In this document: piece after piece, positions 1 to 64,000 of the stretch
Position numbering within the stretch: the first letter of the stretch is position 1
How the letters are laid out: the number at the start of each line of letters is the position of its first letter
NCBI GenBank assembly: GCA_000092065.1
Contig: CP000595.1
Length of the DNA stretch: 64,000 nt
Origin: Ostreococcus lucimarinus
Taxonomy: Eukaryota
Strand: one strand, 5' to 3'
The notes under the pieces: generated by a model
Told to the model about the DNA's origin: nothing
What the model saw: the letters and a program-made list of their open reading frames with translations, nothing else
Databases searched by the model: none
Position numbers and translations under genes: made by a program

Positions 1-200
1 CCCTAAACCCTAAACCCTAAACCCTAAACCCTAAACCCTAAACCCTAAACCCTAAACCCTAAACCCTAAACCCTAAACCCTAAACCCTAAACCCTAAACC
101 CTAAACCCTAAACCCTAAACCCTAAACCCTAAACCCTAAACCCTAAACCCTAAACCCTAAACCCTAAACCCTAAACCCTAAACCGAAACCCTAAACCCTA
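1..200. repeat. Telomeric repeat array (CCCTAAA)n, about 28 units, one degenerate unit (CCGAAAC) near the inner end; chromosome terminus
   Basis: Perfect 7-mer tandem repeat from position 1. The C-rich strand reads 5' to 3' on the plus strand, so this is a left chromosome end. This is the plant/green-algal telomere type (TTTAGGG on the G-strand). Confidence 0.95.
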
Positions 201-874
201 CGCATGAGGGAGGGAGGCGCTTCGGGAGAAGTGCCGTAACCGACCGACTAGCTAATACTTATTACACCCAACCCTAGGTTCTCTGGATCGTACTAAACCC
301 GAAAAGTCACTAGCATTCGCATCCGTCCTGTGCACCTTCACGACACCCTACGGCCATCACTCGTCGACCAGCACGGCACCGCAGACTTCCCCCTCGACGC
401 TCCGGACGTCTCCGGACTCTTGCGTCAAAGTGCCTTCTTCAGTGTTCGTGTTGGGCGACAAACGACCGGTCGTAGTTTGTCCTCTGTGAAAATAATGGAA
501 CCCCAAGCACTCATCTTGCGTGACACACAGTCGATTTGGGTAGAAAGCCTGCGGAGGATCCTTTATGCCGCAAGCTAAACCCTAGTTTCAGGGAGGCGCG
601 TTCGAGGGGCGACGCGCTGGGAGACGACGCGGGACGACGACGGCGCGGGTTCGTTGTGATATTACGAGAGAATTTCGACTCTCTCTTCGATTCGTATTTT
701 TTTAGATTTTTCCGACTCATCTAATTCTCGCACATCCTCGGTGTACTCGCGCCGTGCGCGCTCGCTTCGCGCGCTCGCGTCTCGAGGGGCGAATCTCTTC
801 AGCAGGACAGGCAAGGCAAAACAATTAATTCTTCTTCATGTTCGCTATCGTTGCTAGTCGCTAAATTCGAAACA

Positions 875-3800
875 TCAAAGTGGTTCGCCGTCTTTCAGGC
901 ATTTGTCGATGTGCGCGTTAATGGTTTCGCTTTTCGCGCCTTCCGGAAACTGTTCGCCGCAGATGCAGCATTCTGCTTTCGTCCGTTTATTCGCGTTTTC
1001 AGTGAGATCGAAGAACGGCTTCTTCGGTTTGTCTTGTTGAACCGCGGTGACACCGACGGCTTGGTGAGATCGTTTTGACGAAGCGGCGTTTGTCGCCGGT
1101 TTCGCCTTCGCGGCGGCGCCGAAGAAATCCACAATCGTCTTCGTCTTCCGAAAGCACTTCGCCCTGGAGGCTGCGTCTACCGGGGTAGGTGCTTCGATCG
1201 ACACACCTAAGATGGCGTTCATATTTTCGTCGCCGTCGCCGTCACCGCCATCCAACAAAGCGAGCGACTCCGGAGTGGAGAATTTTTCTGCCCATTGAAC
1301 TTCGATGCTTTCCTTCACGTGCGCAAGCAAGGTCTCGGGATATCTCAAACCGATGACTTTGCGGCCAACTTCGTCGACGACACGCACCGTGCGCATGCCG
1401 CGATCGGCCTTATTAAACTTGTGCGCGTTTCTATCCAAAGTTCGTTCGAGCTCTCCCCAGCAAGGCACGACGGCGCCGCTGATCACGGTGCAGTCAACCG
1501 TGCGTTTGCCCGCGGTACAAGCGCCCATGGTTTGTCGAACGTGACAATTCACGCCGTGCATGCAATGCTTCTCGGTCAATTCGTGCACAAGATCCCACGG
1601 TTGTTTCGCCACGTCGGGCGTGCACATCATGTATTTGCCGCGCAATTCGTCGTACTCCATCTCGAAAAGACTTGCGCCGGTGTTCGGACGCCACAGCATG
1701 AACAAGTTTCGCGAACCTGGCTTGGTGATGGCCAGAACGACTTGCGCGCGCCCATACATCTCGCGCTTCATCTTGTAGAAGCCGTCTCGATCGTGATTCT
1801 TGCTCTTTTCCAAAATATCCAGCGCACGCTCAAACGAAATACCGCGATCTATGAAAACCTTGGTCGACACGAGTTTTTGTCCGTGGTACGGATCCTTAAG
1901 AATCGTCTTCGACTCTGGTTCGATGCGAATGGAAGAACCACCGAGATCGCTCACGCCCTCCGTGTACTTCCCCTCAGCCTTTGCTAATTTGATTTCGCAA
2001 TCCAAGGTTTCAGCAAAGTATGCAAACATGATATTTTGCGTTCGCACCGGAAGTCCAAGTAGGCGATTGAGAAACTTGCGCACGTCGCCGAGATCTTTGT
2101 TGCCGTATCCAATTTCCTGCAGCAGCGTCGCTTCTTCGACCGAAAAGCCGTCATTTCGCAGTCCAACCTGCACTCCGAGCTCCAATAACGCTGAACGAAG
2201 TTCAAGCTTCAAATCCTGCCAGCTCGAGATGGGTTTCCCCTCGAGATCGTCGTCGTTCACATGCGACATGATGCCCTCGAGCGTGACGCCCGACGGGAGA
2301 TTCGCATCGAGCGCGACGAGCGCCTCGTAGAGCTTCTTCAACGCGTGTCGCCCGAGTGACGAGTCGAGATTGCCATCGGATAAATCAATGCCAGTCGCCG
2401 CACGTCGATCACCTCTCGTCAACGCCCCGAGACTTTGCAAGCGTCGTGCGACGGCGGCGACGAAGCGTCTTTCGCCTCCGATATTCGTCGAGCACATCAC
2501 GTACACTGGACCCGTAATCTGATTGGATCGATGCGTGCGACCGAGCTGCTGAATCGCCTTGTCCGCACTCCATGGAAGTTCTATCGTGACGTGCACGCGG
2601 CGGCGGACATTTTTCGCGCCTTTCGACGCGTGCAATGAAATCCCGGTACTAGCCGCGTCCGAAATTATGGCCACACGTTTGTCACCATTCATAAACGCGT
2701 TCTTCTCGGCGATGTTCACTCCGAGCACATCACCGTCGCCGCTGATGCTCGTTCCTTTTCTAGACGCCGTCGTGCCACGCGATTCGTACATGAGCCTATC
2801 GCCTCGACGCACGATGCGACCGCTTCTTCCCGTGAGTTCGGCAACTTCTGTCGGCCCTCCGAGCCCATCAATCAGAGCATCGAGAAAGTTCGGCGGTAAC
2901 CTCAACTTGATGACTTTATTGATCAACTCTTCCTTAGCGTCCACGAGCTCTTCGTCGACCTTGGCTGGGGCATTCGTGTGAAAACGACCAGTGTAGCCTT
3001 CGCTCTCTACCTCCGCGCCGCCTGCACGCCTCCAATCGCTCGACCAATCGGAAGGCGCCGACTTTTCCGCCGCCGCTCCGTCTGAAGCGCCGTGGATTTC
3101 AGTCGGAAAGTGCACGTTCAAGAAATTGACGAGCATTTCGCGCGTCGTACTCAGGAACCCGAACTCCGTGACGTCTTCACCAAAAGTCAAGTTGGCTGAC
3201 GCATCTTGAGACTCACCTGTCGTTTGCAACCCGATGACGACGCATTGCTCTCGCGCGAGCGCCTCGTTCGCCTTGGCGATGACCGCCGGAACTTTCATGC
3301 TGATGCACAAGAGCTTGAAGAATCTTTGATGGACGCTCCAATACGCACTCCAAACGCCTTTTCCATCGGAACCAGTTCGACGCACAGCTTCGATACACGC
3401 ATTACGGATGAGCGACATCAAGTCGCACGCGTCATCGTACATTTGACGCTGCTCTTTGCTGAGCGCGATCGTGTACTGCTCAAACTCTGCCTGCCTAAAA
3501 GATAAACCTCGACTAACATACTTCCCACTTGCCTTCATTTCCATGGCGAGCATTTCTAAAAATCCTACACCGCGAGACTTCATGCTCTCAATGAACGTAT
3601 CCGCGGATTTAAATGGCGTCCCTTTGCCCCAGAAACCGAGTCTGGCCAAGTAGGTCATGTGCCCAACTTCAGAGATACCTGTGGCGCTCGCGTACACAAC
3701 GCGCGCGCGAGGACAGCGTTCCTGAAACGCAATCACAGCCGCCGCAACTTTACTACCCGAATCAGAAGACGCGCTAAAGTTCTTTGCCTTGTGGCACTCG

Positions 3801-4651
3801 TCAAAAATCACGACGCCCTCGGCGTCTTCGCCGCCGAACCAATTTACGATTTGATCGAGACGACTCTTCTTCTGCGTCTTGCTCACTAACGTGCTGTAGG
3901 TGGTAAACAACACGCCCTCTTGATACTCTTTCGATAACCCGAACGCGCGAGTTTCGCGATCGAGCTCTGGGCACGAATTAATAACCTTAATAGTGCTTCC
4001 CAAATCGCTCAAGTCGCGCTCGGCGTCTCGGTGTAAATCGCCCGAGCTCGATATCCAAACCGCTTTCCGACGGCCTCGCACGAAATTATCGATAATAATT
4101 CCACTAATTTGTCGTCCCTTGCCCACCCCCGCACCGTCGCCAATCATGAAACCCGAACGCTTGCCATCCGGCGCGAATTCGCAGTGCTTTTGACACGCGA
4201 ACATGACACCCTCCAGTTGGAGCTTGCTCAGTTTTCCAGTCTCCACGAAATCGTCGCCGATGGCGTCAAATAAAGGATACTTGGCCGGTGGTAAATCGAT
4301 GCTCGCCAGCGACGCGGCTTCGGCGATATCTCCCGGGTGTACGCGTCCTCTCTGCGCCCGTCGATGAAATAATATATGCCCAGTCAGTCGTCGGTTTTGA
4401 ATCATCTTGCAAAAGCATCCGTCTCGACGCGAACGTGCGCGCGCGCGCCGTACCTCGATGGAGTGACACGTGTATCCGCTGAAAACTTCACCCACGACCT
4501 CGCTCACGGACTCCTGCGCCCCTAACCCATCGTTCCCGCGTTCGCTCGACGGAAGGCCGTCGTGCGCGCGCGATGCCGACAGCTCGACGTCGTCGCCACC
4601 GTTCGTCGTCGTCGTCGTCGTCGCGCGCGCACCGCCGTCCTCGCTGGACAT
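875..4651 (-). CDS. Strawberry-notch (SBNO)-like DExD/H helicase with C-terminal Rad18-type UBZ4 zinc finger
   Basis: ORF 875..4669; the first ATG is at 4651 (the ORF-track start codon is GTG). Motifs FMIGDGAGVGKGRQISGIII (P-loop) and VVIFDECHKAKN are characteristic of SBNO. The C-terminal CCICGEQFPEGAKSETINAHIDKCL matches the UBZ4 pattern of RAD18/WRNIP1 (CPVCGVNIPESHINKHLDSCL). Confidence 0.85.
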   Translation of the reverse strand: MSSEDGGARATTTTTTNGGDDVELSASRAHDGLPSSERGNDGLGAQESVSEVVGEVFSGYTCHSIEVRRARARSRRDGCFCKMIQNRRLTGHILFHRRAQRGRVHPGDIAEAASLASIDLPPAKYPLFDAIGDDFVETGKLSKLQLEGVMFACQKHCEFAPDGKRSGFMIGDGAGVGKGRQISGIIIDNFVRGRRKAVWISSSGDLHRDAERDLSDLGSTIKVINSCPELDRETRAFGLSKEYQEGVLFTTYSTLVSKTQKKSRLDQIVNWFGGEDAEGVVIFDECHKAKNFSASSDSGSKVAAAVIAFQERCPRARVVYASATGISEVGHMTYLARLGFWGKGTPFKSADTFIESMKSRGVGFLEMLAMEMKASGKYVSRGLSFRQAEFEQYTIALSKEQRQMYDDACDLMSLIRNACIEAVRRTGSDGKGVWSAYWSVHQRFFKLLCISMKVPAVIAKANEALAREQCVVIGLQTTGESQDASANLTFGEDVTEFGFLSTTREMLVNFLNVHFPTEIHGASDGAAAEKSAPSDWSSDWRRAGGAEVESEGYTGRFHTNAPAKVDEELVDAKEELINKVIKLRLPPNFLDALIDGLGGPTEVAELTGRSGRIVRRGDRLMYESRGTTASRKGTSISGDGDVLGVNIAEKNAFMNGDKRVAIISDAASTGISLHASKGAKNVRRRVHVTIELPWSADKAIQQLGRTHRSNQITGPVYVMCSTNIGGERRFVAAVARRLQSLGALTRGDRRAATGIDLSDGNLDSSLGRHALKKLYEALVALDANLPSGVTLEGIMSHVNDDDLEGKPISSWQDLKLELRSALLELGVQVGLRNDGFSVEEATLLQEIGYGNKDLGDVRKFLNRLLGLPVRTQNIMFAYFAETLDCEIKLAKAEGKYTEGVSDLGGSSIRIEPESKTILKDPYHGQKLVSTKVFIDRGISFERALDILEKSKNHDRDGFYKMKREMYGRAQVVLAITKPGSRNLFMLWRPNTGASLFEMEYDELRGKYMMCTPDVAKQPWDLVHELTEKHCMHGVNCHVRQTMGACTAGKRTVDCTVISGAVVPCWGELERTLDRNAHKFNKADRGMRTVRVVDEVGRKVIGLRYPETLLAHVKESIEVQWAEKFSTPESLALLDGGDGDGDENMNAILGVSIEAPTPVDAASRAKCFRKTKTIVDFFGAAAKAKPATNAASSKRSHQAVGVTAVQQDKPKKPFFDLTENANKRTKAECCICGEQFPEGAKSETINAHIDKCLKDGEPL

Positions 4652-4865
4652 GACGACGACGAGTCGCACGTTCGCGATTGAACCGTCGCCGCGGTCACCG
4701 CGCTCGCGATCACAGCGCGCGCGCTTCTATGTCGGCAGTCTGGGGCGCTGGCGTCATCGGCGTCCATCGGTCCGCACACGACGCCGCACACGTCCGCACA
4801 CGACGCCGCCGTTCGGTGCGAAACCGTCGCGATAGACGACGACGACGACGAGGACGATCGTTCGT

Positions 4866-5177
4866 ATGGGTTGGTTCACGTCTAGCGCGACGACGGTCGA
4901 GGGGTGTCAGCGAATCGCCAGCGCGTGCGCGCCCAAGGCATCCGCGTTGAAGCAGTGCGTCGCGATTAACGGCGAACGCGCGTGCGAGGGGTTGGCGAGC
5001 GATTACGAGCTGTGCCGAGCGACGCGAATGAAGGCATGCGAAGACATCGCAGAGGCGTTCGAGAAGTGCGGACGAAAGAACGTCCACTGGAACGGGCTTC
5101 CAGAGGACGCGCCCGATTGCGCGCGCGAGCTCAAGGCGATGCGCAAGTGTGTGCGGAAAAACTGGAGAACGGCGTGA
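4866..5177 (+). CDS. Small twin-Cx9C (double CHCH) protein, probably of the mitochondrial intermembrane space
   Basis: 103-aa ORF with four Cx9C motifs (CAPKASALKQC, CEGLASDYELC, CEDIAEAFEKC, CARELKAMRKC). GC3 is high, consistent with real coding. Confidence 0.55.
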   Translation: MGWFTSSATTVEGCQRIASACAPKASALKQCVAINGERACEGLASDYELCRATRMKACEDIAEAFEKCGRKNVHWNGLPEDAPDCARELKAMRKCVRKNWRTA

Positions 5178-5315
5178 GAACGACGGACGCGCGCGTGGGG
5201 AATTTATTTTTAATGTTAGATCTCATTAGTTACCGGTAGACGTGATCCATCGTTCCTTCGCCGCGAACGCCCTCGCGCGGACGCTCGACGCCGCGCAGAC
5301 CGCACACCGCAACGC

Positions 5316-5421
5316 ATGCGCGGGGCGATAGCGCGAGAGTCGCGTCGTCGTGCGAACATGTCCGACGCTCCCGCTTCGTCGACGGCGTGGTGGCGTCGTC
5401 GCGAGCTCCTCGCGACGCGCA

Positions 5422-5462
<41 letters not shown>

Positions 5463-6869
5463 GCAGAGGAGGAGCGGCTCGCGAATGATGCGAAAGCGCG
5501 AGTTCAAAGCGGCGTTCTGGCGACGTTCGCGACGTGGTTCGATCATCGAGGCGGAAAAATACACGAAAGGGTGCGCATGACGTACAGACCGAATTTCGGT
5601 TGGTCGCTCGAGGCGGACGGTGACATCGCCGACGGCGAGAGGCTCGTCTCTCTGCCGCCGAAACTCATGTTGCGGTGCGACTCCGACGACGTCAGCGAGC
5701 CGCTGAAGAACGTCGTCGATCGAGTGCCGAACGAATTTTGGAGCTCGAAAGTAGGCTTGGTGCTGCTTCGCGAGCGCGTGGCCGGCGCCCACTCGGCGTT
5801 TGCACCATATATCACGCTCCTTCCTGCGGTACACGAAGGCTCGCCCACGTTTTTCCCGCCGGACGCCGTTCGAGCGCTGGAATACGCTCCGATCGTACAG
5901 CAAATCAATAAGCGTGCGCGATTCCTCGGTACTTTCGCTGGAAACGCTCTAACGGTGGATGATGGCGAGAGTTACGTCGACGAAGCTCACCCTGGGCGAC
6001 AGCGCGTGGAGATGACGATTGACGCGAACGCGCTCGGATGGGCCACTGCTTGCGCGAGCAGCAGGGCGTTCAAGGTTGGTGCGAACTCGGCTCCGGCGAT
6101 GCTTCCGGTCATAGATATCTGCAACCACTCGTTCAATCCATCCGTCAGTGTGCGGGCTATCGAAGAAGGCGACAACGCCGGTGGCGTCGAGTTGATTGCT
6201 CGACGCGCGTTGACGTCCGGCGAGCCCATAGAGTTGAGCTACGGGAACTTGTCCAACGACGAGCTATTGCTCGATTACGGATTCATAGTCAAAGACAATC
6301 CGTTCGACTGCGTGAAACTCAGGTGGGACTTAAAGCTCATCGAGCTCGCTCGCGAAATCGGAGGCTTAGCCGCAGCACCGATCGGTGCGGCGACGAGCGA
6401 GTCGGCGAGCGAATCCGCGACGCATCTAGACACCGTCGCGAAGGTGGCGCCTTGGCAAGCGACGGCGCTTGAGAGAATTGGATTAGTCGGAGATGACCCG
6501 AACGTTGAGTTAAGCGTGTTCGGCGCGGGTCAAGTGATGGATAAAAAGGCGCTCGCGGGCCTACGCGTGTTATATTCGAAATCATCGGCGGAGGCTTCGC
6601 GCGCGGCGGACGCGCCGTTCGGCGAGATTGACGCAGACGTGGTTTCGAAGGATACGGAAATCAAAGCTCTGCGCACGTGCATGTCTCTTTTGGCTTTGGC
6701 GCTCGGCAACTTCTCGACGACGCTCGAGAAGGACGAAGAGTTACACGACGCCGCGACGTCTCCGCAAGTGAGGTTAGCCATCGCTTTTCGCATGGAGAAG
6801 AAAAAAGTGCTGGCGAAGAGTATGGCACGCTTAAACGAATCGATCGAGCGTCTGCAGAGAGACGAGTAG
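5316..6869 (+). CDS. SET-domain protein-lysine methyltransferase, Rubisco LSMT-like
   Basis: SET motifs NHSFNPSV...ELSYGNLSNDELLLDYGF and an LSMT-like C-terminal substrate-binding region. ATG at 5316. Confidence 0.75.
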
Positions 6870-6981
6870 CGACATAGCGACTCATTAGAACAATTATCAA
6901 GATCTTGATGGATATACTGCGTAAACCTTGACATCTGGAAGTGAAATTTAATATTGCACCTTTCTCTAAACGTATCGGCAA

Positions 6982-8403
6982 TTAGATGTCGCCGTAATCG
7001 ATGACGACGCGGCTCTCAGTGACGGCGGCGTCCAAGTCCGTGTACCTAGCCATTCCCTTGATCATCTTCGCTCCGCCAGTTCCCATGGGAACCTGCACGA
7101 ACTGACCGTCGGGTCCGGAGCCTGGGACTTGCATCATCATCACCCCTCCGAACCGCTTTTTGTGATCCTTTTTGTTCTCCTTGCGGTGTTCGTCGTACTT
7201 TAAGAATTCGACGACATTCTTGCGGTACTGTTCGTCAAAAAGCCGCTCTCGCATGTCTTCGACGTGATGCGCTTGCTTCGTCTTGATGTGCTTGATGACG
7301 AATTCTTCCGCGACAAAGAGCTTGGTGCTCAACGTGCAACCAAATCTTTGCTCGTCGTGTTTCACGACGCAAGATTGAATCCACTCGTCGAGCTTGCTCT
7401 CGATCTCAGACGTGCCGAGCTTCTTCACCTGGGGATCGCCCTCCGCGATGCGTCGCTTCACGTTCGCGTCGACCGTCGCGAACAGACGAACGGCGTACGG
7501 ATTTTGCGCAATCGAGGAGACCGGGGTGTCCTCCGGCTTTGGATCGCGCTTCGCGAACGCCGAGGGAAGCTTTTCAAGAAACGTCACCGGTTGCATTTCG
7601 GAGATACGTCTGTAGTAATCCACGCCGTGCACGCGAACCAAGTAGCACAATCGCTCGTCCAACTTCTCCGGCGTGCTAGCCTCGTTTCCGAGCGCCTCGA
7701 GCGCGGCGACGTCGTCCTCGGCGGCTTCGGCGTCCATCCCCGAGTCTTCGTCGCCGTCCAACAATGGATTGTTGTCGATGCCCTTTTCCGCGTCCAAGGC
7801 GGCGATGAGTCGACCGGTTTGCTTATAGTCGGTTCCGAGGCGAGTGGGGTGCCACGCTTCGATGGGCACCATCGAGCGCCTCTTTTCCTGCTGGTGTTCA
7901 CCTTGGTGTTCGCCTTCGCCCATGTCGGCGTCTTTTCCTTCCGCGTCACCTTCGTCGTAAATCCGTAAGCTCCCGTCCGCTTTCGACGCGAAGAACTCGT
8001 GCGCACGGGCGCAAGCGAGCTCGTCGCGTCTCTTCAGCGTCTCCACGAGCACGCGCGGATCATTTCGCGCGCGTTCGCCTTCGTCGTGCCTGTGATCTCG
8101 AAAGTACCTCTCGTAAAACGCCTCTTGATTCTCCTTCTTGTACTCTTCGTATCGCCTCTCAGCCTCCGCGGGCGTGGTGTCGTCGCGCAAGTACTTGTAG
8201 CAGAAATCACGAAACGACAGCGCGCCGTCGTCGCGCCGTCCTCGCCCTCGTCCTCCCCCGCCTCGTCCCCCGCCTCGTCCGCCGCGGTGGCCGTCGTCGC
8301 CGTACGGGTGGTGTCGATCTCCGCCGCGATCGCCTCGTCCGCGTCCTCTTCTCCGGCTTCCTCCCCCCCCGTCGTCGTAATACTGCTCCTGGTCGACGTC
8401 CAT
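6982..8403 (-). CDS. SERRATE/ARS2 (SRRT) homolog, RNA-processing zinc-finger protein
   Basis: RG-rich N-terminus, then FRDFCYKYLRDDTTPAEAERRYEEYKKE (DUF3546-like ARS2 N-domain), a C2H2-like FGCTLSTKLFVAEEFVIKHIKTK, and the ARS2-type C-terminus ...YTDLDAAV..VIDYGDI. ATG at 8403. Confidence 0.75.
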   Translation of the reverse strand: MDVDQEQYYDDGGGGSRRRGRGRGDRGGDRHHPYGDDGHRGGRGGGRGGGGRGRGRRDDGALSFRDFCYKYLRDDTTPAEAERRYEEYKKENQEAFYERYFRDHRHDEGERARNDPRVLVETLKRRDELACARAHEFFASKADGSLRIYDEGDAEGKDADMGEGEHQGEHQQEKRRSMVPIEAWHPTRLGTDYKQTGRLIAALDAEKGIDNNPLLDGDEDSGMDAEAAEDDVAALEALGNEASTPEKLDERLCYLVRVHGVDYYRRISEMQPVTFLEKLPSAFAKRDPKPEDTPVSSIAQNPYAVRLFATVDANVKRRIAEGDPQVKKLGTSEIESKLDEWIQSCVVKHDEQRFGCTLSTKLFVAEEFVIKHIKTKQAHHVEDMRERLFDEQYRKNVVEFLKYDEHRKENKKDHKKRFGGVMMMQVPGSGPDGQFVQVPMGTGGAKMIKGMARYTDLDAAVTESRVVIDYGDI

Positions 8404-9126
8404 CGCGACCGGCTCGACCTCGACCTCGGTTCGCGTCTACCGCGCGCGCGCCGTCGCGCTCGAGATCAGATTCGCGCCGACGCGGGTCCGTCTCGTTGCC
8501 GTCTCTGCGTCGCGGCTTCGACGACGACGCGAGCGATCGACGCGCGGTTCTCGTCTCGATCGACGAGCGCGCGCGAGTGCCGAGCGCGCGCGCGTGACGT
8601 CGCGAACCGCGAACGTGTGCGAATGGCGTCGATTCTCGCGCCTGAAAAAACGCGCGCGATGCATCAACCTAGGGTTTCGCGCGCGTGTGTTTATTTTCGC
8701 GCGAACGCGCGCACGATTTCGTATTCGAGTGACGTTCAGACCTGCGTAGATTTCGACCGACCGCGTATGCGTCACGATCGAGACGTCGACTTTCTTCGCG
8801 CAACGCGCGCGAATAGACACGGCGTCACACACGCCCGCGATTGAACGCGATTGAACGCGCGCGGCGCGCGCGGGCGACGCGCCGACGTCGTGCCGCGCGT
8901 CGCGCCGCGGAACGAGTGCGTCGCGTCGCGCGAGGCGCGCGAGCACTCGACGCGCGCGCGCGTTCGAGCGCGGCGGCGTGGCCGCGCGCGGCGAGAGGTG
9001 GACCGACGCGCGCGCGAGCGCGCGAGCGCGCGACGTTCGTTCGGGCGGTGACGTTCGTTCGGGCGGTGCGCGCGCCGAGGCGTCGGGTTCTCGCGAGGTC
9101 GCACGTCACCCGCGCAGAGAACGCGT

Positions 9127-9840
9127 ATGTCGACGCAACACGGCACGCGCGCGCGGGCGCTTGCGCGCGATCGTCGGCGCAAAGCGGTCGAAGGAGCAAA
9201 CGCGCTCGACGTGAAAACGACCGGGACGCCGCGCGTCGCCGCGCGACTTCACACAGACGAACCGACCGATGTTGCCACGGCATCCGACGCGGAGAAGAAC
9301 AGGGTTAGCTCTGCGAGCGCGGCGAAAGCGTCTTCAAGATCGAAACGTGCGAAGGGTGAACTCACAGAGTCGCCGACGTCGCCGAAACGCGAAGGCGAGT
9401 CGGCGGACGCCGAGGACGCGCGCGCGTTCGAAGACGAGGACAACGAAATGGACGAAGTCAGCTCGGGGGGCGATGAAGGACATATCGAGTCGATGCTCGC
9501 GACGGCAGGTAGCTCGCGAGGCGACGCGATGGATCCCGACGTCGATTTTTCCGCCGTGCTTCACGAAGTTCCGATTGAAATCAGAAGACGTCTCGCGCCC
9601 AACGAGTCTGGTTTCACGGAGTCGGTCACGCATTCAGAAGAGTCAACTTTTTGCAGAGGCTGTCGACGAACGCTGAGTGTGGTTCTTCATTTCGGTGTCA
9701 ACAACAAGACGTGTCGCCAGTGCTTGATTCGACAACGGCTGAAGAGGAAGAGGTGCGCCACGAGGAACTCGGAGCAGTTCGGCAACGGAAGGACTACTGA
9801 GGCTCGAAAGGATAAAGCAATGAATCCGACCGGTCCATGA
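9127..9840 (+). CDS. Hypothetical acidic protein with a C-terminal CxxC...CxxC cluster
   Basis: 237-aa ORF with ATG start. Acidic and low-complexity; the C-terminus reads CRGCRRTLSVVLHFGVNNKTCRQC followed by a basic KRKR. I recognise no family. Confidence 0.3.
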   Translation: MSTQHGTRARALARDRRRKAVEGANALDVKTTGTPRVAARLHTDEPTDVATASDAEKNRVSSASAAKASSRSKRAKGELTESPTSPKREGESADAEDARAFEDEDNEMDEVSSGGDEGHIESMLATAGSSRGDAMDPDVDFSAVLHEVPIEIRRRLAPNESGFTESVTHSEESTFCRGCRRTLSVVLHFGVNNKTCRQCLIRQRLKRKRCATRNSEQFGNGRTTEARKDKAMNPTGP

Positions 9841-10076
9841 ATAGCGATGGGTACGATCTACCCTATTAGTGAGATGCGCTCGGCGGCGTCGAGCGTTTCG
9901 GAGTTTAGTGATTTGCGTATTGAACGCTTCGGGTTTAGCCTCGTCGGCGAGCGCGAGAACGCGCGAGACGACAAATAGATCCGACCATACACCATCCAAC
10001 GATTCAATTTGTATTATTACTTACTTTGCACGCATTCAGCACTTTGTGACGTTATCTTGTATTCATTACGAAACTT

Positions 10077-10958
10077 CTAAGCGAGCGAGAGCTCTTCGTC
10101 GTTCGCGCGCTTGCCCGAGACCAAATCGTTGTAGAAGTGGTGCGTCTCTTCGATGACGCCGAGCGTGTACGCTCTATCCATGCACTTGTCGTCCAAACCG
10201 AATTTGTTTTGTGGCTTACCGTCCGGAGTCTTGTAGTCACGGAACCACACGCGAATCTTTTCGAGTTCGCCCGGGAAGTGCTTTTCGACGTCGGCGACGT
10301 CGTTGATGTCGCTCGCCTTCGGGTCGTTGACGCTAATCGCGATCACCTTCCAGTCAAGCTCACCATCGTCAATCATGGCGTAAACGCCCACGGGTTTCAC
10401 CGGCGTCACCGAACCCATGGCCAACGCGCTGGAACCGATCTCCACGACGTCAACCGGATCGTTGTCGCCCGAAACCTTCATCGTCGGGTGTTCGTGCTTG
10501 GGATCTTCCCACGTTTGCGGTAACATGCCGTAGTTCCAGTTGATGTTGTACGGATAATCGCGAAGCTTGCCCTTCTTCGTGTCTTGCTTAATCGGGGTCA
10601 ACTTCTCATCCGTCGCCACTTCCATCTTCGCCTTCGTCTCCTTCGGGATCTCGCACAAAAAGTTGAACGTTCCGTCGGCGTTCTTGAGCGGAACGCCGTG
10701 CCACGCGCTCACGGTGTTCTGCGCCTCGTCCTTGATGAAGCATCGGAACTCCAGGCTCGGGAAATCCCCCACCTTTTCATTCGCGTACGCCGCGCTGATG
10801 ACGCGCGTGCGCTGCACGCTTCGTCGCTGCTGATGCGCGCGCGCCGTCGACGCGCTCGGCGCCGGCGTCGATCGCACCGACGAACCCATCGCGCGCAAAC
10901 GCGACGTCACCGCGCGCGACACCGCGCGCGCCATGAAAATCTGAGACGCCGAGGACAT
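10077..10958 (-). CDS. Soluble inorganic pyrophosphatase (family I), probably plastid-targeted
   Basis: Motifs SGDNDPVDVVEIGS and DDGELDWKVIAISVNDP; S/T/R-rich N-terminal presequence. The ORF-track start at 11072 is GTG; the first ATG is at 10958. Confidence 0.9.
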   Translation of the reverse strand: MSSASQIFMARAVSRAVTSRLRAMGSSVRSTPAPSASTARAHQQRRSVQRTRVISAAYANEKVGDFPSLEFRCFIKDEAQNTVSAWHGVPLKNADGTFNFLCEIPKETKAKMEVATDEKLTPIKQDTKKGKLRDYPYNINWNYGMLPQTWEDPKHEHPTMKVSGDNDPVDVVEIGSSALAMGSVTPVKPVGVYAMIDDGELDWKVIAISVNDPKASDINDVADVEKHFPGELEKIRVWFRDYKTPDGKPQNKFGLDDKCMDRAYTLGVIEETHHFYNDLVSGKRANDEELSLA

Positions 10959-11159
10959 GTCGAGCGAGGCGCGCGGTCCGCGAGATTCGCGCGATCGACG
11001 GCGCTCGCGTGTCGCGCGCGCTCGAGTGCGCGACGCCGCGCGCGCGCTATCCGAAACGAACGCCACAAACACGGACCGTCACGTCCACGGACAGTCCGCG
11101 TGTGACTGACGATCGGCGCGTCCGTCGCGCCGTCGGCGGCGACGGAGCGCGACGCATCC

Positions 11160-12203
11160 ATGGCGAGCGGGGCGCAGCGACGGAAGCGGAAGCGAGAGAG
11201 CGAGAAACGCGAGGCGTGGGTGCGATTCGACGCCGCGGGCGGGGACCTGAGCGCGTACGAACGCTCGTTAGAGGAAGATGCGACGGCGAAAAAGGCGCGC
11301 GCGGCGGCGGCGAGACGGGCGGCGGACGTGGAGGCGCTGAACGACGCGACGGGGTCGAGGGAGGCGGACGAACGAGGGCAAGATCGCGAACGGGCGTCGT
11401 CGTCGCTGCTGCGGGACGCGGTCGGCGTGCGCGTGCGCGTTCGCAAGGACTCGGCGCACGCGCTGCGCGTGCTCTGCCGAGCGACGAGCGACGGCGACTG
11501 CTTCTTCGCGTGCGGGCAACCCCGATCGTGGGGGAGACGAGGGATCGAGGCCGTGGTGAACGCGCTCGGATTTGGGGTTCTGGAGTACGACGAAATCACG
11601 CTCAGTAAGGCGCCCGAGCTGGCGGCGTGCGTGATTCGCTTGGACGCCGACGACGAAAACGCCTCCGTCAAGCGGAAGAAGAAGCGCGCGGGCGGTGTGG
11701 GAAGCGCCGTGGAGACATTCTTGGCGCGAGCGGAGAAACTAGTCGAGCCCATTCAAGCACCTGACGTGAGCGGGGACGAGATCGATCGCGACGGTGGTGG
11801 GCTCAACGCTTGGGTCGCCGCACACCGCCGCAAGCGTCCCGGCTCGGCGCAAGCCGTGACGGCGAGCATCGACGCGTGGTTTGAGAAGAAGGAAGCCGAG
11901 GAAGCGGCGGCTGAGGAGGCTGCTAACGCGGTAAAGAGTGACGATGGATGGACAAAGGTAGAAGCGAAACGTGGACGCAGAAAGACGACGGAGGAGTCCA
12001 CGGGAACAACCATCGGAAGCATACGCGCCGCCACCGCGGATAGAAGGCGAAAGGAGCCAAAGAAAATCGCCGGCGAACAGTTTTATCGCTTTCAGAGCAA
12101 GGAAAAGAAGCGCAATGAGATTATCGAGCTCCAAGCAAAGTTTGAGCAGGACAAGCAACGTATCGCTCGTCTCAAGGCCGCGCGTAAGTTTAGACCGATG
12201 TGA
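11160..12203 (+). CDS. RRP7: Ribosomal RNA-processing protein 7 (RRP7) homolog
   Basis: The C-terminus FYRFQSKEKKRNEIIELQAKFEQDKQRIARLKAARKFRP matches the conserved RRP7 C-terminal domain. ATG at 11160. Confidence 0.7.
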   Translation: MASGAQRRKRKRESEKREAWVRFDAAGGDLSAYERSLEEDATAKKARAAAARRAADVEALNDATGSREADERGQDRERASSSLLRDAVGVRVRVRKDSAHALRVLCRATSDGDCFFACGQPRSWGRRGIEAVVNALGFGVLEYDEITLSKAPELAACVIRLDADDENASVKRKKKRAGGVGSAVETFLARAEKLVEPIQAPDVSGDEIDRDGGGLNAWVAAHRRKRPGSAQAVTASIDAWFEKKEAEEAAAEEAANAVKSDDGWTKVEAKRGRRKTTEESTGTTIGSIRAATADRRRKEPKKIAGEQFYRFQSKEKKRNEIIELQAKFEQDKQRIARLKAARKFRPM

Positions 12204-12246
12204 TTCTAGAAATAGTAGATGTGCCATAACAGACGACGAAAAAACT

Positions 12247-12665
12247 CATTCTATCGAGCCGAGCGACTCAGTGTCCGTGTCCGTGTCCGTGTCCGTGGTC
12301 GTGCTTCTTTTCACCGTGTCCGTGTCCGTGGTCGTGCTTCTTTTCACCGTGCCCGTGTCCGTGGTCGTGCTTCTTTTCACCGTGCCCGTGCCCGTGGTCG
12401 TGGGCTTCGCACTTTTCGTCGGAGCAGCACTTTTCACCGTCGGCGTGCGAGTGCCCGTGATCGTGCTTCTTCTCGCCGTGCCCGTGCCCGTGCCCGTGAT
12501 CGTGCTTCTTCTCGCCGTGCCCGTGTCCGTGGCACTCCTCACCGCCGTGGTCGTGCTCGCACTTTTCGCCCTCCGCGTGCGAGTGCCCGTGTCCGTGCGA
12601 GTGGTGCGTGCCGTCGCAGGGTACTCCATCGTGCGAGTGCCCGTGCGTGTGTTCCTCTTCGTCAT
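12247..12665. repeat. Tandem 33-36-bp coding repeats (His-Gly units) of the histidine-rich protein
   Basis: The unit gtccgtg(gtcgtg)cttcttttcaccgtg is repeated about 12 times and encodes HGHGHGEKKHDHG on the minus strand. Confidence 0.85.
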
Positions 12666-13059
12666 CCACTTTAGGTTTTTCCTTTAGCACCACCTCGCCA
12701 TCGTTTGACATCGCTTCCGTCGCCTTCGTCGTCAAAGAGTACGTCGTCTTTTCCCCGCCGCTCGCCGTCACGGTCACCTCGATCGTCGCGTTCGCCGGTC
12801 GATTCGCCATGTTCCCGATCACGCCGTCGATCGCGATCGTGCACCCGGGTGCGAACGACGTCGCCATCACGTTCACGTGCGTCGCTCGAGGCGCGATCAA
12901 GACGTCATACGCCGTCGTAGACGCCGCAAACTTGGGCGACAACGTCGCGTCGAGTTTGACGAATCCTTTCGACGACGCGTCGTCGAGCGATTGCGCGGCG
13001 TCGTCCAAGGGGCGTCGCGCGTCGACTTTGAGGAAAGCTAGAGTAGGAGCGGCAGACAT
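12268..13059 (-). CDS. Histidine-rich tandem-repeat protein with an N-terminal cadherin-like beta-sandwich domain
   Basis: The N-terminal LDATLSPKFAASTTAYDVLIAPRATHVNVMATSFAPGCTIAIDGV...TYSLTTKA resembles the cadherin-like beta-sandwich domain. The C-terminus holds about 12 tandem units HDHGHGHGEKK(HDHGHG), encoded by 33-36-bp DNA repeats at 12247-12665. The likely ATG is at 13059; the ORF-track upstream extension is R-rich and spurious. Confidence 0.6.
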   Translation of the reverse strand: MSAAPTLAFLKVDARRPLDDAAQSLDDASSKGFVKLDATLSPKFAASTTAYDVLIAPRATHVNVMATSFAPGCTIAIDGVIGNMANRPANATIEVTVTASGGEKTTYSLTTKATEAMSNDGEVVLKEKPKVDDEEEHTHGHSHDGVPCDGTHHSHGHGHSHAEGEKCEHDHGGEECHGHGHGEKKHDHGHGHGHGEKKHDHGHSHADGEKCCSDEKCEAHDHGHGHGEKKHDHGHGHGEKKHDHGHGHGEKKHDHGHGHGHGH

Positions 13060-13237
13060 TTTCGCGCGTGCGTTCGCGCGCGACGGGGAAAAACGCGCGC
13101 GGAAGTGCGGGCGCGGAAGCGCGTCGGGTTGCTCGAGTCGCGTCGCTGATGGGGGGGCCGGTGTTAAGTTTATGTGTCTGCGTTTTTCATCAATCGCTTC
13201 GGGCGCATCCAAACCCGCGCCGACGAGCGCCGTTAAT

Positions 13238-13903
13238 CTAAAGGAAATCCATGAACGCGTCGTCTTCTTCCGCCGCTTGTTCCTCGCCAAAGTTGAGCGC
13301 GGTGAACATGAAGTCCGCCTTACCCCCCGGGACGACGAGGCCCTTGAACGTCTGCTTCTTTCGCAAGAGCTTGTTCAACGCGAAGTGCTGCTCGTCGCCC
13401 AACTTTTGGTCGCAAATATAAAACACGGCGGAGATCTTATCGTTCTCGACGTCATCGACGCAGAAGATGAACTCTTCCTCCCACGTCGGGTCCAAGCCCG
13501 CGAGCTCTTCGCTCGTGTACTCGTGGTCCTTGTACTTCAACACGACTTTGCAGCGCGGCTTTTCGATGCCGTAGAACTTCAAATCGAGCTTCTTGACGTT
13601 GCAGCAGTTGACTTCGATCTTCAATTCATTCGCTCCCGTGCCGAGCTTCTTGAGTTCTGCGCCGCAAACGAAAACAACCGCGTCAGTCGCGTCGATCGCC
13701 CATCGTCATCGCGAACGCGGATCGATCTATCCACCCATCCGTCGTCGTCGTCGTCGTCGTCGTCGTCCGTCGGGCTTCCGTCGCCGCCGATCGCGTCGTC
13801 CATCGCGATCGGTGTGCGCTGTCGCCCATCGCGCGCGCTCGCGCATCGCGCGCGCGTCGTCGCTCGCGTCGTCGTCCTTTTTCACGTCGCACGCACCCGC
13901 CAT
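13238..13903 (-). CDS. C2-domain protein, two exons: join(13903..13897, 13656..13238) on the minus strand
   Basis: The ORF track starts at a TTG. The reading frame stays open upstream with no ATG until an acceptor CGCAG (intron 13896..13657) with an ACTGAC branch motif 26 nt upstream. Exon 1 is ATGGCGG followed by a GTGCGT donor. The product is MAELKKLGTGANELKIEVNCCNVKKLDL..., with a C2-like fold (K/D-rich, PTWEEEF). Confidence 0.6.
13738..13768. repeat. (GTC)10 trinucleotide microsatellite in the C2-gene/RPS27 intergenic-intron region
   Basis: ccgtcgtcgtcgtcgtcgtcgtcgtcgtccg. Confidence 0.9.
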
Positions 13904-14154
13904 CTTTTCGTCGTTCGCGCGCGGTGTGACGGCGGCGGCGCCGCGACGACGCGCGGTTTCGTCCGAATAAACGCCTCGACATCGCGCGTCTTCTAGCGAT
14001 GCGCGCGGTCGGAATACGGGATCGGGACCACGATCGATTTCACCGATCGCGACTCGAGCGCCGCGGCGACCGACCGACCGCGCGCGCGCGCCCCGCGTCC
14101 CCCGCGTCGTCGTCGCGCGGTCCGTCTTTCCGCGCCGCACGAGAGTCCGATACG

Positions 14155-14818
14155 ATGGTACGTCGCGCGGTGATGCGATCGCGCGAGGGCGGTGAACGAC
14201 GCGCGATGGTCGTCGCGCTCGATCGCGCGGCGCTCGATCGCGCGTCGCGCGTCGCGCGCGCGCGCGCGTCGACGATGATGGCGCGCGCCGTGACCCTAGT
14301 TTGCGCGTCGACGCGCGCGCATCGCCGCGCGTGACGGACGCGCGAGATGCGCGCGGACGCCGACGCGCGCGCGGAACGCGAGGAATGTTTACGCACGCTC
14401 GATCACGCACTGACATCGCACGTGACGTCGCACGCGCCCAGGTTCTCGCTCAAGACATCGATCTTTTGAACCCGCCCGCCGCGCTCGAGGCTGGCAAGCA
14501 CAAGCTCAAGCGATTGGTGCAGTCGCCGAACTCGTTCTTCATGGATGTCAAGTGCCAAGGCTGCTTCAAGTGCGTACACGGAAACGAACGCGCGATGCGA
14601 CTCGATGCGACCGACGCGCGAGGCTTTCGATGGCGGTGTCTGAACTCGCGACTGACCGACGCGCTCGCTCGCTCTTCGTCTCGCGCAGCATCACGACGAT
14701 CTTCAGCCACTCTCAATCCGTCGTCCTCTGCGGTTCGTGCTCTGCGGTGCTCTGCCAGCCGACCGGTGGTAAGGCGCGACTCACGGAAGGCTGCGAATGG
14801 CGCCGTAAGGGCGATTAA
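14155..14818 (+). CDS. RPS27: 40S ribosomal protein S27 (eS27), three exons: join(14155..14157, 14442..14569, 14689..14818)
   Basis: Exon 1 is the ATG alone, followed by a GTACGT donor. Exon 2 encodes [43 protein letters not shown]; exon 3 encodes [42 protein letters not shown]. The protein is 86 aa. Both introns carry ACTGAC branch motifs. Confidence 0.9.
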
Positions 14819-15043
14819 TCGCGTTCGCCGCTTCCTGTAGTCTAGTATCAGAGGTTGTGAGAGGTTCTTGGCGACGCGGCGTTAGGGCGCGTGGTCGAAA
14901 AGAAGAATTTGTAGGTGTGTGAGTTTGTAACGACGAACGTTCGCATTATCTTAAACACGCGGTCTATTTTTCTACGTACGAATACACGAATACACGCAAA
15001 CGCGTTTCACGCGTCCGCGGGGCGGGAAATAATTCTCTGCTCA

Positions 15044-16120
15044 CTACGCGGCGTCGGACGCTCGCCGCGCGGAGACGTCGATGCTCTGCTTCTTCGCCTG
15101 CTCTCGCTTTTTCTCTCTGAGCTTGTTCAAATTGTACATGAAGACGGACAGAAACGCGATGACGTAGCCGACGTAATTCAGAAACGTCACCGGGTTACCG
15201 AAGAAGTGCTGCGAGGCGAAGATTAACATCCAATCCTTGATGACGCCCGCGATGTTCATAGTCAACGCGCTCGTCTTGCCGATGAGTAAAAACACCGCGA
15301 GGTTCAGCGCGAACGCGCACGTGGCGTTCAAAGTCAACATCTTCCAATCGAAAACCAACGTCGCGTCCGCCATCATCGCCGGGTACTCGACGAACATTAA
15401 CGGAAACGCCAAGAAGAACGCGCACGCCGGGGAGACGTAGTACAAGGACTGCAGCGGATTCATCGCCATGCCTTGACGCGTGATTAATATTTGTACCAAC
15501 ATCAACCGCACGGCCTCGAACAACAGCGCGCTGAGCTGCTGCGTTACGCCTAGCGTGTCGAAGTTCAACTCCCCGTACGCCGCGATGCCGACGCCGATCG
15601 CGATGACGAACATGTTCATCGACGTCGTCGCGGTTAATTTTTCCATTCTAAAAAACACCCCCACCATGTACACCAACCCCGGCATCAGCGCCTTGGTCAT
15701 CTGAATGAACGACACGCTCAAGTGCAAATACGCCGAATTACTCAACCACAGCGACGCGGCGTAAAAGAACCCGATCGGCATCACCTTGCGCGTGTACTCT
15801 TTTCGCGTCATCTTCAACCTCTTCGTCACCTTGAACACCCTGACGAGGACGGTGACGAGACTGGTGCAAAAAACCATGTGCCACATCGTCAGCGCCACGG
15901 GATACCGGAATCCGCTGTACGCCAAGATCCACTTGTTAAACATGATGACGCACATCGAGATCGTCATCCACACCGCGACAAAAAAATACGCCCTGAGACA
16001 CGACCGCGCGATGGTTTGCTCGCTCGCGTTCGCCCTCGCGTCGTCGTTCGTCCTCGCGCGCGTCCCGCCGTGCGTCGCGCTCGGTTCCGCGAGCACCGAT
16101 TTTGATTTCGTCGACGCCAT
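15044..16120 (-). CDS. Triose-phosphate/phosphate or nucleotide-sugar transporter (TPT/DMT family)
   Basis: About 10 TM helices and the typical TPT-family layout (…WMTISMCVIMFNKWIL…). ATG at 16120. Confidence 0.8.
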   Translation of the reverse strand: MASTKSKSVLAEPSATHGGTRARTNDDARANASEQTIARSCLRAYFFVAVWMTISMCVIMFNKWILAYSGFRYPVALTMWHMVFCTSLVTVLVRVFKVTKRLKMTRKEYTRKVMPIGFFYAASLWLSNSAYLHLSVSFIQMTKALMPGLVYMVGVFFRMEKLTATTSMNMFVIAIGVGIAAYGELNFDTLGVTQQLSALLFEAVRLMLVQILITRQGMAMNPLQSLYYVSPACAFFLAFPLMFVEYPAMMADATLVFDWKMLTLNATCAFALNLAVFLLIGKTSALTMNIAGVIKDWMLIFASQHFFGNPVTFLNYVGYVIAFLSVFMYNLNKLREKKREQAKKQSIDVSARRASDAA

Positions 16121-16745
16121 GACGCGCGCCTCTTCGCCTCGCCCTCGCCCGCTTCGGCGCCAATCTCAATCTCGCGCGCGTCCGAGCGTTCGATCGCCGC
16201 GCGCGCGACCGCGCGCTCGCGTCGCGCGTTCGGTGCGACGCGCCCGTCGACGGTTCGTTCCTTCGCTCGCGCGTCGACGGTTCGTTCCTTCGCCCGCGCG
16301 CCGTCGTGTCGCGCTCGTCCGTCGCCGCAATCGACGCATCGAATCGACGCATCAATCCATCGCGCGAATGCCTCGCGACGGTCGCGCCGGGCGCCAGTGC
16401 GCGCCTCGCGATCGACGAGACGCGCGATGAAGTACACGGTCGCCGCGGACGCGCTGGCGAAGATTGAACACGATGGGAAGGAGGGACACGCGGGAGCGAA
16501 GCCGCGCACGGTGATCGAGGCGCGTCCCGACGCGCGCCGCGACGAACGACGATCGAGGGGGGCTCGGATTGGATTGGCGCGGATTGGCTCGGATTGGATT
16601 GGATTCGGACCCGTGTCGTCGCGCGCGAGCCGCGTCCGAACGATCGCACGACGACGACGCGTCGGCGAGGCGCGGAATGCGATGATGGCGTCACGGACGA
16701 ACGACGACGACGACGCGGAAGACTGACGAGGGCGATCGACGCGCG

Positions 16746-18617
16746 ATGCACCAGGTTTTCAAAGCCGCGAAGGAGAGCAAGCTTCGACACACCACGGCGT
16801 TGGTGGCGTGCACGGGGGAGAAATGGACGGTGAAGGAATACTACGACGATTGCGTGAAAACGGCGAAATCGTTCATTCATCTCGGATTGGAACGATACGA
16901 GTCGGTGTGCATTCTCGGGTTTAACTCTCCGGAATGGCTGATGGCGAACAACGGCGCCATCTTCGCCGGGGGGTTCGCGGCCGGGATTTACACGACGAAC
17001 GAACCGGCGGCGTGCGAGTACATCATCGAGAACTCGAGCGCGCGCGTGGTTGTCGTGGACGGGCAAAAGCAATTGGATAAGATCTTGGAAATTCGATCGC
17101 GATTGCCCAAGCTCAAGGCGATCGTGATGTACCGCGAAGACTCCTTCTCGGATCCGGCTGGCGCGAAGGACGCGTCGCTCGCCAAGGTGTACACGTGGAA
17201 GGATTTCTTGAAGCTCGGCGATGCGGTGAGCGATGATACCCTCGAAGCTCGCATGTCCGCGCAAAAGCCGGGCAACTGCTGCACGCTCATCTACACTTCC
17301 GGAACCACGGGCAACCCGAAAGGGGTGATGATTTCCCACGACAACTGCACGTGGACGGCGTCGTCGAACATTTTGCACAACCCAACGATTACTTCGGGGC
17401 CGTTGCGTGTGGTGTCGTACTTGCCGCTTTCGCACATCGCCGCGCAAATTGTCGACATCCATTCGCCGTTGATGTGCATCGTGGACTTTGACAAGACCGC
17501 GGCCGTGTATTTTGCGCGCCCGGACGCGCTCAAGGGTACGCTCAAGGAAACGCTCATCGAAGCCAAACCGACGGTGTTCTTCGCCGTGCCGCGCGTTTGG
17601 GAGAAGTTTGCCGAAGGCTTGCAAGCCAAGGGTAAGGAAATCACCGGTTTGAAGGCCAAGATCTCCGCCTTCATGAAGGGTAAGTGCGCGGGCGTGCACG
17701 CGGCGTCTCAAGTCGGAGCCACCGTCGGCCACCCGTTCATGGGCGGCTTCGCGATGAAGTTCATGAAGAAGAAGGCTCACGCCGCTATCGGTCTCGATCA
17801 AGCGCGAGTATGCCTCACGGGCGCTGCGCCGATCATGAAGCACACGCTCGACTACTTCGGCACGATCGGCATCCACATTCTCGAAGTTTACGGTATGTCC
17901 GAAAACACTGGTCCGCAAAATGTGTGCAAGTCTGATTACTTCAAAGCCGGTTCTTGCGGCGTGCCGATTCCGGGCGTCGAGATCAAGCTCGACCACGTCA
18001 AGGGGCGCGACAAGGATGGCGAAGGTGAGATTTGCTTCCGTGGCCGTCACGTCATGATGGGTTACCTCAACAACTTGGCGAAGACCCAAGAAAGCATCGA
18101 CGAAGACGCGTGGTTGCACAGCGGCGACGTCGGCGCCATCGACCCGGAGACGAACATGCTTTCCATCACCGGTCGCATCAAGGAACTCATCATCACCGCT
18201 GGTGGCGAGAACATCGCACCGGTTCCTGTCGAAGATGCCATCAAGGGCTACCTTCCGGCGATCTCTAACGTCATGATGGTTGGCGACAAGCGCAAGTACA
18301 ACACCATGCTCGTCACCTTGCGTCAAGTTCCCGACGGCGAAGGTTTCACGGAAAAGCTCTTCGGCACGTCTCTCGAGGTCAACCGCGACGTGACGACCGT
18401 GAAGCAAGCGCAATCTGACGCGAAGTGGAAGGCTTACATCGAAGAAGGCATCGCCAAGTACAACAAGACCGCGGTTTCCAACGCTCAACGCATCCAAAAG
18501 TTCAAGATTCTCGACACCGATTTCTCCGTGCCGGGCGGTGAGCTCACGGGCACTCAAAAGCTCAAGCGCAACGTCGTCACTGAGAAGTACGCCGCTGTTA
18601 TTAACTCGATGTACTAA
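16746..18617 (+). CDS. Long-chain acyl-CoA synthetase, ACSBG ('bubblegum')-type
   Basis: AMP-binding signature LIYTSGTTGNPKGVMISHDN, plus a TGD and GEICFRGRHVMMGYL region. ATG at 16746. Confidence 0.9.
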   Translation: MHQVFKAAKESKLRHTTALVACTGEKWTVKEYYDDCVKTAKSFIHLGLERYESVCILGFNSPEWLMANNGAIFAGGFAAGIYTTNEPAACEYIIENSSARVVVVDGQKQLDKILEIRSRLPKLKAIVMYREDSFSDPAGAKDASLAKVYTWKDFLKLGDAVSDDTLEARMSAQKPGNCCTLIYTSGTTGNPKGVMISHDNCTWTASSNILHNPTITSGPLRVVSYLPLSHIAAQIVDIHSPLMCIVDFDKTAAVYFARPDALKGTLKETLIEAKPTVFFAVPRVWEKFAEGLQAKGKEITGLKAKISAFMKGKCAGVHAASQVGATVGHPFMGGFAMKFMKKKAHAAIGLDQARVCLTGAAPIMKHTLDYFGTIGIHILEVYGMSENTGPQNVCKSDYFKAGSCGVPIPGVEIKLDHVKGRDKDGEGEICFRGRHVMMGYLNNLAKTQESIDEDAWLHSGDVGAIDPETNMLSITGRIKELIITAGGENIAPVPVEDAIKGYLPAISNVMMVGDKRKYNTMLVTLRQVPDGEGFTEKLFGTSLEVNRDVTTVKQAQSDAKWKAYIEEGIAKYNKTAVSNAQRIQKFKILDTDFSVPGGELTGTQKLKRNVVTEKYAAVINSMY

Positions 18618-18661
18618 TCAACTATTCAAATGCTACGAGTAATCCTATGCTACTAATCCCA

Positions 18662-20149
18662 TCAACTTATCACGCAACAGCCCGGCTGTTTTGACTCGTC
18701 GATTGACTGCGGCGAGCGCGGTTGCATTTCCGCGCGTTCCTCTCGCGCGTTTCGCTCGATCACCGCCGCCGGGGCCGGGACGACGCTCGACTTCTCGTTC
18801 GCGTGCGTCTCCGGCACAGGGGCCTCTTCCGCTTCCGCAACGGCGCGTTCCGGATTCGGCTCTCCCATCGGCGGCGACGGTTTCTTTGGCTTTGGCTTTG
18901 GTTCGGCGTTCGCCTCGACCGCAGGCTTTTCTTGCGGTAGCTTTTCTTGCGGCGCATCGCGCTTTATGGCGTCATACGCCTTGTTCGTCTCAGCGCACTC
19001 CGCGTAAGCTTCCGCCGCGGTTTCGGCGAGCGCCAGGAACTCCTTCACGGCTTTTTCACCGTTCGGCACCATCCAGAGCGGCGTCACCGGGGACACCCGT
19101 TTACCATTCTTTGCGTCTTTGATTTCGCGCTCGTCCGGAAGCGTTACGTTCACACACGTGTACGGCATGTCATGCAGCGCGTTCTCGCCACCGCCGCCGT
19201 AAATGTCCAAAAACACGGTGAGGTGGACGTTTGACGGGACCGCGTCGACGCGCAACGCCTCTCGAAACTCTTGGCGCGTGATCCTGGCCGTGGGGTCGCC
19301 CGGCGTGTCCGACGCGCACAGCGCGGTTTTATTCAAACCCTTGTACGCGCCACCTCCGGCGACGCTATCCTTGGTCGTCGTCGTCGTCGCCGTCTCGCTC
19401 ACTTCTTGCCCGCGTCCGCTAAAGTAAAAGAACAGCGAATCCCCCGCGCGCGCGCCGTCGACGAGCCATCGACACGCTTTCAAAATCGCCTTCTTCGAGC
19501 ACGAGCGATTGATGGATCCATCGTTCGTACTCGCTTCGCTATCTTCCAACAGCACCAGCACTTCGTCGTCCTCGTCGTACCCACAGTGCGTCTTTAAATA
19601 TTCGCGCATTCGCAACGCGTCGCCCCCGCGTCTTCGCAACCGCCACCGCTCGACGCCGCACTCCTCGTAATTTATCCCCACAAACACCCCTCTTCGCCTA
19701 CCCACGTTTCGCATCGTTTTCGAGAACGTCATCCTTTCGTGTTCGATCGCGATGCACCGCGTCGCGCGCACTCGTATCCCGCTCGACGTTCCCGGCGGCA
19801 GTCGTTGCATCGCTCGCTGTTTGCTCCTCAGGAATTGTCCCCACGACGCCGTCGTCGCACCGTTTCGCCGTTCGAGCGCGTTCAGGCACGCGCGCGTCAA
19901 TAAACCACCCACTTGCGCGCACTCTCGCTGTCGTTCGCGCTTTCGCGTCGCCATAAAGATCCTCTTCGCGTCGTCCGTCGCGTTCATCCTTCGCATCGCG
20001 CCTTCGTCGTCGTCGTCGTCGTCATCGCGCGCCTTCGTCGTCGTCGTCGCGAGCGCGTCGTGCGCCGCGCGGTCTAGATACGATTCGCGATCGTCCCTGC
20101 TCGTCGCCACGAGCACGACGACCGCGTCGTCGCCCATCGCGTCGCCCAT
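18662..20149 (-). CDS. Metacaspase-like (peptidase C14) protein with both catalytic residues substituted and a C-terminal CaaX box
   Basis: The VGINY...DSLFFYFSGRG...TVFLDIYGGGGENALHDMPY regions align with metacaspase HYSGHG (catalytic His) and FDSCHSG (catalytic Cys); here His is Arg and Cys is Tyr. The C-terminus is ...QPGCCVIS. The first ATG is at 20149 (the ORF-track start is GTG). Confidence 0.65.
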   Translation of the reverse strand: MGDAMGDDAVVVLVATSRDDRESYLDRAAHDALATTTTKARDDDDDDDEGAMRRMNATDDAKRIFMATRKRERQRECAQVGGLLTRACLNALERRNGATTASWGQFLRSKQRAMQRLPPGTSSGIRVRATRCIAIEHERMTFSKTMRNVGRRRGVFVGINYEECGVERWRLRRRGGDALRMREYLKTHCGYDEDDEVLVLLEDSEASTNDGSINRSCSKKAILKACRWLVDGARAGDSLFFYFSGRGQEVSETATTTTTKDSVAGGGAYKGLNKTALCASDTPGDPTARITRQEFREALRVDAVPSNVHLTVFLDIYGGGGENALHDMPYTCVNVTLPDEREIKDAKNGKRVSPVTPLWMVPNGEKAVKEFLALAETAAEAYAECAETNKAYDAIKRDAPQEKLPQEKPAVEANAEPKPKPKKPSPPMGEPNPERAVAEAEEAPVPETHANEKSSVVPAPAAVIERNAREERAEMQPRSPQSIDESKQPGCCVIS

Positions 20150-20199
20150 CGCGCGCGACGCCGAGTGTCGCGACACGGCGACGCGCGACGACGCGAACG

Positions 20200-20973
20200 A
20201 TGCGCGCGACGGCGACGCGCGCGACGGCGACGGCGACGGCGACGGCGACGCGCGCTTCGACGCGCGCGCTTCGACGCGCGCGCGCCGCGACGACGGCGCG
20301 GCGCTTCGACGCGTCGAGACGCGCGGCGTCGACGTCGAACGATGGCGACGGGAGCGACGACGCCGACGCGAGCGACGCGACGCCGACGCGAGCGAAGCGA
20401 GACAAACCGCTGCCCGGGTCGGGGGTGAATCTGTACGACCCCGTGGCGACGGCGTCGAGGTTCCTGACGCGACGGTTCGGCATCGTCGGGGGGCTCGGTT
20501 TGGTCGCGCTCCTCGCGAGCGTGGAGGGCGGGGAAATCGTAAAGGCGTTGCTGGAGCGCGACGTGGACGTGTCGACGACCGCGGAGGAGTTCGCGGTGGA
20601 GGGCAACGCGAATGGGTTGCGAGCGCGGGACGTGAAGATCGGCGGCGGGGCGAGCGCGAAGCGAGGAGACTTCGTCGGCGTCAACTTGACCGTCGTCGAC
20701 GCCGAGGACGGCGTCGAGTACTTGAACACGAAGAAGGCGAAACGACCGATCGCGTTCACGTACGAGAAGAAACCGTTGTTGGCACCGATTTGTGAAGCGA
20801 TCGAGGACGGCGTGCGGACGATGAAAAGGGGCGGCGTGCGACGGGTGTTCGCGCCGAGCGCGGCGGCGTTCGGCGAACGCGGCGTCGTCTTGACGGATGG
20901 CACGCGCATCAAGCCGAATCGCGACTTGATCATCGACATCGTGCTCGAGGAGGTGTCGCCATCGTACGTGTAA
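20200..20973 (+). CDS. FKBP-type peptidyl-prolyl isomerase-like protein, probably plastid/lumen-targeted
   Basis: FKBP-domain-like GDFVGVNLTVVDAEDGVEYLNT...IAFTYEKKPLLAPICEAIEDGVRTMKRGGVRRVFAPS...LIIDIVLEEV. The N-terminus is Ala/Thr/Arg-rich. ATG at 20200. Confidence 0.7.
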   Translation: MRATATRATATATATATRASTRALRRARAATTARRFDASRRAASTSNDGDGSDDADASDATPTRAKRDKPLPGSGVNLYDPVATASRFLTRRFGIVGGLGLVALLASVEGGEIVKALLERDVDVSTTAEEFAVEGNANGLRARDVKIGGGASAKRGDFVGVNLTVVDAEDGVEYLNTKKAKRPIAFTYEKKPLLAPICEAIEDGVRTMKRGGVRRVFAPSAAAFGERGVVLTDGTRIKPNRDLIIDIVLEEVSPSYV

Positions 20974-21081
20974 TATAATTCAAAGTAAGCGTTATGATTG
21001 GGAATTAACGATCAATTACATGGTCGGGTGGTTCCAAAGAAGCATTCTAAAGTGTTATACGTGTCCGCGCTCGCTCGCAAC

Positions 21082-22166
21082 CTATTCCCACGCGGCGCCG
21101 TTCTCGCCGAAAAAGGAGGAAATGTGCGCCAACGCCGACGCTTCCACGATGACCTTATCCGCGTTCAAGATGTCGTACACGTTCAAGTGCGAGACGTCCG
21201 TCTGCACGACGCGCTCAATGTTCCGCGCGCTCTTCGCGACGTTTTCGTTGGCGTCCTTGGTGATGACGTACGCCTTCTCCGAGGCGCCGACGCCCCACGC
21301 CATCAAAGACTTGTTGAACGCGTTCGTGCCCGGGGCGGAGATGTTACCCGAGATATCATCAACGACAATCATCGCGCTCGCCGCCGATTGCAACGCGGTC
21401 GCCATCGCCAATCGACGCTCCTTCTTGTTCATCTTAATCGACCAGTCGCGCGGCTTCGGCCCGAACGACACGCCTCCGCCCGGCTTGAGCGGCGTTCGGC
21501 TCGAACCGGCGCGCGCGTTACCCGTACCCTTTTGCTTGAACGGCTTTCTCCCGCCCCCTCGCACTTCGCTCTTCGTGAGCGTGCTCGCCGTGCCCTGCGT
21601 TCGTAAGAAAGTCCGTCAGTCTCGCCGGTCGTCATCGTGGATAACCACGCCCGCTGAATAGGGTTTGTTTGCCCTCGAGCGATGGCGTGGGGTGGCGACG
21701 ACGATCGCGACGACGTTCGCGACGACGATCGCGACGACGCCGCGAACGATAAATCGTCGCATTCACCGGCGTTCGTCTCGTCGTCGCCGCGCGCGTCGCG
21801 CGTCGCGTCCCGCGTCCCGCGTCCCGCGCCCGCGCCTCAGGGTTTCCCGGGATGCGCGCCCTCGCGGTGATGTTTCATTCGCGCGTGTCGCGTCGCGCGC
21901 GCACGTACCCTGCGAGCATTCTGTCGAACCATGACGACGTATTTATGCACCAACCCTCTCGCCACCTCCGCGCGCGCGGTCTTGAGCTCGAGCGTGGCGG
22001 CGGACGATTTCGCGCCGTCAAAGGTGACCGCATCGATCGCCGCCGCGCGCGGGACGACCGGGGCGACGCGCGCGTTGGCGCCGCGCTTACCGGCGATCGG
22101 TCGCGGAGACGTGATCGCGGTGGTGCCTTGGAGCGCCGCGCTCGAGCGCATGGTGAAGCCTTGCAT
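21082..22166 (-). CDS. Organellar 50S ribosomal protein uL4, two exons: join(22166..21909, 21594..21082) on the minus strand
   Basis: Exon 2 encodes GTASTLTKSEVRGGGRKPFKQKGTGNARAGS..., matching bacterial L4 ([30 protein letters not shown]). Exon 1 encodes a presequence plus ...ELKTARAEVARGLVHKYVVMVRQNARR and ends AGG followed by GTACGT. The intron is 314 nt with an ACTGAC branch motif. Confidence 0.85.
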
Positions 22167-22380
22167 CGCGTCGCACGAGAGCGAGTCGCGAAGTGATGAC
22201 GCGCGTCGGGGCGGGGGAGTGGGTGCGTGACCGGACGTCACTGCCGGTTCGAGACTCGAGAGGAGTACCCCCTCGAGACGTCTCGCCGCGGGTGGCGAAG
22301 CGATCGCGCGCGCGACGCGTTTGGCTCGATTTCGGGGGCTAACCTAATAATATTACTCTCACGTCACTCTCACATTACGC

Positions 22381-23310
22381 TCACATCATCGTCATATTAC
22401 TCTTGAACGCCTCGAAAAAACGCATCGTTTTGCCGTACGCGTCGTCGTCGATGACGTATTGCTCGAGCACGAGGGACACGCGCTCGGAGCCCGAGCGCGT
22501 CTTGTACGAGCGCACTTGGTGGAACGCGTCGCCGCGGAAATTCACCAGCATGTTTTCTTTCGGACGAATCTTCTTCTCCGGCGCCGCGCCGGTGTCGGGG
22601 TATCCATCGCCGTAAGGGAACAGCTCTAACTCTCCGCCGACCATGTCGTTCGGCACGCTGTTGTACAGCACCGAGACTTGGTGGGCTATGAACATGTGAC
22701 GAGAGTAAATTCCGACCGTGGTATCCAAATGTAACCCCACCGAAAGCTCTTCTGCGTTGTACGCGTCGTAATCACCGAGCTCGCACAACAGAATATTCAT
22801 CACGAATGCGTTGGCGTCGGGTAGCCGCAATTCGTCAAACACCGACGCGAAGCACTCGTAGTCTGGCGACGCCTTGAACTTATCCACGCCCTCGAGATTG
22901 AACTTCACCACGAAACCTCGCGTCTTGCTAAACCCGGCATCGTTTAACCCACCCTTGACGCGCAATTTGGGATGTTTCAGCGCGCACTCTTTGAGGTCGC
23001 CGTACCTCTTAAAATCTAAAAAGTCCTCCCTCGCCTCCACGAGCGGTTGCTCGTCCGTCGTGCTCAGGTATCGCGCCTCGCTCGCCGCGTACCACCGCTG
23101 GGCCATTCGCAGGACGATGAACACGAGGATCGCCGCCACGCCCGCGCGTTCGTTCGCGCTCTGCGCCCCGGCCCGCCGCGCCGCCGCTCGCTTCGCGTTC
23201 GCGTCGTCGTCGTCCTCGCGCGTCGATTCGCGCGTCGCGTCGTCGCCATCGTCGCGCGTCGTCCTCGCGTCCCGTCGTCGCACGCCCGCGCTCGCGTTCA
23301 CCGGCGCCAT
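22381..23310 (-). CDS. Membrane-anchored 2OG-Fe(II) oxygenase-like protein
   Basis: N-terminal TM segment, then candidate HxD (HLDTT), a distal His (AFHQV) and Arg (RVSLVL). ATG at 23310. Confidence 0.45.
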   Translation of the reverse strand: MAPVNASAGVRRRDARTTRDDGDDATRESTREDDDDANAKRAAARRAGAQSANERAGVAAILVFIVLRMAQRWYAASEARYLSTTDEQPLVEAREDFLDFKRYGDLKECALKHPKLRVKGGLNDAGFSKTRGFVVKFNLEGVDKFKASPDYECFASVFDELRLPDANAFVMNILLCELGDYDAYNAEELSVGLHLDTTVGIYSRHMFIAHQVSVLYNSVPNDMVGGELELFPYGDGYPDTGAAPEKKIRPKENMLVNFRGDAFHQVRSYKTRSGSERVSLVLEQYVIDDDAYGKTMRFFEAFKSNMTMM

Positions 23311-23471
23311 CGCGCGCGTCGCGTCGTCGCGTCGTCGTCGTCAACCGCCCGCGCGATGTCCGACCGACCGCGATTTATCATCCATGCGAACTGTTTGCGC
23401 ACACGAGGGACGGCACCCGAATTCGAATCGACCGCGTCGGCGTCGCGCGTCGCCGCACGCGTCGACGCGCG

Positions 23472-24119
23472 ATGGCGACGACGCCCTCGACGCGCGCGCT
23501 GTGCGAGGCGACGTGCGTCGTCGACCGCGCGATCGCGTCGTGGCGCGCGCGCGACGGCGCGATCGACGACGCGCAGCGACGCGCGTCGCGCGCGTGCGAG
23601 ACGCTCGTGGCGCCGTTCGTCGAAGCGCGAGCGACGGGCGAGGACGCGTCGCGCGACGCGAGCGAGGCGCAGCGCGCGGTGAAAGCGCTCGAGAAGCACC
23701 ACGCGCGGTTGCGAGCGCTGGCGGACGCGCGGGTGAAGCTGGCGCAGGCGACGTACGACGCCGTCGACGACCACATCACGAGGCTGGACAAAGATCTCGC
23801 GACGTTCGAGCGCGAGCGCGGTTCGGCGCATCGCGCGGGCGAGCGCACGAAGTTTGATCTCGCGCTGGCGGGCGAACACGGATTCGAGGCGCTGACGAAC
23901 GCGCCGAGCGCGTCGCCGGGATCCGCGCTCGCGTCGCCGGGGAATCCAAACGAGCCGAGATATTGCGTGTGCCGGAGCGTGTCGGACGGAAAGATGATCG
24001 GGTGCGATAACGACGATTGCGCGATAGAGTGGTTTCACTTCGCGTGCGTGGGGTTGAATCCGAACGCGGAGGTGAAGGGAAAATGGATCTGTCCGCCGTG
24101 TCGCCGGAAGAAGCGCTGA
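23472..24119 (+). CDS. ING-family PHD-finger protein
   Basis: The C-terminal PHD finger YCVCRSVSDGKMIGCDNDDCAIEWFHFACVGLNPNAEVKGKWICPPC follows an ING-type coiled N-domain (…KLAQATYDAVDDHITRLDKDLATFE). ATG at 23472. Confidence 0.8.
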   Translation: MATTPSTRALCEATCVVDRAIASWRARDGAIDDAQRRASRACETLVAPFVEARATGEDASRDASEAQRAVKALEKHHARLRALADARVKLAQATYDAVDDHITRLDKDLATFERERGSAHRAGERTKFDLALAGEHGFEALTNAPSASPGSALASPGNPNEPRYCVCRSVSDGKMIGCDNDDCAIEWFHFACVGLNPNAEVKGKWICPPCRRKKR

Positions 24120-24273
24120 TAGACGCGTTGTTAGAGAGTAGTCCACTAGGCGTAGCGCGCGCCGCACTCCTCGTCGCGCGAACGCGACCGCGACCGCGAC
24201 TCCACCATTAACGCGCACCATTAACGACGCGCTCGTGCCGAGCGACGACGACGCCGCGCGCGCGAGCGTCGTC

Positions 24274-24897
24274 ATGACGTCCGTTTCGACGCTCGCCTCG
24301 AGCGCATTCGCCGTCTTCGCATTCTGGATGGCGCGCGCGTACGTCCCCGCGGCGACCCTGTTCGCGTGGCATCCGCTGTGCCTGAGCGCCGCGATCGGAC
24401 TGTGCGGCGCGGCGTCCGTGATCGGCGTGCGCGTCAGGGCATTCGCGCCTGGGCGCGAACGAGTGCGCGCGTTGTGGTGTCACCTGGCGCTGAACTCCGC
24501 GGGCGGCGCGGCGTGGGTGATTGGATTTTGGGCCATTTACGCGAATAAAAATAATCTAGGCAAGGCACACTTCACGAGCGCGCACGGGAAAGTCGGGGCG
24601 GCGGCCACGATGGTCTTGGTGGCGACGTACGCGCTCGGGTTGTTTTCGTTCAACGCGCTCGGGTTGCTGACGCGACTGGATATGAACCGCAGAGCGAAGG
24701 ACGTCAAGGCGACGCACCGCGTGGCGAGTCTCGTGGCTATTTTCGGTGGAATACTCGCGGCAAGCATGCGCACGGGACACGACTCCACCGGATTCGGCGC
24801 CGCGGGGCGGGCGGTTGCGGACGTCGCGCTGTTCGCGGGCGCCGGCGCGCTGGCTTTTTTGGCGGCGACGACGCCCGCGTGGAAAATAGAACGTTAG
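24274..24897 (+). CDS. Cytochrome b561-domain protein (ascorbate-dependent transmembrane electron transfer)
   Basis: LFAWHPLCLSAAIGL matches the b561 FxWHPxLM motif; AHFTSAHGKVGAA provides the second His pair. The ORF-track start at 24235 is GTG; the first ATG is at 24274. Confidence 0.7.
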   Translation: MTSVSTLASSAFAVFAFWMARAYVPAATLFAWHPLCLSAAIGLCGAASVIGVRVRAFAPGRERVRALWCHLALNSAGGAAWVIGFWAIYANKNNLGKAHFTSAHGKVGAAATMVLVATYALGLFSFNALGLLTRLDMNRRAKDVKATHRVASLVAIFGGILAASMRTGHDSTGFGAAGRAVADVALFAGAGALAFLAATTPAWKIER

Positions 24898-24997
24898 TCC
24901 GTAGCGTGGTAAAATTGCGAATTCTTCATTACATAAGGTACAGTCTGTTCACATTAAACGTAAAAGTCTCGAGACCGCGTCCTGGTCCAGCGCGTCC

Positions 24998-26026
24998 TCA
25001 CAGCGGCGGTTTGCGCATCGTAATCAGGTTGAATTTTATCGTCCCCGTCGCCAAGCCCGTTTGCATCAGCGGCATCACCAACGCGCCGCGTAAAGTCGCG
25101 GCGCCGGATTTAAGCAGACCGATCACACCCTTGAGCGTCAACGCGGTCTTGATCACGCCCTTCCAAAACGGCTTGACCTCCTCGCTCCAATCCTCGGTTT
25201 CGATGTCGACCAACCCGGCGTCCTCGGCGAGCGCCTTGTAATCGGCGATCGAGCACCACGCCGGGAGGTAGTACGCATCGCAAATGCGATCGAGTAAAAC
25301 GCGCTCCGCCGGCTCCAGCGCGCTCTGCCCCGGCTCGAGCGTTCGATGACACCACGTGACGATTAAAATCCGTCCCCCCGGCGCGCACACTCGCGCCAAC
25401 TCGTCGACGAATTTCTTCTTGTCCGGCATGTGTTCCCCGCTCTCCATCGACCACACGAAATCGAACGAACCGTCCTCAAACGGCATGTTCAACGCGTCCG
25501 CGACGCGATATTTCGCCATATTCTCGACGCCCTCCTCTTTCGCCAGCGCGTTCGCTCGCGCCGCCTGCACCGGCGAAAGCGTCACCCCCTCCGCCTCGCA
25601 CCCGTATTTCCTCACCATGTGCCTCGACGACCCCCCGATTCCGCACCCAACGTCCAGCACTCGCTTCACCTCTCGCACTCCCGCCCAGCGCAGGCTCTCC
25701 TCGATCATGTCCACCTGCGCCTTCGCGTGGTTCACCGGTTCGCCGCGTCGGTAGTACCCGTGGTGCATGTGCGTCCCGTCCCCTCCCTCGCTTCCCCACA
25801 CGTCCTCCCACACCCGCGAGCTCTCGTCGTAAAACTTCGCGATCCCCTCGTTCAGCGTCTTCGTCTCCGCGATCAGCGGTTCGACGACGCGCTCGAGCTC
25901 GAACGTCGACGTCGTTCGCTCCTCGTTCGCGCTCGCGGACGGCGTCGTCGCCGCGCGTCGCGCTCTGCGTCGCGTCGCGCGCGCACTCGGCGACGCGGTC
26001 GTCGGCGCGCGCGCGATGGACGCCAT
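24998..26026 (-). CDS. Gamma-tocopherol methyltransferase-like SAM-dependent methyltransferase
   Basis: LNEGIAKFYDESSRVWEDVWGSEGGDGTHMHHGYY and VLDVGCGIGGSSR match the gamma-TMT family. The real ATG is at 26026 (MASIARAPTT presequence); the ORF-track extension to 26242 is antisense to LSm6 exon 1. Confidence 0.85.
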   Translation of the reverse strand: MASIARAPTTASPSARATRRRARRAATTPSASANEERTTSTFELERVVEPLIAETKTLNEGIAKFYDESSRVWEDVWGSEGGDGTHMHHGYYRRGEPVNHAKAQVDMIEESLRWAGVREVKRVLDVGCGIGGSSRHMVRKYGCEAEGVTLSPVQAARANALAKEEGVENMAKYRVADALNMPFEDGSFDFVWSMESGEHMPDKKKFVDELARVCAPGGRILIVTWCHRTLEPGQSALEPAERVLLDRICDAYYLPAWCSIADYKALAEDAGLVDIETEDWSEEVKPFWKGVIKTALTLKGVIGLLKSGAATLRGALVMPLMQTGLATGTIKFNLITMRKPPL

Positions 26027-26116
26027 CGTCGCCGAGTGCGGCGAATCGCCGAAGAATGAATGCGTTGATGAATGCGCGCATCGCCTCGGCACACGCCGAC
26101 GCGCGCGCGATCGACG

Positions 26117-26759
26117 ATGAGCGCGTCCGAGGGGAAATCGCCCGCGGATTTCCTCAAGGCGATCAAGGGGAAGACGGTGCTGGTGAAGCTGAACACGGGC
26201 GTGGATTACCGAGGCGCGTCGAGACGCGTCGACGCGGGGCAAGCGAGATGAATGAATGAAATCGACGACCGCGGCGCGTCCGATCGAGCGCCGCGCGAAC
26301 GCGAACCCGACTGACGGACGACGCGACGTCGAACCGACGCAGGCGTGCTGGCGTGCCTGGACGGGTACATGAACATAGCGATGGAGCAGACGGAGGTGCG
26401 AGAGAGGGAGCGGACGGACGCGCGCGAGAGCGCGCGAAGACGCGGAACCGGGACGAAGGAGGACTGACGAACGACGACGGCGCGCGATGGTAGGAATACG
26501 TCAACGGACAGTTGAAGAATAAATACGGCGATGCGTTCATTCGCGGGAATAACGGTGCGCGGCGAGGGATCGAACGCGCGAGCGACGCGCTCGAATCGGC
26601 GCGGCGAGAGGAGGTTTCAAAGGTTTCGATTCGGTTCGGTTCGGTTCGGTTCGGTTCGGTTCGGTTCGGTTCGGTTCGACTCGCGCGCGGAGGAGACTGA
26701 CTCGGCGATCTCGTTCGTCGCGAAACGCAGTGCTTTACATCAGTGCGGTGAAGAAGTGA
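26117..26759 (+). CDS. LSM6: U6 snRNA-associated Sm-like protein LSm6, four exons: join(26117..26213, 26343..26395, 26494..26554, 26731..26759)
   Basis: The spliced product MSASEGKSPADFLKAIKGKTVLVKLNTGVDYRGVLACLDGYMNIAMEQTEEYVNGQLKNKYGDAFIRGNNVLYISAVKK is 79 aa and near-identical to the LSm6 consensus. Introns 2 and 3 are GT-AG with ACTGAC branch motifs. Intron 1 has an ACTGAC branch and a CGCAG acceptor, but the only frame-compatible donor is GCGCGT, so a GC-AG intron is inferred. Confidence 0.85.
26622..26675. repeat. (CGGTT)n microsatellite (11 units, 6 perfect) inside LSm6 intron 3
   Basis: cgattcggttcggttcggttcggttcggttcggttcggttcgactcg. Confidence 0.9.
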
Positions 26760-27048
26760 GCGCGGTGTAGCTGAGCTTGAATCTAGGCGACGACCGCGAC
26801 GCGGCGGACGCGTTTGCTTTGTAACGTCGCGTCGCCGCTCGTTGTTAACTCGCGCGCCTCCCTCGGTCTAGAAAAGAACCCGTAACGACGAACACGAAAC
26901 GACGCCGATGTCGCTCCGCGCGCGCGTTTCGCCATCGATCGTTATTCCGGGTGCGGCACTCTCGATTGCAACCGCCGAGGAAATTTTTTGACTCGTCAGC
27001 GCCTCTGCGGCACCGCGCGCGCGCCGCACATCGACGCTCGGCGTCGCG

Positions 27049-29976
27049 ATGGCGCCGCCGTCGGCGCCGAACGACGAGCTCCTGTCGACGATACTGTTTT
27101 TGATCAACAATCACTACTGGTGCGCGCTGTACGAGCTCTACGTCGACGCGCGAAGGCTGAATGTGTTGGATGCGGATTTGCCTTCGCTGAACACTTTAAA
27201 GTCGTTCTTTAACGACTCAAAGCGGTTCCCCGACGGCGTGTTTCGCGCGGTCAACGACGCGTTCGACAGTGGGGTGTCGGCCGCGCGCGTGGTGGACGCG
27301 GAGTCGCGCGCGGCGGTGGCGGAGTACGAGTTGAGGTGCGCGCGGGAAGATTTGCAAAACTCGCGGCGAGGCGCCGGCGGAGGCGGAGGCGAGGACGGTG
27401 GCGAAGACGCGAGCGGGGCGAGCGTGCGGCGAGGCGTGGACGCGGATGATGCGTTTGCGCCCACGAGCGGTGATTCCGCGCGCTCGAGCGCGGATGACGT
27501 GGGTTTGGATGCGAAACTAGACGCGGCGACGTACGAGTACCTGTCTCGTCGCGGATACAAAGCCACGGCGCTTTCGATGCGCGACGAATCGTCCACAGCG
27601 GCGAAGTTGATGGAAAAAGATTTCGCGAGCGATGGAGAAAGAAGTTTCGGGGCGCTGCGAAGGATGTACGAGCGCGCGAGAATGACCGAGACGACGGCGA
27701 GCGCCCTGGAGAGCGAACGCGCGCGCGTCGACGACGTGGAGAGCGAGCTGATTCGCGCCCGCGCGCGAATCGATGAACTCGAACGCGAAAATACGACGAC
27801 GACGACGTTGCGCGACGCGTTATCGTCGAAATTAGCGCTAGCAGAAAGTGAGCTGAGCGATTTGAAGGTTTCGGCGGCGCAGTGGGAGAAGAAGGCGACG
27901 GAATCCGCGAGCGAGGTGAATAGGCTGTTGTCTGAACTCGGCGCTGGGAACGAGGAATGGTCGAGTCGCGACGGCAACGGAGTGCCGCGAACGACGATTG
28001 AAGAGAACGATACAATCGACGCGGTCTTGTCGTTCATTTGCGCGATCGCGCCGAAGGTTTCGCCGGCGGCGCGGAAGGAGTTGCTGCCGATGATTTCCCG
28101 CGCGTGCGTGCGAGCCGCCGGCGATGAAAAACGCGCCGCACGGTCTTCGAATCTGTTTTTTGAGCTCTTCAAAGCCCCGAATGCAGAACAGAGAGATGCA
28201 ATCGTCGACGCGATCGCGAACGTTGGCGAAATCGTGGGCATGAACGCCTTCGAGGGGACATTCATTCGAGGCTGCCTCGGATCCGAAGCCGTGGCGACGA
28301 TGAACGAAGAGCGACGAGTGCTCGTGCTCGACGCCATCGCCAAGCTCGGCGCATCATCGTGGTTTACTTTGAATAATTTTGTCATGGATGGTTTCAAGCG
28401 TGCCGCGGTAGATCCAAGCGATGGTGTTCGAGCGGAGTGCTCACGAGCGGTGGAGCGTTACATCGCCGCAAACGCGCCGAGCGACGACAACATGGAAACG
28501 ATTGAAGACGTTTTGATGACGCTCGCGTGCGACGGCTCCGACGAAGTTGCCGACGCCGCGCGAGCGACGCTCGCCCCCGCCGTCGCATCTTGGTACCTAG
28601 GTGCGAATCCACGACGGTTCACGGACGTTTTCGCGCGAAAGGTGCTCGACAAAGCCGCCGAGGCATTGCGGAGCGGATGGACCGGCGAAGGCGCCGAGCG
28701 GGAGTTCAAGGGTTGGGTGTCTCCAGAAGATGGTGATCGTCATCGATGGCACGCGACGAGCCTAGTAAAGACGTTTGAAGCGTTTGCGCGGCCGATTCGC
28801 GAGGCGTTAAGCGCGACGAAACCCGCGTCTATCGCAGACGGCGTCGACGACGCGCTGAGCAAAGACGCTCCAGATTCCTGGCCTTTCGCGCAGTGGTGCG
28901 TAAAAGAAGCCTCAGACTTGATTGTCCAAGTCATTAGCTCCACCGCACCCGATGTCGTCGGTCAAGAGTCCGTGAGAGAGAGCATATGCGCCGCCGTCGC
29001 GTCTTGGTGCGGCGTTCTCGGCGCGCTCGCCACGCGAGCGGTTTTGATTGGAAAAGTGAACGATGCTTGCTTGGTGAGTTACGATCAGCGTCGCGCGGTG
29101 ATGCCAATATTGCTCGCGGGCGTGGTTCCTTACACCCCGGACGGTGGCGCCGTGCTCGGAGATTACATTAAGCGCCTGATTCAACAAGCCAGCGCGGAGT
29201 CGTGCGATGAAATCATCGACGCCGCGCGGTACCTCGCCGCGTTCGAGCAGCACACCGCAAACTTGCTCGATGCGTTGAAGCGGTGCGCGCATCCGATCGC
29301 TGAGAACCCACCGACCGTGCGCCTTATCACCGCACGTCTTCTCGCGGCGACGTCGGAGATTTTGCCGCTCAAGCACGTGCTCGAACACGTCTATCCCGCG
29401 CTCAACGTTTTGCGAGCCGATCCCGAGACGAGTGTCCGCCGCGAAACCGCTCTAGCGCTCGCGGTGTGCGCGTGCACGCACTACGAGACTATCGAACCGA
29501 CGACGCAAACGATGCGTCAGCTCGAGTCGTTGATCGGCGACTCCGACGTCGGCGTCCGCGTCGCCGTCGTCGAGGCGATGTCCCTCGGCGCGTCGGTGCC
29601 CGGAACGTCGTTCGCCGTCTCCGCCGCCAGCGCGCTCTCAGCCATCGCGCAGCTGCCGAGTGAAGAACACGAGATCGCGCACGCGCTTTTCGCGGCCATT
29701 CGCGACATGCTCGGCGCGGATGGCGATTTGTTCCCTCAAATCTCCCCCGCCCTCGTCGCCTTGCTCGCGAGCGGAGGCCTCGACCAGGGGCGTCGCGCCC
29801 AAGTCGAAACCATGCTTCGCGACGGCGGCTGGTCCCCCGACACCGCGCCATCGAGCATCACCAACGTCACCGTCGACGCGCCCCACGCACCGGGACGCGG
29901 GAGGTCCTCCGCGTTCGATCGTATGAAGAGCGTGGGCCGTTCCGCCTTCGGCGGCCGCGGTCGCGACGCTCGATGA
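27049..29976 (+). CDS. LisH-domain and HEAT-repeat protein (RELCH/KIAA1468-like)
   Basis: Two LisH-like motifs (LSTILFLINNHYWCALYELY and YEYLSRRGYKATALSM), a coiled-coil ESERARVDDVESELIRARARIDELEREN, then long helical HEAT-like repeats. ATG at 27049. Confidence 0.45.
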   Translation: MAPPSAPNDELLSTILFLINNHYWCALYELYVDARRLNVLDADLPSLNTLKSFFNDSKRFPDGVFRAVNDAFDSGVSAARVVDAESRAAVAEYELRCAREDLQNSRRGAGGGGGEDGGEDASGASVRRGVDADDAFAPTSGDSARSSADDVGLDAKLDAATYEYLSRRGYKATALSMRDESSTAAKLMEKDFASDGERSFGALRRMYERARMTETTASALESERARVDDVESELIRARARIDELERENTTTTTLRDALSSKLALAESELSDLKVSAAQWEKKATESASEVNRLLSELGAGNEEWSSRDGNGVPRTTIEENDTIDAVLSFICAIAPKVSPAARKELLPMISRACVRAAGDEKRAARSSNLFFELFKAPNAEQRDAIVDAIANVGEIVGMNAFEGTFIRGCLGSEAVATMNEERRVLVLDAIAKLGASSWFTLNNFVMDGFKRAAVDPSDGVRAECSRAVERYIAANAPSDDNMETIEDVLMTLACDGSDEVADAARATLAPAVASWYLGANPRRFTDVFARKVLDKAAEALRSGWTGEGAEREFKGWVSPEDGDRHRWHATSLVKTFEAFARPIREALSATKPASIADGVDDALSKDAPDSWPFAQWCVKEASDLIVQVISSTAPDVVGQESVRESICAAVASWCGVLGALATRAVLIGKVNDACLVSYDQRRAVMPILLAGVVPYTPDGGAVLGDYIKRLIQQASAESCDEIIDAARYLAAFEQHTANLLDALKRCAHPIAENPPTVRLITARLLAATSEILPLKHVLEHVYPALNVLRADPETSVRRETALALAVCACTHYETIEPTTQTMRQLESLIGDSDVGVRVAVVEAMSLGASVPGTSFAVSAASALSAIAQLPSEEHEIAHALFAAIRDMLGADGDLFPQISPALVALLASGGLDQGRRAQVETMLRDGGWSPDTAPSSITNVTVDAPHAPGRGRSSAFDRMKSVGRSAFGGRGRDAR

Positions 29977-30287
29977 CCCTCGCCGCGCCCATCGCGCGTC
30001 TCGATCGATCTCGGCGATCGATCGATTAGCACTAGAAAAATTTGTCGTCGCGAAATCTCGCACCGAGGTCCCGTTCGATTGCGCGAAATCGCGTCCTCTC
30101 TTCCTCGTCGTCGTCGTCGGCGTAACCCCGCGACGCCGCCCCAGCGAAATTCGTCACGTCGCGAGCGCGCGCCGCACATCGCGTCGCGCTCGGCCGTCGC
30201 ACTCGCGCGCGTCGCGCACGACCTCGAGCGCGCCATCGTCGACGCCCCCGCGCGCGTTTCCGCGATCCTCCGCGCGGTGCGACGACG

Positions 30288-31022
30288 ATGTTTCGATCGT
30301 CGAGCCGCCGCGCGATCGCCGCCGCGGTGCGATGCGCGCGCGCGCCGCCTCGAGCGGCCGATTGCGCGCGCGCGACGCGGACGATGCCGACGGACGCGAA
30401 CCTGTCCTCGCCCGCGCGCGTCGGGCGCGCGACGATGCGTCGCGCGTCGACGATGGAGCGGGACGGCGAGAATCGCGCGCGAGGCTTCGCGTCGGCGTCG
30501 AACGCGACGCGTATGAGCGCGAACGCGGACGACGAGGCGAAGAACGCGAAGGACGATGACGTGGTGGTTGATTTGGACGCCGAGCTCGGCGCGCCGAAGA
30601 GCGCAAAGGTGGCGGAGATTGCGGATCGAGTGTGCGAGTTGACGCTGATCGAGGTGAACGAGCTGTGCGACGTCTTGGCGGAGAGACTCGGATTGGGCGA
30701 TATGAGTGGGATGATGTTCGGTGGAGGCGTGATGCCCGCCGGCGGTGGGGGCGGCGGTGGCGGCGGCGGCGGCGGCGGTAACGCCGCGGCGGCGCCCGCG
30801 GAGGAGAAGACGTCGTTCGCGTTGAAGCTGGAATCCTTCGACGCGGCGCAAAAGATTAAAGTCATCAAGGAGGTGCGCGCCATCACCGATCTCGGGTTGA
30901 AAGAGGCCAAAGAACTCGTCGAAGGCGCGCCCGCGGTGTTGAAGAAAGAGTTGAAGAAGGAAGAAGCGGAGGCGTTGATTGCTAAATTGACCGCCGTGGG
31001 CGCGGTGGCGGCGCTCGAGTAA
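30288..31022 (+). CDS. Organellar 50S ribosomal protein bL12 (L7/L12) with presequence and an internal poly-Gly insert
   Basis: The C-terminal domain KIKVIKEVRAITDLGLKEAKELVEGAPAVLKKELKKEEAEALIAKLTAVGA is canonical bL12. The N-domain is KVAEIADRVCELTLIEVNELCDVLAERLG. ATG at 30288. Confidence 0.9.
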   Translation: MFRSSSRRAIAAAVRCARAPPRAADCARATRTMPTDANLSSPARVGRATMRRASTMERDGENRARGFASASNATRMSANADDEAKNAKDDDVVVDLDAELGAPKSAKVAEIADRVCELTLIEVNELCDVLAERLGLGDMSGMMFGGGVMPAGGGGGGGGGGGGGNAAAAPAEEKTSFALKLESFDAAQKIKVIKEVRAITDLGLKEAKELVEGAPAVLKKELKKEEAEALIAKLTAVGAVAALE

Positions 31023-31734
31023 ATTACGCCGGCGCGCCGGTTAGCGTTTCTAGACAGAGTTCAATAACGACATCGACGACGATCGCGTCGCGTCACCGTT
31101 CGAGATCTCACGCCTCATCGCGCGCGCGCGCGCCCGTCCCCGATTCTCGATTCGCGCGCCGCGCCGCGCTCGCCGCGCGCGCCGCCCGTACCCCCCGTCG
31201 CGCGCGTCGAAATTCCATCGACGCGGTCGGTTTCGATTTCGAAACCGATCGATCGACCGATCGATCGATCGATCGAGACGATCGATGGAGACGTTCGACG
31301 TCGGTCGCGCGCGCCCGCACTCGGCGACGACGACGATGTTCGCGCCGACGCAGGCTCGAACGATGGCGCCGACGCGCGTGACGATGGCGCCGACGCGCGC
31401 GCGCGCGACGCGCGTCTCGACGGTGACGCGCGCGAGCGAAGGTGCGCGCGCGACGACGCAATCGACGCGGCCTCGCGTCGTGGATAGGTCACGCGCGACG
31501 ACATCGTTCGCGACGACGACGCGACGCGACGGCGCGCGCGAGCGAACGATCGCGACGTCGATCGATCGATCGCGCGCGTCGATGCCGCCGTCGAGAGATC
31601 GGTCGACGCGCGAGGGGCGCGGCGCGCGCGAAGACGATCGAGGGAGGGCGCGCGGGACGCGCGCGGGACGCGCCGCGACTGACGACGGAACGCGCGTTTA
31701 ATCGTGAATAGCGTCGGATAAGAACTTGGAGGTG

Positions 31735-32147
31735 ATGCGAAAGTTTTCTGAACAGTACGCGCGCGGGAGTGGGACGTACTTTTGCATGGATAAGAGCGTG
31801 ACGGCGGTCGTGATTCAAGGTTTGGCGGAACACAAGGACACGCTCGGGTCGCCGCTGTGCCCGTGCAGGCACTACGACGATAAGGAGGCGGAAGTCGCGC
31901 AGGGATTCTGGAACTGTCCGTGCGTGCCGATGCGCGAGCGGAAGGAGTGTCACTGTGCGTGTGCGCGCGATGCGACGACTCGGCGAACGAACCGCGCGCT
32001 TTTCGAATCTCACGACGAACGCTCGTTTACTGACTTCGCGCTCCTCGTCGAACAGGCATGCTCTTCTTGACGGAGGATAACGACTTCGCGGGCGACGAGC
32101 AGACGATCACGATGGACGAACTGGTGGAATTGACCGAGGACATGTAG
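31735..32147 (+). CDS. FTRC: Ferredoxin-thioredoxin reductase catalytic subunit (FTRC): join(31735..31954, 32056..32147), with a probable additional upstream transit-peptide exon
   Basis: MRKFSEQYARGSGTYFCMDKSVTAVVIQGLAEHKDTLGSPLCPCRHYDDKEAEVAQGFWNCPCVPMRERKECHC, then after a 101-nt GT-AG intron (ACTGAC branch) MLFLTEDNDFAGDEQTITMDELVELTEDM. The CPC...CPC...CHC motif is the FTRC iron-sulfur/disulfide site. The ORF-track start at 31726 is TTG. Confidence 0.9.
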
Positions 32148-32317
32148 AGCCCTCGATCGGGACGAAACAGCGCGCCTCAATGTATTTAACTTTACCCATT
32201 TTCTTTCCAAAACTGAACCCGCGCGCCCCCCCCCCCAGCGTCGACGCGCGCGCGCGCCGAGCGTCGAATGTTCACTCTAATGTCGTTTCGTGCAGTGTTA
32301 CAACTGAAAAGTATTGA

Positions 32318-33451
32318 TTAGAAGCACTTACGGTGGACGATAGAAGGTCCGGCTTCGTTGTACTCGCTCTTCGCGATCCACATTTGTTGGAACGTGGACA
32401 AAGACGCGAGGATGGACCCGCCGATCCAAACCGAGTACTTGCGCTCGTGCGGGGCGACGACCTTGATTTTCATGGACGACGGCGCCAGAGCGGTGAGCTC
32501 CTTGGACACGCGATCGGCGATGCCGGGGAACATGGTAGTACCACCGGAAAGCACGATGTTGGCGTACAAATCGCGCCTGATGTCGACGTCGCAACGCATG
32601 ATGGAGTTGTACGTCGTCTCGTGAATGCCCGGGGTTTCCATGCCGATCAAACTGGGCTGGAACAAAACCTCGGGGCAACGGAAACGTTCGTTACCGATCG
32701 TGATCATTTGTCCATCGGGAAGCTCGTACGACTTCTCGATCGTGGAGGAGCTTTGGCTCGCCGCCATTTCCTCGTCGAAATCCACCGCGACGTACGCGAG
32801 CTTCTCCTTGATGTCGCGAACGATTTCGCGCTCCGCCGACGTCGTGAAAGAGTGTCCGCGCTCGGTCAAGATCTTCACCATGTAATCGGTCAAATCTCTA
32901 CCCGCGAGATCGAGGCGAAGGATGGCGTGCGGTAACGCGTAGCCCTCGTAAATCGGCACCGTGTGCGATACGCCGTCGCCGCAGTCGAGCACGATGCCCG
33001 TCGTGCGGCCCGAGGCGTACAGGGACAACACGGCCTGGATGGAGACGTACATGGCGGGCACGTTGAAAGTCTCGAACATGATTTGGCACATCTTCTCGCG
33101 ATTCGCCTTCGGGTTCATCGGGGCCTCGGTCAAAAGCACGGGGTGCTCGGCCGGGTCCACGCGAAGCTCGTTGTAAAACGTGTGATGCCAGATCTTCTCC
33201 ATGTCGTCCCAGTTGGTGACGATCCCGTGTTCGATCGGATACTTGAGCGTCAAGATCCCTCGCTTACTCTGCGCCTCGTCTCCGACGTAGCAATCCTTCT
33301 GCCCCATGCCCACCATGACGCCGTGGTGTCGCGGTCGACCGACGATGGACGGAAACACCGCCTTCGGGGCGTCGTCGCCCGCGAACCCGGCTTTCACCAT
33401 CCCCGACCCGTTATCGCACACCAGCGCGGACACTTCGCCCTCATCCGCCAT
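32318..33451 (-). CDS. ACT: Actin
   Basis: [40 protein letters not shown]...KCF, 377 aa, intronless. ATG at 33451; the ORF-track upstream extension is spurious. Confidence 0.97.
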
Positions 33452-34111
33452 CTTTCTTTCGTTCCTACGAATTCCGTCCGCGTCCTCGTCGCGCGTCGTC
33501 AGTCCTCGCTCGCGCGTCCTCGTCGCCGATCTCGTCCCGTCGCGTCGCGTCGCGTCGCGTCGCGTCCTCGTCCGCGACGCGACTCGCGCCGTCCTCTCGC
33601 GCGCGTCTCGCGCGCGTCTCGCGGTTCGTTCGTCCACCCCGAGCCGTCGCGCCCGATCGATCGTTCGCGAATCGTTCGCGAATCGAATCGTTCGCGAATC
33701 GGGGTGCGAATCGAATCAATCAATCAATCAACGACTCGCTTTGAAATCGTTCGCGCATCCGTCGCCCGTTCGCGTTTTGTCGTTCGCGTCGCGCCCGCGC
33801 GACCGACGTCGAATCCTCGGGACGTCGCGCGCGCCTCGGTCGCGTCGGTCGCGCGCCTCGCCTCGCCTCGCGCGCACCGTCGTCCGTCGTCCGCCGCGAT
33901 CTCGCGGTCGTCGCGAACGCAATCAATCGCGACGTCGCGGGCGCGTCGCATCGTCGCGGGCGCGCGCGTCGCGGCCCGGCGGTGTGTACCGTATATAAAA
34001 TACGAAACAATCGCGTATACGTTAGATCCCAAAACACCCATATATCGATCAATCACACGACCCAGATGTGCCCCGATCGCGATCGCGCGGCGCGCGGCGC
34101 GTCGCCGACGG
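33363..34111. repeat. Segmental duplication copy A: actin 5' coding end (first 27 codons) plus about 660 bp of upstream promoter; its partner is copy B at 35556..36430
   Basis: About 95 % nucleotide identity to 35556..36430. Copy B carries an extra ~145-bp internal tandem unit. Confidence 0.9.
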
Positions 34112-34153
34112 GGGGTCTCTCGTCTATATAAAATACGAATCAATCACGTATAC
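33983..34153 (-). promoter_or_regulatory. Two copies of an AT-rich 29-bp TATA-like element (TATATAAAATACGAAWCAATCRCGTATAC) upstream of actin; two more copies sit at 36165..36193 and 36310..36338 upstream of the chimeric GT gene
   Basis: AT-rich islands in an otherwise 70 % GC region. They lie 500-700 bp upstream of the actin ATG and are duplicated together with the promoter. Confidence 0.4.
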
Positions 34154-34593
34154 ATAACACCCCAAAATTGCGAGCTATACCTTATCAGTATGTATTACTT
34201 TCCACGTCCCTAATATGTGCGCGCCGTCGAAGTGCTAATAACTCGCGACGACGCTACAACGCGACGCGCGGCGCGCGCGGCGCCGGGATCTCGCGCTCGT
34301 GATCTTTTACTTTCCGCCGACGCGCCGTTCGCGCGGAACTGCGATTCCGAAGTGTGCCGCTTTCATGCTAGACGTAACTTTTTGATTTTAGATTTTAAGG
34401 ATACAAACGAACTACTCGCGTGATTACACTGGGATACCGCATGGAATAGCGCGTTTGTGACCTAGATACAACTTCGGACAATGGTCTCGAATACAAAGTA
34501 TATTAACACATGAAAACCCATGGGCCACGTCACAAGCACTGGCGTATCAACTTTCGTAGGACATGTGCCAAAGAAGTGTCAATTAATTGCCCA

Positions 34594-35634
34594 TCAGCGC
34601 AGTGGCGTTTTAGAACCAGAAACTTTTTGCACATCTATATACTTGAGGTTTCCTATTTGGATGTTTCCTGCGGACTGCCAATCCCACTCATACAAAAGAA
34701 TGCTAAGTACAGACTGATCGTATCGGTGCACAATATATTCTGTTGAAGGTGGGCCTTTGCGTGGTTTCGTCAGCTTACGACTGGATCCTGGAGGTGCCAT
34801 GCAAGAAAGACAGTTATGCACGCCGCATGCTATCCAAGGCGCGAGAACTGTCTTGTAAACATCCGACTGGAGGTTCGCTATCCAATATGTGGCAGCTATC
34901 TCCGTAAAGTTTTTGAATTTCGTACGGTCGACGTTCAGATAAGCATAAGTGGCGGGGTGTGTGTTCACCCCCATACCCAAAGCACCCAAACGACCGGCGA
35001 ATCCCACACCATCTTCGAGCACGTGAGACACCCACGTTTCCGGGTTTCCAAGGAAACGTGTTGAAGAATCTGCCCACATGAAAGCATCCAGGTCGTCAAA
35101 CACACGTAAAAACATCTGCACTACACGTGGTTTAAAACAGTACGTGTCTAAACGCTCTTGCTCTTCTATCACTAACGTCTGCAACTTGATCTGCGCCTTT
35201 ACTTTTTTCAATTGTAGCTTGTACTTTTGCAATAACCTGAACTCCGCATGCGCCATATCCAACGCGTCAACCTTGTGCATGTAGTATACAGAAACTATCC
35301 CACCATACCGGCTGTCTGCTAGAGAGCGCAGCATATCGAGATTTTCAGCGGCGTGGTTCGATGAGCACGCTGTCACTATTGCAAATCTGACTGTCTTGGC
35401 GCGAGTCCTGTGGCCGAGTCCTAAAATAAATTGAGGCCTGTGAAAAGCCAAATATCCCAACAATAACAGGAGCAGCGTGTTCAAGTGCGTACACGCCCTG
35501 AATTTCCACCGGTCTGCTTGGTCGTCGCCCCTGAATTTCCACCAGTCTGCTTGGTCGTCGCCCGCGAACCCGGCTTTCACCATCCCCGACCCGTTATCGC
35601 ACACCAGCGCGGACAGTTCGCCCTCATCCGCCAT
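34594..35634 (-). CDS. Chimeric gene: actin N-terminal 27 aa fused in frame to a type-II-membrane nucleotide-diphospho-sugar transferase-like (GT-A fold, PF03407/GT77-like) protein, inside a low-GC island
   Basis: The N-terminus [27 protein letters not shown] is identical to actin and encoded by duplication copy B. It is followed by a 31-bp tandem duplication ([21 protein letters not shown]), a TM anchor [14 protein letters not shown], then [23 protein letters not shown]...[22 protein letters not shown] (DxD...W...NP as in Nucleotid_trans). Local GC is about 48 % against about 68 % in the flanks. The non-actin part has no independent ATG upstream of the TM segment. Confidence 0.5.
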
Positions 35635-36430
35635 CTTTCTTTCGTTCCTACGAATTCCGTCCGCGTCCTCGTCGCGCGTCGTCAGTCCTCGCTCGCGCGT
35701 CCTCGTCGCCGATCTCGTCCCGTCGCGTCGCGTCGCGTCGCGTCCTCGTCCCCGACGCGACTCGCGCCGCTCTCTCGCGCGCGTCTCGCGCGCGTCTCGC
35801 GGTTCGTTCGTCCACCCCGAGCCGTCGCGCCCGATCGATCGTTCGCGAATCGTTCGCGAGATCGCGAATCGTTCGCGAATCGTTCGCGAATCGAATCAAT
35901 CAATCAACGACTCGCTTTGAAATCGTTCGCGCATCCGTCGCCCGTTCGCGTTTTGTCGTTCGCGTCGCGCCCGCGCGCGCGACGTCGAATCCTCGGGACG
36001 TCGCGCGCGCCTCGGTCGCGTCGCGTCGCGTCGGTCGCCTCGCCTCGCCTCGCGCGCACCGTCGTCCGTCGTCCGCCGCGATCTCGCGGTCGTCGCGAAC
36101 GCAATCAATCGCGACGTCGCGGGCGCGGCGTCGCGGCGTCGCGGGCCGGCGGGGTGTTGTACGATATATAAAATACGAAACAATCGCGTATACATTACAC
36201 CCCAAACTACCGATATGTCGATCAATCACACGACCCAGACCCCCCGCGATCGCCGTTCGCCCCGATCGCGATCGCGCGGCGCCGGACGCGCGCCGCGCGA
36301 TCTCTCGTCTATATAAAATACGAATCAATCACGTATACATTATCCCCCAAACCACCCATATATCGATCAATCACACGACCCAGATGTGCCCCGATCGCGA
36401 TCGCGCGGCGCCGGCGCGTCGCCGACGGTT
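35556..36430. repeat. Segmental duplication copy B of the actin promoter plus 5' CDS, serving as promoter and start codon of the chimeric GT gene
   Basis: See copy A. Preceded by a 31-bp direct tandem repeat at 35493..35555. Confidence 0.9.
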
Positions 36431-36721
36431 TCCGCGGCGTCGGCGCTTTTTACGCGCCGCGCGACGCGCGCGCGTCGCGAGATCGCGCCGCGGTGGCGTC
36501 GCGCGGCGTTCGAGCGGACGCGGTCACGCGCGCGCGTCGTACACACATACGCGCCGACGCCACAACGCGCACCGCGCACGCACAACGCGCGCATCGTGTC
36601 GCCGTCGACGCGAAAAAGCGTCGTAGGTTTGTCGGATAACGTGACGCGGATCGCGCGCGAGCGCGACGTCGGATAACGAGACGGCTCGCGAGGGGGCGCG
36701 CGTCGCGAGATCGCGCGCGCG

Positions 36722-39127
36722 ATGGCGATGACGCGCGCGATGGCGCACACCGCGTCGCACACCGCGTCGCATACGCGTCCGACGTCGCGAACGGGACGCG
36801 GGACGCGACGCGCGCGCGCGCGCGCGATTCGGAACGACGAGGCGAGCGACGCCGAGGCGGGCGTCGAACGAGGCGAAGACGTCGAGCGGGCGACGCGGGC
36901 GACGCACGCGGTGTACGTGGAGAATCCCGACGGTGGGACGAACACGTGCGTGCGCGTGGTGGGGCCGAATCGCCGGGGGGGGTTGGCGAAAATAATCGCC
37001 GCGTTGACGAATTACGGGTTGGACGTGCAGAGCTCGTTCACGCGGACGACGGCGAACGGGAGCAGCGTGGACGACGTCTTTTACGTCACGTGGGATCCGA
37101 GAGAGGCGGGGAAGTCATTCGATGAATCTCACGCGCGATTGGCGTCGCAGTTGGAGGAAGATCGATTCGAGGATTTGAAAAGGTTCATCGTCGACGCCAT
37201 GACGCCGACGGAGACGCGCGAGCGGTACACGTCGCGCATGCCGAAGATTTACGGCATCGCCGCCGAATCTGAAGTTTTGGCGATGAAGCGACGATTGGAT
37301 GACGCGATCGACCCGTCGAATCAGGAGGAGTCGAAGATCGCGCGCGACCCCGTCTTCATGGCGTCGCAGCTCGAGTTCGTCGCCGCCGAGTTGGCGAGCG
37401 CCACGGCGCGCCTGGTGCAAATCGACCGCGTCTACGCCAAGGTTGAATCTTGCGGGGTGGAGTATTTATGGGAACTCGAAGGCTCCGATGAAGAAGTCGT
37501 GAACGACGAGTGCGTCGTCATCGAAGCCGAGCGCTCCGACGCTCGCGCGATGTTTGAACGCAAGCTCGCCGCCATGGAGGCGGCGCTCGCCGCTCGCGAC
37601 CGAGCGCGAAGAGGGCTCACGACATCATCGGACACCGCTTCGGGTGTCGCGGTGGTGCAACGGACCGATGAAGCGACGTCCACGCTCGCGAAATCACGCC
37701 AGCCTCTGAACGAAAACAACACCACCAAGGCGAAGCTTTCCAAGCTTTCCACGGATATGGCGCCGCAGACGCCGTTCGCCTCGCCCCTCAGTCGCCCTCT
37801 CCCTTCGACACCGTGCGGAAACGGTCGGGAACTCATCCTTCAAGGCTTCAATTGGGAGTCGTGCAACGAAAAAGCGAACAACGATCGATCTTGGTATCAA
37901 CTGTTGAATGAAAAGGTTCCCGAAATCGCCGCCGCGGGCTTCACCTCCGTTTGGATGCCCCCGCCGACGAAATCCGTGAGCAAGCAAGGGTACCTTCCCA
38001 CCGACTTGTACAACTTGAACTCCTTCTACGGCTCAGAAGATGAGCTGAGATCATGCGTCGCTCGCATGCGCGAGTACAACATCACGCCGGTGGCGGATAT
38101 CGTCATCAATCACCGCTGCGCCGAGGCGCAGGACGACGCGGGGCGATGGAACAAGTACACGGGGAAGATTGATTGGGATGCGCGCGCGATCACGTGCGAG
38201 AACCCGCAATTCGGGGGACAGGGATCGCAAAGCACGGGCGAGGACTATCTTCCCGCGCCGAACATCGATCACACTCAACAGTTCGTCCGCAAGGATTTGA
38301 AGGAGTGGCTTTCGTGGATGCGCGACGACGTCGGATTCCGCGGCTGGCGATTTGATTTCGTCAAAGGCTACAGCGGCGTGTTCACTGGAGAGTACGTCGA
38401 AGAAACGCGTCCTTTCTTATCGTTCGGCGAATTTTGGGACGAATGCTCATACCGTGACGGGGTTTTGGAATACAATCAAGACGCGCACCGTCAACGAACG
38501 TGCGACTGGGTGGATTCCACCGGCGGTAACACGGCGGCGTTTGATTTCACCACCAAGGGTATTCTGCAAGAAGCAGTCGCACGCACCGAGTACTGGCGAT
38601 TGATCGACACGAAAGGGCGCCCACCGGGTTTTTGCGGCATGTGGCCCTCTCGCGCCGTTACGTTCATCGAAAATCACGACACGGGCTCGACGCTCCAGCA
38701 CTGGCCGTTTCCGAGGGATAAAATATTGCAAGGATACTGCTACATCCTCACCCATCCGGGAACACCCACGGTGTTCTACGACCACTGGGTCGACCCGAAG
38801 TGGTCGGAGGCCATCGGCGTGATGTTGGATATTCGCAAGCGCACCGGGCTTTCGTCCAACGCCGCCGCCGTGCACATCGAGCGCGCCACCGCCGGTCTTT
38901 ACGCCGCGCACATCGGGCACGCGCAAGAGATGTACACCGAAGGGTTGAGCATGGACGTCGATGTCAAACGTCCGTCGATCTGCATGAAGCTCGGCGTCGA
39001 AGACTGGTCGCCAAACGCGGCTAAAGTTGGAAACTTGTCGTGGAAGTGCACGGCGAGCGGCGATGGATGGGCGATTTGGGAAGACAAGAACCATCTTGAA
39101 GACGAAGAAATCAGCAAAGCGAGGTGA
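36722..39127 (+). CDS. Alpha-amylase (GH13, plant type) with N-terminal presequence and ACT-like domain
   Basis: LILQGFNWES...VWMPPP...ADIVINHRC...GWRFDFVKGY...FIENHDTGST are the GH13 alpha-amylase catalytic regions. The N-terminal VYVENPDGGTNTCVRVVGPNRRGGLAKIIAALTNYGLDV is ACT-like. ATG at 36722. Confidence 0.9.
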   Translation: MAMTRAMAHTASHTASHTRPTSRTGRGTRRARARAIRNDEASDAEAGVERGEDVERATRATHAVYVENPDGGTNTCVRVVGPNRRGGLAKIIAALTNYGLDVQSSFTRTTANGSSVDDVFYVTWDPREAGKSFDESHARLASQLEEDRFEDLKRFIVDAMTPTETRERYTSRMPKIYGIAAESEVLAMKRRLDDAIDPSNQEESKIARDPVFMASQLEFVAAELASATARLVQIDRVYAKVESCGVEYLWELEGSDEEVVNDECVVIEAERSDARAMFERKLAAMEAALAARDRARRGLTTSSDTASGVAVVQRTDEATSTLAKSRQPLNENNTTKAKLSKLSTDMAPQTPFASPLSRPLPSTPCGNGRELILQGFNWESCNEKANNDRSWYQLLNEKVPEIAAAGFTSVWMPPPTKSVSKQGYLPTDLYNLNSFYGSEDELRSCVARMREYNITPVADIVINHRCAEAQDDAGRWNKYTGKIDWDARAITCENPQFGGQGSQSTGEDYLPAPNIDHTQQFVRKDLKEWLSWMRDDVGFRGWRFDFVKGYSGVFTGEYVEETRPFLSFGEFWDECSYRDGVLEYNQDAHRQRTCDWVDSTGGNTAAFDFTTKGILQEAVARTEYWRLIDTKGRPPGFCGMWPSRAVTFIENHDTGSTLQHWPFPRDKILQGYCYILTHPGTPTVFYDHWVDPKWSEAIGVMLDIRKRTGLSSNAAAVHIERATAGLYAAHIGHAQEMYTEGLSMDVDVKRPSICMKLGVEDWSPNAAKVGNLSWKCTASGDGWAIWEDKNHLEDEEISKAR

Positions 39128-39385
39128 AGGAGATCGCAAATTTAATCGAAACGCATAGCTCCACTGTTTCTTTTAAATGTAATGCAAAATTGACGCATTA
39201 AACACACCGGCCATCTGCGCGCGCCGACATCGTAGAATTCTGCGCGCCGGTTCGGGAGCGCTCTATCGAGAAAGATTGGCGAAGCAGAGGATGATTTAAG
39301 AGCAAGTAACATTGAAACGCATAATATTAATGAGTAAATTCGAGCGCCTCACGCGAAAACGAGTTCATCGCAGGAGGTGAACCGC

Positions 39386-40537
39386 TTAGTAGAAGCCGAA
39401 GCCCTTGGCCGCGTTGGTGAGGACGTTGGAGTGAACCGGGTCCGCAACGTGGGATTGCCAGTTGGCGATCGGGCCTTCTTGGGTGGCGAGCGCTTGGAAG
39501 ATGCAGCCCAACCACGCGAACATGGACAAGCGGCAGTGCTTGAGCTCCTTGATCTTGAGTTCTTCAAGGTCGCCAGACTCGGCGAGGCCGAGCGGGTCGA
39601 AGCGTCCACCCGGGTTGACGTCACCGACGGTGAGGCCATCATCGAACGGAGAGTCGGAGATACCGGTACGGTACGCTTCCGCGGCGCCGACGAGAACGAT
39701 CTCGATGATGAGAACGTTCCAGAAGGACGGGTAGCCAGAGCCTTCCGGCGCGAGCGGGGCGACGGCGCCCGGGAACTTGTCCGCAACGGCGGTGCAGTCA
39801 TCCGGGGTGCACAAGGTACCCGCGGTGAACCACGGGATACCGGTGCCGTTTTCGGCGGCCCACGCGCCGGTGACACCGAGCATCGCCCAGCGGCCGTGGA
39901 TCACTTCACGCTCGGCGTTCTTTTCGTCGCCGAACGGGATGATCGGGGATTCGCCACCGCCCGGGTAGGTACCGAATTCCGGGTAGATGTCAGCCTTGAC
40001 CGTCGTGGAGACAGACTTGGCCTGCGATCGTTAAAAAGCGCGCGAAGCGAACGTTCGTCAGTCACCGATCGCGCGCGCGTCGTTTCACGCCGCCGTCCCG
40101 CCTCTCCGCGCGTCGCGCGCGAACCGCGAACCCAATCCACCGTTCACGACTCAGCGCCGACCCCCTCCCGAATCCCCGCGCGATAAAGATACGATACGGA
40201 AACCGCCACGAATCGCGTATCGCGCGCGTCTCGCGCGTCTCTCGCCCGCGCCCTCCCCCCCGCGCGGCGCCTCCGATTCAAATCATTTCTCTCCGCGCGT
40301 TCGCGTCGTCCCAGCGCCGTCGCCTCGCCGCGCGCGCGTCCCGCGTCGCCGCGCCCCGTCGCGCGCGATCCCATCCCATCGCGCGCGTCCCATCGCGTCC
40401 CGCGTCGCCGCGTCTCCGCGCGCCGCGTCCCCGCGTCTCCGCGCGTCGCTCGAAGGCTAAAAAATACGCACTTGGATCTTGGTCGCCTTGAAGGCGGCGA
40501 CGCGGCCGACGAAGGAGGAAGCGAGAAGGGCAGACAT
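39386..40537 (-). CDS. Prasinophyte-type light-harvesting chlorophyll a/b-binding protein (Lhcp), two exons: join(40537..40472, 40021..39386) on the minus strand
   Basis: Exon 1 encodes MSALLASSFVGRVAAFKATKIQ and is followed by a GTGCGT donor. A 450-nt intron has an ACTGAC branch motif and a CGCAG acceptor. Exon 2 encodes AKSVSTTVKADIYPEFGTYPGGGESPIIPFGDEKNAEREVIHGRWAMLG...PGGRFDPLGLAE...ELKHCRLSMFAWLG. The ORF-track 'M' at 39904 is a GTG inside the exon. Confidence 0.9.
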
Positions 40538-40991
40538 TGTAGAAATGCGCGTGTGCAGGAATGCCGATACGCGTGGGCGCGATCGCGTCTTGGGATTCGC
40601 CCGCGGTCGGTCGCCGCGATCGTCCGCGCGCCGCGCTCGTATTACGCGCGTCGCGAACGCCGCTTAGTGTTCGATCGCGCGCGATCGCGCGCGTAAATAA
40701 AAAAAATACGACCCGCGATCGCGCGCGCGATCCGATCGGTCTCGCGGCGTCGCGCGTGCACACACGGACCACGCGCGCCACACCGTCGTCGCGCCGTCGC
40801 GCGCGCGATCGCGCGTCGCGAGAGCGCGACGCGCGTCGACGCGCGTCGACGGCGCGACGCGAGGCGAGGCGAACGCGATCGTCGAGGCCGCGCGCGTCGA
40901 CGCGCGCGTCGCGAGCGTCGGCGCGGCGTCGCGCGACGCGGCGAGGGACGTCGCGAGCGTTGGGTGTTACGCGCGCGCGAGCGGCGACGCG

Positions 40992-43604
40992 ATGACGCGC
41001 GAGGGCGACGACGGCGCGGCGGCGTGGCCGCGACCGAGCGCGACGTTGGTCGCGGTGGGATGCGCGGCGCTGGCGCTGGCGTGCCTGGGCGACGGGACGA
41101 GGGTGGCGACGAGCGGATTGCTGGGAGGGGCGTCGACGACGGCGCGCGGCGACGCGGGACGGGAGCGCGTGCTCGACGACGTGCCGTTCGAGGATGATCA
41201 CGTGCGACTGGTGGTGCCGAGAGTGGAGCGAGATATCGCGGCGGAGGAACTGCGGGGGGAGGTGTCGTGGACGCGAGCGGCGACGACGGGGGTGTTCGAC
41301 GCGAGGGCGAACGGCGGCGCGAGCGCGACCAACGGAACGGAGTATCGTCCCGTGGCGACGTACGCCGCGCTCGGGCGCCGACGGCATCACGGCAGAAAAC
41401 ATCATCGATACGATGATGACGAGGAAGAACTGGCGTACGAGACGAAAGGGGACGATTTCGAGCTTCCCGAGTTGTCCTCGGTCGAGCCCAAGGATTCGAA
41501 AAAGAAGGAGACGGAGACGTTCGGCGGCGAGCTCACCGCGAGTGAGGTCGAGTCCATCTTGGACAAGCTCCGAGCGCAGTCGCAAGCTTTAGAAACGGGA
41601 TCAGACGCGACGAGTAGTTTAGGGGCAAAAGAAGCGTCGACGCCCGGCGAGCAGATTGACGAGCTCGAGAAGACGCTTGCGCGGGGCTCGTCTAATGCCG
41701 CGAACGAGATTAAGACTAAGAAGAGCTCGCTCTTGAGCTCGATCGAAGAAACGTCGAAAGATTTGGTTGAAGAGTTAGATTCGGTACCGGCACAAACGTA
41801 CAAGCTCACGTTTCCGTCGCCCAAAGCTCCGTCGAAAGATGACAAGGCGCGCGACGAGACGTCCACCGCTGACGCGGATGCGCAACCTGAAGCAAACTCT
41901 GAAATTTCGAGACAGATTTCGAGCATGGCAAAGGGCGAATCGGATGCTGGAGATGCCGCGTTCCTCAAATCGTTGATCGAAGATCCGGAAACATCGGAGT
42001 TGATGTCGGAATCGATGTCTTTATCGTCGGCCCAGCCTACGTCGAAAGCGCCGACGCCGTCGAACACGCCGCTAACGCCGTCGCCGGCGACGGATGCGAC
42101 GGTTTTGGGTGATAATGGGACGACGACCTCGCCTGTTGACATACCGACCAAGCCAGCCATTCTGCCAGACGTTGTGCGCGCGACTGGCGACGTTGCTAAG
42201 AATACGACAACGTACGACGACGCGTCAGATGGAAGCTCCCACGAAGATTTGGAGTACGGCGAAGGCTCTGAAGTCGCGCCGAACTCAAAACACGACGACG
42301 CAGAATCGAAATTGACAGAAACGGCGCAGACGGGAGAACCTGCGATCGAGTACAAGAAGAAAATCGATACGACAAACGACATAAACCTATACGAGAACGC
42401 GTTGCGAGGCGAGGCGCACCCTGAGCGATCTTGGGCACAGAAGGGTCTGAAACCCGCGGACGAGAGCGTTCTGACGGAAGAAAACATCAAGCAGAACGAA
42501 TTAGCGGAAGACCAGTCGCTCACAGTTGATTTTCTCAATCGTTTCCCGGTACAATTGCCTAAATCGGAGCGAGAGACACAAAATTGGAGGCGTTATCAAA
42601 AATTGCGAACGCGCGCCGGCGCGAAGTCGGCGGAGGAGCAGTCGGAAGAGGACCGAGAAACGGTGGAGAGAGTCACCGCCGCCGCGGTTGAGCTCGTTCG
42701 CGCGGAAAAGAAGGGCGAAGATGACCGTAAAGAAAAATCGTGGAGAGATGTGGTGTTTTCTCTGTACTTCATGGGCCCGCTTGGTTTCGTAGCATTCGTC
42801 AGCGTGTTTTACGCCGTCGTCGTGCTCGTGGTGAGGAAAAGTAAAAAGTCGCCCTCGAAGACCGGTACCGATCCCGATGACGACGAGGCTTTTGATAAGT
42901 TTCTTCGCGACGTGACTGTGACAAAGTCAAAGACTCACACGAGACGAGAGAGCGACGGTGGATTGGCGTCCTTCCTGGGCTTTGTCAAGAAGCGAGTCGA
43001 CGACGTGGATGAGTTTGCAAAGTACGCTAGCGCTCGATTACAGCGTACCGTGGACGAAGATGGTGAGGATGATGTCGACGAAGAAAAGGTGTGGCATCAA
43101 TCCACGGTAAGCGCATCGGGTTTGGAATCGACCTCCATCTCTGGAACCTCGACGCCACGCGCGTCGACGTCGGCGTCGTCGCCGAATCGAGTCAATCACG
43201 ATCCCGATCGCGTCTTGGATAAAGCGGTGGTGAATCGAAGTTTGCAGTCGATTCGTACGCGTGAGCTTTCATCGCCCGAACGCATACGAAACGTGCGCTC
43301 GCGTGCGGGGACGGCGGATCCGTCGCCGGCGACGACTCCTCGCGAAACATCGTATCTAACGCAACAAACCATCGATAGACTCGAGCCGGAACGACCGAAG
43401 CAACGGCAGCCGCAGTCGGATCAGGAACCACCGCAACGTGAACAGCGTGAGCGGCAATCGTCGCGAGCGAAGGCGAACAAACCGTCACCGCAAGTGTATC
43501 GCTCGCTCTTCCCTAGGGAACAAACCGAGCCGCCTCCCGCGCCGCCGCGCCGCCCCGGAGACGCGCCGCAAATAGTGCGTTCGATGACGACTAAATTCTA
43601 CTAG
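40992..43604 (+). CDS. Hypothetical secreted/membrane protein, acidic and Ser/Thr-rich with one C-terminal TM segment
   Basis: N-terminal signal-like WPRPSATLVAVGCAALALACLG; a long low-complexity D/E/S/T-rich ectodomain; a TM segment VVFSLYFMGPLGFVAFVSVFYAVVVLVV; basic/Ser-rich tail. ATG at 40992. I recognise no family. Confidence 0.4.
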   Translation: MTREGDDGAAAWPRPSATLVAVGCAALALACLGDGTRVATSGLLGGASTTARGDAGRERVLDDVPFEDDHVRLVVPRVERDIAAEELRGEVSWTRAATTGVFDARANGGASATNGTEYRPVATYAALGRRRHHGRKHHRYDDDEEELAYETKGDDFELPELSSVEPKDSKKKETETFGGELTASEVESILDKLRAQSQALETGSDATSSLGAKEASTPGEQIDELEKTLARGSSNAANEIKTKKSSLLSSIEETSKDLVEELDSVPAQTYKLTFPSPKAPSKDDKARDETSTADADAQPEANSEISRQISSMAKGESDAGDAAFLKSLIEDPETSELMSESMSLSSAQPTSKAPTPSNTPLTPSPATDATVLGDNGTTTSPVDIPTKPAILPDVVRATGDVAKNTTTYDDASDGSSHEDLEYGEGSEVAPNSKHDDAESKLTETAQTGEPAIEYKKKIDTTNDINLYENALRGEAHPERSWAQKGLKPADESVLTEENIKQNELAEDQSLTVDFLNRFPVQLPKSERETQNWRRYQKLRTRAGAKSAEEQSEEDRETVERVTAAAVELVRAEKKGEDDRKEKSWRDVVFSLYFMGPLGFVAFVSVFYAVVVLVVRKSKKSPSKTGTDPDDDEAFDKFLRDVTVTKSKTHTRRESDGGLASFLGFVKKRVDDVDEFAKYASARLQRTVDEDGEDDVDEEKVWHQSTVSASGLESTSISGTSTPRASTSASSPNRVNHDPDRVLDKAVVNRSLQSIRTRELSSPERIRNVRSRAGTADPSPATTPRETSYLTQQTIDRLEPERPKQRQPQSDQEPPQREQRERQSSRAKANKPSPQVYRSLFPREQTEPPPAPPRRPGDAPQIVRSMTTKFY

Positions 43605-44064
43605 ATTAGATTACGTTGGAATTACACTTTCCTCTCGATTATATATACGCGCTCGCGCGCTCACCGTCGCGCCCGCCGCACCGGTCGGTCGCGCGCGCGG
43701 CGACCGACCGACTTATCCGTTTATCGCGACGCCGATTTTCGCCGCGCGCGACCAACGACTGCGCATTGTGAGCGCGCGAAGCGGTAACGCGACGCATCGC
43801 GAGGTGCCCTCGGCGGCGGCGGAAACCCGGAAACCCTCGACTGCCGGGTGTGTTCGGTTGCGCGCGCGACTTTGACGCGCGCGCGCTCGGACGCACGCGC
43901 GCTCGATCGAACGCGTCGACGAGACGCACCGCGAGAGCGCACGCTTCGCGCGCGAACGCGTCGACGAGCGCGCGCGCGCGCGCTTCATCGCGACGCGGGC
44001 GAACGGCGAGCGACGCATCGGACACCCGGGAGGATAAAGCGCGCGTCGAGCGCGGACGGCGAAC

Positions 44065-45648
44065 ATGGGACTGTCTCGAGGGGCGCGCACGGGGTCGTAC
44101 GTCGATCTGTCGAAGGAAGCGACGCGTCCGGGGCAGACGGGGATCTTGGATAACGGAGACGCGGCGTCCGATGGGACGTTCAAGTCGAAGATCATCTGCA
44201 CGCTCGGACCGGTGTCGCGAACGGTGGAGATTTTGGAGGAAATGTTGAGGGCGGGGATGTCGGTCGCGCGGTTCAACTTTTCGCACGGCTCGCACGAGTA
44301 TCACCAGGAGACGTTGGATAATTTGCGCGCGGCGTGCGCGAACACGGGCATTCATTGCGGGGTGCTGCTCGATACCAAGGGGCCGGAGATTCGCACCGGG
44401 ATGCTCGCGTGCGGGGGACCGGTGATGCTCGAAGCGGGGAAGGAGATCGTGCTCACCACGGACTACGAGTTCAAGGGTAGCGCGGAAAAGCTCGCGGTGT
44501 CGTATCCGGACTTGGCCAAGGACGTCAAGCCCGGTTCGAAGATTTTGTGCGCCGACGGTTCCGTCACCTTCACCGTGCTCGAGTGCGACGTCGCCAAGGG
44601 CGAGGTGCGATGCCGCCTCGAAAACAGCGCCAAGCTCGGCGAGCGCAAGAACATGAACTTGCCGGGCGTCAACGTGAACTTGCCCACGATCACCGAGAAG
44701 GATCGCCTCGATTTGATCGAGTGGGGGGTGAAGAACAACGTCGACTTCATCGCCGCCTCGTTCGTTCGCAAGGGAAGCGACGTCGAGTACATTCGCTCCG
44801 TTCTCGGCGACTTCGCGAATAAAGTTTCCATCATCTCCAAGGTTGAGAACATGGAGGGCTTAGATAACTATGACGATATTGTCGAAAAGTCCGACGGCGT
44901 CATGGTCGCTCGCGGCGACTTGGGTATGGAGATTCGCATGGAACAAATATTCTTGGCGCAAAAGCGCATGATCAAGCGGTGCAACTACGCGGGCAAGCCC
45001 GTAGTGACGGCGACGCAAATGCTGGAGTCCATGACGGGTGCCCCGCGCCCGACGCGCGCGGAGGCCACGGACGTGGCCAACGCTATTCTCGACGGTACCG
45101 ACGCCGTGATGCTCTCCGGGGAAACCGCCGCGGGCAACTACGCCATCGACGCGGTCAAGTGCATGGCGTCCATCTGTCGCGAAGCCGAAGCGTACGTGGA
45201 CAACGTGGCGAGCTATCACCAAATCCTCGAGCAACAGCCGATTCCTATGGGCGTCGAAGAGTCTTTGGCTTCGTCCGCCGTTCGTACCGCGCAAAAGGTG
45301 CAAGCCTCCATCATTGTATGCCTCTCTCGCACCGGCACGACTTCTCGTTTGATCGCCAAGTACCGCCCGGATGCGCCAATCTTATCTGTGTGCTACGCTG
45401 AAGAAGCCGATCCGGCGAGTGTTGCGCGCCGCTCGCTCGTCAGCCGTGGCATTATCCCGGTTATCCAACCGCCGGAGTGGGGTCAAGGCAACGCCATCGT
45501 CCCGCAAGAAGTCATGCGTAACGCCATCCTCTACGCCCGTGATACGCTGAAGATCGTCAAGCCTGGCGACGCTGTCGTCGGCGTGCACCGTCTCTTGGGC
45601 GAAGCCATCTTGAAGGTCGTCGTCTGCCCAGAAGGTAACGCCTTCTAA
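44065..45648 (+). CDS. Pyruvate kinase, paralog 1
   Basis: [47 protein letters not shown]...[11 protein letters not shown]... ATG at 44065, 527 aa. Confidence 0.95.
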   Translation: MGLSRGARTGSYVDLSKEATRPGQTGILDNGDAASDGTFKSKIICTLGPVSRTVEILEEMLRAGMSVARFNFSHGSHEYHQETLDNLRAACANTGIHCGVLLDTKGPEIRTGMLACGGPVMLEAGKEIVLTTDYEFKGSAEKLAVSYPDLAKDVKPGSKILCADGSVTFTVLECDVAKGEVRCRLENSAKLGERKNMNLPGVNVNLPTITEKDRLDLIEWGVKNNVDFIAASFVRKGSDVEYIRSVLGDFANKVSIISKVENMEGLDNYDDIVEKSDGVMVARGDLGMEIRMEQIFLAQKRMIKRCNYAGKPVVTATQMLESMTGAPRPTRAEATDVANAILDGTDAVMLSGETAAGNYAIDAVKCMASICREAEAYVDNVASYHQILEQQPIPMGVEESLASSAVRTAQKVQASIIVCLSRTGTTSRLIAKYRPDAPILSVCYAEEADPASVARRSLVSRGIIPVIQPPEWGQGNAIVPQEVMRNAILYARDTLKIVKPGDAVVGVHRLLGEAILKVVVCPEGNAF

Positions 45649-45813
45649 GGACTCAAAGAATCGTTCTTTTCCATCACACGTATTGTCGGCAGCACGCTCT
45701 GCACACACGCGCTCTGCACCCATCGCGCGGTAGGAAGTAATCTCGCCTTATCCGGCACATCACAATATTACACAAAACTATTTTCTCCAAAAGCTACCGC
45801 TCGACTGCTGGCG

Positions 45814-47055
45814 TTAGTCGTCTTCGTCAAAGACAGATTCCATCATGAGCTTGAACTCGTTCATGCTCTCGACGCCAGCGATGCTCGGTGTGGAGTTGTC
45901 GCCGCGCATCATGGGCGAAACAATCGGCGGTGCGCGCGGATGCAAGTCGTCACCCGCGACGGCGTTGGACCAGGAATCAATCTGATCGTCTTCGTTCGCG
46001 AGCTCGAGGATGGTCGCCGCGTCTTCCCTGGTGTACTGGTGCGTGAATCGTCTCTCTTCGTCGCCCGAATCGCCATCTTCGACGTCTTCCACGACAACCT
46101 CATCTTCTAATCGCGCAGTGGCGACGACATCCTTGTACAAATTCGTCGGAGCTCGAGTATACTCGATCGGTTTACTCTTCACTTTCTCCTCCAAATCCGC
46201 CACGAGCTTGAGCGTTGTCTCGTGCGTCAAAGACGCGTCGACGGGCAATCCCAAAACCCGCGCCTTTGGTGGCGAAACCGGCGTCGGCGGCGCGCTCGAT
46301 CGCGGTCGTAATGCCTGTTCACGTCCGACGCCCATAAATGCGGCATACGGGTCCCACGGCGCGTCATCTCCGCCCGCGGGTTTCGGCGACGTCATCGCCG
46401 GCTCGAAATTCGCCTTCGCCTCCGGGCTGTCTTCGACGGGCATGGGTGTCAGGCTTAACGCTACGCGCGGTGTCGGCGTCGATACCTCCGCCTCATCACT
46501 TCTCCTCGTCTCTATCGTGTTCAACGGCGGCGAAGGTGCGCGCTCTACGACGCCCGGAAGCGCCGCAGCGCTCGCCGCCTTCGTCGGCGTCTCCACGACG
46601 CTCTGCAACGCCTCGTCCACGACGCGTTCACCCAACAGCTCGCGAAGCTCGTCCTCAAGCGCGCGCAAGCGTTCCAACGCGCTCCCCTTGGACGGTTCCC
46701 ACGGTCGCCACGGTCGCTCACTGTCTCGCGCGTCTCTCTCTCGCGCGTCCCGCTCGGCGTCCCGCTCGGGCGCCGCCCCGCCGTCCTCTGCGCGACCCGA
46801 ACCCGTCGTCTCCCCCTCCAGCTGCGCGAGCACGCGCGGTAAATCACGCATGAGCACTCGCGCTTGCGCGAGATCGATCTCGTCCAGTTCGTCGTCGTCG
46901 AACGCGTCCGACGCGACGTCTGGAATACCGCTCGAACGTCGATTCGCGTCGTCGCCGGCTCCGCGCTCGTCGCGCATGATCTCGAGCGCGCGCGCGCGCA
47001 GGTCGACGTCGACGTCGACGTCCGTCGGCGCGCCGCGCGCGGCGAGGGGCGACAT
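45814..47055 (-). CDS. Hypothetical acidic, predicted-disordered protein
   Basis: 413-aa ORF with ATG start, D/E/P/A-rich. I recognise no domain. Coding status rests on length and GC3 only. Confidence 0.3.
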   Translation of the reverse strand: MSPLAARGAPTDVDVDVDLRARALEIMRDERGAGDDANRRSSGIPDVASDAFDDDELDEIDLAQARVLMRDLPRVLAQLEGETTGSGRAEDGGAAPERDAERDARERDARDSERPWRPWEPSKGSALERLRALEDELRELLGERVVDEALQSVVETPTKAASAAALPGVVERAPSPPLNTIETRRSDEAEVSTPTPRVALSLTPMPVEDSPEAKANFEPAMTSPKPAGGDDAPWDPYAAFMGVGREQALRPRSSAPPTPVSPPKARVLGLPVDASLTHETTLKLVADLEEKVKSKPIEYTRAPTNLYKDVVATARLEDEVVVEDVEDGDSGDEERRFTHQYTREDAATILELANEDDQIDSWSNAVAGDDLHPRAPPIVSPMMRGDNSTPSIAGVESMNEFKLMMESVFDEDD

Positions 47056-47257
47056 CGACGCGCGATGGGCGCGAGGCGACGACTGAAGCGGCGGTTCGTT
47101 CGCGCACCAACCAACGTTTATTTATTTCTGCAACGAGCGAGACGCGCGGAACGGGCGGCTGCGGACGCGCACGCGCGAGGCGTCGCGCCGCCGGATGACG
47201 AGGCGAAAGTTGACGACTATCGCGATGTACAACACGGCAGGACGCGCGATGCGTCGG

Positions 47258-48580
47258 CTAAATACCATCTAAATCGTCGAAGATGTCGAATTCTTCCTTT
47301 TCCTCGTCGCGTTCGCGAGGATCGAGTCGACGCTCGCGGACGAAGAACGCGGAGGCGAATCGACCTTTGCGGTAGCGTCGAGCGACGACGCGACGCTCGG
47401 TATCGTCTAACATCGCGCTCGGTGGGCCTTGGTCGTAGCGACCGCACTCGACGACGAGTTGGTCGTCGACGGATTCGACGAGGACCCAAATGTGGTTGGG
47501 AAGGAACACCAACGGCGAGTTCCCGCCGAGGACGTACTCACCGCCCATGGCCCAGCTCGATGGGGACTTGACCGCCCACCACGGAACCACAAGCATGCCC
47601 TCGGGATCACGCGCCGCCGCCTCGATTTCCTCTTTCGCTCGTCGCTCCTCTGCTTCCCTCTCCGCCTCCGCGGCGCGCGCGAGCGCTGGATCGTTTGGTT
47701 TTTGTTCCGCAAGCTTTTGCGCTGGACCGACGTCTATCGGCGAAGACGTCGACGCATCCTCACCACTTGTTTCGCGCTCTTCGGGTACATCTGCTAGCGC
47801 TTCGAGCGCTATGAATGTCACCCCGCTCGTCGCTCGCCATTCGCCGACGCTCACGGCGTCTTCGGTTAAAATATCCCCCGTCGCCGGACTCGCCGCCCGC
47901 GTCTCGCATTCGCTCGCCGTCTCGTGAGTGATTTCGATTCCACACAACTCCCAGTTCCGCCTCTGTCCCGGTGCCGCGCGCACGCGAAGCGAGATCCGCC
48001 GCCGCTCTCTCGGCGCCTCCTCTTCGGCAAACGCAAACGCGAACCCAACCTCCGCGCCCTCGACGCACTCTGGAAGCGTCTTCGGCCCATCGCAATAACA
48101 ACCTTGCACGATGAACATTTTAGCCATCTGTCCGCCCGCGCACACGTCGTGCGATTCCGCGAACGCAACGTCATTCTTCCCGTATTCGCACCCCGCTTCC
48201 GGGTACAACTTCTTCGTCTCCAATCGCAACCCATCGCCATCGCTCGTCTTGCCTCCGCTCGTCACGATTTGCCACTCCATGACGTCCACACCGTACTCCT
48301 TGAACGCATCGGGGACGTAATTACTCGGCAGCGGCACCGCGGCACCCGTGCGCGGATCGAACGTCGCGCTCGCTCCGGCGTATTCGCCCGCGTGCGCGGC
48401 GACGAAGTCATCCCAGACGTCCGAGGGCGGCCAATCGCGATTGGCTTCGAGCGCTCTCGACGCGACGTGCGCGCAATGACGCGCGTGAATTTTGAGTCGC
48501 GCCGAGGTCGACGTCGAGCGCGCGCACGCGCCGTGGCGATGCGTTTTCTGTACGCTCCAAAAAGTACACTGGGACGTCAT
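47258..48580 (-). CDS. Conserved hypothetical protein (possibly DUF3598-like), start uncertain
   Basis: C-terminal ...VVPWWAVKSPSSWAMGGEYVLGGNSPLVFLPNHIWVLVESVDDQLVVECGRYDQG... The first plausible ATG (MTSQCTFW) is at 48580. The ORF-track N-terminal 190 aa is R-rich and overlaps the divergent GT1 gene, so it is probably spurious. Confidence 0.35.
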   Translation of the reverse strand: MTSQCTFWSVQKTHRHGACARSTSTSARLKIHARHCAHVASRALEANRDWPPSDVWDDFVAAHAGEYAGASATFDPRTGAAVPLPSNYVPDAFKEYGVDVMEWQIVTSGGKTSDGDGLRLETKKLYPEAGCEYGKNDVAFAESHDVCAGGQMAKMFIVQGCYCDGPKTLPECVEGAEVGFAFAFAEEEAPRERRRISLRVRAAPGQRRNWELCGIEITHETASECETRAASPATGDILTEDAVSVGEWRATSGVTFIALEALADVPEERETSGEDASTSSPIDVGPAQKLAEQKPNDPALARAAEAEREAEERRAKEEIEAAARDPEGMLVVPWWAVKSPSSWAMGGEYVLGGNSPLVFLPNHIWVLVESVDDQLVVECGRYDQGPPSAMLDDTERRVVARRYRKGRFASAFFVRERRLDPRERDEEKEEFDIFDDLDGI

Positions 48581-48811
48581 TGCGCGCCTCTCGCGTCGTC
48601 GATGCGACGCAAAAGACGCCGAAAGCGCGCGTGTCGAATGACACACCGCGCGTTCCGTCAACAAAACTCGCTTGCGTCGTAAACGTCGCGTTTTCGCGTC
48701 GACGCGGGGTGAAATGGCGAACACATTGGGACAGCAGGTTGTTAACATTTGGCGAGTCAAAACTTGTGACGGTCGAACTCGTCGCACATCGAGGCGGGCG
48801 ACGACGCGAGA

Positions 48812-50116
48812 ATGCGCGCGCGGCGTAAACGGTTCCAAGTAATTGTCAGCGCGTGTTACGGCTCGCGCGGGGACGTGATGCCGTGTTTGACGATCGCCGC
48901 CGCGTTGGCGCGGCGGCTCGAAGGCCAAGCAACGGTGGTCGCCATGGCGAATCCAGTGTTTGAGAATGCCGTCGCGGCGAACGTGCGGTTCATCGGTGTG
49001 GGGAGTCGAGATGAATACGAGTGCGTGCAACGCGACCACGCTTCTAGGCGAGACGCGCGCGTGGTGGTGCGGTATTGGTTGGATCATTTGGAGACGCACG
49101 CGGAGCGTATTCTTGAGGCGCGCGCAGACGCTGGAAGGACGATTGTGTTGGCTCACACGCTCGATTTGGCGGTGCGGTGCGTGGACGAGCGCGCTAACGA
49201 CGAATGTTTAACGTGTTACTCCCTGGTGCTCTCGCCCGCGCTGTTGAGAACGCCAAATCAAACGATTCCGCCGTTCGCGGGTGAGCGCCTTCGGTGTTTC
49301 GGGCGATCGCGTTGGGCGATGCGCGCAGCGGATTGCCTAGTCGATATCGCGTTCGCACCGCAGCTCAACGCGTTTCGCGCTTCGCTCGGGTCGACAAAAC
49401 CAGTCAAAAGAGTGTTTGACGAGTGGTTTTTATGTAAAGCCGGCGTGTTCGCGATGTATCCCGAATATTTCGAGCGAGCCGCAGACGCCGGCTCGAGAAA
49501 AGTATTCCAAATAGACTTTCCCCAAGAAGGCGGCGACGTGAACGTGACTGGCTTGAATGCGATTCGCGTCGCTCGAGAGTTCATCGATCGCGATGACGCG
49601 CCGACCGTCGTTTTCGTATCAGCCAGTGGAAATCCACCCTTTGCGTCGCAATTTTTCGCCACCGCCGTGAAGGCGATGCGACGGCTGGCGGGCGCGAAAG
49701 CCATCTTGCTGACGCGTCATCGCGATCGGATCGGCGAGTTACCCGAAAACGCGATCCACATCGACTTTCTCCCTTTGCACCTCTGTCGCGACGCTGGCTT
49801 GAAAATCGCTGCGCTCGTTCATCACGGGACCATCGGGTGCTCGGCGACGGCGTTGCGAAGCGCATGGCCGCAAGTCGTCGTTCCAGCGGCGTTCGACCAG
49901 CCGTACAACGCCGCGCTCCTCGAAGCGATGGGTGCGGCGCAAATTATCCACATGACACGTCTCACGCGCACGCGGCTTGTGAAAGCGCTTAAAATTGTGT
50001 TCAAGGAAGAGGCCCGCGCGCCGGAAACCGCGCCGCGACGTCGAGCGAACGACGCGTCGTCACCTCAAGCGCGCGTCGCGGAAATCATCGCTAAGGAATT
50101 ATTGCAATACGGCTAA
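48812..50116 (+). CDS. Family-1 UDP-glycosyltransferase (sterol/macrolide GT-like)
   Basis: N-terminal KRFQVIVSACYGSRGDVMP and C-terminal HHGTIGCSATALRSAWPQVVVPAAFDQPYNAALLEAMGAA match GT1 signatures (HHGGAGT...PQ...DQ). ATG at 48812. Confidence 0.75.
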   Translation: MRARRKRFQVIVSACYGSRGDVMPCLTIAAALARRLEGQATVVAMANPVFENAVAANVRFIGVGSRDEYECVQRDHASRRDARVVVRYWLDHLETHAERILEARADAGRTIVLAHTLDLAVRCVDERANDECLTCYSLVLSPALLRTPNQTIPPFAGERLRCFGRSRWAMRAADCLVDIAFAPQLNAFRASLGSTKPVKRVFDEWFLCKAGVFAMYPEYFERAADAGSRKVFQIDFPQEGGDVNVTGLNAIRVAREFIDRDDAPTVVFVSASGNPPFASQFFATAVKAMRRLAGAKAILLTRHRDRIGELPENAIHIDFLPLHLCRDAGLKIAALVHHGTIGCSATALRSAWPQVVVPAAFDQPYNAALLEAMGAAQIIHMTRLTRTRLVKALKIVFKEEARAPETAPRRRANDASSPQARVAEIIAKELLQYG

Positions 50117-50124
50117 ATATACAT

Positions 50125-51237
50125 CTACTCTACGATCACGTCGCTGTCGCTGTCGTGCATATCGTCGTCGCTATCATCGCTCACGTCGCTCACGTCCCTG
50201 GCCCACGATTGCACTCTCGCGCGTTCGACTTCTCTTCTCTCCGCCGACCGCAAGCGTCGGATCTTTTCAGTCGACGTCACGACTTCGCCGTCTCGCTCGC
50301 AATCACGCGAGGCGTGGACTCGAGGCGTCGTCGTTTCCGTCGCGGGTTCTCTCGCCGCGCCGGCGCCGATCGCCGCGCCCCAGGTGAGACGTTTTCCGCA
50401 CCGCGCGCACGGCCCGTGGTCCGGGATCAATCGACTCGACCACGACAACGCCTCGTCCCCGGCGCGATCGAAAAAATGACGCGCCAAGCACACCGGATGA
50501 AAACGCGCGCCGCACGTCGCGCACCCGACGGCGCGATCGCTTCGAATCGCCTTCCCGCACGCGTCCACGCCGCACTTCAGCGCTTCCCCGCCCGGCCGAG
50601 ACGCCGACGCCGACGCGCTCGGCGTCCCACTCACACCGACGTCCATCACCCGCGCTCGCATCGCATCATCCATCTCCTCATCCATCTCCTCCTCCTCCGC
50701 GTTCGCGCTCGCCGCGACGATCGCATCCATCTCCCGCGTCGTCGTTCGTCTCCGCTCCACGTGCGCCGGAATCGCGTCCGCGTACTTTTCAATCAGCCTC
50801 TCCCCGACCTCGCTCATGCAGTGCACCGTCAGCGGCATGTGTTTCCACGGCGCCGTGTTCAACATCCCACACATCACCATCGCCTTCTTCCCCGGCGCGC
50901 TCGTTTTATCGCTCACTCCGCGCTCCCTCGCCAACGTTCGCGTCGCTCGACAGCTCGCCGGTCGCTGCCACGCCCACTCAAACTGCAGCGCCTGCACCTT
51001 GTCGCTGAATCCCGAGACGACGAGCACCATGTCGCACGGTCGCAGTCGCATCGTGTACTTGGCCCCGTTCGCGATCGCGCCGTTGTGCTGCGCGAGTCGT
51101 CGCGGCGGGTTCGTCGTGAATCCGACGTACGACTTTCCCTTCTTGCTCGGATCGAGGCTCACGACGAGGTAACACGCGTAGAGCGCGCGCGCGGGCGCGC
51201 GGCGCGTCGGCGCGTCGCGCGTCGGGGGCGCGCGCAT
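50125..51237 (-). CDS. SLX1: Structure-specific endonuclease subunit SLX1 (GIY-YIG nuclease plus C-terminal zinc finger)
   Basis: LYACYLVVSLDPSKKGKSYVGFTTNPPRRLAQHNG...FEWAWQRP is a GIY-YIG domain. The C-terminus is the Cys-rich CGVDACGKAIRSDRAVGCATCGARFHPVCLARHF. ATG at 51237. Confidence 0.8.
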   Translation of the reverse strand: MRAPPTRDAPTRRAPARALYACYLVVSLDPSKKGKSYVGFTTNPPRRLAQHNGAIANGAKYTMRLRPCDMVLVVSGFSDKVQALQFEWAWQRPASCRATRTLARERGVSDKTSAPGKKAMVMCGMLNTAPWKHMPLTVHCMSEVGERLIEKYADAIPAHVERRRTTTREMDAIVAASANAEEEEMDEEMDDAMRARVMDVGVSGTPSASASASRPGGEALKCGVDACGKAIRSDRAVGCATCGARFHPVCLARHFFDRAGDEALSWSSRLIPDHGPCARCGKRLTWGAAIGAGAAREPATETTTPRVHASRDCERDGEVVTSTEKIRRLRSAERREVERARVQSWARDVSDVSDDSDDDMHDSDSDVIVE

Positions 51238-51526
51238 CGCGCGGCGCGCGCGACGGCGACGGCGACGCGCGATCGATTGTGACGGTTGGTGTCTGCGGTT
51301 CTTTTTTTCGCCGTGTGTAGTGGATTAATGATGGTATCCAGAATATAGGCCGTTTCGAGGAGTGTGTGCGGAAGGACACCGGACGCTCTTAATTTTTTAA
51401 GAGGTCGGCGTTGTTCACTTAAGCCTACTGCGTCGCGTTCGTCGCCTCGCGAAGGATGAATGATGAATGATGAATGTGGCGTTACAAGGCGCGGCGATGG
51501 CGAATAAAGGTGACGGCGGCGCGCTG

Positions 51527-54500
51527 CTACGCGATGGCGTCGTCGTCGTCGCGCGCGTTCAAGGCTTGCGCGATGAGACGCGCGTTTTCGGCGTTGTGAA
51601 TGGCGAGCGAACCGGTCGCCGGCGCGGCGCTCGGCGGGCGGCCGACGAATCGAACGCGTCTGTTTTCTTCGTCGACAGACGCGCGGACGCGGGTGGCGCG
51701 CTCGGTTGTGGCGATGCGCGGAGCGACGAAAGACCAGTAACCCATGTTTTTCGGCTCCTCTTGCGCCCAGACGAGATGGGCGTTGGGATAGCGCTGTAAT
51801 CGACGCGCCAGGGCGTCGTGAGGAAACGGGAACAGCTGCTCCAATCGAATGATGGCGACGTCGTCGATCTTCTTCGCCGCGCGTTGCCTGGCGAGCGAGT
51901 AATAAATCTTGCCCGTGCACAAAATCACGCGTTTGATCTCGCCGTTCGGTTTGAGCGGAATGTTTTCGTGACGCGTGACGTCGTCTCCCGCGTCGCCGTC
52001 GGCGATGACGCGCCGGAACGAAGACTTCGGCGCAAAGTCCATGAGCTTGGACGCGCAGTGCTTGTGATGCAGAAGCGTTTTGGGCGTGAGCACGACAAGT
52101 GGTTTTGAGTGCGGAGAGCTTATTTGCCGCCGAAGCGCGTGGAAGTATTGCGCCGGCGTCGATGGCTGCACCATCACGAAGTTGGCCTGCGCCATGACAG
52201 AGGCTCGCGCGCGGCGGCGCATGTAACGAATCCAGTCTCGCCTGTGCACCTTGCCGCTCGACCCGAAATACGCTTCGACGTCGTCCCACATCCCACTCTC
52301 TGCGGCATCAGCGCCGTTCGCATCTTGGCCTTGGCCGAACGTGTCCATCTTAGATTTACTCTCGGCGTCGTTTCGCGTCAAGATGGAGCGAATGTTTTCC
52401 AATTCCACGAAATCATTCTTGTCCGGCCCGAGCGCGTCGAATGTGCGTTGGGCGAACGCGAGATCGGCCGCGGCGTTCCCAGGGAGCGAGTCGCAGTCGT
52501 CGTTCGCCGCCGCGAGCCAACGTTCGGGGCGTGCTGTGGAGTGATCCGGGCCTTGACCCTCATACCCGTGCGGTAAGAGTAAAACGATGTCGCTTCGCTG
52601 ACCCCAACGTTCTTCGCCCGAGCAAATATATTGGTCGATGATGACCTGCGCGTTGTTTGCGAAGTCGCCAAACTGTGCTTCCCAAAGCACGAGCGCTTCT
52701 TTACCCATCTCGGATGCGAAACCGTACTCGAATCCCAACACCGCGTGTTCGCTCAGTGGGGAATTCGCAGCGGTGAATTTGTCTTGCGGACCCATGTTCA
52801 TATTGTCCAGCGGCACGTGTTCATGCGACGTGCGATTGCAATACACCGCGGCGTGACGTTGATTGAAGGTTCCTCGAACGCAATCTTGCCCACTCAGTCG
52901 AACGTGCGCGTGGGAGCCGATCGGGGGATCTTCGCCTTCGCCCGTCCACCACGGGACGTGATTTTCCCATCGCTTTTCGCATGGGTGCATGAGAAGCGAC
53001 GCAAAAGCGAGCGCTTCGGCGGTCGCCCAATCGATTTGCCCTGCACCTACCTGGACATCGGGCTCCATGGCGCGTCGACGCGCTTCGAACATCGCCTTGA
53101 CGTGTGGATGAAGCATAAAATCAGTGTCCTCGGGAGGCGTAGTGATGGAGTGGCAAATCTTCTGCAGCGCATCAATCGGCATCCCGGTGCCCGCCGCCGT
53201 CACGCGAGCTTCGCGACCGGATACGCCTGTAGAGACCGCTCGCGTCGACGCGAGCCACGATTCGGTAGTTCGAATGAAGTCTTGGTGCGTGGCACCTTCC
53301 GCGGCGAACTCCTTCTCCATCCCTCGACGCAAGTCGTCGAGCTCATCCTTGCTCAGGATGCCCTCCGCCACGCACGCGTTGGCGTAATTCTCCGCCACTC
53401 TCGGGGTGGCTTCAATTCTTCGAGACATGAGCGGAAGTGTGATGGATGGATCATCGAGCTCGTTGTGACCGAATCGACGGTAGCACACGTAGTTGACGAC
53501 GACGTCGGATTGAAATTCAGCTCGATAGTCCGCAGCCAAGCGCATGGCGGAGACGACGGCGTCAGGGTCGTCGCCGTTGACGTGAATGATCGGCGCGCCG
53601 TAGGCTTTCGCGACGTCACTCGGGTGTGGACTCGAGCGCGCGCGTCGAGGCACAGTGGTGAAACCGATCTGGTTGTTCACCACCACGTGCACCGTGCCCC
53701 CGGTGGTGTAATCGGGCAAGTCTTGCAACTGCATCACCTCGCCGTTTTGTCCGAGCCCACAAAATGACGCGTCGCCGTGCAACAGCAAGGGCAGAACGTG
53801 CGCCCGCGCGCTCGCACCTTCGGTTTGTGAATCACGCTTGAACTGTTTCGCGCGAACCACGCCGCTGACGACGGCGTTGACCATTTCCAAATGACTCGGA
53901 TTCGGCACCAGAGTCAGCGCCACTTGCTTTGCTCCTCGCTCGACGTCGACGTCCACAACGGCTCGCGCGCCGAGATGGTATCGAACGTCTCCGACTAGAA
54001 ATGATGACCTATCGTCTACGATTTCCGCGCATATCGCTCCCAAGGGTTTGCCGAACACGTTGTGTAACACGTTCAAACGCCCCCGATGCGCCATGCCTAG
54101 AACGACGCACCCCACGTCTCGCTCCGCGGAACGCTCGACGAACGCTTGTAAACCCGGCACCAAGCTCTCCGCGCCCTCCAACCCGAATCGCTTCGCCGAA
54201 GGGAACTTTTCCGCGAGAAACACCTCCAATCGATCCGCCGTCAACAACCGCTCGAGCGTTCGTCTTCGCTCCGTCGCCGAAGCTTCTCGAGGGCCGCACT
54301 CGACTTGTTCCCTCAACCATCGCTTTCTCTCCTTGCTCGTCAAATGATTACACTCCACGCTCATCGTGCCGCAATACACATCTCTCAACCTTTCGAATAA
54401 CTCATCGACGCGCCACGCCGTCTTCGCGCGCGCGCCGCTCGGATCCAGCGTCGCCGCGTCCTCGCCCAGATGAAACCTCTTCTCCGGCGCGCGACGCGCG

Positions 54501-54943
54501 CTCTCGCTCAGCCCCAAATACTCCCCCAAGCTCACCTTCGTCTTGCAGTCCTCCTTATAAAAGTGATCCGGGTACCCTTGCAACAGCGCGTGAATGTCTC
54601 GCGCGTCTTTCGGCGTCGTGGCCTCCATCGTCTCGTACCCTCGCACGATCGGCCCGAGCGAGCGCCCCAGCGGGTCCAACGCCGCCGTCAGGTGTCCCCG
54701 CGCTCGCACCGCCCGCGTGAGCTCCGTCAGCGCCAGCGCGTCCGTGACGTCGTCGAACCGATCGCCGTCGTCGTTCGCGCCCGTCGACGCCGTCGTCGAC
54801 GCCGTCGTGGACGACGCGCGACGCGCAATCACCGTCAACGTCGGCGGATTACCGTTACCGCGCGCACCCCTCGCGCCGGCGTCCGCGGCGCGCGCGCGGT
54901 CGAGCGCGCGCGCGAGCGCGCTCGTGGCTCTTCGCGTCGACAT
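51527..54943 (-). CDS. 2-oxoglutarate dehydrogenase E1 component
   Basis: YCGTMSVECNHL..., the TPP-binding GMAHRGRLNVLHNVFGKP, and the C-terminal WAQEEPKNMGYWSFVAPRI. The probable ATG (MSTRRATSALARAL presequence) is at 54943; the ORF-track extension to 55525 runs through a (CTACG)4 repeat and is spurious. Confidence 0.9.
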   Translation of the reverse strand: MSTRRATSALARALDRARAADAGARGARGNGNPPTLTVIARRASSTTASTTASTGANDDGDRFDDVTDALALTELTRAVRARGHLTAALDPLGRSLGPIVRGYETMEATTPKDARDIHALLQGYPDHFYKEDCKTKVSLGEYLGLSESARRAPEKRFHLGEDAATLDPSGARAKTAWRVDELFERLRDVYCGTMSVECNHLTSKERKRWLREQVECGPREASATERRRTLERLLTADRLEVFLAEKFPSAKRFGLEGAESLVPGLQAFVERSAERDVGCVVLGMAHRGRLNVLHNVFGKPLGAICAEIVDDRSSFLVGDVRYHLGARAVVDVDVERGAKQVALTLVPNPSHLEMVNAVVSGVVRAKQFKRDSQTEGASARAHVLPLLLHGDASFCGLGQNGEVMQLQDLPDYTTGGTVHVVVNNQIGFTTVPRRARSSPHPSDVAKAYGAPIIHVNGDDPDAVVSAMRLAADYRAEFQSDVVVNYVCYRRFGHNELDDPSITLPLMSRRIEATPRVAENYANACVAEGILSKDELDDLRRGMEKEFAAEGATHQDFIRTTESWLASTRAVSTGVSGREARVTAAGTGMPIDALQKICHSITTPPEDTDFMLHPHVKAMFEARRRAMEPDVQVGAGQIDWATAEALAFASLLMHPCEKRWENHVPWWTGEGEDPPIGSHAHVRLSGQDCVRGTFNQRHAAVYCNRTSHEHVPLDNMNMGPQDKFTAANSPLSEHAVLGFEYGFASEMGKEALVLWEAQFGDFANNAQVIIDQYICSGEERWGQRSDIVLLLPHGYEGQGPDHSTARPERWLAAANDDCDSLPGNAAADLAFAQRTFDALGPDKNDFVELENIRSILTRNDAESKSKMDTFGQGQDANGADAAESGMWDDVEAYFGSSGKVHRRDWIRYMRRRARASVMAQANFVMVQPSTPAQYFHALRRQISSPHSKPLVVLTPKTLLHHKHCASKLMDFAPKSSFRRVIADGDAGDDVTRHENIPLKPNGEIKRVILCTGKIYYSLARQRAAKKIDDVAIIRLEQLFPFPHDALARRLQRYPNAHLVWAQEEPKNMGYWSFVAPRIATTERATRVRASVDEENRRVRFVGRPPSAAPATGSLAIHNAENARLIAQALNARDDDDAIA

Positions 54944-55008
54944 GCGCGCGGCGCTCGCGGCGACGAGGACGCGAGCGACGCGTCGTCGTGTGCGGATGCG
55001 ATTCGTTC

Positions 55009-55382
55009 GTGAATCCTCAGTCGACGACGCGATGTCGGACGCGCGACCGCCGCGCGCGCCGCGCGAGGACGCGCGCGCGGCGACGCCGGAGCACGTCGTC
55101 GTCGACGGCGCGCAGTGCGAGGCCGTGATCGCGCGATTGGCGCACGAACCGTCGCTGGGACACGCGTACGTGGTGTCGCACGCGAAATCCCGCGCGGCGT
55201 TCTTCGCGCGCGAGGCGCGCGCGATGGACGCGCACGCGTCGGGGACGTGCGCGAGGATGGCGAGCGACGCGACGAGCGCGATGGAGACGATCGGGGCGGT
55301 GGCGAGGGTGGATTTTGATGGGGTGATGGAGAAGATGGATCGGTGCGCGGCGGCGTTGGAGGCGTTGGCGAAGCCGTCGTAG
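55009..55382 (+). CDS. Possible small protein-coding gene (124 aa) between OGDH and the ankyrin gene
   Basis: ATG-initiated ORF MSDARPPRAPREDARAATPEHVVVDGAQCEAVIARLAHEPSLGHAYVVSH..., with almost every third codon position G/C. This is the genome's coding signature but is weak evidence in 70 % GC DNA. I recognise no homology. Confidence 0.25.
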
Positions 55383-55440
55383 ATAGATTCGTTGCGTAGC
55401 GTAGCGTAGCGTAGATTATCGTTGATTTCGTCATTGTCTT

Positions 55441-56247
55441 TCATTTCGTGGCGTACAGCGCGATCATTCTCGAGAATCGCGCGCGCGATGTCATCGGTTT
55501 GAGGTCGGCGTCGAACAGAATCCATCGTATCACGTCTTCTGGCAAGTCAAGTTCGGGCCAAGCGCGAAGGAAGTGATTCACCGCAGGCGTGAGCTCGCGC
55601 AGCGACACGTACCCGTCACGTTGACGCGACAATGCGATTTGGACAATCAAATCTGTCGTACAGGCGCATATTCGTTGCCAACCGACGACGTATCGCGCCG
55701 ATTCCGGCGCGCTGTGATCTTGCGCGTACTTCAAACACCCCAAACGTCCAGTATAGGCGGCACATGCGCACGTCTCCTCGTTCCAAGGACACCCGTGCTC
55801 GTGCGCGTACTTCAAACACTCCAAATGTCCATGCATGGCGGCAAATGAGCACGTCCACTCGTCCCAAGGACACCCGTGCTCGTGCGCGTACTTCAAACAC
55901 TCCAAATGTCCACTATAGGCGGCACACCGGCACGTCCCCTCGTCCCAAGGACACCCGTGCTCGTGCGCGTACTTCAAACACTCCAACTCTCCATACTTGG
56001 CGGCAAACTGGCACGTGTACGCGTCCCACTCGTGCCCGCACTCGCGCGCCATCCGCACGAGTTCCAAGTCTCCCAGAAACGCCGCGCACGCCGTCACGCA
56101 CGCCCCGTGGCCTCCCCCCAGCGACTCGTCCTCGAGCGCGCGCAGCGCGTCGTCTATCGCACGCGCCGTGAACCAACCGACGCTCCCTCTCGCCGACAGC
56201 AATCGCGGTCGCAACCGCCGTCGCAACCGTCGCCTCGCGCGCGCCAT
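55441..56247 (-). CDS. Ankyrin-repeat protein with four near-identical tandem repeats
   Basis: The 33-aa unit HLECLKYAHEHGCPW[DN]E.TC..AA...G is repeated four times (DNA units of about 99 bp at 55690-56060). The probable ATG is at 56247; the ORF-track N-terminus overlaps RPL23 exon 1 and intron 1. Confidence 0.65.
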   Translation of the reverse strand: MARARRRLRRRLRPRLLSARGSVGWFTARAIDDALRALEDESLGGGHGACVTACAAFLGDLELVRMARECGHEWDAYTCQFAAKYGELECLKYAHEHGCPWDEGTCRCAAYSGHLECLKYAHEHGCPWDEWTCSFAAMHGHLECLKYAHEHGCPWNEETCACAAYTGRLGCLKYAQDHSAPESARYVVGWQRICACTTDLIVQIALSRQRDGYVSLRELTPAVNHFLRAWPELDLPEDVIRWILFDADLKPMTSRARFSRMIALYATK

Positions 56248-56382
56248 CCTGTCGATATCGACCGCCTCGACGGCGACCTCAACCGTCGCGATCGATCGAC
56301 CGATCGGTCCGTGTTGTAACCCTCGATCGCGACACCCGCGCGCGCGTCGGCGTCCGCCTTTCCGCGCCGCGACGCACGCGCA

Positions 56383-56999
56383 CGATGTCCAAGAGAGGTG
56401 CGCCGACGACGACGCGACGCGCGCGCGCGCGAACGCCATCGATCGATCGATCGACCCGCGCGACGCGCGACGCCGCGCGACGCGCGCGCTCGAACATCGA
56501 CGCGCGCGCGATCGCGCTAGGGCTTTGACGCGCGCGACGCGAACGATGGACGACTGACGCGATGGACGCGCGCTTCGACGACGCGACAGGCGGCGGTAAT
56601 GCCTCCGGCACGAAATACAAAATGTCCTACGGCGTCCCCGTCGGCGCGGTGGTGAACTGCGCGGACAACACCGGGGCGAAGAACTTGTATTTGATCGCCG
56701 TGAAGCGATGGGGCTCGCGACAAAACCGCTTGCCGGCGGCGAACCCCGGTTCGATGGTCATGGCGACGGTGAAGAAGGGGAAGCCGGATTTGCGTAAAAA
56801 GGTTTTCCCGGCCATCATCGTGCGTCAGCGCAAGCCGATTCGACGCAAGGAAGGGTTGATCATTTACTTTGAGGACAACGCGGGGGTGATTTGCAACCCG
56901 AAGGGCGAGATGAAGGGGAGCGCCATCGCGGGGCCGGTGGCGAAGGAGTGCGCCGATCTCTGGCCGCGTGTGGCCAGCGCGGCGAGCTCTATCATCTAG
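56383..56999 (+). CDS. RPL23: 60S ribosomal protein L23 (uL14), two exons: join(56383..56395, 56590..56999)
   Basis: Exon 1 is ATGTCCAAGAGAG followed by a GTGCGC donor. A 194-nt intron has an ACTGAC branch motif. The product [43 protein letters not shown]... is 140 aa, the same length as eukaryotic L23. Confidence 0.9.
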
Positions 57000-57233
57000 A
57001 TCTCGACGCGATCGAGATCGAGAGAGAATCGCGCGGTTTGAAGTAGAAGTAGACTCGCCCGGTTTCATTCAATAGCCAAGGAGGTTTTGCCCAAACTTTC
57101 GCGGCGCGCGCGCGCGGTTTGTGTGTTTGCGTTCGTCGTCACGTCGCGGCGCGCGAATCGCGATGCGCGCCTCGATCGCGCGCGCGTGACGCTCGCGTCT
57201 ACATCGCAGGACTCGCTCGCGCGAGCGCGCGGC

Positions 57234-58082
57234 ATGCGCGCCGTCGACCTTTCGTTCGTCGTCCAACCGACACTAAAAAGTGCACCGCGGCTGCGGGCGA
57301 CGTCCGAGCGCTGGCGGCGCGCGCGCGCGCGCGCGTCGCCGCGAGAAGGCGCCGCGTCATCGTCGTCATCGACTGATTCGTGCGTCACGACGCGCGATCT
57401 CGTGGATACGTCGCTGAAGTTTGCCTACGCGTGGGCGGCGTTCGGTTACGTCGTCCCGAGCGCGGCGCTCGCGGCGATGGTCGACGCGGACGATCTCGGC
57501 GCGAGCTTAGCGGTCGTGCAGCTTTCGTGCGAGAGCGCGAAAGCCGCGGCGACGGTGCGGGTGCTGGACGAGATAGATCGGGGCGTGGGAAGTCTGAGCT
57601 CGAGCGACGACGACGGTTTCGTCGCGCGCGGCGCGGCGTTCGGCGGCGTCGCCGTCGTCCTCGCGCGCGCCGTCGATGGATTAGTTTCGACGACGTCGAC
57701 CGTGGACGCCGTCGCGGCTGCCGACGCACCGACATCGCTCATCGCGCACGCGGGTCCGTTCGCTGCGTCGTGCGCCGTCGTCGCGTCGTGCGTCGTCGCT
57801 CCCGCGCTCGAAGAGCTGTTCTTTAGAGGGTTCCTCTGCGAGGACATTCGTCGACGCACGTCCAACGCCGCGCTCGCGATCGGCGTTTCTTCGGCCATCT
57901 TCGCGCTCGCGCACTTTTCTTTGCCAGACGTCCCATCGCTGTTCGCGTGCGGCGTCGTCTTCGCGCTCGCGAGTCAAAGTCGCGGAGGCGTTCGCTCCGC
58001 CTTCGTCGCGCACGCGCTGTTCAACTCCAGCGTCCTCATCGAGCGCGCCGCGGTCGCGCGCGCCATCGTCGACGCATCATAG
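57234..58082 (+). CDS. CPBP-family (CAAX protease/Abi) intramembrane metalloprotease
   Basis: The EELFFRG motif, ...FALAHF..., multiple TM helices. The ORF-track start at 57087 is TTG; the first ATG is at 57234. Confidence 0.7.
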   Translation: MRAVDLSFVVQPTLKSAPRLRATSERWRRARARASPREGAASSSSSTDSCVTTRDLVDTSLKFAYAWAAFGYVVPSAALAAMVDADDLGASLAVVQLSCESAKAAATVRVLDEIDRGVGSLSSSDDDGFVARGAAFGGVAVVLARAVDGLVSTTSTVDAVAAADAPTSLIAHAGPFAASCAVVASCVVAPALEELFFRGFLCEDIRRRTSNAALAIGVSSAIFALAHFSLPDVPSLFACGVVFALASQSRGGVRSAFVAHALFNSSVLIERAAVARAIVDAS

Positions 58083-58167
58083 CTCGCGCGGGCGTCTGAG
58101 CGCGCCTCTCATCGTACAGTGCTGTGGTATTCATTCCATTCTAGTTTGCTACTTGCCCTCGCCGCGT

Positions 58168-58599
58168 CTAGTCCTTGATCCGCTCCAGCTCCGCCAATCG
58201 CTCCATGATCGCCCGCTTACTCGTATCCTGCACCTCCCCTCCCAATAAAAACTCATCCACGAGCAAGTACACCTTCTGGAAGTTGAACACCAGATCGAGT
58301 TCGCACACGTTGGCGAAGAAGTGATCCAGCATCTCCACGAATAAGTGAATCGATTCCAAGTGCGTCAGCTCGTTGTCGTTCAGGTCCACGCACAGCGAGA
58401 AGAACAACCCGGCGTAGCGTCTGTATATCACTTTATAGTTGCGAAACTCCACGAAGTTCGTGTGCTTCGGGTCGCGGTTGACGACGAGGCGGTGGACTTC
58501 GGATTCTAATTTTCGCTTTTCATCGTCGGCGAACGGGACGTAATACTTGGCCAAGCGCGTCTTGCCTTGACGGTTTTGGAGCAGGATGAAGCGTATCAT
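58168..58599 (-). CDS. Clathrin adaptor complex sigma (small) subunit
   Basis: [23 protein letters not shown]...[14 protein letters not shown]...ERLAELE, 143 aa, full-length AP sigma. ATG at 58599. Confidence 0.9.
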
Positions 58600-58760
58600 C
58601 GATCGGTTTCGACGTCGGGCGGTGCGTGACGCGCGCGGTGGCGACGCGCGCGCGCGTGTGCGGACCGCGAAGGATGACTGAGGACCTGGGCCGTCTCGAG
58701 GCGTCGCGGCTTTGTACGAGGTGCAAGATTTCTGATTTAAAATTATTAATTGTGCTTGAT

Positions 58761-60479
58761 TTATTCGGGAACGATGATGACTTTAAGCACGGCCTCGCCC
58801 ATGATGCGATGGACGCCGACGATGGCGTCGCCCGGTTTCACTAAACCTAAAATGTCGCGGCAGTGTACGATGGCGTTGCGCATGACTTCTTGCGGGTGGC
58901 CGCTCTCGCCGCGCCACGCCGGGTTCTCCAAGAGAGGTACGAGGCCGCGCGTGATGAGCGAGCGGTGCACGACGTCAAGAGCGCGACCTTGGTGATCGGG
59001 CTCTTCGATGCAAACGTTCACGATGCGAGTCTCGGGTCGATACTTGGCGATCATTTGCGCCGTGTGACCGGTGCGAGACAACGTAACGATGAGCGCGGCG
59101 TTCACCTTTTGCGCGGTACGAACGGCGGACGAAGCCAAGGCTTCGGTGATGCCGAGCGGGATCACTTGCTGCTCGAGAATTTGGAAATAGCTCGCGACGT
59201 CATCGACGTACGCTTCGGCTTCGCGACAGATGGACGCCATGCACTTGACCGCGTCTATGGCGTAGTTGCCCGCGGCGGTTTCCCCGGAGAGCATCACGGC
59301 GTCGGTACCGTCGAGAATAGCGTTGGCCACGTCCGTGGCCTCCGCGCGCGTCGGGCGCGGGGCACCCGTCATGGATTCCAACATTTGCGTCGCCGTCACG
59401 ACGGGCTTACCCGCCAAGTTGCACCGCTTGATCATGCGCTTTTGCGCCAAGAATATTTGTTCCATGCGAATCTCCATACCCAAGTCGCCGCGAGCGACCA
59501 TGACGCCGTCGGACTTTTCGACGATGTCGTTAAAGTTATCTAAGCCCTCCATGTTCTCAACCTTGGAGATGATGGAAACTTTATTCGCGAAGTCGCCGAG
59601 AACGGAGCGAATGTACTCGACGTCGCTTCCCTTGCGAACGAACGAGGCGGCGATGAAGTCGACGTTGTTCTTCACCCCCCACTCGATCAAATCGTGGCGA
59701 TCCTTCTCGGTGATCGTGGGCAAGTTCACGTTGACGCCCGGCAAGTTCATGTTCTTGCGCTCGCCGAGCTTGGCGCTGTTTTCGAGGCGGCATCGCACCT
59801 CGCCCTTGGCGACGTCGCACTCGAGCACGGTGAAGGTGACGGAACCGTCGGCGCACAAAATCTTCGAACCGGGCTTGACGTCCTTGGCCAAGTCCGGATA
59901 CGACACCGCGAGCTTTTCCGCGCTACCCTTGAACTCGTAGTCCGTGGTGAGCACGATCTCCTTCCCCGCTTCGAGCATCACCGGTCCCCCGCACGCGAGC
60001 ATCCCGGTGCGAATCTCCGGCCCCTTGGTATCGAGCAGCACCCCGCAATCGACGCCCGTGTTCGCGCACGCCGCGCGCAAATTATCCAACGTCTCCTGGT
60101 GATACTCGTGCGAGCCGTGCGAAAAGTTGAACCGCGCGACCGACATCCCCGCCCTCAACATTTCCTCCAAAATCTCCACCGTTCGCGACACCGGTCCGAG
60201 CGTGCAGATGATCTTCGACTTGAACCCAATCCTCTGCGAGTCTTTCGCCCGAAACGCCGCCTCGCTGTCGTTAAACGCATAGTCCTCGCTCGCCTCCCCC
60301 CCGTTCTCCAGCACGTGCGCCGCGCGCCAATCCCCGACCGATCCTTTGCTCGCCAGCGCGCTCAGCGCTCGCTGGCTCGACAGCCCCGCCAAGGCCACCG
60401 TCCGCCGTCGTTTCTCGTCCCCTCGCGCGTCATCGTGCACGATGGGATCCACGCTCGAGTTTCGCGCGTTCAGTCCCAT
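58761..60479 (-). CDS. Pyruvate kinase, paralog 2 (inverted duplicate of 44065..45648)
   Basis: The core from [11 protein letters not shown] through [10 protein letters not shown] is about 98 % identical at the nucleotide level, including synonymous sites, to paralog 1; the termini are diverged. The probable ATG (MGLNARNSS) is at 60479; the ORF-track extension to 61277 is R-rich and runs antisense to DAPB. Confidence 0.9.
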
Positions 60480-60912
60480 CTCGATCGCCCTCTCGCGCGT
60501 CCCGTCGCCCTCGCCGCGCCGACGTTCGATTCCAAATTCCGAATGCGCCACCGATCGATCCGGCGGCGGCGAACGATCGCGCGTCTCTCGCGCGTCTCTC
60601 GCCTCGTCTCGCCCCCGCGCGCGCTCGGTTCGCTCGATCGACGCCTCGCGCGCGTTCGCTCGCGTCCGGGCTCGCGCGCCGCGGTCGCGCGCGTCGTCGT
60701 GTCGCGTCTGTGCGCGAACACACCCGGGATCGCCGCGTCGGCGCGCGCGATCGATCGCGCGCGCGCGCGACGCCGCGATCGTCGCGCGAGGTTCGACGCG
60801 CGCGCGTCGACCCTCGACCGTCGATCGATCGATCGCTCGAGCGATCGATCGATCGATCGCGCGCGCGCGCGGCGCCGCACACGACGACGGGCGACGCGCG
60901 CGCGCGCGCGCG

Positions 60913-61902
60913 ATGCGCGGCGCGGCGCTCGAGCGCGCGTCCGCGGCGCGCGGCGCGGGACGACGCGCGATCGCGCGCGCGCGGGGCGACGGCGGCGCGA
61001 TGCGCGCGCGCGGGCGCGCGATCGTCGCGACGCGCGCGAGCGCGGACGGCGCGACGACGCGCGTGATGGTGAACGGGGTGAGCGGAAAGATGGGACACGC
61101 GACGGCGTGCGGCGTGGTCAAGCGCGCGGGGTTCGAGCTGGTGCCGTACGCGCTGACGAAGCGGGCGACGGCGGCGACGACGGATGTGCTGGGGACGGAG
61201 GTGCGAGGCGTGGACGTCGGCGAGGAGGACGCGGGAGAGACGCTGGAACGCGCGAAACGGGAGTATCCGGGGTTCATCGTGGTGGATTACACGCAACCGG
61301 ACAGCGTGAACTCGAACGCGGCGCTGTACGTGAAGCACGGGGTGCCGTTCGTGATGGGGACGACGGGGGGTGACCGCGAACGCATGCTCCGAGAGGTGAA
61401 GGAGAGCGGAAATTACGCCGTGATCGCGCCGCAGATGGGGAAGCAGGTGGTGGCGTTTCAAGCGGCGATGAAATTGATGGCCGAACAGTTTCCCGGCGCG
61501 TTCGAGGGGTACACGCTGACGGTGACGGAATCGCACCAGAGTAGTAAAAAGGATACGAGCGGCACGGCGAAAGCCATCGTGGCGTCGTTCAACGATCTCG
61601 GGTGTGGGTTCGATTTGAACGATATCGAGCTCGTGCGCGACGTGGAGAGCCAAACGGGGAAGATGGGCGTGCCCGAAGAACACTTGTTGGGGCACGCGTT
61701 TCACACCTATCGCCTGACGAGCGCGGACGGCACGGTTTCGTTTGAGTTTCAGCACAACGTGTGCGGACGAAGCATTTACGCCGAAGGTACGGTCGACGCG
61801 GTGGGGTTCTTAAAGCGCAAGGTGGACGCGAAGGATCCAAAAACGTTGTACGACATGATCGACGTCTTGAAAGAGGGCGCTATGGGGGAGTGGGTCAAGT
61901 GA
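60913..61902 (+). CDS. DAPB: 4-hydroxy-tetrahydrodipicolinate reductase, plant/plastid type (DAPB)
   Basis: VMVNGVSGKMGHA...PFVMGTTGGDRERM...PQMGKQVVAFQAAMKLMAEQFPGAF...ESHQSSKKDTSGTAKA...FQHNVCGRSIYAEGTVDA is near-identical to the plant DAPB consensus. ATG at 60913. Confidence 0.9.
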   Translation: MRGAALERASAARGAGRRAIARARGDGGAMRARGRAIVATRASADGATTRVMVNGVSGKMGHATACGVVKRAGFELVPYALTKRATAATTDVLGTEVRGVDVGEEDAGETLERAKREYPGFIVVDYTQPDSVNSNAALYVKHGVPFVMGTTGGDRERMLREVKESGNYAVIAPQMGKQVVAFQAAMKLMAEQFPGAFEGYTLTVTESHQSSKKDTSGTAKAIVASFNDLGCGFDLNDIELVRDVESQTGKMGVPEEHLLGHAFHTYRLTSADGTVSFEFQHNVCGRSIYAEGTVDAVGFLKRKVDAKDPKTLYDMIDVLKEGAMGEWVK

Positions 61903-61949
61903 GCGCCGCGCAGAACAAAATCTAATAAAGAAACAAACGTCATCTACTA

Positions 61950-63014
61950 TCACGCTACTAGTCTACCTAAACGCACGAGACCGCGCTCGGCGTCGACGAC
62001 TAACGCGCCTTGATTTCGCAAGACGGATAATCCAGCGAAGACGATGTGAAAATCGTCCCCGCAGCCCGGCCACGGAACGTCGATGGGGGTGACGACGAAT
62101 AAACAATCCTCGCTCAGCTTGCACGTCCGCAGCGACGAGCCGCAATACTTTGTCTCACCGTTCGTGTCCGTGAACTTCATGTGCGTCTGGTACGTGCCGA
62201 GATGAAAATCGCTGTCTTCGTACAACTGCCGATCGACGAGCATGCCCGTGGTGCCGCTGTCGAAGACGACGTAAATCGGCTTGGACGTCTCGAACCGCTC
62301 GCCGTTTATCCACAGCTCGTCGCACGGCGTCGCGTAGTGGTACACCGGCGCCCCGATCGAGCGCAAATCCACCGTTCGCAAGACCCCGATCTCGCTCTCA
62401 TCGACGAGCGAGTCCCGACTCAGCGTCAGCGTCTCGCGCTCGAAATCCAACGCGAAGCTCGCGATGTCCGTCTGTTGCAAGAAACTCGGTCGAATGCCCC
62501 GTTCGCGATTCGTGTACTTCACCAACCCCACGAACGGCGCCGCGTCTCGTCCTCGCACGTCATCCGTGACGCCGAACACCAAATCTTCAAACTCCAAGCT
62601 CCCCAGCGTCGCTCGCTTACCCGCGTACCACGACGTTCGTCCGTCCGCCTGCAGCCCGTACGTCTCGAACGTCGCGTCGTACGCCTCGAACCGCACGTCC
62701 TCGGCCTCGACGCACCCCCAACCCGCGCCCGCCCCGCTCGCGTCGCACCCTCGCCGCTGCGACGTCAGAAACGGCGACCCGGTGTCGACGACGCCTCGCA
62801 GCGTCCTCGCCGCGTCGCCCAGCGTCCACTCGACGGCGTACGCGCCGCCGCGCTCGAGCGTCATCGGCACCGTCGTCGTCGCCGCGTTCCGTCGCAGCGC
62901 CTCGAACGCGTCCGCGTACTGCGCGCGAAGCGTATCGCTCGCGCTCGCGTCTCTCCGCGTCGCGAGCGCGCTCGCGGACGCGCACGACAGCGCGAACGTC
63001 CGCCGCGGCATCAT
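61950..63014 (-). CDS. Pepsin-like aspartic peptidase (A1 family)
   Basis: Catalytic DTGSP and DSGTT motifs. The probable start is MMPRRTFALSCAS (signal-like) at about 63014; the ORF-track extension to 63854 is R-rich antisense of the DnaJ gene. Confidence 0.8.
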   Translation of the reverse strand: MMPRRTFALSCASASALATRRDASASDTLRAQYADAFEALRRNAATTTVPMTLERGGAYAVEWTLGDAARTLRGVVDTGSPFLTSQRRGCDASGAGAGWGCVEAEDVRFEAYDATFETYGLQADGRTSWYAGKRATLGSLEFEDLVFGVTDDVRGRDAAPFVGLVKYTNRERGIRPSFLQQTDIASFALDFERETLTLSRDSLVDESEIGVLRTVDLRSIGAPVYHYATPCDELWINGERFETSKPIYVVFDSGTTGMLVDRQLYEDSDFHLGTYQTHMKFTDTNGETKYCGSSLRTCKLSEDCLFVVTPIDVPWPGCGDDFHIVFAGLSVLRNQGALVVDAERGLVRLGRLVA

Positions 63015-63191
63015 CGCGCGCGCATCGCCGTCGTTCGCGACATTCGCGCCGTCGCGCGCGCCCTCGCGCGCCCTCGCACGCGCCCGCGATCTTCGCACGC
63101 GTCGTCGCGGTCGCGTCGGCGTCGTCACTCGCCGCGACGCGCCGCGCGACGCCATCGAGTGGCGTCGCATCGCGTCTCGACGCGTCGCGCG

Positions 63192-64000
63192 ATGATGCCG
63201 CGCGACGACGCGAATACCGCGCGCGACGACGCGTCGCGCGCGCTGACGACGCCCGCGACGACGACCGACCGCGACGATCGCGCGCCGCGCGTCGACGACG
63301 TGTTCAGCACGCGCAGACCGAAAGATCTCGGCGCCGGTCTGAGCTCTGGATTGCAGAGCGCGGCGAAATCGGTGGCGCTCGGCGCGGGCGCGCTGCTCAC
63401 GGCGCCCGTCGTCGGCGCGCGCGAGGACGGCGCGCGAGGGTTCGTCAAGGGACTCGGATTGGGCGTCGCGAGCGCGATCGTGCTGCCGGTGGTCGGGGCG
63501 AGCGTGGGGGTGGCGCAAATCGCGCGCGGCGCCGCGAATACGCCGAGCGCGGTGGCGGCGCGCGCGCGAGGCGAGCGATTCGATCGGAAGACGCGAGAGT
63601 GGGTGGCGGAGGATCTGGCGCGCGATGGGGCGTTTTTGGGGGAGACGAGCGATGGGGCGATATTCGAGCGAGCGGTGAGGCGGGCGGAGACGCGAGGCGC
63701 GCGGCCGGGGATCGGAGGGATGCTCGAGGAGGCGGCGGGATCGAGCGGGGGGGGCGCGAGGGAGACGGAGTATTACGACGCCCTGGAGGTGTCGCCGACG
63801 GCGACGAGCGCGGAGATACGACGGAAATATTATCTTCTGGCGCGAAAGATGCATCCGGATAAGAATCCGAACGATCCCACGGCGAAGGCGCGGTTTCAGG
63901 AAATCGGCGAGGCGTACCAGGTGCTGAGCGACGAAAGTTTGCGACGCAAGTACGACGCGCGCGGGAAGGACGCGCTGGGCGACGTTCCGATCGTGAATCC
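63192..64000 (+). CDS. DnaJ (J-domain) protein, truncated at the 3' end by the window
   Basis: J domain ETEYYDALEVSPTATSAEIRRKYYLLARKMHPDKNPNDPTAKARFQEIGEAYQVLSD with the HPD motif, preceded by a Gly/Ala-rich region. ATG at 63192. Runs off the window. Confidence 0.8.
   Translation, partial: MMPRDDANTARDDASRALTTPATTTDRDDRAPRVDDVFSTRRPKDLGAGLSSGLQSAAKSVALGAGALLTAPVVGAREDGARGFVKGLGLGVASAIVLPVVGASVGVAQIARGAANTPSAVAARARGERFDRKTREWVAEDLARDGAFLGETSDGAIFERAVRRAETRGARPGIGGMLEEAAGSSGGGARETEYYDALEVSPTATSAEIRRKYYLLARKMHPDKNPNDPTAKARFQEIGEAYQVLSDESLRRKYDARGKDALGDVPIVN

Follow-up and report, generated by a model that had tools for sequence, protein, structure and literature searches.

At the start of the analysed window, a 64,000-nt stretch of the Ostreococcus lucimarinus contig CP000595.1, Tandem Repeats Finder located 28.7 copies of a telomeric array, (CCCTAAA)n, at positions 1-200, which serves as context and lies outside the gene considered here. 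This gene is encoded on the minus strand by a single ORF at positions 878-4651, followed by the stop codon at 875-877, and specifies a 1258 aa ATPase of superfamily 2 (SF2) and of the Strawberry notch (SBNO) family, with the C-terminal end ...KAECCICGEQFPEGAKSETINAHIDKCLKDGEPL. Translation of the minus strand between 875 and 4669 yielded one ORF without interruption, with its ATG at 4651 and the end ...NANKRTKAECCICGEQFPEGAKSETINAHIDKCLKDGEPL directly before the stop. A preliminary description of this DNA had placed an SBNO-like gene first after the telomere, at a distance of 675 bp, and this arrangement was borne out, since the array at 1-200 puts the 3′ end of the gene 674 bp away. The sole ORF between the array and the gene comprises 82 codons, begins with GTG and is unsupported, and the interval contained no tRNA, no Rfam match, no ncRNA and no meaningful repeat. 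Nothing was found that links the telomeric position to the function of the gene.

The body of the protein consists of three Pfam domains matched end to end and in this order: an AAA_34 P-loop ATPase lobe (aa 105-406, positions 3434-4339, minus strand; 400 bits, E 5.8e-120), a Helicase_C_4 lobe (aa 588-902, positions 1946-2890, minus strand; 322 bits, E 6.5e-96) and an SBNO alpha/beta domain (aa 938-1050, positions 1502-1840, minus strand; 64 bits, E 1.5e-17). By this complete three-domain architecture the predicted protein is a member of the SBNO family, which counts roughly 10,000 proteins. Sequence search returned no solved SBNO structure, and the nearest solved folds to the core of the AlphaFold model were those of RapA, Mot1, Ino80, Sth1, ALC1, CSB and ISWI (E ~1e-8), so that the modelled core has the appearance of a DNA translocase of the Swi2/Snf2 type.

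The C-terminus carries a UBZ4-type CCHC zinc finger, TKAECCICGEQFPEGAKSETINAHIDKCLKD (aa 1224-1254, positions 890-982, minus strand), recognized from profile searches, the predicted fold and its invariant residues. The candidate zinc ligands are C1228, C1231, H1247 and C1251, with the spacing C-x2-C-x15-H-x3-C, and a finger of this spacing is found at the extreme C-terminus in most homologues among the matches listed. The residues C, C, N, H, D and C were invariant across 36 non-redundant tails; of 58 full-length homologues, 47 possess the finger, and all 47 keep these six residues, including an Asp at the position of D1249 that is invariant in every finger-bearing homologue. The pair between the first two cysteines, C1229-I1230 here and Pro-Ile or Pro-Val in most homologues, is hydrophobic and never charged. 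The Ostreococcus knuckle reads CCIC, in which the Pro of the contact pair Pro-Val has given way to a Cys that might serve as an alternative ligand. At the level of sequence, the finger is confirmed as genuine and not a chance pattern.

An artefactual tail, caused by a chance Cys/His pattern, by read-through or by a mis-assembled or mis-called 3′ end, might be suspected from one close relative: P0003, at 81% identity, lacks the finger. Against such an artefact, the ORF is uninterrupted, and an independent metagenome contig in ENA contains a near-identical 1258-aa gene call (listed as 100%) that shares both the tail and the gene next to it; Ostreococcus relatives of the protein are 73-81% identical. 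Furthermore, the finger is conserved in dozens of non-redundant homologues that span several groups of eukaryotes, among them the transcriptome-derived sequences of O. mediterraneus (MMETSP) and Entosiphon (Trinity), both of which include it. A frameshift or intron altering the C-terminus had been named beforehand as an example of a finding that would overturn the assignment; the reading frame runs without a break through the finger. We therefore consider an artefact extremely improbable and, judged by conservation, effectively refuted. For P0003 itself, a frameshift was rejected as the cause, with no finger in the three forward frames downstream; either the finger is dispensable in at least the lineage of P0003, or the P0003 contig is faulty.

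The preliminary description had assigned the tail to the UBZ4 type of RAD18 and WRNIP1, an assignment upheld by a profile search, the predicted fold and the conservation of contact residues. When the single 51-aa tail was compared with the PDB, the best match was the RAD18 UBZ (E 0.0068), and the remaining matches were other UBZ domains only. A profile built from the 36 tails matched POLK UBZ1 and UBZ2 (6.6e-9 for the two domains combined), RAD18 (1.1e-6), TAX1BP1 (2.5e-6), WRNIP1 (4.1e-6) and FAAP20 (7.8e-5), each over the whole finger. The HMM comparison with UBZ profiles that had been proposed earlier, with a missing UBZ match named as grounds for refutation, turned out negative in Pfam: no UBZ family matched the window tail at threshold, the best match being zf-BED with 16.9 bits (E 0.0068) against a cut-off of 20.6, while orthologue tails reached UBZ_FAAP20 only below threshold (16-19 bits against a cut-off of 25). 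A RAD18/WRNIP1-type model was absent among the Pfam families returned for the tails, and because the PDB profile search was clear, we read the Pfam failure as a gap in the library and not as absence of a UBZ. Structure prediction, likewise proposed earlier, agreed with the assignment in that AlphaFold modelled the tail as a beta-beta-alpha fold (pLDDT 80) with two bridge residues followed by a 14-residue helix (residues 22-35). In Foldseek, the top 15 PDB neighbours of the 39-residue tail model were all ubiquitin-binding zinc fingers (FAAP20, TAX1BP1 and WRNIP1), with TM scores of 0.6-0.7, an rmsd of ~1 Å and E-values of 0.5-2, which are not significant because the domain is so small.

The finger shares with the solved UBZ4 domains of RAD18 and WRNIP1 (PDB 2MRE, 5VF0, 3VHS and 3VHT) the CCHC ligands, the predicted beta-beta-alpha fold, the hydrophobic pair between the cysteines and the helix signature I-N-x-H-[ILV]-D-x-C-L, whose Asp is the contact for Arg42 of ubiquitin; these two proteins also gave the best single-domain profile matches (30.8 and 29.6 bits). 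In this class, Pro21-Val22 of the WRNIP1 beta-loop binds ubiquitin Ile44 and Asp37 of the helix binds Arg42 (PMC4370504). Mapped onto the window protein, these positions correspond to the hydrophobic C1229-I1230 and to D1249, so that both class features are kept. The finger differs from those of RAD18 and WRNIP1 by four additional residues between the knuckle and the helix, besides the Pro-to-Cys exchange in Ostreococcus, and in its partner, which is an SBNO ATPase here and a RING ligase or AAA+ ATPase there; ubiquitin binding is in our case a prediction. Its knuckle-to-helix spacing is within one residue of that in both POLK UBZ domains (PDB 7NV0), for which the profile alignment gives an x14 spacing compared with x15 here, and falls inside the range C-x2-C-x(11-15)-H-x3-C of the class. 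POLK, the best overall profile match, combines two fingers with a Y-family polymerase, compared with a single finger and an SBNO motor in Ostreococcus.

Instead of reading ubiquitin, a generic C2HC or BED-like finger might bind nucleic acid or another protein. The sub-threshold zf-BED match as the best Pfam result for the window tail, the presence of C2H2 fingers among the profile matches and the description of a third UBZ group, devoid of either known contact set and with an unknown binding mode (PMC4370504), would fit such a finger; UBZ-like fingers differ in how they engage ubiquitin. However, the C2H2 fingers matched the CxxC knuckle and nothing beyond it, the BED match stayed below threshold, the invariant helix signature N-x-H-x-D-x-C-[LIV] with its terminal Cys is of the RAD18/WRNIP1 type, and in sister lineages the same place is occupied by a UBA domain (see below). 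We judge a generic finger to be very unlikely.

The finger is joined to the body of the protein by a poorly conserved linker of ~45 residues (aa 1180-1223, positions 983-1114, minus strand) with many alignment gaps, which is predicted to be disordered and to tether the finger: in the AlphaFold model, residues 1081-1125 (corresponding to 1180-1224 of the full-length protein) had a pLDDT of 30-42, and the finger after them 83. The explanation that we favour, and consider likely, is that of an SBNO-family SF2 ATPase with a disordered linker and a single beta-beta-alpha finger of the UBZ4 class acting as a ubiquitin-guided recruiter. In this mechanism, C1228, C1231, H1247 and C1251 would hold one zinc ion, the hydrophobic pair C1229-I1230 would contact the Ile44 patch of ubiquitin and D1249 of the helix would contact Arg42. 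On its flexible tether, the finger would capture ubiquitin on a nuclear substrate, and the motor would thereby be recruited to or retained at that site; candidate ubiquitinated substrates would be PCNA at stalled forks or a histone. We infer in the same way zinc and ubiquitin binding by the finger, a ubiquitinated target and a role in DNA damage.

Two FF-containing motifs lie upstream of the finger. Motif 1, EAPTPVDAASRAKCFRKTKTIVDFFG (aa 1153-1178, positions 1118-1195, minus strand), is conserved and ends in the PIP-box-like T-[ILM]-x-x-F-F, with F1177 present in 58 of 58 homologues, F1176 in 54 (Tyr in the other four) and T1172 in 53, and with no gaps across the motif. Compared with the PIP box Q-x-x-[ILM]-x-x-[FY]-[FY], its sequence TKTIVDFF lacks the Gln and retains the [ILM] and FF positions. 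In the full-length AlphaFold model, motif 1 is predicted to be structured, with a pLDDT of ~90 and then 65, on the basis of which its interpretation as a free PIP box was downgraded; it may be part of the fold rather than a free peptide motif. Motif 2, QQDKPKKPFFDLT (aa 1205-1217, positions 1001-1039, minus strand), combines a basic patch with FF within the linker and matches in position the K-[KR]-x-K-Q-x-x-[IL]-x-x-x-F-x-K of animal homologues, just before the finger. It is degenerate in the Ostreococcus protein (DKPKKPFF) because a Lys occupies the hydrophobic position 4 of the PIP box. Some homologues match the PIP box better, and one protist representative has the canonical QKSLLSFF-AKRR.

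These motifs bear on a special case of the ubiquitin-guided recruiter, in which the finger and the PIP-box-like FF motifs would together bring the ATPase to mono-ubiquitinated PCNA at stalled forks, by analogy with Spartan, SNM1A, Pol kappa and ZRANB3. Ubiquitinated PCNA, a destination suggested in the preliminary description, would be one of several possible targets. RAD18, WRNIP1 and POLK are DNA-damage-tolerance factors, and the closest solved relatives of the finger are precisely these three. The invariant FF at the end of motif 1 points in the same direction, as T-[ILM]-x-x-F-F is similar to the non-canonical PIP boxes found in Pol eta and Pol kappa, and so do the animal motif before the finger and its canonical protist counterpart. 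The UBZ fingers of POLK sit in a disordered C-terminal region with FF-type peptide motifs, and ZRANB3 also has an SF2/Snf2-type motor. Moreover, there is a precedent in SNM1A, whose UBZ4 finger and PIP box together bind ubiquitinated PCNA (PMC11199599), and Spartan is described as a PCNA-interacting protein (PMC4269170). More generally, Spartan/DVC1, SNM1A and ZRANB3, which are recruited by such a finger plus a PIP box, resemble the Ostreococcus protein in that disordered regions bearing FF-type motifs and a ubiquitin-binding zinc finger are joined to a catalytic domain (PMC11199599, PMC4269170). The Ostreococcus protein differs from them in that its candidate PIP-like motifs are non-canonical, one of them being predicted as structured, and in that its motor is of the SBNO type (AAA_34/Helicase_C_4). 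Several points speak against recruitment to PCNA: motif 1 may be buried in the fold, motif 2 carries the Lys at PIP position 4, FF peptide motifs are promiscuous binders, and a literature search gave no meaningful link between Strawberry notch and PCNA. We regard this special case as possible, if rather unlikely.

For the phylogenetic placement, a simple neighbour-joining tree with midpoint root and 200 bootstraps was computed from 28 sequences and 935 columns; it included Drosophila Sno, lamprey SBNO and the PHD-type homologues of Marchantia, Chlorokybus and Mesostigma, and was drawn without Arabidopsis FGT1, human SBNO1/2 and C. elegans LET-765. The tail-bearing sequences, which we call clade A, were split from a clade B of Drosophila Sno, lamprey SBNO and the PHD-type streptophyte proteins in 200 of 200 bootstraps, and in Nucella lapillus each clade is represented by one gene. 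The sampled clade B proteins have no motif 1, linker or finger, and motif 1 was detected only in clade A and not in the named Sno/SBNO and PHD-type representatives; the streptophyte homologues of clade B have an internal PHD finger instead. Judged by this tree, the Ostreococcus protein is not an orthologue of the Notch/EGFR-pathway proteins Sno/SBNO or of the sampled PHD-type streptophyte homologues. The fusion of a UBZ4 finger to an SBNO protein that the preliminary description had singled out is thus present; it is no one-off, however, but the defining mark of a separate and old clade of paralogues (100% bootstrap). Animal proteins of clade A are labelled 'FORGETTER 1-like', yet the sampled PHD-type streptophyte homologues belong to the other clade, and this annotation habit is hereby corrected.

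Relative to clade A, Drosophila Sno, vertebrate SBNO and Arabidopsis FGT1 have the AAA_34, Helicase_C_4 and SBNO alpha/beta domains in common and are presumably likewise nuclear and chromatin-linked (PMC5040591). FGT1, whose sequence was outside the tree and which we put in the sister clade by its PHD finger, is found at the promoters of active genes, binds histone H3 via this finger and has SWI/SNF and ISWI remodellers as interaction partners (PMC5040591). With a histone-reading PHD finger in streptophyte clade B and a ubiquitin reader in clade A, both clades would have a reader of chromatin marks. The finger could accordingly recognize ubiquitin on a histone, as H2Aub or as H2Bub1 at active genes, and direct the motor to chromatin for transcription-linked work. 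Besides the roles at chromatin ascribed to the sister clade, the likeness of the modelled core to the motors of nucleosome remodellers argues for such a histone reader, as does the swap to a generic UBA, which suggests a module that reads plain ubiquitin, with specificity conferred by other parts of the protein. On the other side, clade A proteins are paralogues, so that the function of FGT1 or Sno is not simply transferable, and UBZ4 fingers are not known as usual readers of ubiquitinated histones, with the exception of RAD18 at H2A-Ub. On balance, we find a histone reader conceivable, if rather unlikely.

Returning to the ubiquitin-guided recruiter as such, the distribution of the tails is informative. 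Proteins terminating in the finger occur in Ostreococcus and Micromonas, in many invertebrate animals and in one euglenozoan. The question of whether orthologues of other Viridiplantae share the tail, raised in the preliminary description, is answered in the affirmative for the Mamiellophyceae only; a UBA domain takes its place in core chlorophytes and a pedinophyte, and streptophytes have neither of the two. The UBA domain is a bona fide one (Pfam scores of 46.9 and 39.8 bits, above the cut-off of 22.4) and occupies the same C-terminal position, after motif 1 and a linker. The UBA-tailed proteins of Coccomyxa, Chlorella, Trebouxia, Bryopsis, Volvox and others belong to clade A and share motif 1 and the layout of body, linker and ubiquitin-binding module, but have a three-helix UBA (40-47 bits) where Ostreococcus has the zinc finger. 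This alternation shows that the predicted reader module is exchangeable at the C-terminus, being either a UBZ4 or a UBA. In a pattern scan of a bacterial and archaeal contig collection, in which eukaryotes are not represented, 21 stretches matched and none encoded a relative.

A broader view would see in clade A a second ancient SBNO lineage of ubiquitin-guided DNA translocases, in which a reader slot at the C-terminus guides a Snf2-like motor to PCNA or nucleosomes bearing ubiquitin. This slot would hold a UBZ4 in Mamiellophyceae, invertebrates and the euglenozoan, a UBA in core chlorophytes and possibly SUMO-interaction-like motifs in stramenopiles. We offer this generalization as speculative and somewhat doubtful.

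The biochemical role of Strawberry-notch proteins is poorly defined, and they are usually labelled as helicase-like co-activators acting with chromatin remodellers. In the searchable literature on Sno, SBNO and FGT1, the finger is unmentioned, the terms 'strawberry notch' and 'UBZ' never occur in one paper, and Strawberry notch appears with RAD18 or PCNA in incidental co-mentions only. A 2025 paper on SBNO1 and genome stability concerns the other clade and ascribes the effect to Yeats4 expression (PMC12289961). Within the Strawberry-notch family, the finger-bearing clade forms a sister branch that has escaped study, in which the finger has been kept from picoalgae to invertebrate animals. Among the sampled vertebrate, insect and streptophyte sequences there were no members of clade A, and if the clade is truly missing from model organisms, this would explain why it was overlooked by genetics. 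Here, we present a whole sister lineage of SBNO proteins with a conserved, exchangeable C-terminal module of the ubiquitin-reader type, UBZ4 or UBA, which probably targets the motor to chromatin or replisome proteins that carry ubiquitin. Ostreococcus tauri is genetically manipulable, and the conserved C-terminal module provides a concrete, testable handle on the function of Strawberry-notch proteins.

Translation of the first long ORF inward of the telomeric array ((CCCTAAA)n at 1-200, 28.7 copies in a repeat search) gave the C-terminus that the preliminary description had written. The ORF occupies 875-4669 of the minus strand and, from the ATG at 4651, encodes a 1258-aa Strawberry-notch (SBNO)-family ATPase that ends in NANKRTKAECCICGEQFPEGAKSETINAHIDKCLKDGEPL. 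As it is a single ORF and AAA_34 (5.8e-120), Helicase_C_4 (6.5e-96) and SBNO alpha/beta (1.5e-17) were all matched end to end in Pfam, nothing points to a frameshift or intron behind this tail. The same tail, in a nearly identical gene call of 1258 aa beside the same SET/Rubis-subs-bind neighbour, also occurs on an independent metagenome contig from ENA, and it is most improbable that the tail is an artefact. The closest named relatives are from Ostreococcus mediterraneus (73% identity) and then Micromonas (~52%).

The telomere-proximal position also held up: 674 bp separate the stop codon (875-877) from the array, and no tRNA, Rfam family or convincing ORF was found in between. Nothing was found to suggest that this adjacency has functional weight. 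In the spacer (201-874, GC 0.54), a lone telomere-like CTAAACCCTAG occurs at about 566-576, and two GGGAGG-CGC-TTCG-GGG stretches that resemble each other occur at about 208-226 and 591-607; a repeat-finder run on the spacer returned no significant repeat family. The SBNO gene (878-4651; GC 0.55, GC3 0.63) is lower in G+C than its neighbours (GC3 0.67-0.82 in eight other long ORFs; whole window 0.617), and an ORF at 34594-35634 is lower still (GC 0.50, GC3 0.55). The next gene inward (5316-6869, plus strand), judged by the Pfam families found on the matching ENA contig, encodes a SET/Rubisco-substrate-binding (LSMT-like) methyltransferase; the order of the two genes is identical on that contig.

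The tail had been proposed to be a UBZ4 finger of the RAD18/WRNIP1 type. A profile match to UBZ was formally negative in Pfam, in which no UBZ model reached threshold on the window tail, the top match being a zf-BED that was itself sub-threshold; orthologous tails reached UBZ_FAAP20 only at 16-19 bits (cut-off 25). When the single tail sequence was compared with all PDB chains, however, the RAD18 UBZ was the top match (E 0.0068), followed only by the ubiquitin-binding zinc fingers of TAX1BP1 and WRNIP1. A profile built from 36 non-redundant homologous tails aligned over the whole finger with POLK UBZ1 plus UBZ2 (6.6e-9), RAD18 (1.1e-6), TAX1BP1 (2.5e-6), WRNIP1 (4.1e-6) and FAAP20 (7.8e-5), whereas its alignment with classical C2H2 fingers was confined to the CxxC knuckle. 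The window finger (aa 1224-1254, 890-982) has four extra residues relative to the RAD18 UBZ, but its spacing differs from that of the POLK domains by at most one residue. With the same alignment, AlphaFold predicted for the tail only (pLDDT 80) two bridge residues followed by a 14-residue helix, and the 15 nearest PDB neighbours of this model were all UBZ domains (TM about 0.7, rmsd about 1 A), with E-values that are not significant for so very small a domain. In the WRNIP1/RAD18 class, Pro21-Val22 between the first two cysteines contacts Ile44 of ubiquitin and the helix residue Asp37 contacts Arg42 (PMC4370504). The equivalent Asp (D1249 in the window protein) is invariant in the finger family, and the predicted contact pair is always hydrophobic: most members have Pro-Ile/Val, those of Ostreococcus have Cys-Ile, and some Micromonas-like sequences have Phe-Ile. 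All lines of evidence except Pfam thus agree and support a UBZ4-type finger, and a finger with a ligand other than ubiquitin is unlikely.

The finger is found at the C-terminus in most of the best 120 homologues, in picoalgae (Ostreococcus, Micromonas and relatives), in many invertebrate animals (molluscs, echinoderms, cnidarians, amphioxus and the sponge Sycon) and in one transcriptome protein of the euglenozoan Entosiphon that may be contamination. Within the Viridiplantae, sharing of the tail was thus borne out for Ostreococcus and Micromonas but not for the PHD-type proteins of Marchantia, Chlorokybus and Mesostigma, nor for core chlorophytes (Coccomyxa, Chlorella, Trebouxia, Bryopsis, Volvox and others) and a pedinophyte, which end in a UBA domain instead (Pfam 46.9 and 39.8 bits, cut-off 22.4). 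In these UBA-bearing homologues, too, the C-terminal domain comes after the conserved upstream motif and a linker that varies. In our view, the best indirect argument that this slot serves to bind ubiquitin is its occupation by two unrelated ubiquitin-binding folds in sister lineages. The finger can apparently also be lost, as P0003, a protein 81% identical to the window protein (contig L002, 5780-6071), retains motif 1 (see below) and an FFDL motif, ends in RGRVQKERREDGSRRAVL and has no finger in the three forward frames of its downstream DNA up to the end of the contig about 100 nt further on. Many members without UBZ or UBA (P0050, P0053, P0059, P0063, P0065-P0067, P0132, P0135, P0138, P0143, P0151, P0192, P0197, P0211, P0212) have acidic [VI][VI][DE][IL]D-type C-termini such as IVIELD, IIEID or VIHIIDD, which look like SUMO-interaction motifs; these endings occurred in 14 of 150 representatives against an expectation of 2.05 derived from internal windows (binomial p 2.5e-8, for a regular expression picked after seeing the data). 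P0066 combines a UBZ with such an ending.

A structure model of aa 100-1258 (58 homologues; pLDDT 79, pTM 0.72) is ordered up to about aa 1178 and disordered at aa 1180-1224 (pLDDT 30-42), with the finger as a separate confident unit (pLDDT 83). A sequence search for solved structures found no relative, and among solved folds the body comes closest to the Swi2/Snf2-type motors RapA, Mot1, Ino80, Sth1, ALC1, CSB and ISWI (E about 1e-8). Motif 1, EAPTPVDAASRAKCFRKTKTIVDFFG (26 residues, aa 1153-1178, 1118-1195, minus strand), follows the consensus E-x-x-T-P-V-D-x-K-x-x-x-K-A-x-x-x-P-x-T-[ILM]-x-x-F-F, nearly invariant from algae to animals, gapless in all 58 homologues of the tail-bearing clade and conserved to the same degree as the catalytic residues; position 1177 is always Phe, position 1176 Phe or Tyr, and T1172 is kept in 53 of the 58. 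An HMM scan detected it in none of the named Sno/SBNO and PHD-type representatives. Judged by sequence, the T-[ILM]-x-x-F-F at its end resembles a PIP box of non-canonical type; as AlphaFold predicts the motif to be structured, it may be a plain part of the fold. Motif 2, QQDKPKKPFFDLT (aa 1205-1217, 1001-1039, minus strand), combines a basic patch with FF, lies 10-25 residues upstream of the finger and has Lys at hydrophobic position 4 in the window protein; its animal counterpart is K-[KR]-x-K-Q-x-x-[IL]-x-x-x-F-x-K, and the protist representative P0133 has the canonical PIP box QKSLLSFF, as QKSLLSFF-AKRR. Several protist members (P0133, P0135, P0194, P0200, P0215, P0249) end in x-x-[ST]-[ILM]-x-S-F-F-x-K-K. 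These FF motifs, the DNA-damage roles of the proteins with the nearest UBZ domains, and precedents such as SNM1A, which combines UBZ4 with a PIP box (PMC11199599), and the PCNA-interacting protein Spartan (PMC4269170) make ubiquitinated PCNA one possible, if tentative, target.

The family search (1.84 billion cluster representatives, 10,127 matches, of which the best 150 were scanned with custom HMMs) pointed to two lineages. The finger, linker and upstream motif were all absent from Drosophila Sno, a lamprey SBNO, a second Nucella lapillus gene and the PHD-finger proteins of Marchantia, Chlorokybus and Mesostigma. This group (clade B) split from the tail-bearing proteins (clade A) in 200/200 bootstraps of a simple neighbour-joining tree (28 sequences, 935 columns), in which each clade contains a Nucella lapillus gene. 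The root of this tree and the proposed loss of one copy per lineage are provisional, and neither Arabidopsis FGT1 nor human SBNO1/2 nor C. elegans LET-765 was among its sequences. The window protein is therefore not an orthologue of the Notch/EGFR-pathway proteins, with which it had been grouped, and falls outside the clade that holds the PHD-type streptophyte homologues. It is a member of an old paralogue lineage for which no study was found, a reading that fits both the domains given for FGT1, helicase, Helicase C and PHD only (PMC5040591), and a literature search that found no paper with both 'strawberry notch' and 'UBZ'. The animal clade-A proteins (P0069, P0070, P0096, P0098-P0100, P0109, P0115 and others) are labelled 'FORGETTER 1-like' by NCBI. 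In the tree, the PHD-type streptophyte homologues group with Drosophila Sno and apart from these proteins; the names imply an orthology without support from the tree. A ubiquitinated histone is another possible, equally tentative target, given the PHD finger of the sister clade and its role in chromatin (PMC5040591).

We consider it probable that the putative UBZ4 finger binds ubiquitin. A Snf2-like motor would then bear a one-zinc finger on a flexible tether, and the finger, by binding the Ile44 patch of ubiquitin, would recruit the motor to some ubiquitinated protein of the nucleus or retain it there, a plausible candidate role for this finger-bearing ATPase. The feature is a conserved, apparently undescribed domain architecture and not a singular oddity of the gene in the window.

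Follow-up and report, generated by a model that had tools for sequence, protein, structure and literature searches.

Evidence for long-term, domain-limited concerted evolution of an inverted pyruvate kinase gene pair in Ostreococcus

Two pyruvate kinase genes, PK-A and PK-B, are located in inverted orientation 44-60 kb from a chromosome end of the very small green alga Ostreococcus lucimarinus CCE9901. They very probably derive from an old duplication followed by repeated conversion of the segment that encodes the catalytic barrel, with the termini of the two genes evolving separately. Sequence comparisons point to long-term, domain-limited concerted evolution and not to one recent event. The evidence for conversion is comparative throughout: the C-termini group by ortholog type and the core groups by species, which implies that the duplication is old and that the barrel has been homogenised repeatedly.

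The pyruvate kinase pair and its near-identical core

The window analysed here, the whole stretch of 64,000 nucleotides, begins with the telomere repeat (CCCTAAA)n (1-182, plus strand) and is one telomeric end of a chromosome of O. lucimarinus CCE9901, in agreement with the first-pass annotation, which had placed the pair near a chromosome end. Translation of the two open reading frames gives full-length pyruvate kinases, PK-A of 527 amino acids (44065-45648, plus strand) and PK-B of 572 amino acids (58761-60479, minus strand). Both score above the Pfam cut-offs for PF00224 (461 and 463 bits) and PF02887 (65 and 61 bits), with the PK and PK_C domains at residues 40-364 and 399-508 of PK-A, and conserved active-site motifs, including MLSGETA, are visible in both translations. 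The PK-A protein is an exact match to XP_001421558.1 of O. lucimarinus CCE9901 and PK-B is 99% identical to a protein (P0012) from a Tara Oceans contig. Among named relatives the best matches are cytosolic isozymes, with about 60% identity to land-plant, Chlamydomonas and Volvox proteins annotated as cytosolic pyruvate kinase, and on the basis of sequence we assign both genes to pyruvate kinase (EC 2.7.1.40) of the cytosolic plant and algal type. The closest solved structures are pyruvate kinases, presumably homotetramers, from apicomplexan parasites.

Unlike the plant and green-algal cytosolic enzymes (PKc), with which they share this level of identity and both Pfam domains, the two proteins have N-termini extended by 38 and 85 residues, a feature peculiar to the Ostreococcus/Bathycoccus group. 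The PK-A-specific segment (44065-44177, plus strand, 38 codons), which lies outside the near-identical tract, is of a type kept in other Ostreococcus lineages. Likewise, the PK-B-specific extension (60226-60479, minus strand, 85 codons, starting at MGLNARN) recurs, with its SVDPI, ALSAL and HVLENG motifs, in the B copies from O. tauri and further lineages. Upstream of the PK-B start, the open reading frame runs on to 61277 solely through CG-rich low-complexity sequence. An earlier suggestion that the divergent termini separate a cytosolic from a plastid enzyme finds no support in the sequences: both copies are nearest to cytosolic-type enzymes, and in the PK-B extension about 13 of 85 residues are acidic, three of them among the first 20, which would be atypical of a transit peptide.

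The 13.1-kb interval between the genes (45649-58760) was annotated by mapping gene calls from two near-identical contigs (L001 and L002) to the window. It contains a 413-aa ORF (45814-47055, minus strand), a 440-aa ORF and genes for a glycosyltransferase (about 48878-50116, plus strand), SLX1 (50125-51237, minus strand), 2-oxoglutarate dehydrogenase E1 (51527-55525, minus strand), ribosomal L14 (56562-56999, plus strand), an Rce1-like protein (about 57380-58082, plus strand) and AP sigma (58168-58599, minus strand).

A repeat search identified inverted arms at 44178-45371 and 59032-60225 (1194 nt, 95% complementary, 13,660 nt apart), and an ungapped comparison of the core, 44178-45200 against 60225-59203, found differences at 16 of 1023 nt, with exact runs of up to 354 nt. 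Arm A of the putative conversion tract (44178-45200, plus strand, codons 39-379) encodes the catalytic barrel (A+B domains), including the entire Pfam PK barrel, and ends short of PK_C; arm B occupies 59203-60225 on the minus strand. The 5' edge is sharp at 44178, with identity at chance level just upstream. The 3' edge is graded, with about 80% identity across 45200-45300 and 50-65% thereafter, so that PK-A loses its identity to PK-B gradually over 45201-45371. From sliding identity, the C-terminal (regulatory and tetramer-interface) domain of PK-A (45201-45648, plus strand) is diverged from that of PK-B (58761-59202, minus strand), with a dS of 1.1 and a dN of 0.33, compared with a dS of 0.040 in the core. 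In a codon alignment, 17 of 1023 nt differ in the core and 146 of 429 in the C-terminal part (Fisher p = 5e-66), with third-position identity of 0.97 and 0.50, respectively. Amino acid identity is 42% in the N-terminal part (31 alignable codons) and 60% in the C-terminal part. These measurements, together with dS inside and outside the tract, bear out the first-pass description of two genes nearly identical at the nucleotide level in the core, third positions included, with termini of about 50% amino acid identity. The substitutions it had singled out, GIHCG/GVDCG (44350-44353) and NYDD/NFND (44870-44872), are both present, as are the core differences L215H and Y308L. The former constitutes a paralog-specific island within the tract (44350-44353, plus strand; partner 60050-60053), I-H in PK-A and V-D in PK-B. 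GC3 is 0.78-0.84 in the core, compared with 0.64-0.74 in the C-terminal part, an excess that could reflect GC-biased conversion, codon bias of a conserved domain being the alternative.

Comparison across Ostreococcus and Bathycoccus

In a neighbour-joining tree of the core from seven lineages (five Ostreococcus and two Bathycoccus), the paralogs of each lineage pair together in all seven, with bootstrap support of 95-100%. C-terminal trees conflict with this topology: the B-type copies of the five Ostreococcus lineages, PK-B of the window among them, form one clade (bootstrap 100% with amino acids and 88% with nucleotides), implying that the duplication predates speciation. The two Bathycoccus paralogs group with each other in the C-terminal tree, so that the duplication is either common to Ostreococcus and Bathycoccus or arose twice. 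This conflict supports the first-pass reading of an old duplication whose interior was homogenised by ectopic conversion between inverted paralogs.

The same contrast is evident in pairwise divergence. Paralogs differ in the core by a dS of 0.040 for O. lucimarinus and 0.077 for O. tauri, the two species whose core values come from isolate genome records, and 0.04-0.14 across lineages, compared with about 0.7 between orthologs of different species; lineages Z and V and Bathycoccus are represented by metagenomes only, and their near-zero core divergence may be part artefact because assemblers collapse near-identical repeats. In the C-terminal part, paralog dS is 1.1-1.2 in O. lucimarinus and O. 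tauri and 0.65-1.7 across lineages. At the nucleotide level, the cores of the two paralogs are 98.3% identical in O. lucimarinus and 96.9% in O. tauri, compared with 84-86% for cores from different species, between which third-position identity is only 0.68. Between the C-termini of O. lucimarinus and O. tauri, amino acid identity is 0.68 for A-A and 0.80 for B-B, with A-B comparisons at 0.53-0.60, and the C-domains of both types are under purifying selection (dN/dS of 0.10-0.16 between species, A-type about 0.16).

The tract ends at the same point, the junction of the PK barrel and PK_C, in O. tauri, three further Ostreococcus lineages and Bathycoccus; six of the seven lineages lose identity at core codon ~340, and lineage X does so about 20 codons later. 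Because these limits are constant across lineages, the N- and C-terminal regulatory modules remain paralog-specific. On O. tauri chromosome 16 the pair is likewise inverted and the interior genes agree in content and orientation, and in lineages Z and V both copies are found on single contigs, inverted and 12-13 kb apart. Given this inverted arrangement, homogenisation must proceed by non-reciprocal conversion and not by unequal crossing-over; the Bathycoccus genes are direct repeats. In both O. tauri and lineage X, the 5' third of the core retains older differences, a mosaic that implies a series of events whose end points varied. In O. lucimarinus, O. tauri and lineage X alike, the B copies have V-D and the A copies I-H/Q, and the synonymous sites flanking this island are species-specific and common to both paralogs. 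Amongst O. lucimarinus-like contigs, every combination of the variable core blocks is seen at both loci, which may partly represent assembly mosaicism.

Taken on its own, the pattern inside the window is exactly what would be expected of one recent conversion event specific to the O. lucimarinus genome, with the paralogs otherwise independent. However, the tract limits are shared with O. tauri, three other Ostreococcus and two Bathycoccus lineages, all of which have a core sequence peculiar to the species, the mosaic of old and new differences in O. tauri and lineage X implies repeated events, and assembly collapse cannot explain the O. tauri chromosome record (GCA_000214015.2), making this account very improbable. 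Thus, the conversion proposed in the first-pass annotation stands, but its restriction to a single recent event peculiar to this genome does not, since the same tract is present in other lineages. It is harder still to credit that no DNA was exchanged and that extreme purifying selection, including on codon usage, holds the cores alike. The barrel is the most conserved part of pyruvate kinases in general, and core dN/dS is about 0.07 between species; yet third positions are 94-97% identical between paralogs within species despite the synonymous divergence between species, and selection cannot yield species-specific synonymous states common to both copies. Since homogenisation reaches synonymous sites it is not due to selection on the protein, and the contrast between within- and between-species dS refutes the selection-only reading. 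Near-identical 1-kb repeats are also a classic cause of collapsed or duplicated assembly, so that one copy, or the identity between copies, might be an artefact of the reference genome. This has next to no likelihood, as the copies differ at 16 core sites and at both termini, each is linked to its own unique flanks in metagenome contigs assembled independently by several projects (L001 for PK-B; L002, L003, L011 and L012 for PK-A) and the two genes are found in synteny in O. tauri as well.

Repeated conversion after an old duplication, the reading we prefer, would operate as follows. PK-A and PK-B would have arisen by a duplication predating the Ostreococcus radiation, and a DNA break in one copy would be repaired from the other, 13 kb away on the same chromosome. 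Repair of this kind, by non-crossover, non-reciprocal gene conversion, would repeatedly overwrite the 1.02-kb barrel-coding segment, which would therefore evolve in concert within each species. The 5' limit would be the point at which the N-terminal extensions become too diverged for alignment, and the 3' limit the junction of the barrel and the C-terminal domain. Past this junction, nucleotide divergence of about 35% is probably too great for a heteroduplex to extend, and conversions that erase the distinct C-domains are probably lost to selection. The outcome would be two isozymes with one catalytic core and different N-terminal and C-terminal (allosteric and tetramer-interface) modules, and PK-A and PK-B are presumably regulated differently.

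Orientation of the interval between the genes

Reciprocal crossovers within the core, in addition to conversion, would flip the 13-kb interval and join each promoter and N-terminus to the C-terminal module of the other gene, such that natural populations would contain both orientations and four PK isoforms (NA-CA, NB-CB, NA-CB and NB-CA). About 12 short-read metagenome contigs from six lineages do carry swapped N/C combinations. In every one the N-terminal type fits the outside flank and the C-terminal type the inside flank, as an inversion predicts, and the O. lucimarinus NA-CB form was assembled independently in three samples; both chimeric genes would stay intact and in frame. However, the repeat exceeds k-mer or read length, so that an assembler may cross the interval either way and generate the same chimeras. 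At each of its two ends, JGI contig Ga0181574_10002437 has an upstream region and N-terminus of the B type (911 nt identical), an arrangement that is impossible by any single inversion and therefore provably mis-assembled at the repeat, and comparable joins, of PK1-N to PK2-C, appear across the direct repeats of Bathycoccus contigs. Only the reference combinations occur in the finished window of CCE9901, in the chromosome record of O. tauri and in every contig of 450-573 kb, and a fixed swap was found in none of the lineages. Inversion is unlikely, and slightly less likely again is a module-shuffling system in which conversion maintains a shared cassette, occasional flips exchange the C-domains to give four isoforms, and the NA-CB and NB-CA contigs are real.

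Flip-flop inversion between inverted repeats is known from the isomers of the plastid inverted repeat and from the yeast 2-micron plasmid. The PK locus is similar in that a unique segment lies between two inverted repeats of roughly 1 kb and would be inverted by a crossover, and that contigs with the predicted junctions exist, but differs in that the algal junctions are explicable by assembler path choice and high-quality assemblies have one orientation.

Relation to known systems and implications

Primate globin genes and the arms of Y-chromosome palindromes evolve in concert by conversion. Concerted evolution through interlocus gene conversion has also been described for duplicated yeast histone genes (PMC4700949) and Caenorhabditis paralogs (PMC3966223). 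As in known cases, the PK paralogs within a species are more similar than orthologs between species, synonymous sites included, flanks give the orthology tree, tracts are mosaic and GC3 is raised in the converted part. Unlike in those cases, the PK tract coincides with a single domain of the protein, namely the catalytic barrel, it has constant limits in Bathycoccus and in no fewer than five Ostreococcus lineages, and the two-codon I-H/V-D island persists within it in three lineages.

The vertebrate isozymes PKM1 and PKM2 arise from mutually exclusive exons 9 and 10. Here too there are two pyruvate kinases, predicted from sequence in the algal pair, with an identical catalytic core and different C-domains (effector site and tetramer interface). 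The 3' tract edge (after REAEAYVD) presumably corresponds to about PKM residue 388-390, close to where the alternatively spliced segment begins and to the A/C domain boundary. In contrast to PKM, the algal core is kept identical in the DNA of two genes and not by splicing of one, and the pair differs in the whole C-domain and the N-terminal extension, whereas PKM1 and PKM2 differ in a 56-residue segment.

A literature search found no published description of conversion in this PK pair. It is a clean yet conventional case of concerted evolution, of a mechanism class already known, and provides a well-bounded eukaryotic example of conversion restricted to one protein domain through the history of a whole genus, probably extending to the wider Ostreococcus/Bathycoccus group. 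For practical purposes, the core will mislead PK phylogenies and ortholog calls in both genera, and short-read metagenome assemblies scramble the locus, generating chimeric 'proteins' that public protein clusters now contain. The I-H/V-D island that survives within the tract offers a handle on selection against conversion. A shared catalytic cassette with diverging regulatory modules would be the DNA-level counterpart of the PKM1/PKM2 splice isoforms, suggesting that conversion and functional divergence can coexist within one gene pair.

Two pyruvate kinase genes with one catalytic core

The window carries two pyruvate kinase (PK) genes in inverted orientation, PK-A on the plus strand (44065-45648, 527 aa) and PK-B on the minus strand (58761-60479, 572 aa from MGLNARN). 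Both are complete open reading frames whose translations contain the Pfam PK barrel and PK_C domains, and PK-A is identical to XP_001421558.1 from O. lucimarinus CCE9901 (a 468,366-bp record). A repeat search identified 44178-45371 and 59032-60225 as an inverted pair of 1194 nt, 95% complementary and separated by 13,660 nt. Base-by-base comparison reveals that only 16 positions differ between 44178-45200 and its partner arm, the longest uninterrupted match being 354 nt; of the codons affected, seven alter the encoded residue and eight do not. In the codon alignment the core holds 17 differences in 1023 nt compared with 146 in 429 nt in the C-terminal part (Fisher p = 5e-66), and identity at third codon positions is 97% for the core but only 50% for the C-terminal part. 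The first-pass annotation, which had described a near-identical interior between diverged termini, was therefore correct in all these details, and divergence is far from uniform along the gene. The core also exceeds the C-terminal part in GC3 (0.78-0.84 compared with 0.64-0.74), in line with GC-biased conversion though no proof of it.

The tract runs from codon 39 to about codon 379 of PK-A, spanning the whole Pfam barrel (40-364) and stopping before PK_C (399-508). Upstream it is bounded by the point at which the N-terminal extensions cease to align, and downstream by the barrel's junction with the C-terminal domain. The 5' edge at 44178 is abrupt, since identity directly upstream falls to chance level; at the 3' edge identity declines by degrees, to about 80% across 100-170 nt and 50-65% thereafter. 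A splice site was rejected as the cause of the sharp 5' edge, because neither copy has an AG acceptor at that point (ACG|T and GGG|T) and other species conserve the N-terminal extensions as coding sequence.

These extensions, of 38 residues in PK-A and 85 in PK-B, are each kept across species and have a single motif in common, (I/V)L(D/E)NG. The nearest PKs for both genes are cytosolic-type enzymes of plants and green algae (~60% identity), and their closest matches among solved structures are PK homotetramers of the usual kind. Judged from its sequence, the PK-B extension is acidic and unlike a transit peptide. The suggestion that the divergent termini reflect a plastid and a cytosolic isoform thus appears to be without support, as both proteins are closest to the cytosolic type and have one catalytic core in common. 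The C-terminal domain of pyruvate kinases contains the effector site and one tetramer interface. Between species, dN/dS for C-domains A and B is 0.10-0.16, and since this implies purifying selection on each, both are considered functional. Between the divergently oriented genes PK-B and DapB (60913-61902, plus strand), the intergenic stretch 60731-61044 is palindromic, CG-rich and GATC-rich low-complexity sequence that includes a (CG)n-like run (~93 units, 67% matches) and artificially lengthens the PK-B open reading frame upstream to 61277.

Concerted evolution of the core across lineages

Each gene is reproduced by independent metagenome contigs at 98.7-99.7% identity to the window, PK-B at locus L001 and PK-A at L002, L003, L011 and L012, in each case beside flanks unique to that gene. 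Both copies are therefore genuine, which contradicts the possibility that one of them is an assembly artefact. In O. tauri the pair lies on chromosome 16 (CAID01000016.2), with PK-A at 71,082-72,665 (plus strand) and PK-B at 84,660-86,375 (minus strand), and the interior genes are those of the window in unchanged order: two unknown ORFs, a glycosyltransferase, SLX1, 2-oxoglutarate dehydrogenase E1, ribosomal L14, a Rce1-like protease and AP sigma. A scan of JGI metagenomes yielded 77 further loci, which provided reference-type pairs (A-type with A-type termini, B-type with B-type) for the Ostreococcus lineages X, Z and V and for two Bathycoccus lineages. In Z and V both PK genes are inverted on a single contig, 12-13 kb apart; in the two Bathycoccus lineages they are direct repeats ~7.7 kb apart.

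Codon alignments from FKSK to the stop codon were compared in 20-codon windows across these seven lineages. Most windows up to core codon ~340 show 93-100% identity between paralogs, with dips to 77-90% in a few core windows of O. tauri, X and V. Identity then falls to 45-80%, at a position common to six of the seven lineages; in X the fall comes ~20 codons later. Within lineages, core dS between paralogs is 0.040 in O. lucimarinus and 0.077 in O. tauri, both from isolate genome records, and 0.14 in X, 0.11 in V and about 0 in Z and Bathycoccus, lineages known only from metagenomes, which may look too identical because assemblers collapse near-identical repeats. Core dS between orthologs of different species is about 0.7, and that between paralogs in the C-terminal part is 0.65-1.7. 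In the neighbour-joining tree of the core, the two paralogs of each lineage pair at 95-100% bootstrap; in that of the C-terminal part, all Ostreococcus B-type copies form one clade (bootstrap 100% for amino acids, 88% for nucleotides).

The B-type C-terminal clade, together with the within-lineage pairing of the core, implies that the duplication predates the Ostreococcus radiation, and the pairing and the low core dS of the paralogs imply that the core was homogenised separately in each lineage. The proposal of an old duplication with interior conversion is thus borne out, and the PK-A/PK-B core represents concerted evolution by gene conversion as defined. Since the Ostreococcus copies are inverted, unequal crossing-over is unable to homogenise them, and established recombination genetics would leave non-reciprocal conversion as the only route. 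Among the Micromonas-like loci (L058-L087), no pair with different termini has a core more than 90% identical, so the concerted pair is demonstrated only for Ostreococcus and Bathycoccus. In the Bathycoccus-like contigs (L041, L043, L048, L053 and L055) the cores of the direct paralogs are 100% identical, AP sigma lies head-to-head with the second PK copy, the N-terminus of the first copy seems to be encoded by an exon of its own, and the identical stretch extends further into the C-domain in L043 than in L041.

The tract is a mosaic, as its first ~130 codons hold older differences in O. tauri and X, with identity down to 0.77-0.90. A two-codon difference at 44350-44353 (I-H/Q in A, V-D in B) is common to O. 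lucimarinus, O. tauri and X, and the synonymous sites beside it are species-specific and the same in both paralogs; the difference is either re-established again and again by selection or seldom included in a conversion tract. In contigs resembling O. lucimarinus, the sites at which the reference copies disagree form a few blocks (44350-53, 44870-80, 44987-45027 and 45147 onward) that are found in nearly all combinations at both loci, the T at 44708 being the only paralog-distinguishing site private to the reference PK-A. This shuffling is suggestive of alleles moving between PK-A and PK-B in nature, but may be partly assembly mosaicism, since the identical stretches between blocks (106-516 nt) approach or exceed assembler k-mers.

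Swapped junctions and the orientation of the interval

A crossover inside the core could invert the interval between the genes and, as both C-termini face inward, would also swap the C-terminal domains. Contigs and proteins with exactly the junctions predicted by such an inversion are common: A-type N-termini are joined to B-type C-termini in L007-L009, L020, L021 and L026, and B-type N-termini to A-type C-termini in L006, L010, L014, L017, L018, L022, L023, L029 and L030. In all of these the N-terminal type matches the flank outside the interval and the C-terminal type the flank inside it, which places the switch inside the core. Extended conversion was therefore rejected as the source of swapped proteins (e.g. 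P0005, P0169 and P0191), which are junction swaps rather than longer tracts. However, an inverted repeat in an assembly graph permits both traversals, and one swapped contig, Ga0181574_10002437 (JGI, 17,015 nt; L010 and L088), bears at each end a B-type upstream region together with the B-type N-terminus and the core's first 338 nt; the two ends are identical over 911 nt and inverted. Such a structure is not the product of a single inversion; it is a mis-assembly that folds back through the PK repeat like a hairpin, and the metagenome contigs were accordingly dropped as proof of inversion. Analogous false joins occur across the direct repeats in Bathycoccus contigs, and only the reference combinations are present in the finished sequence of CCE9901, in the chromosome record of O. 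tauri and in every contig of 450-573 kb. We therefore regard an inversion polymorphism of this interval as unlikely.

Chimeric proteins of Ga0181574_10002437 and similar ones (e.g. P0014, P0169 and P0191) have entered public protein clusters, where they pass for genuine isoforms. L014 and L017 represent an O. lucimarinus-related lineage (core ~96% identical, many private substitutions) found solely with a B-type N-terminus and an A-type C-terminus, in two of two contigs from one study, reflecting either a bias of the assembler or an opposite orientation in that lineage. L007 is 99% identical to the window except that it diverges near an array of an 81-nt unit (55714-56028, 3.9 copies, 84% matches) lying between the genes for 2-oxoglutarate dehydrogenase and L14, at window position ~55887, and its positions 8622-12151 carry genes absent from the window (an RRM protein and others); this break marks either a structural variant or a contig wrongly joined at a dispersed repeat. 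SLX1 (50125-51237, minus strand), a GIY-YIG structure-specific endonuclease with a role in resolving recombination intermediates, is retained between the PK genes in O. tauri and other lineages, and its location there is probably a coincidence.

Chromosomal setting and significance of the pair

The pair was said to lie near a chromosome end, and the perfect telomere array (CCCTAAA)n at 1-182 agrees, which makes the window the left terminus of an O. lucimarinus chromosome. The idea that the chromosome ends on the PK-B side was rejected, as L001 runs 27 kb past position 64000 and the telomere is at the opposite end. The first 4 kb of the window are GC-poor (0.53-0.545 compared with ~0.62 elsewhere), and a second GC-poor stretch with negative GC skew lies at 34001-36000 (0.527; the window is otherwise 0.60-0.67 GC).

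Full-text literature searches on Ostreococcus, pyruvate kinase and gene conversion or concerted evolution found no description of this PK pair, and an O. tauri population-genomics paper treats GC-biased conversion only in general terms. The mechanism is ordinary interlocus gene conversion and is not surprising; what is notable is the duration of conversion and its strict confinement to one domain. From the sequences, the outcome would be a pair of isozymes that share a catalytic cassette and differ in their regulatory ends. Vertebrate PKM1 and PKM2 reach a similar result, but through alternative splicing, and the 3' edge of the tract falls at what we take to be approximately PKM residue 388-390. 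The PK pair is useful as a clean example, and serves as a warning for PK phylogenies and for metagenome gene catalogues.
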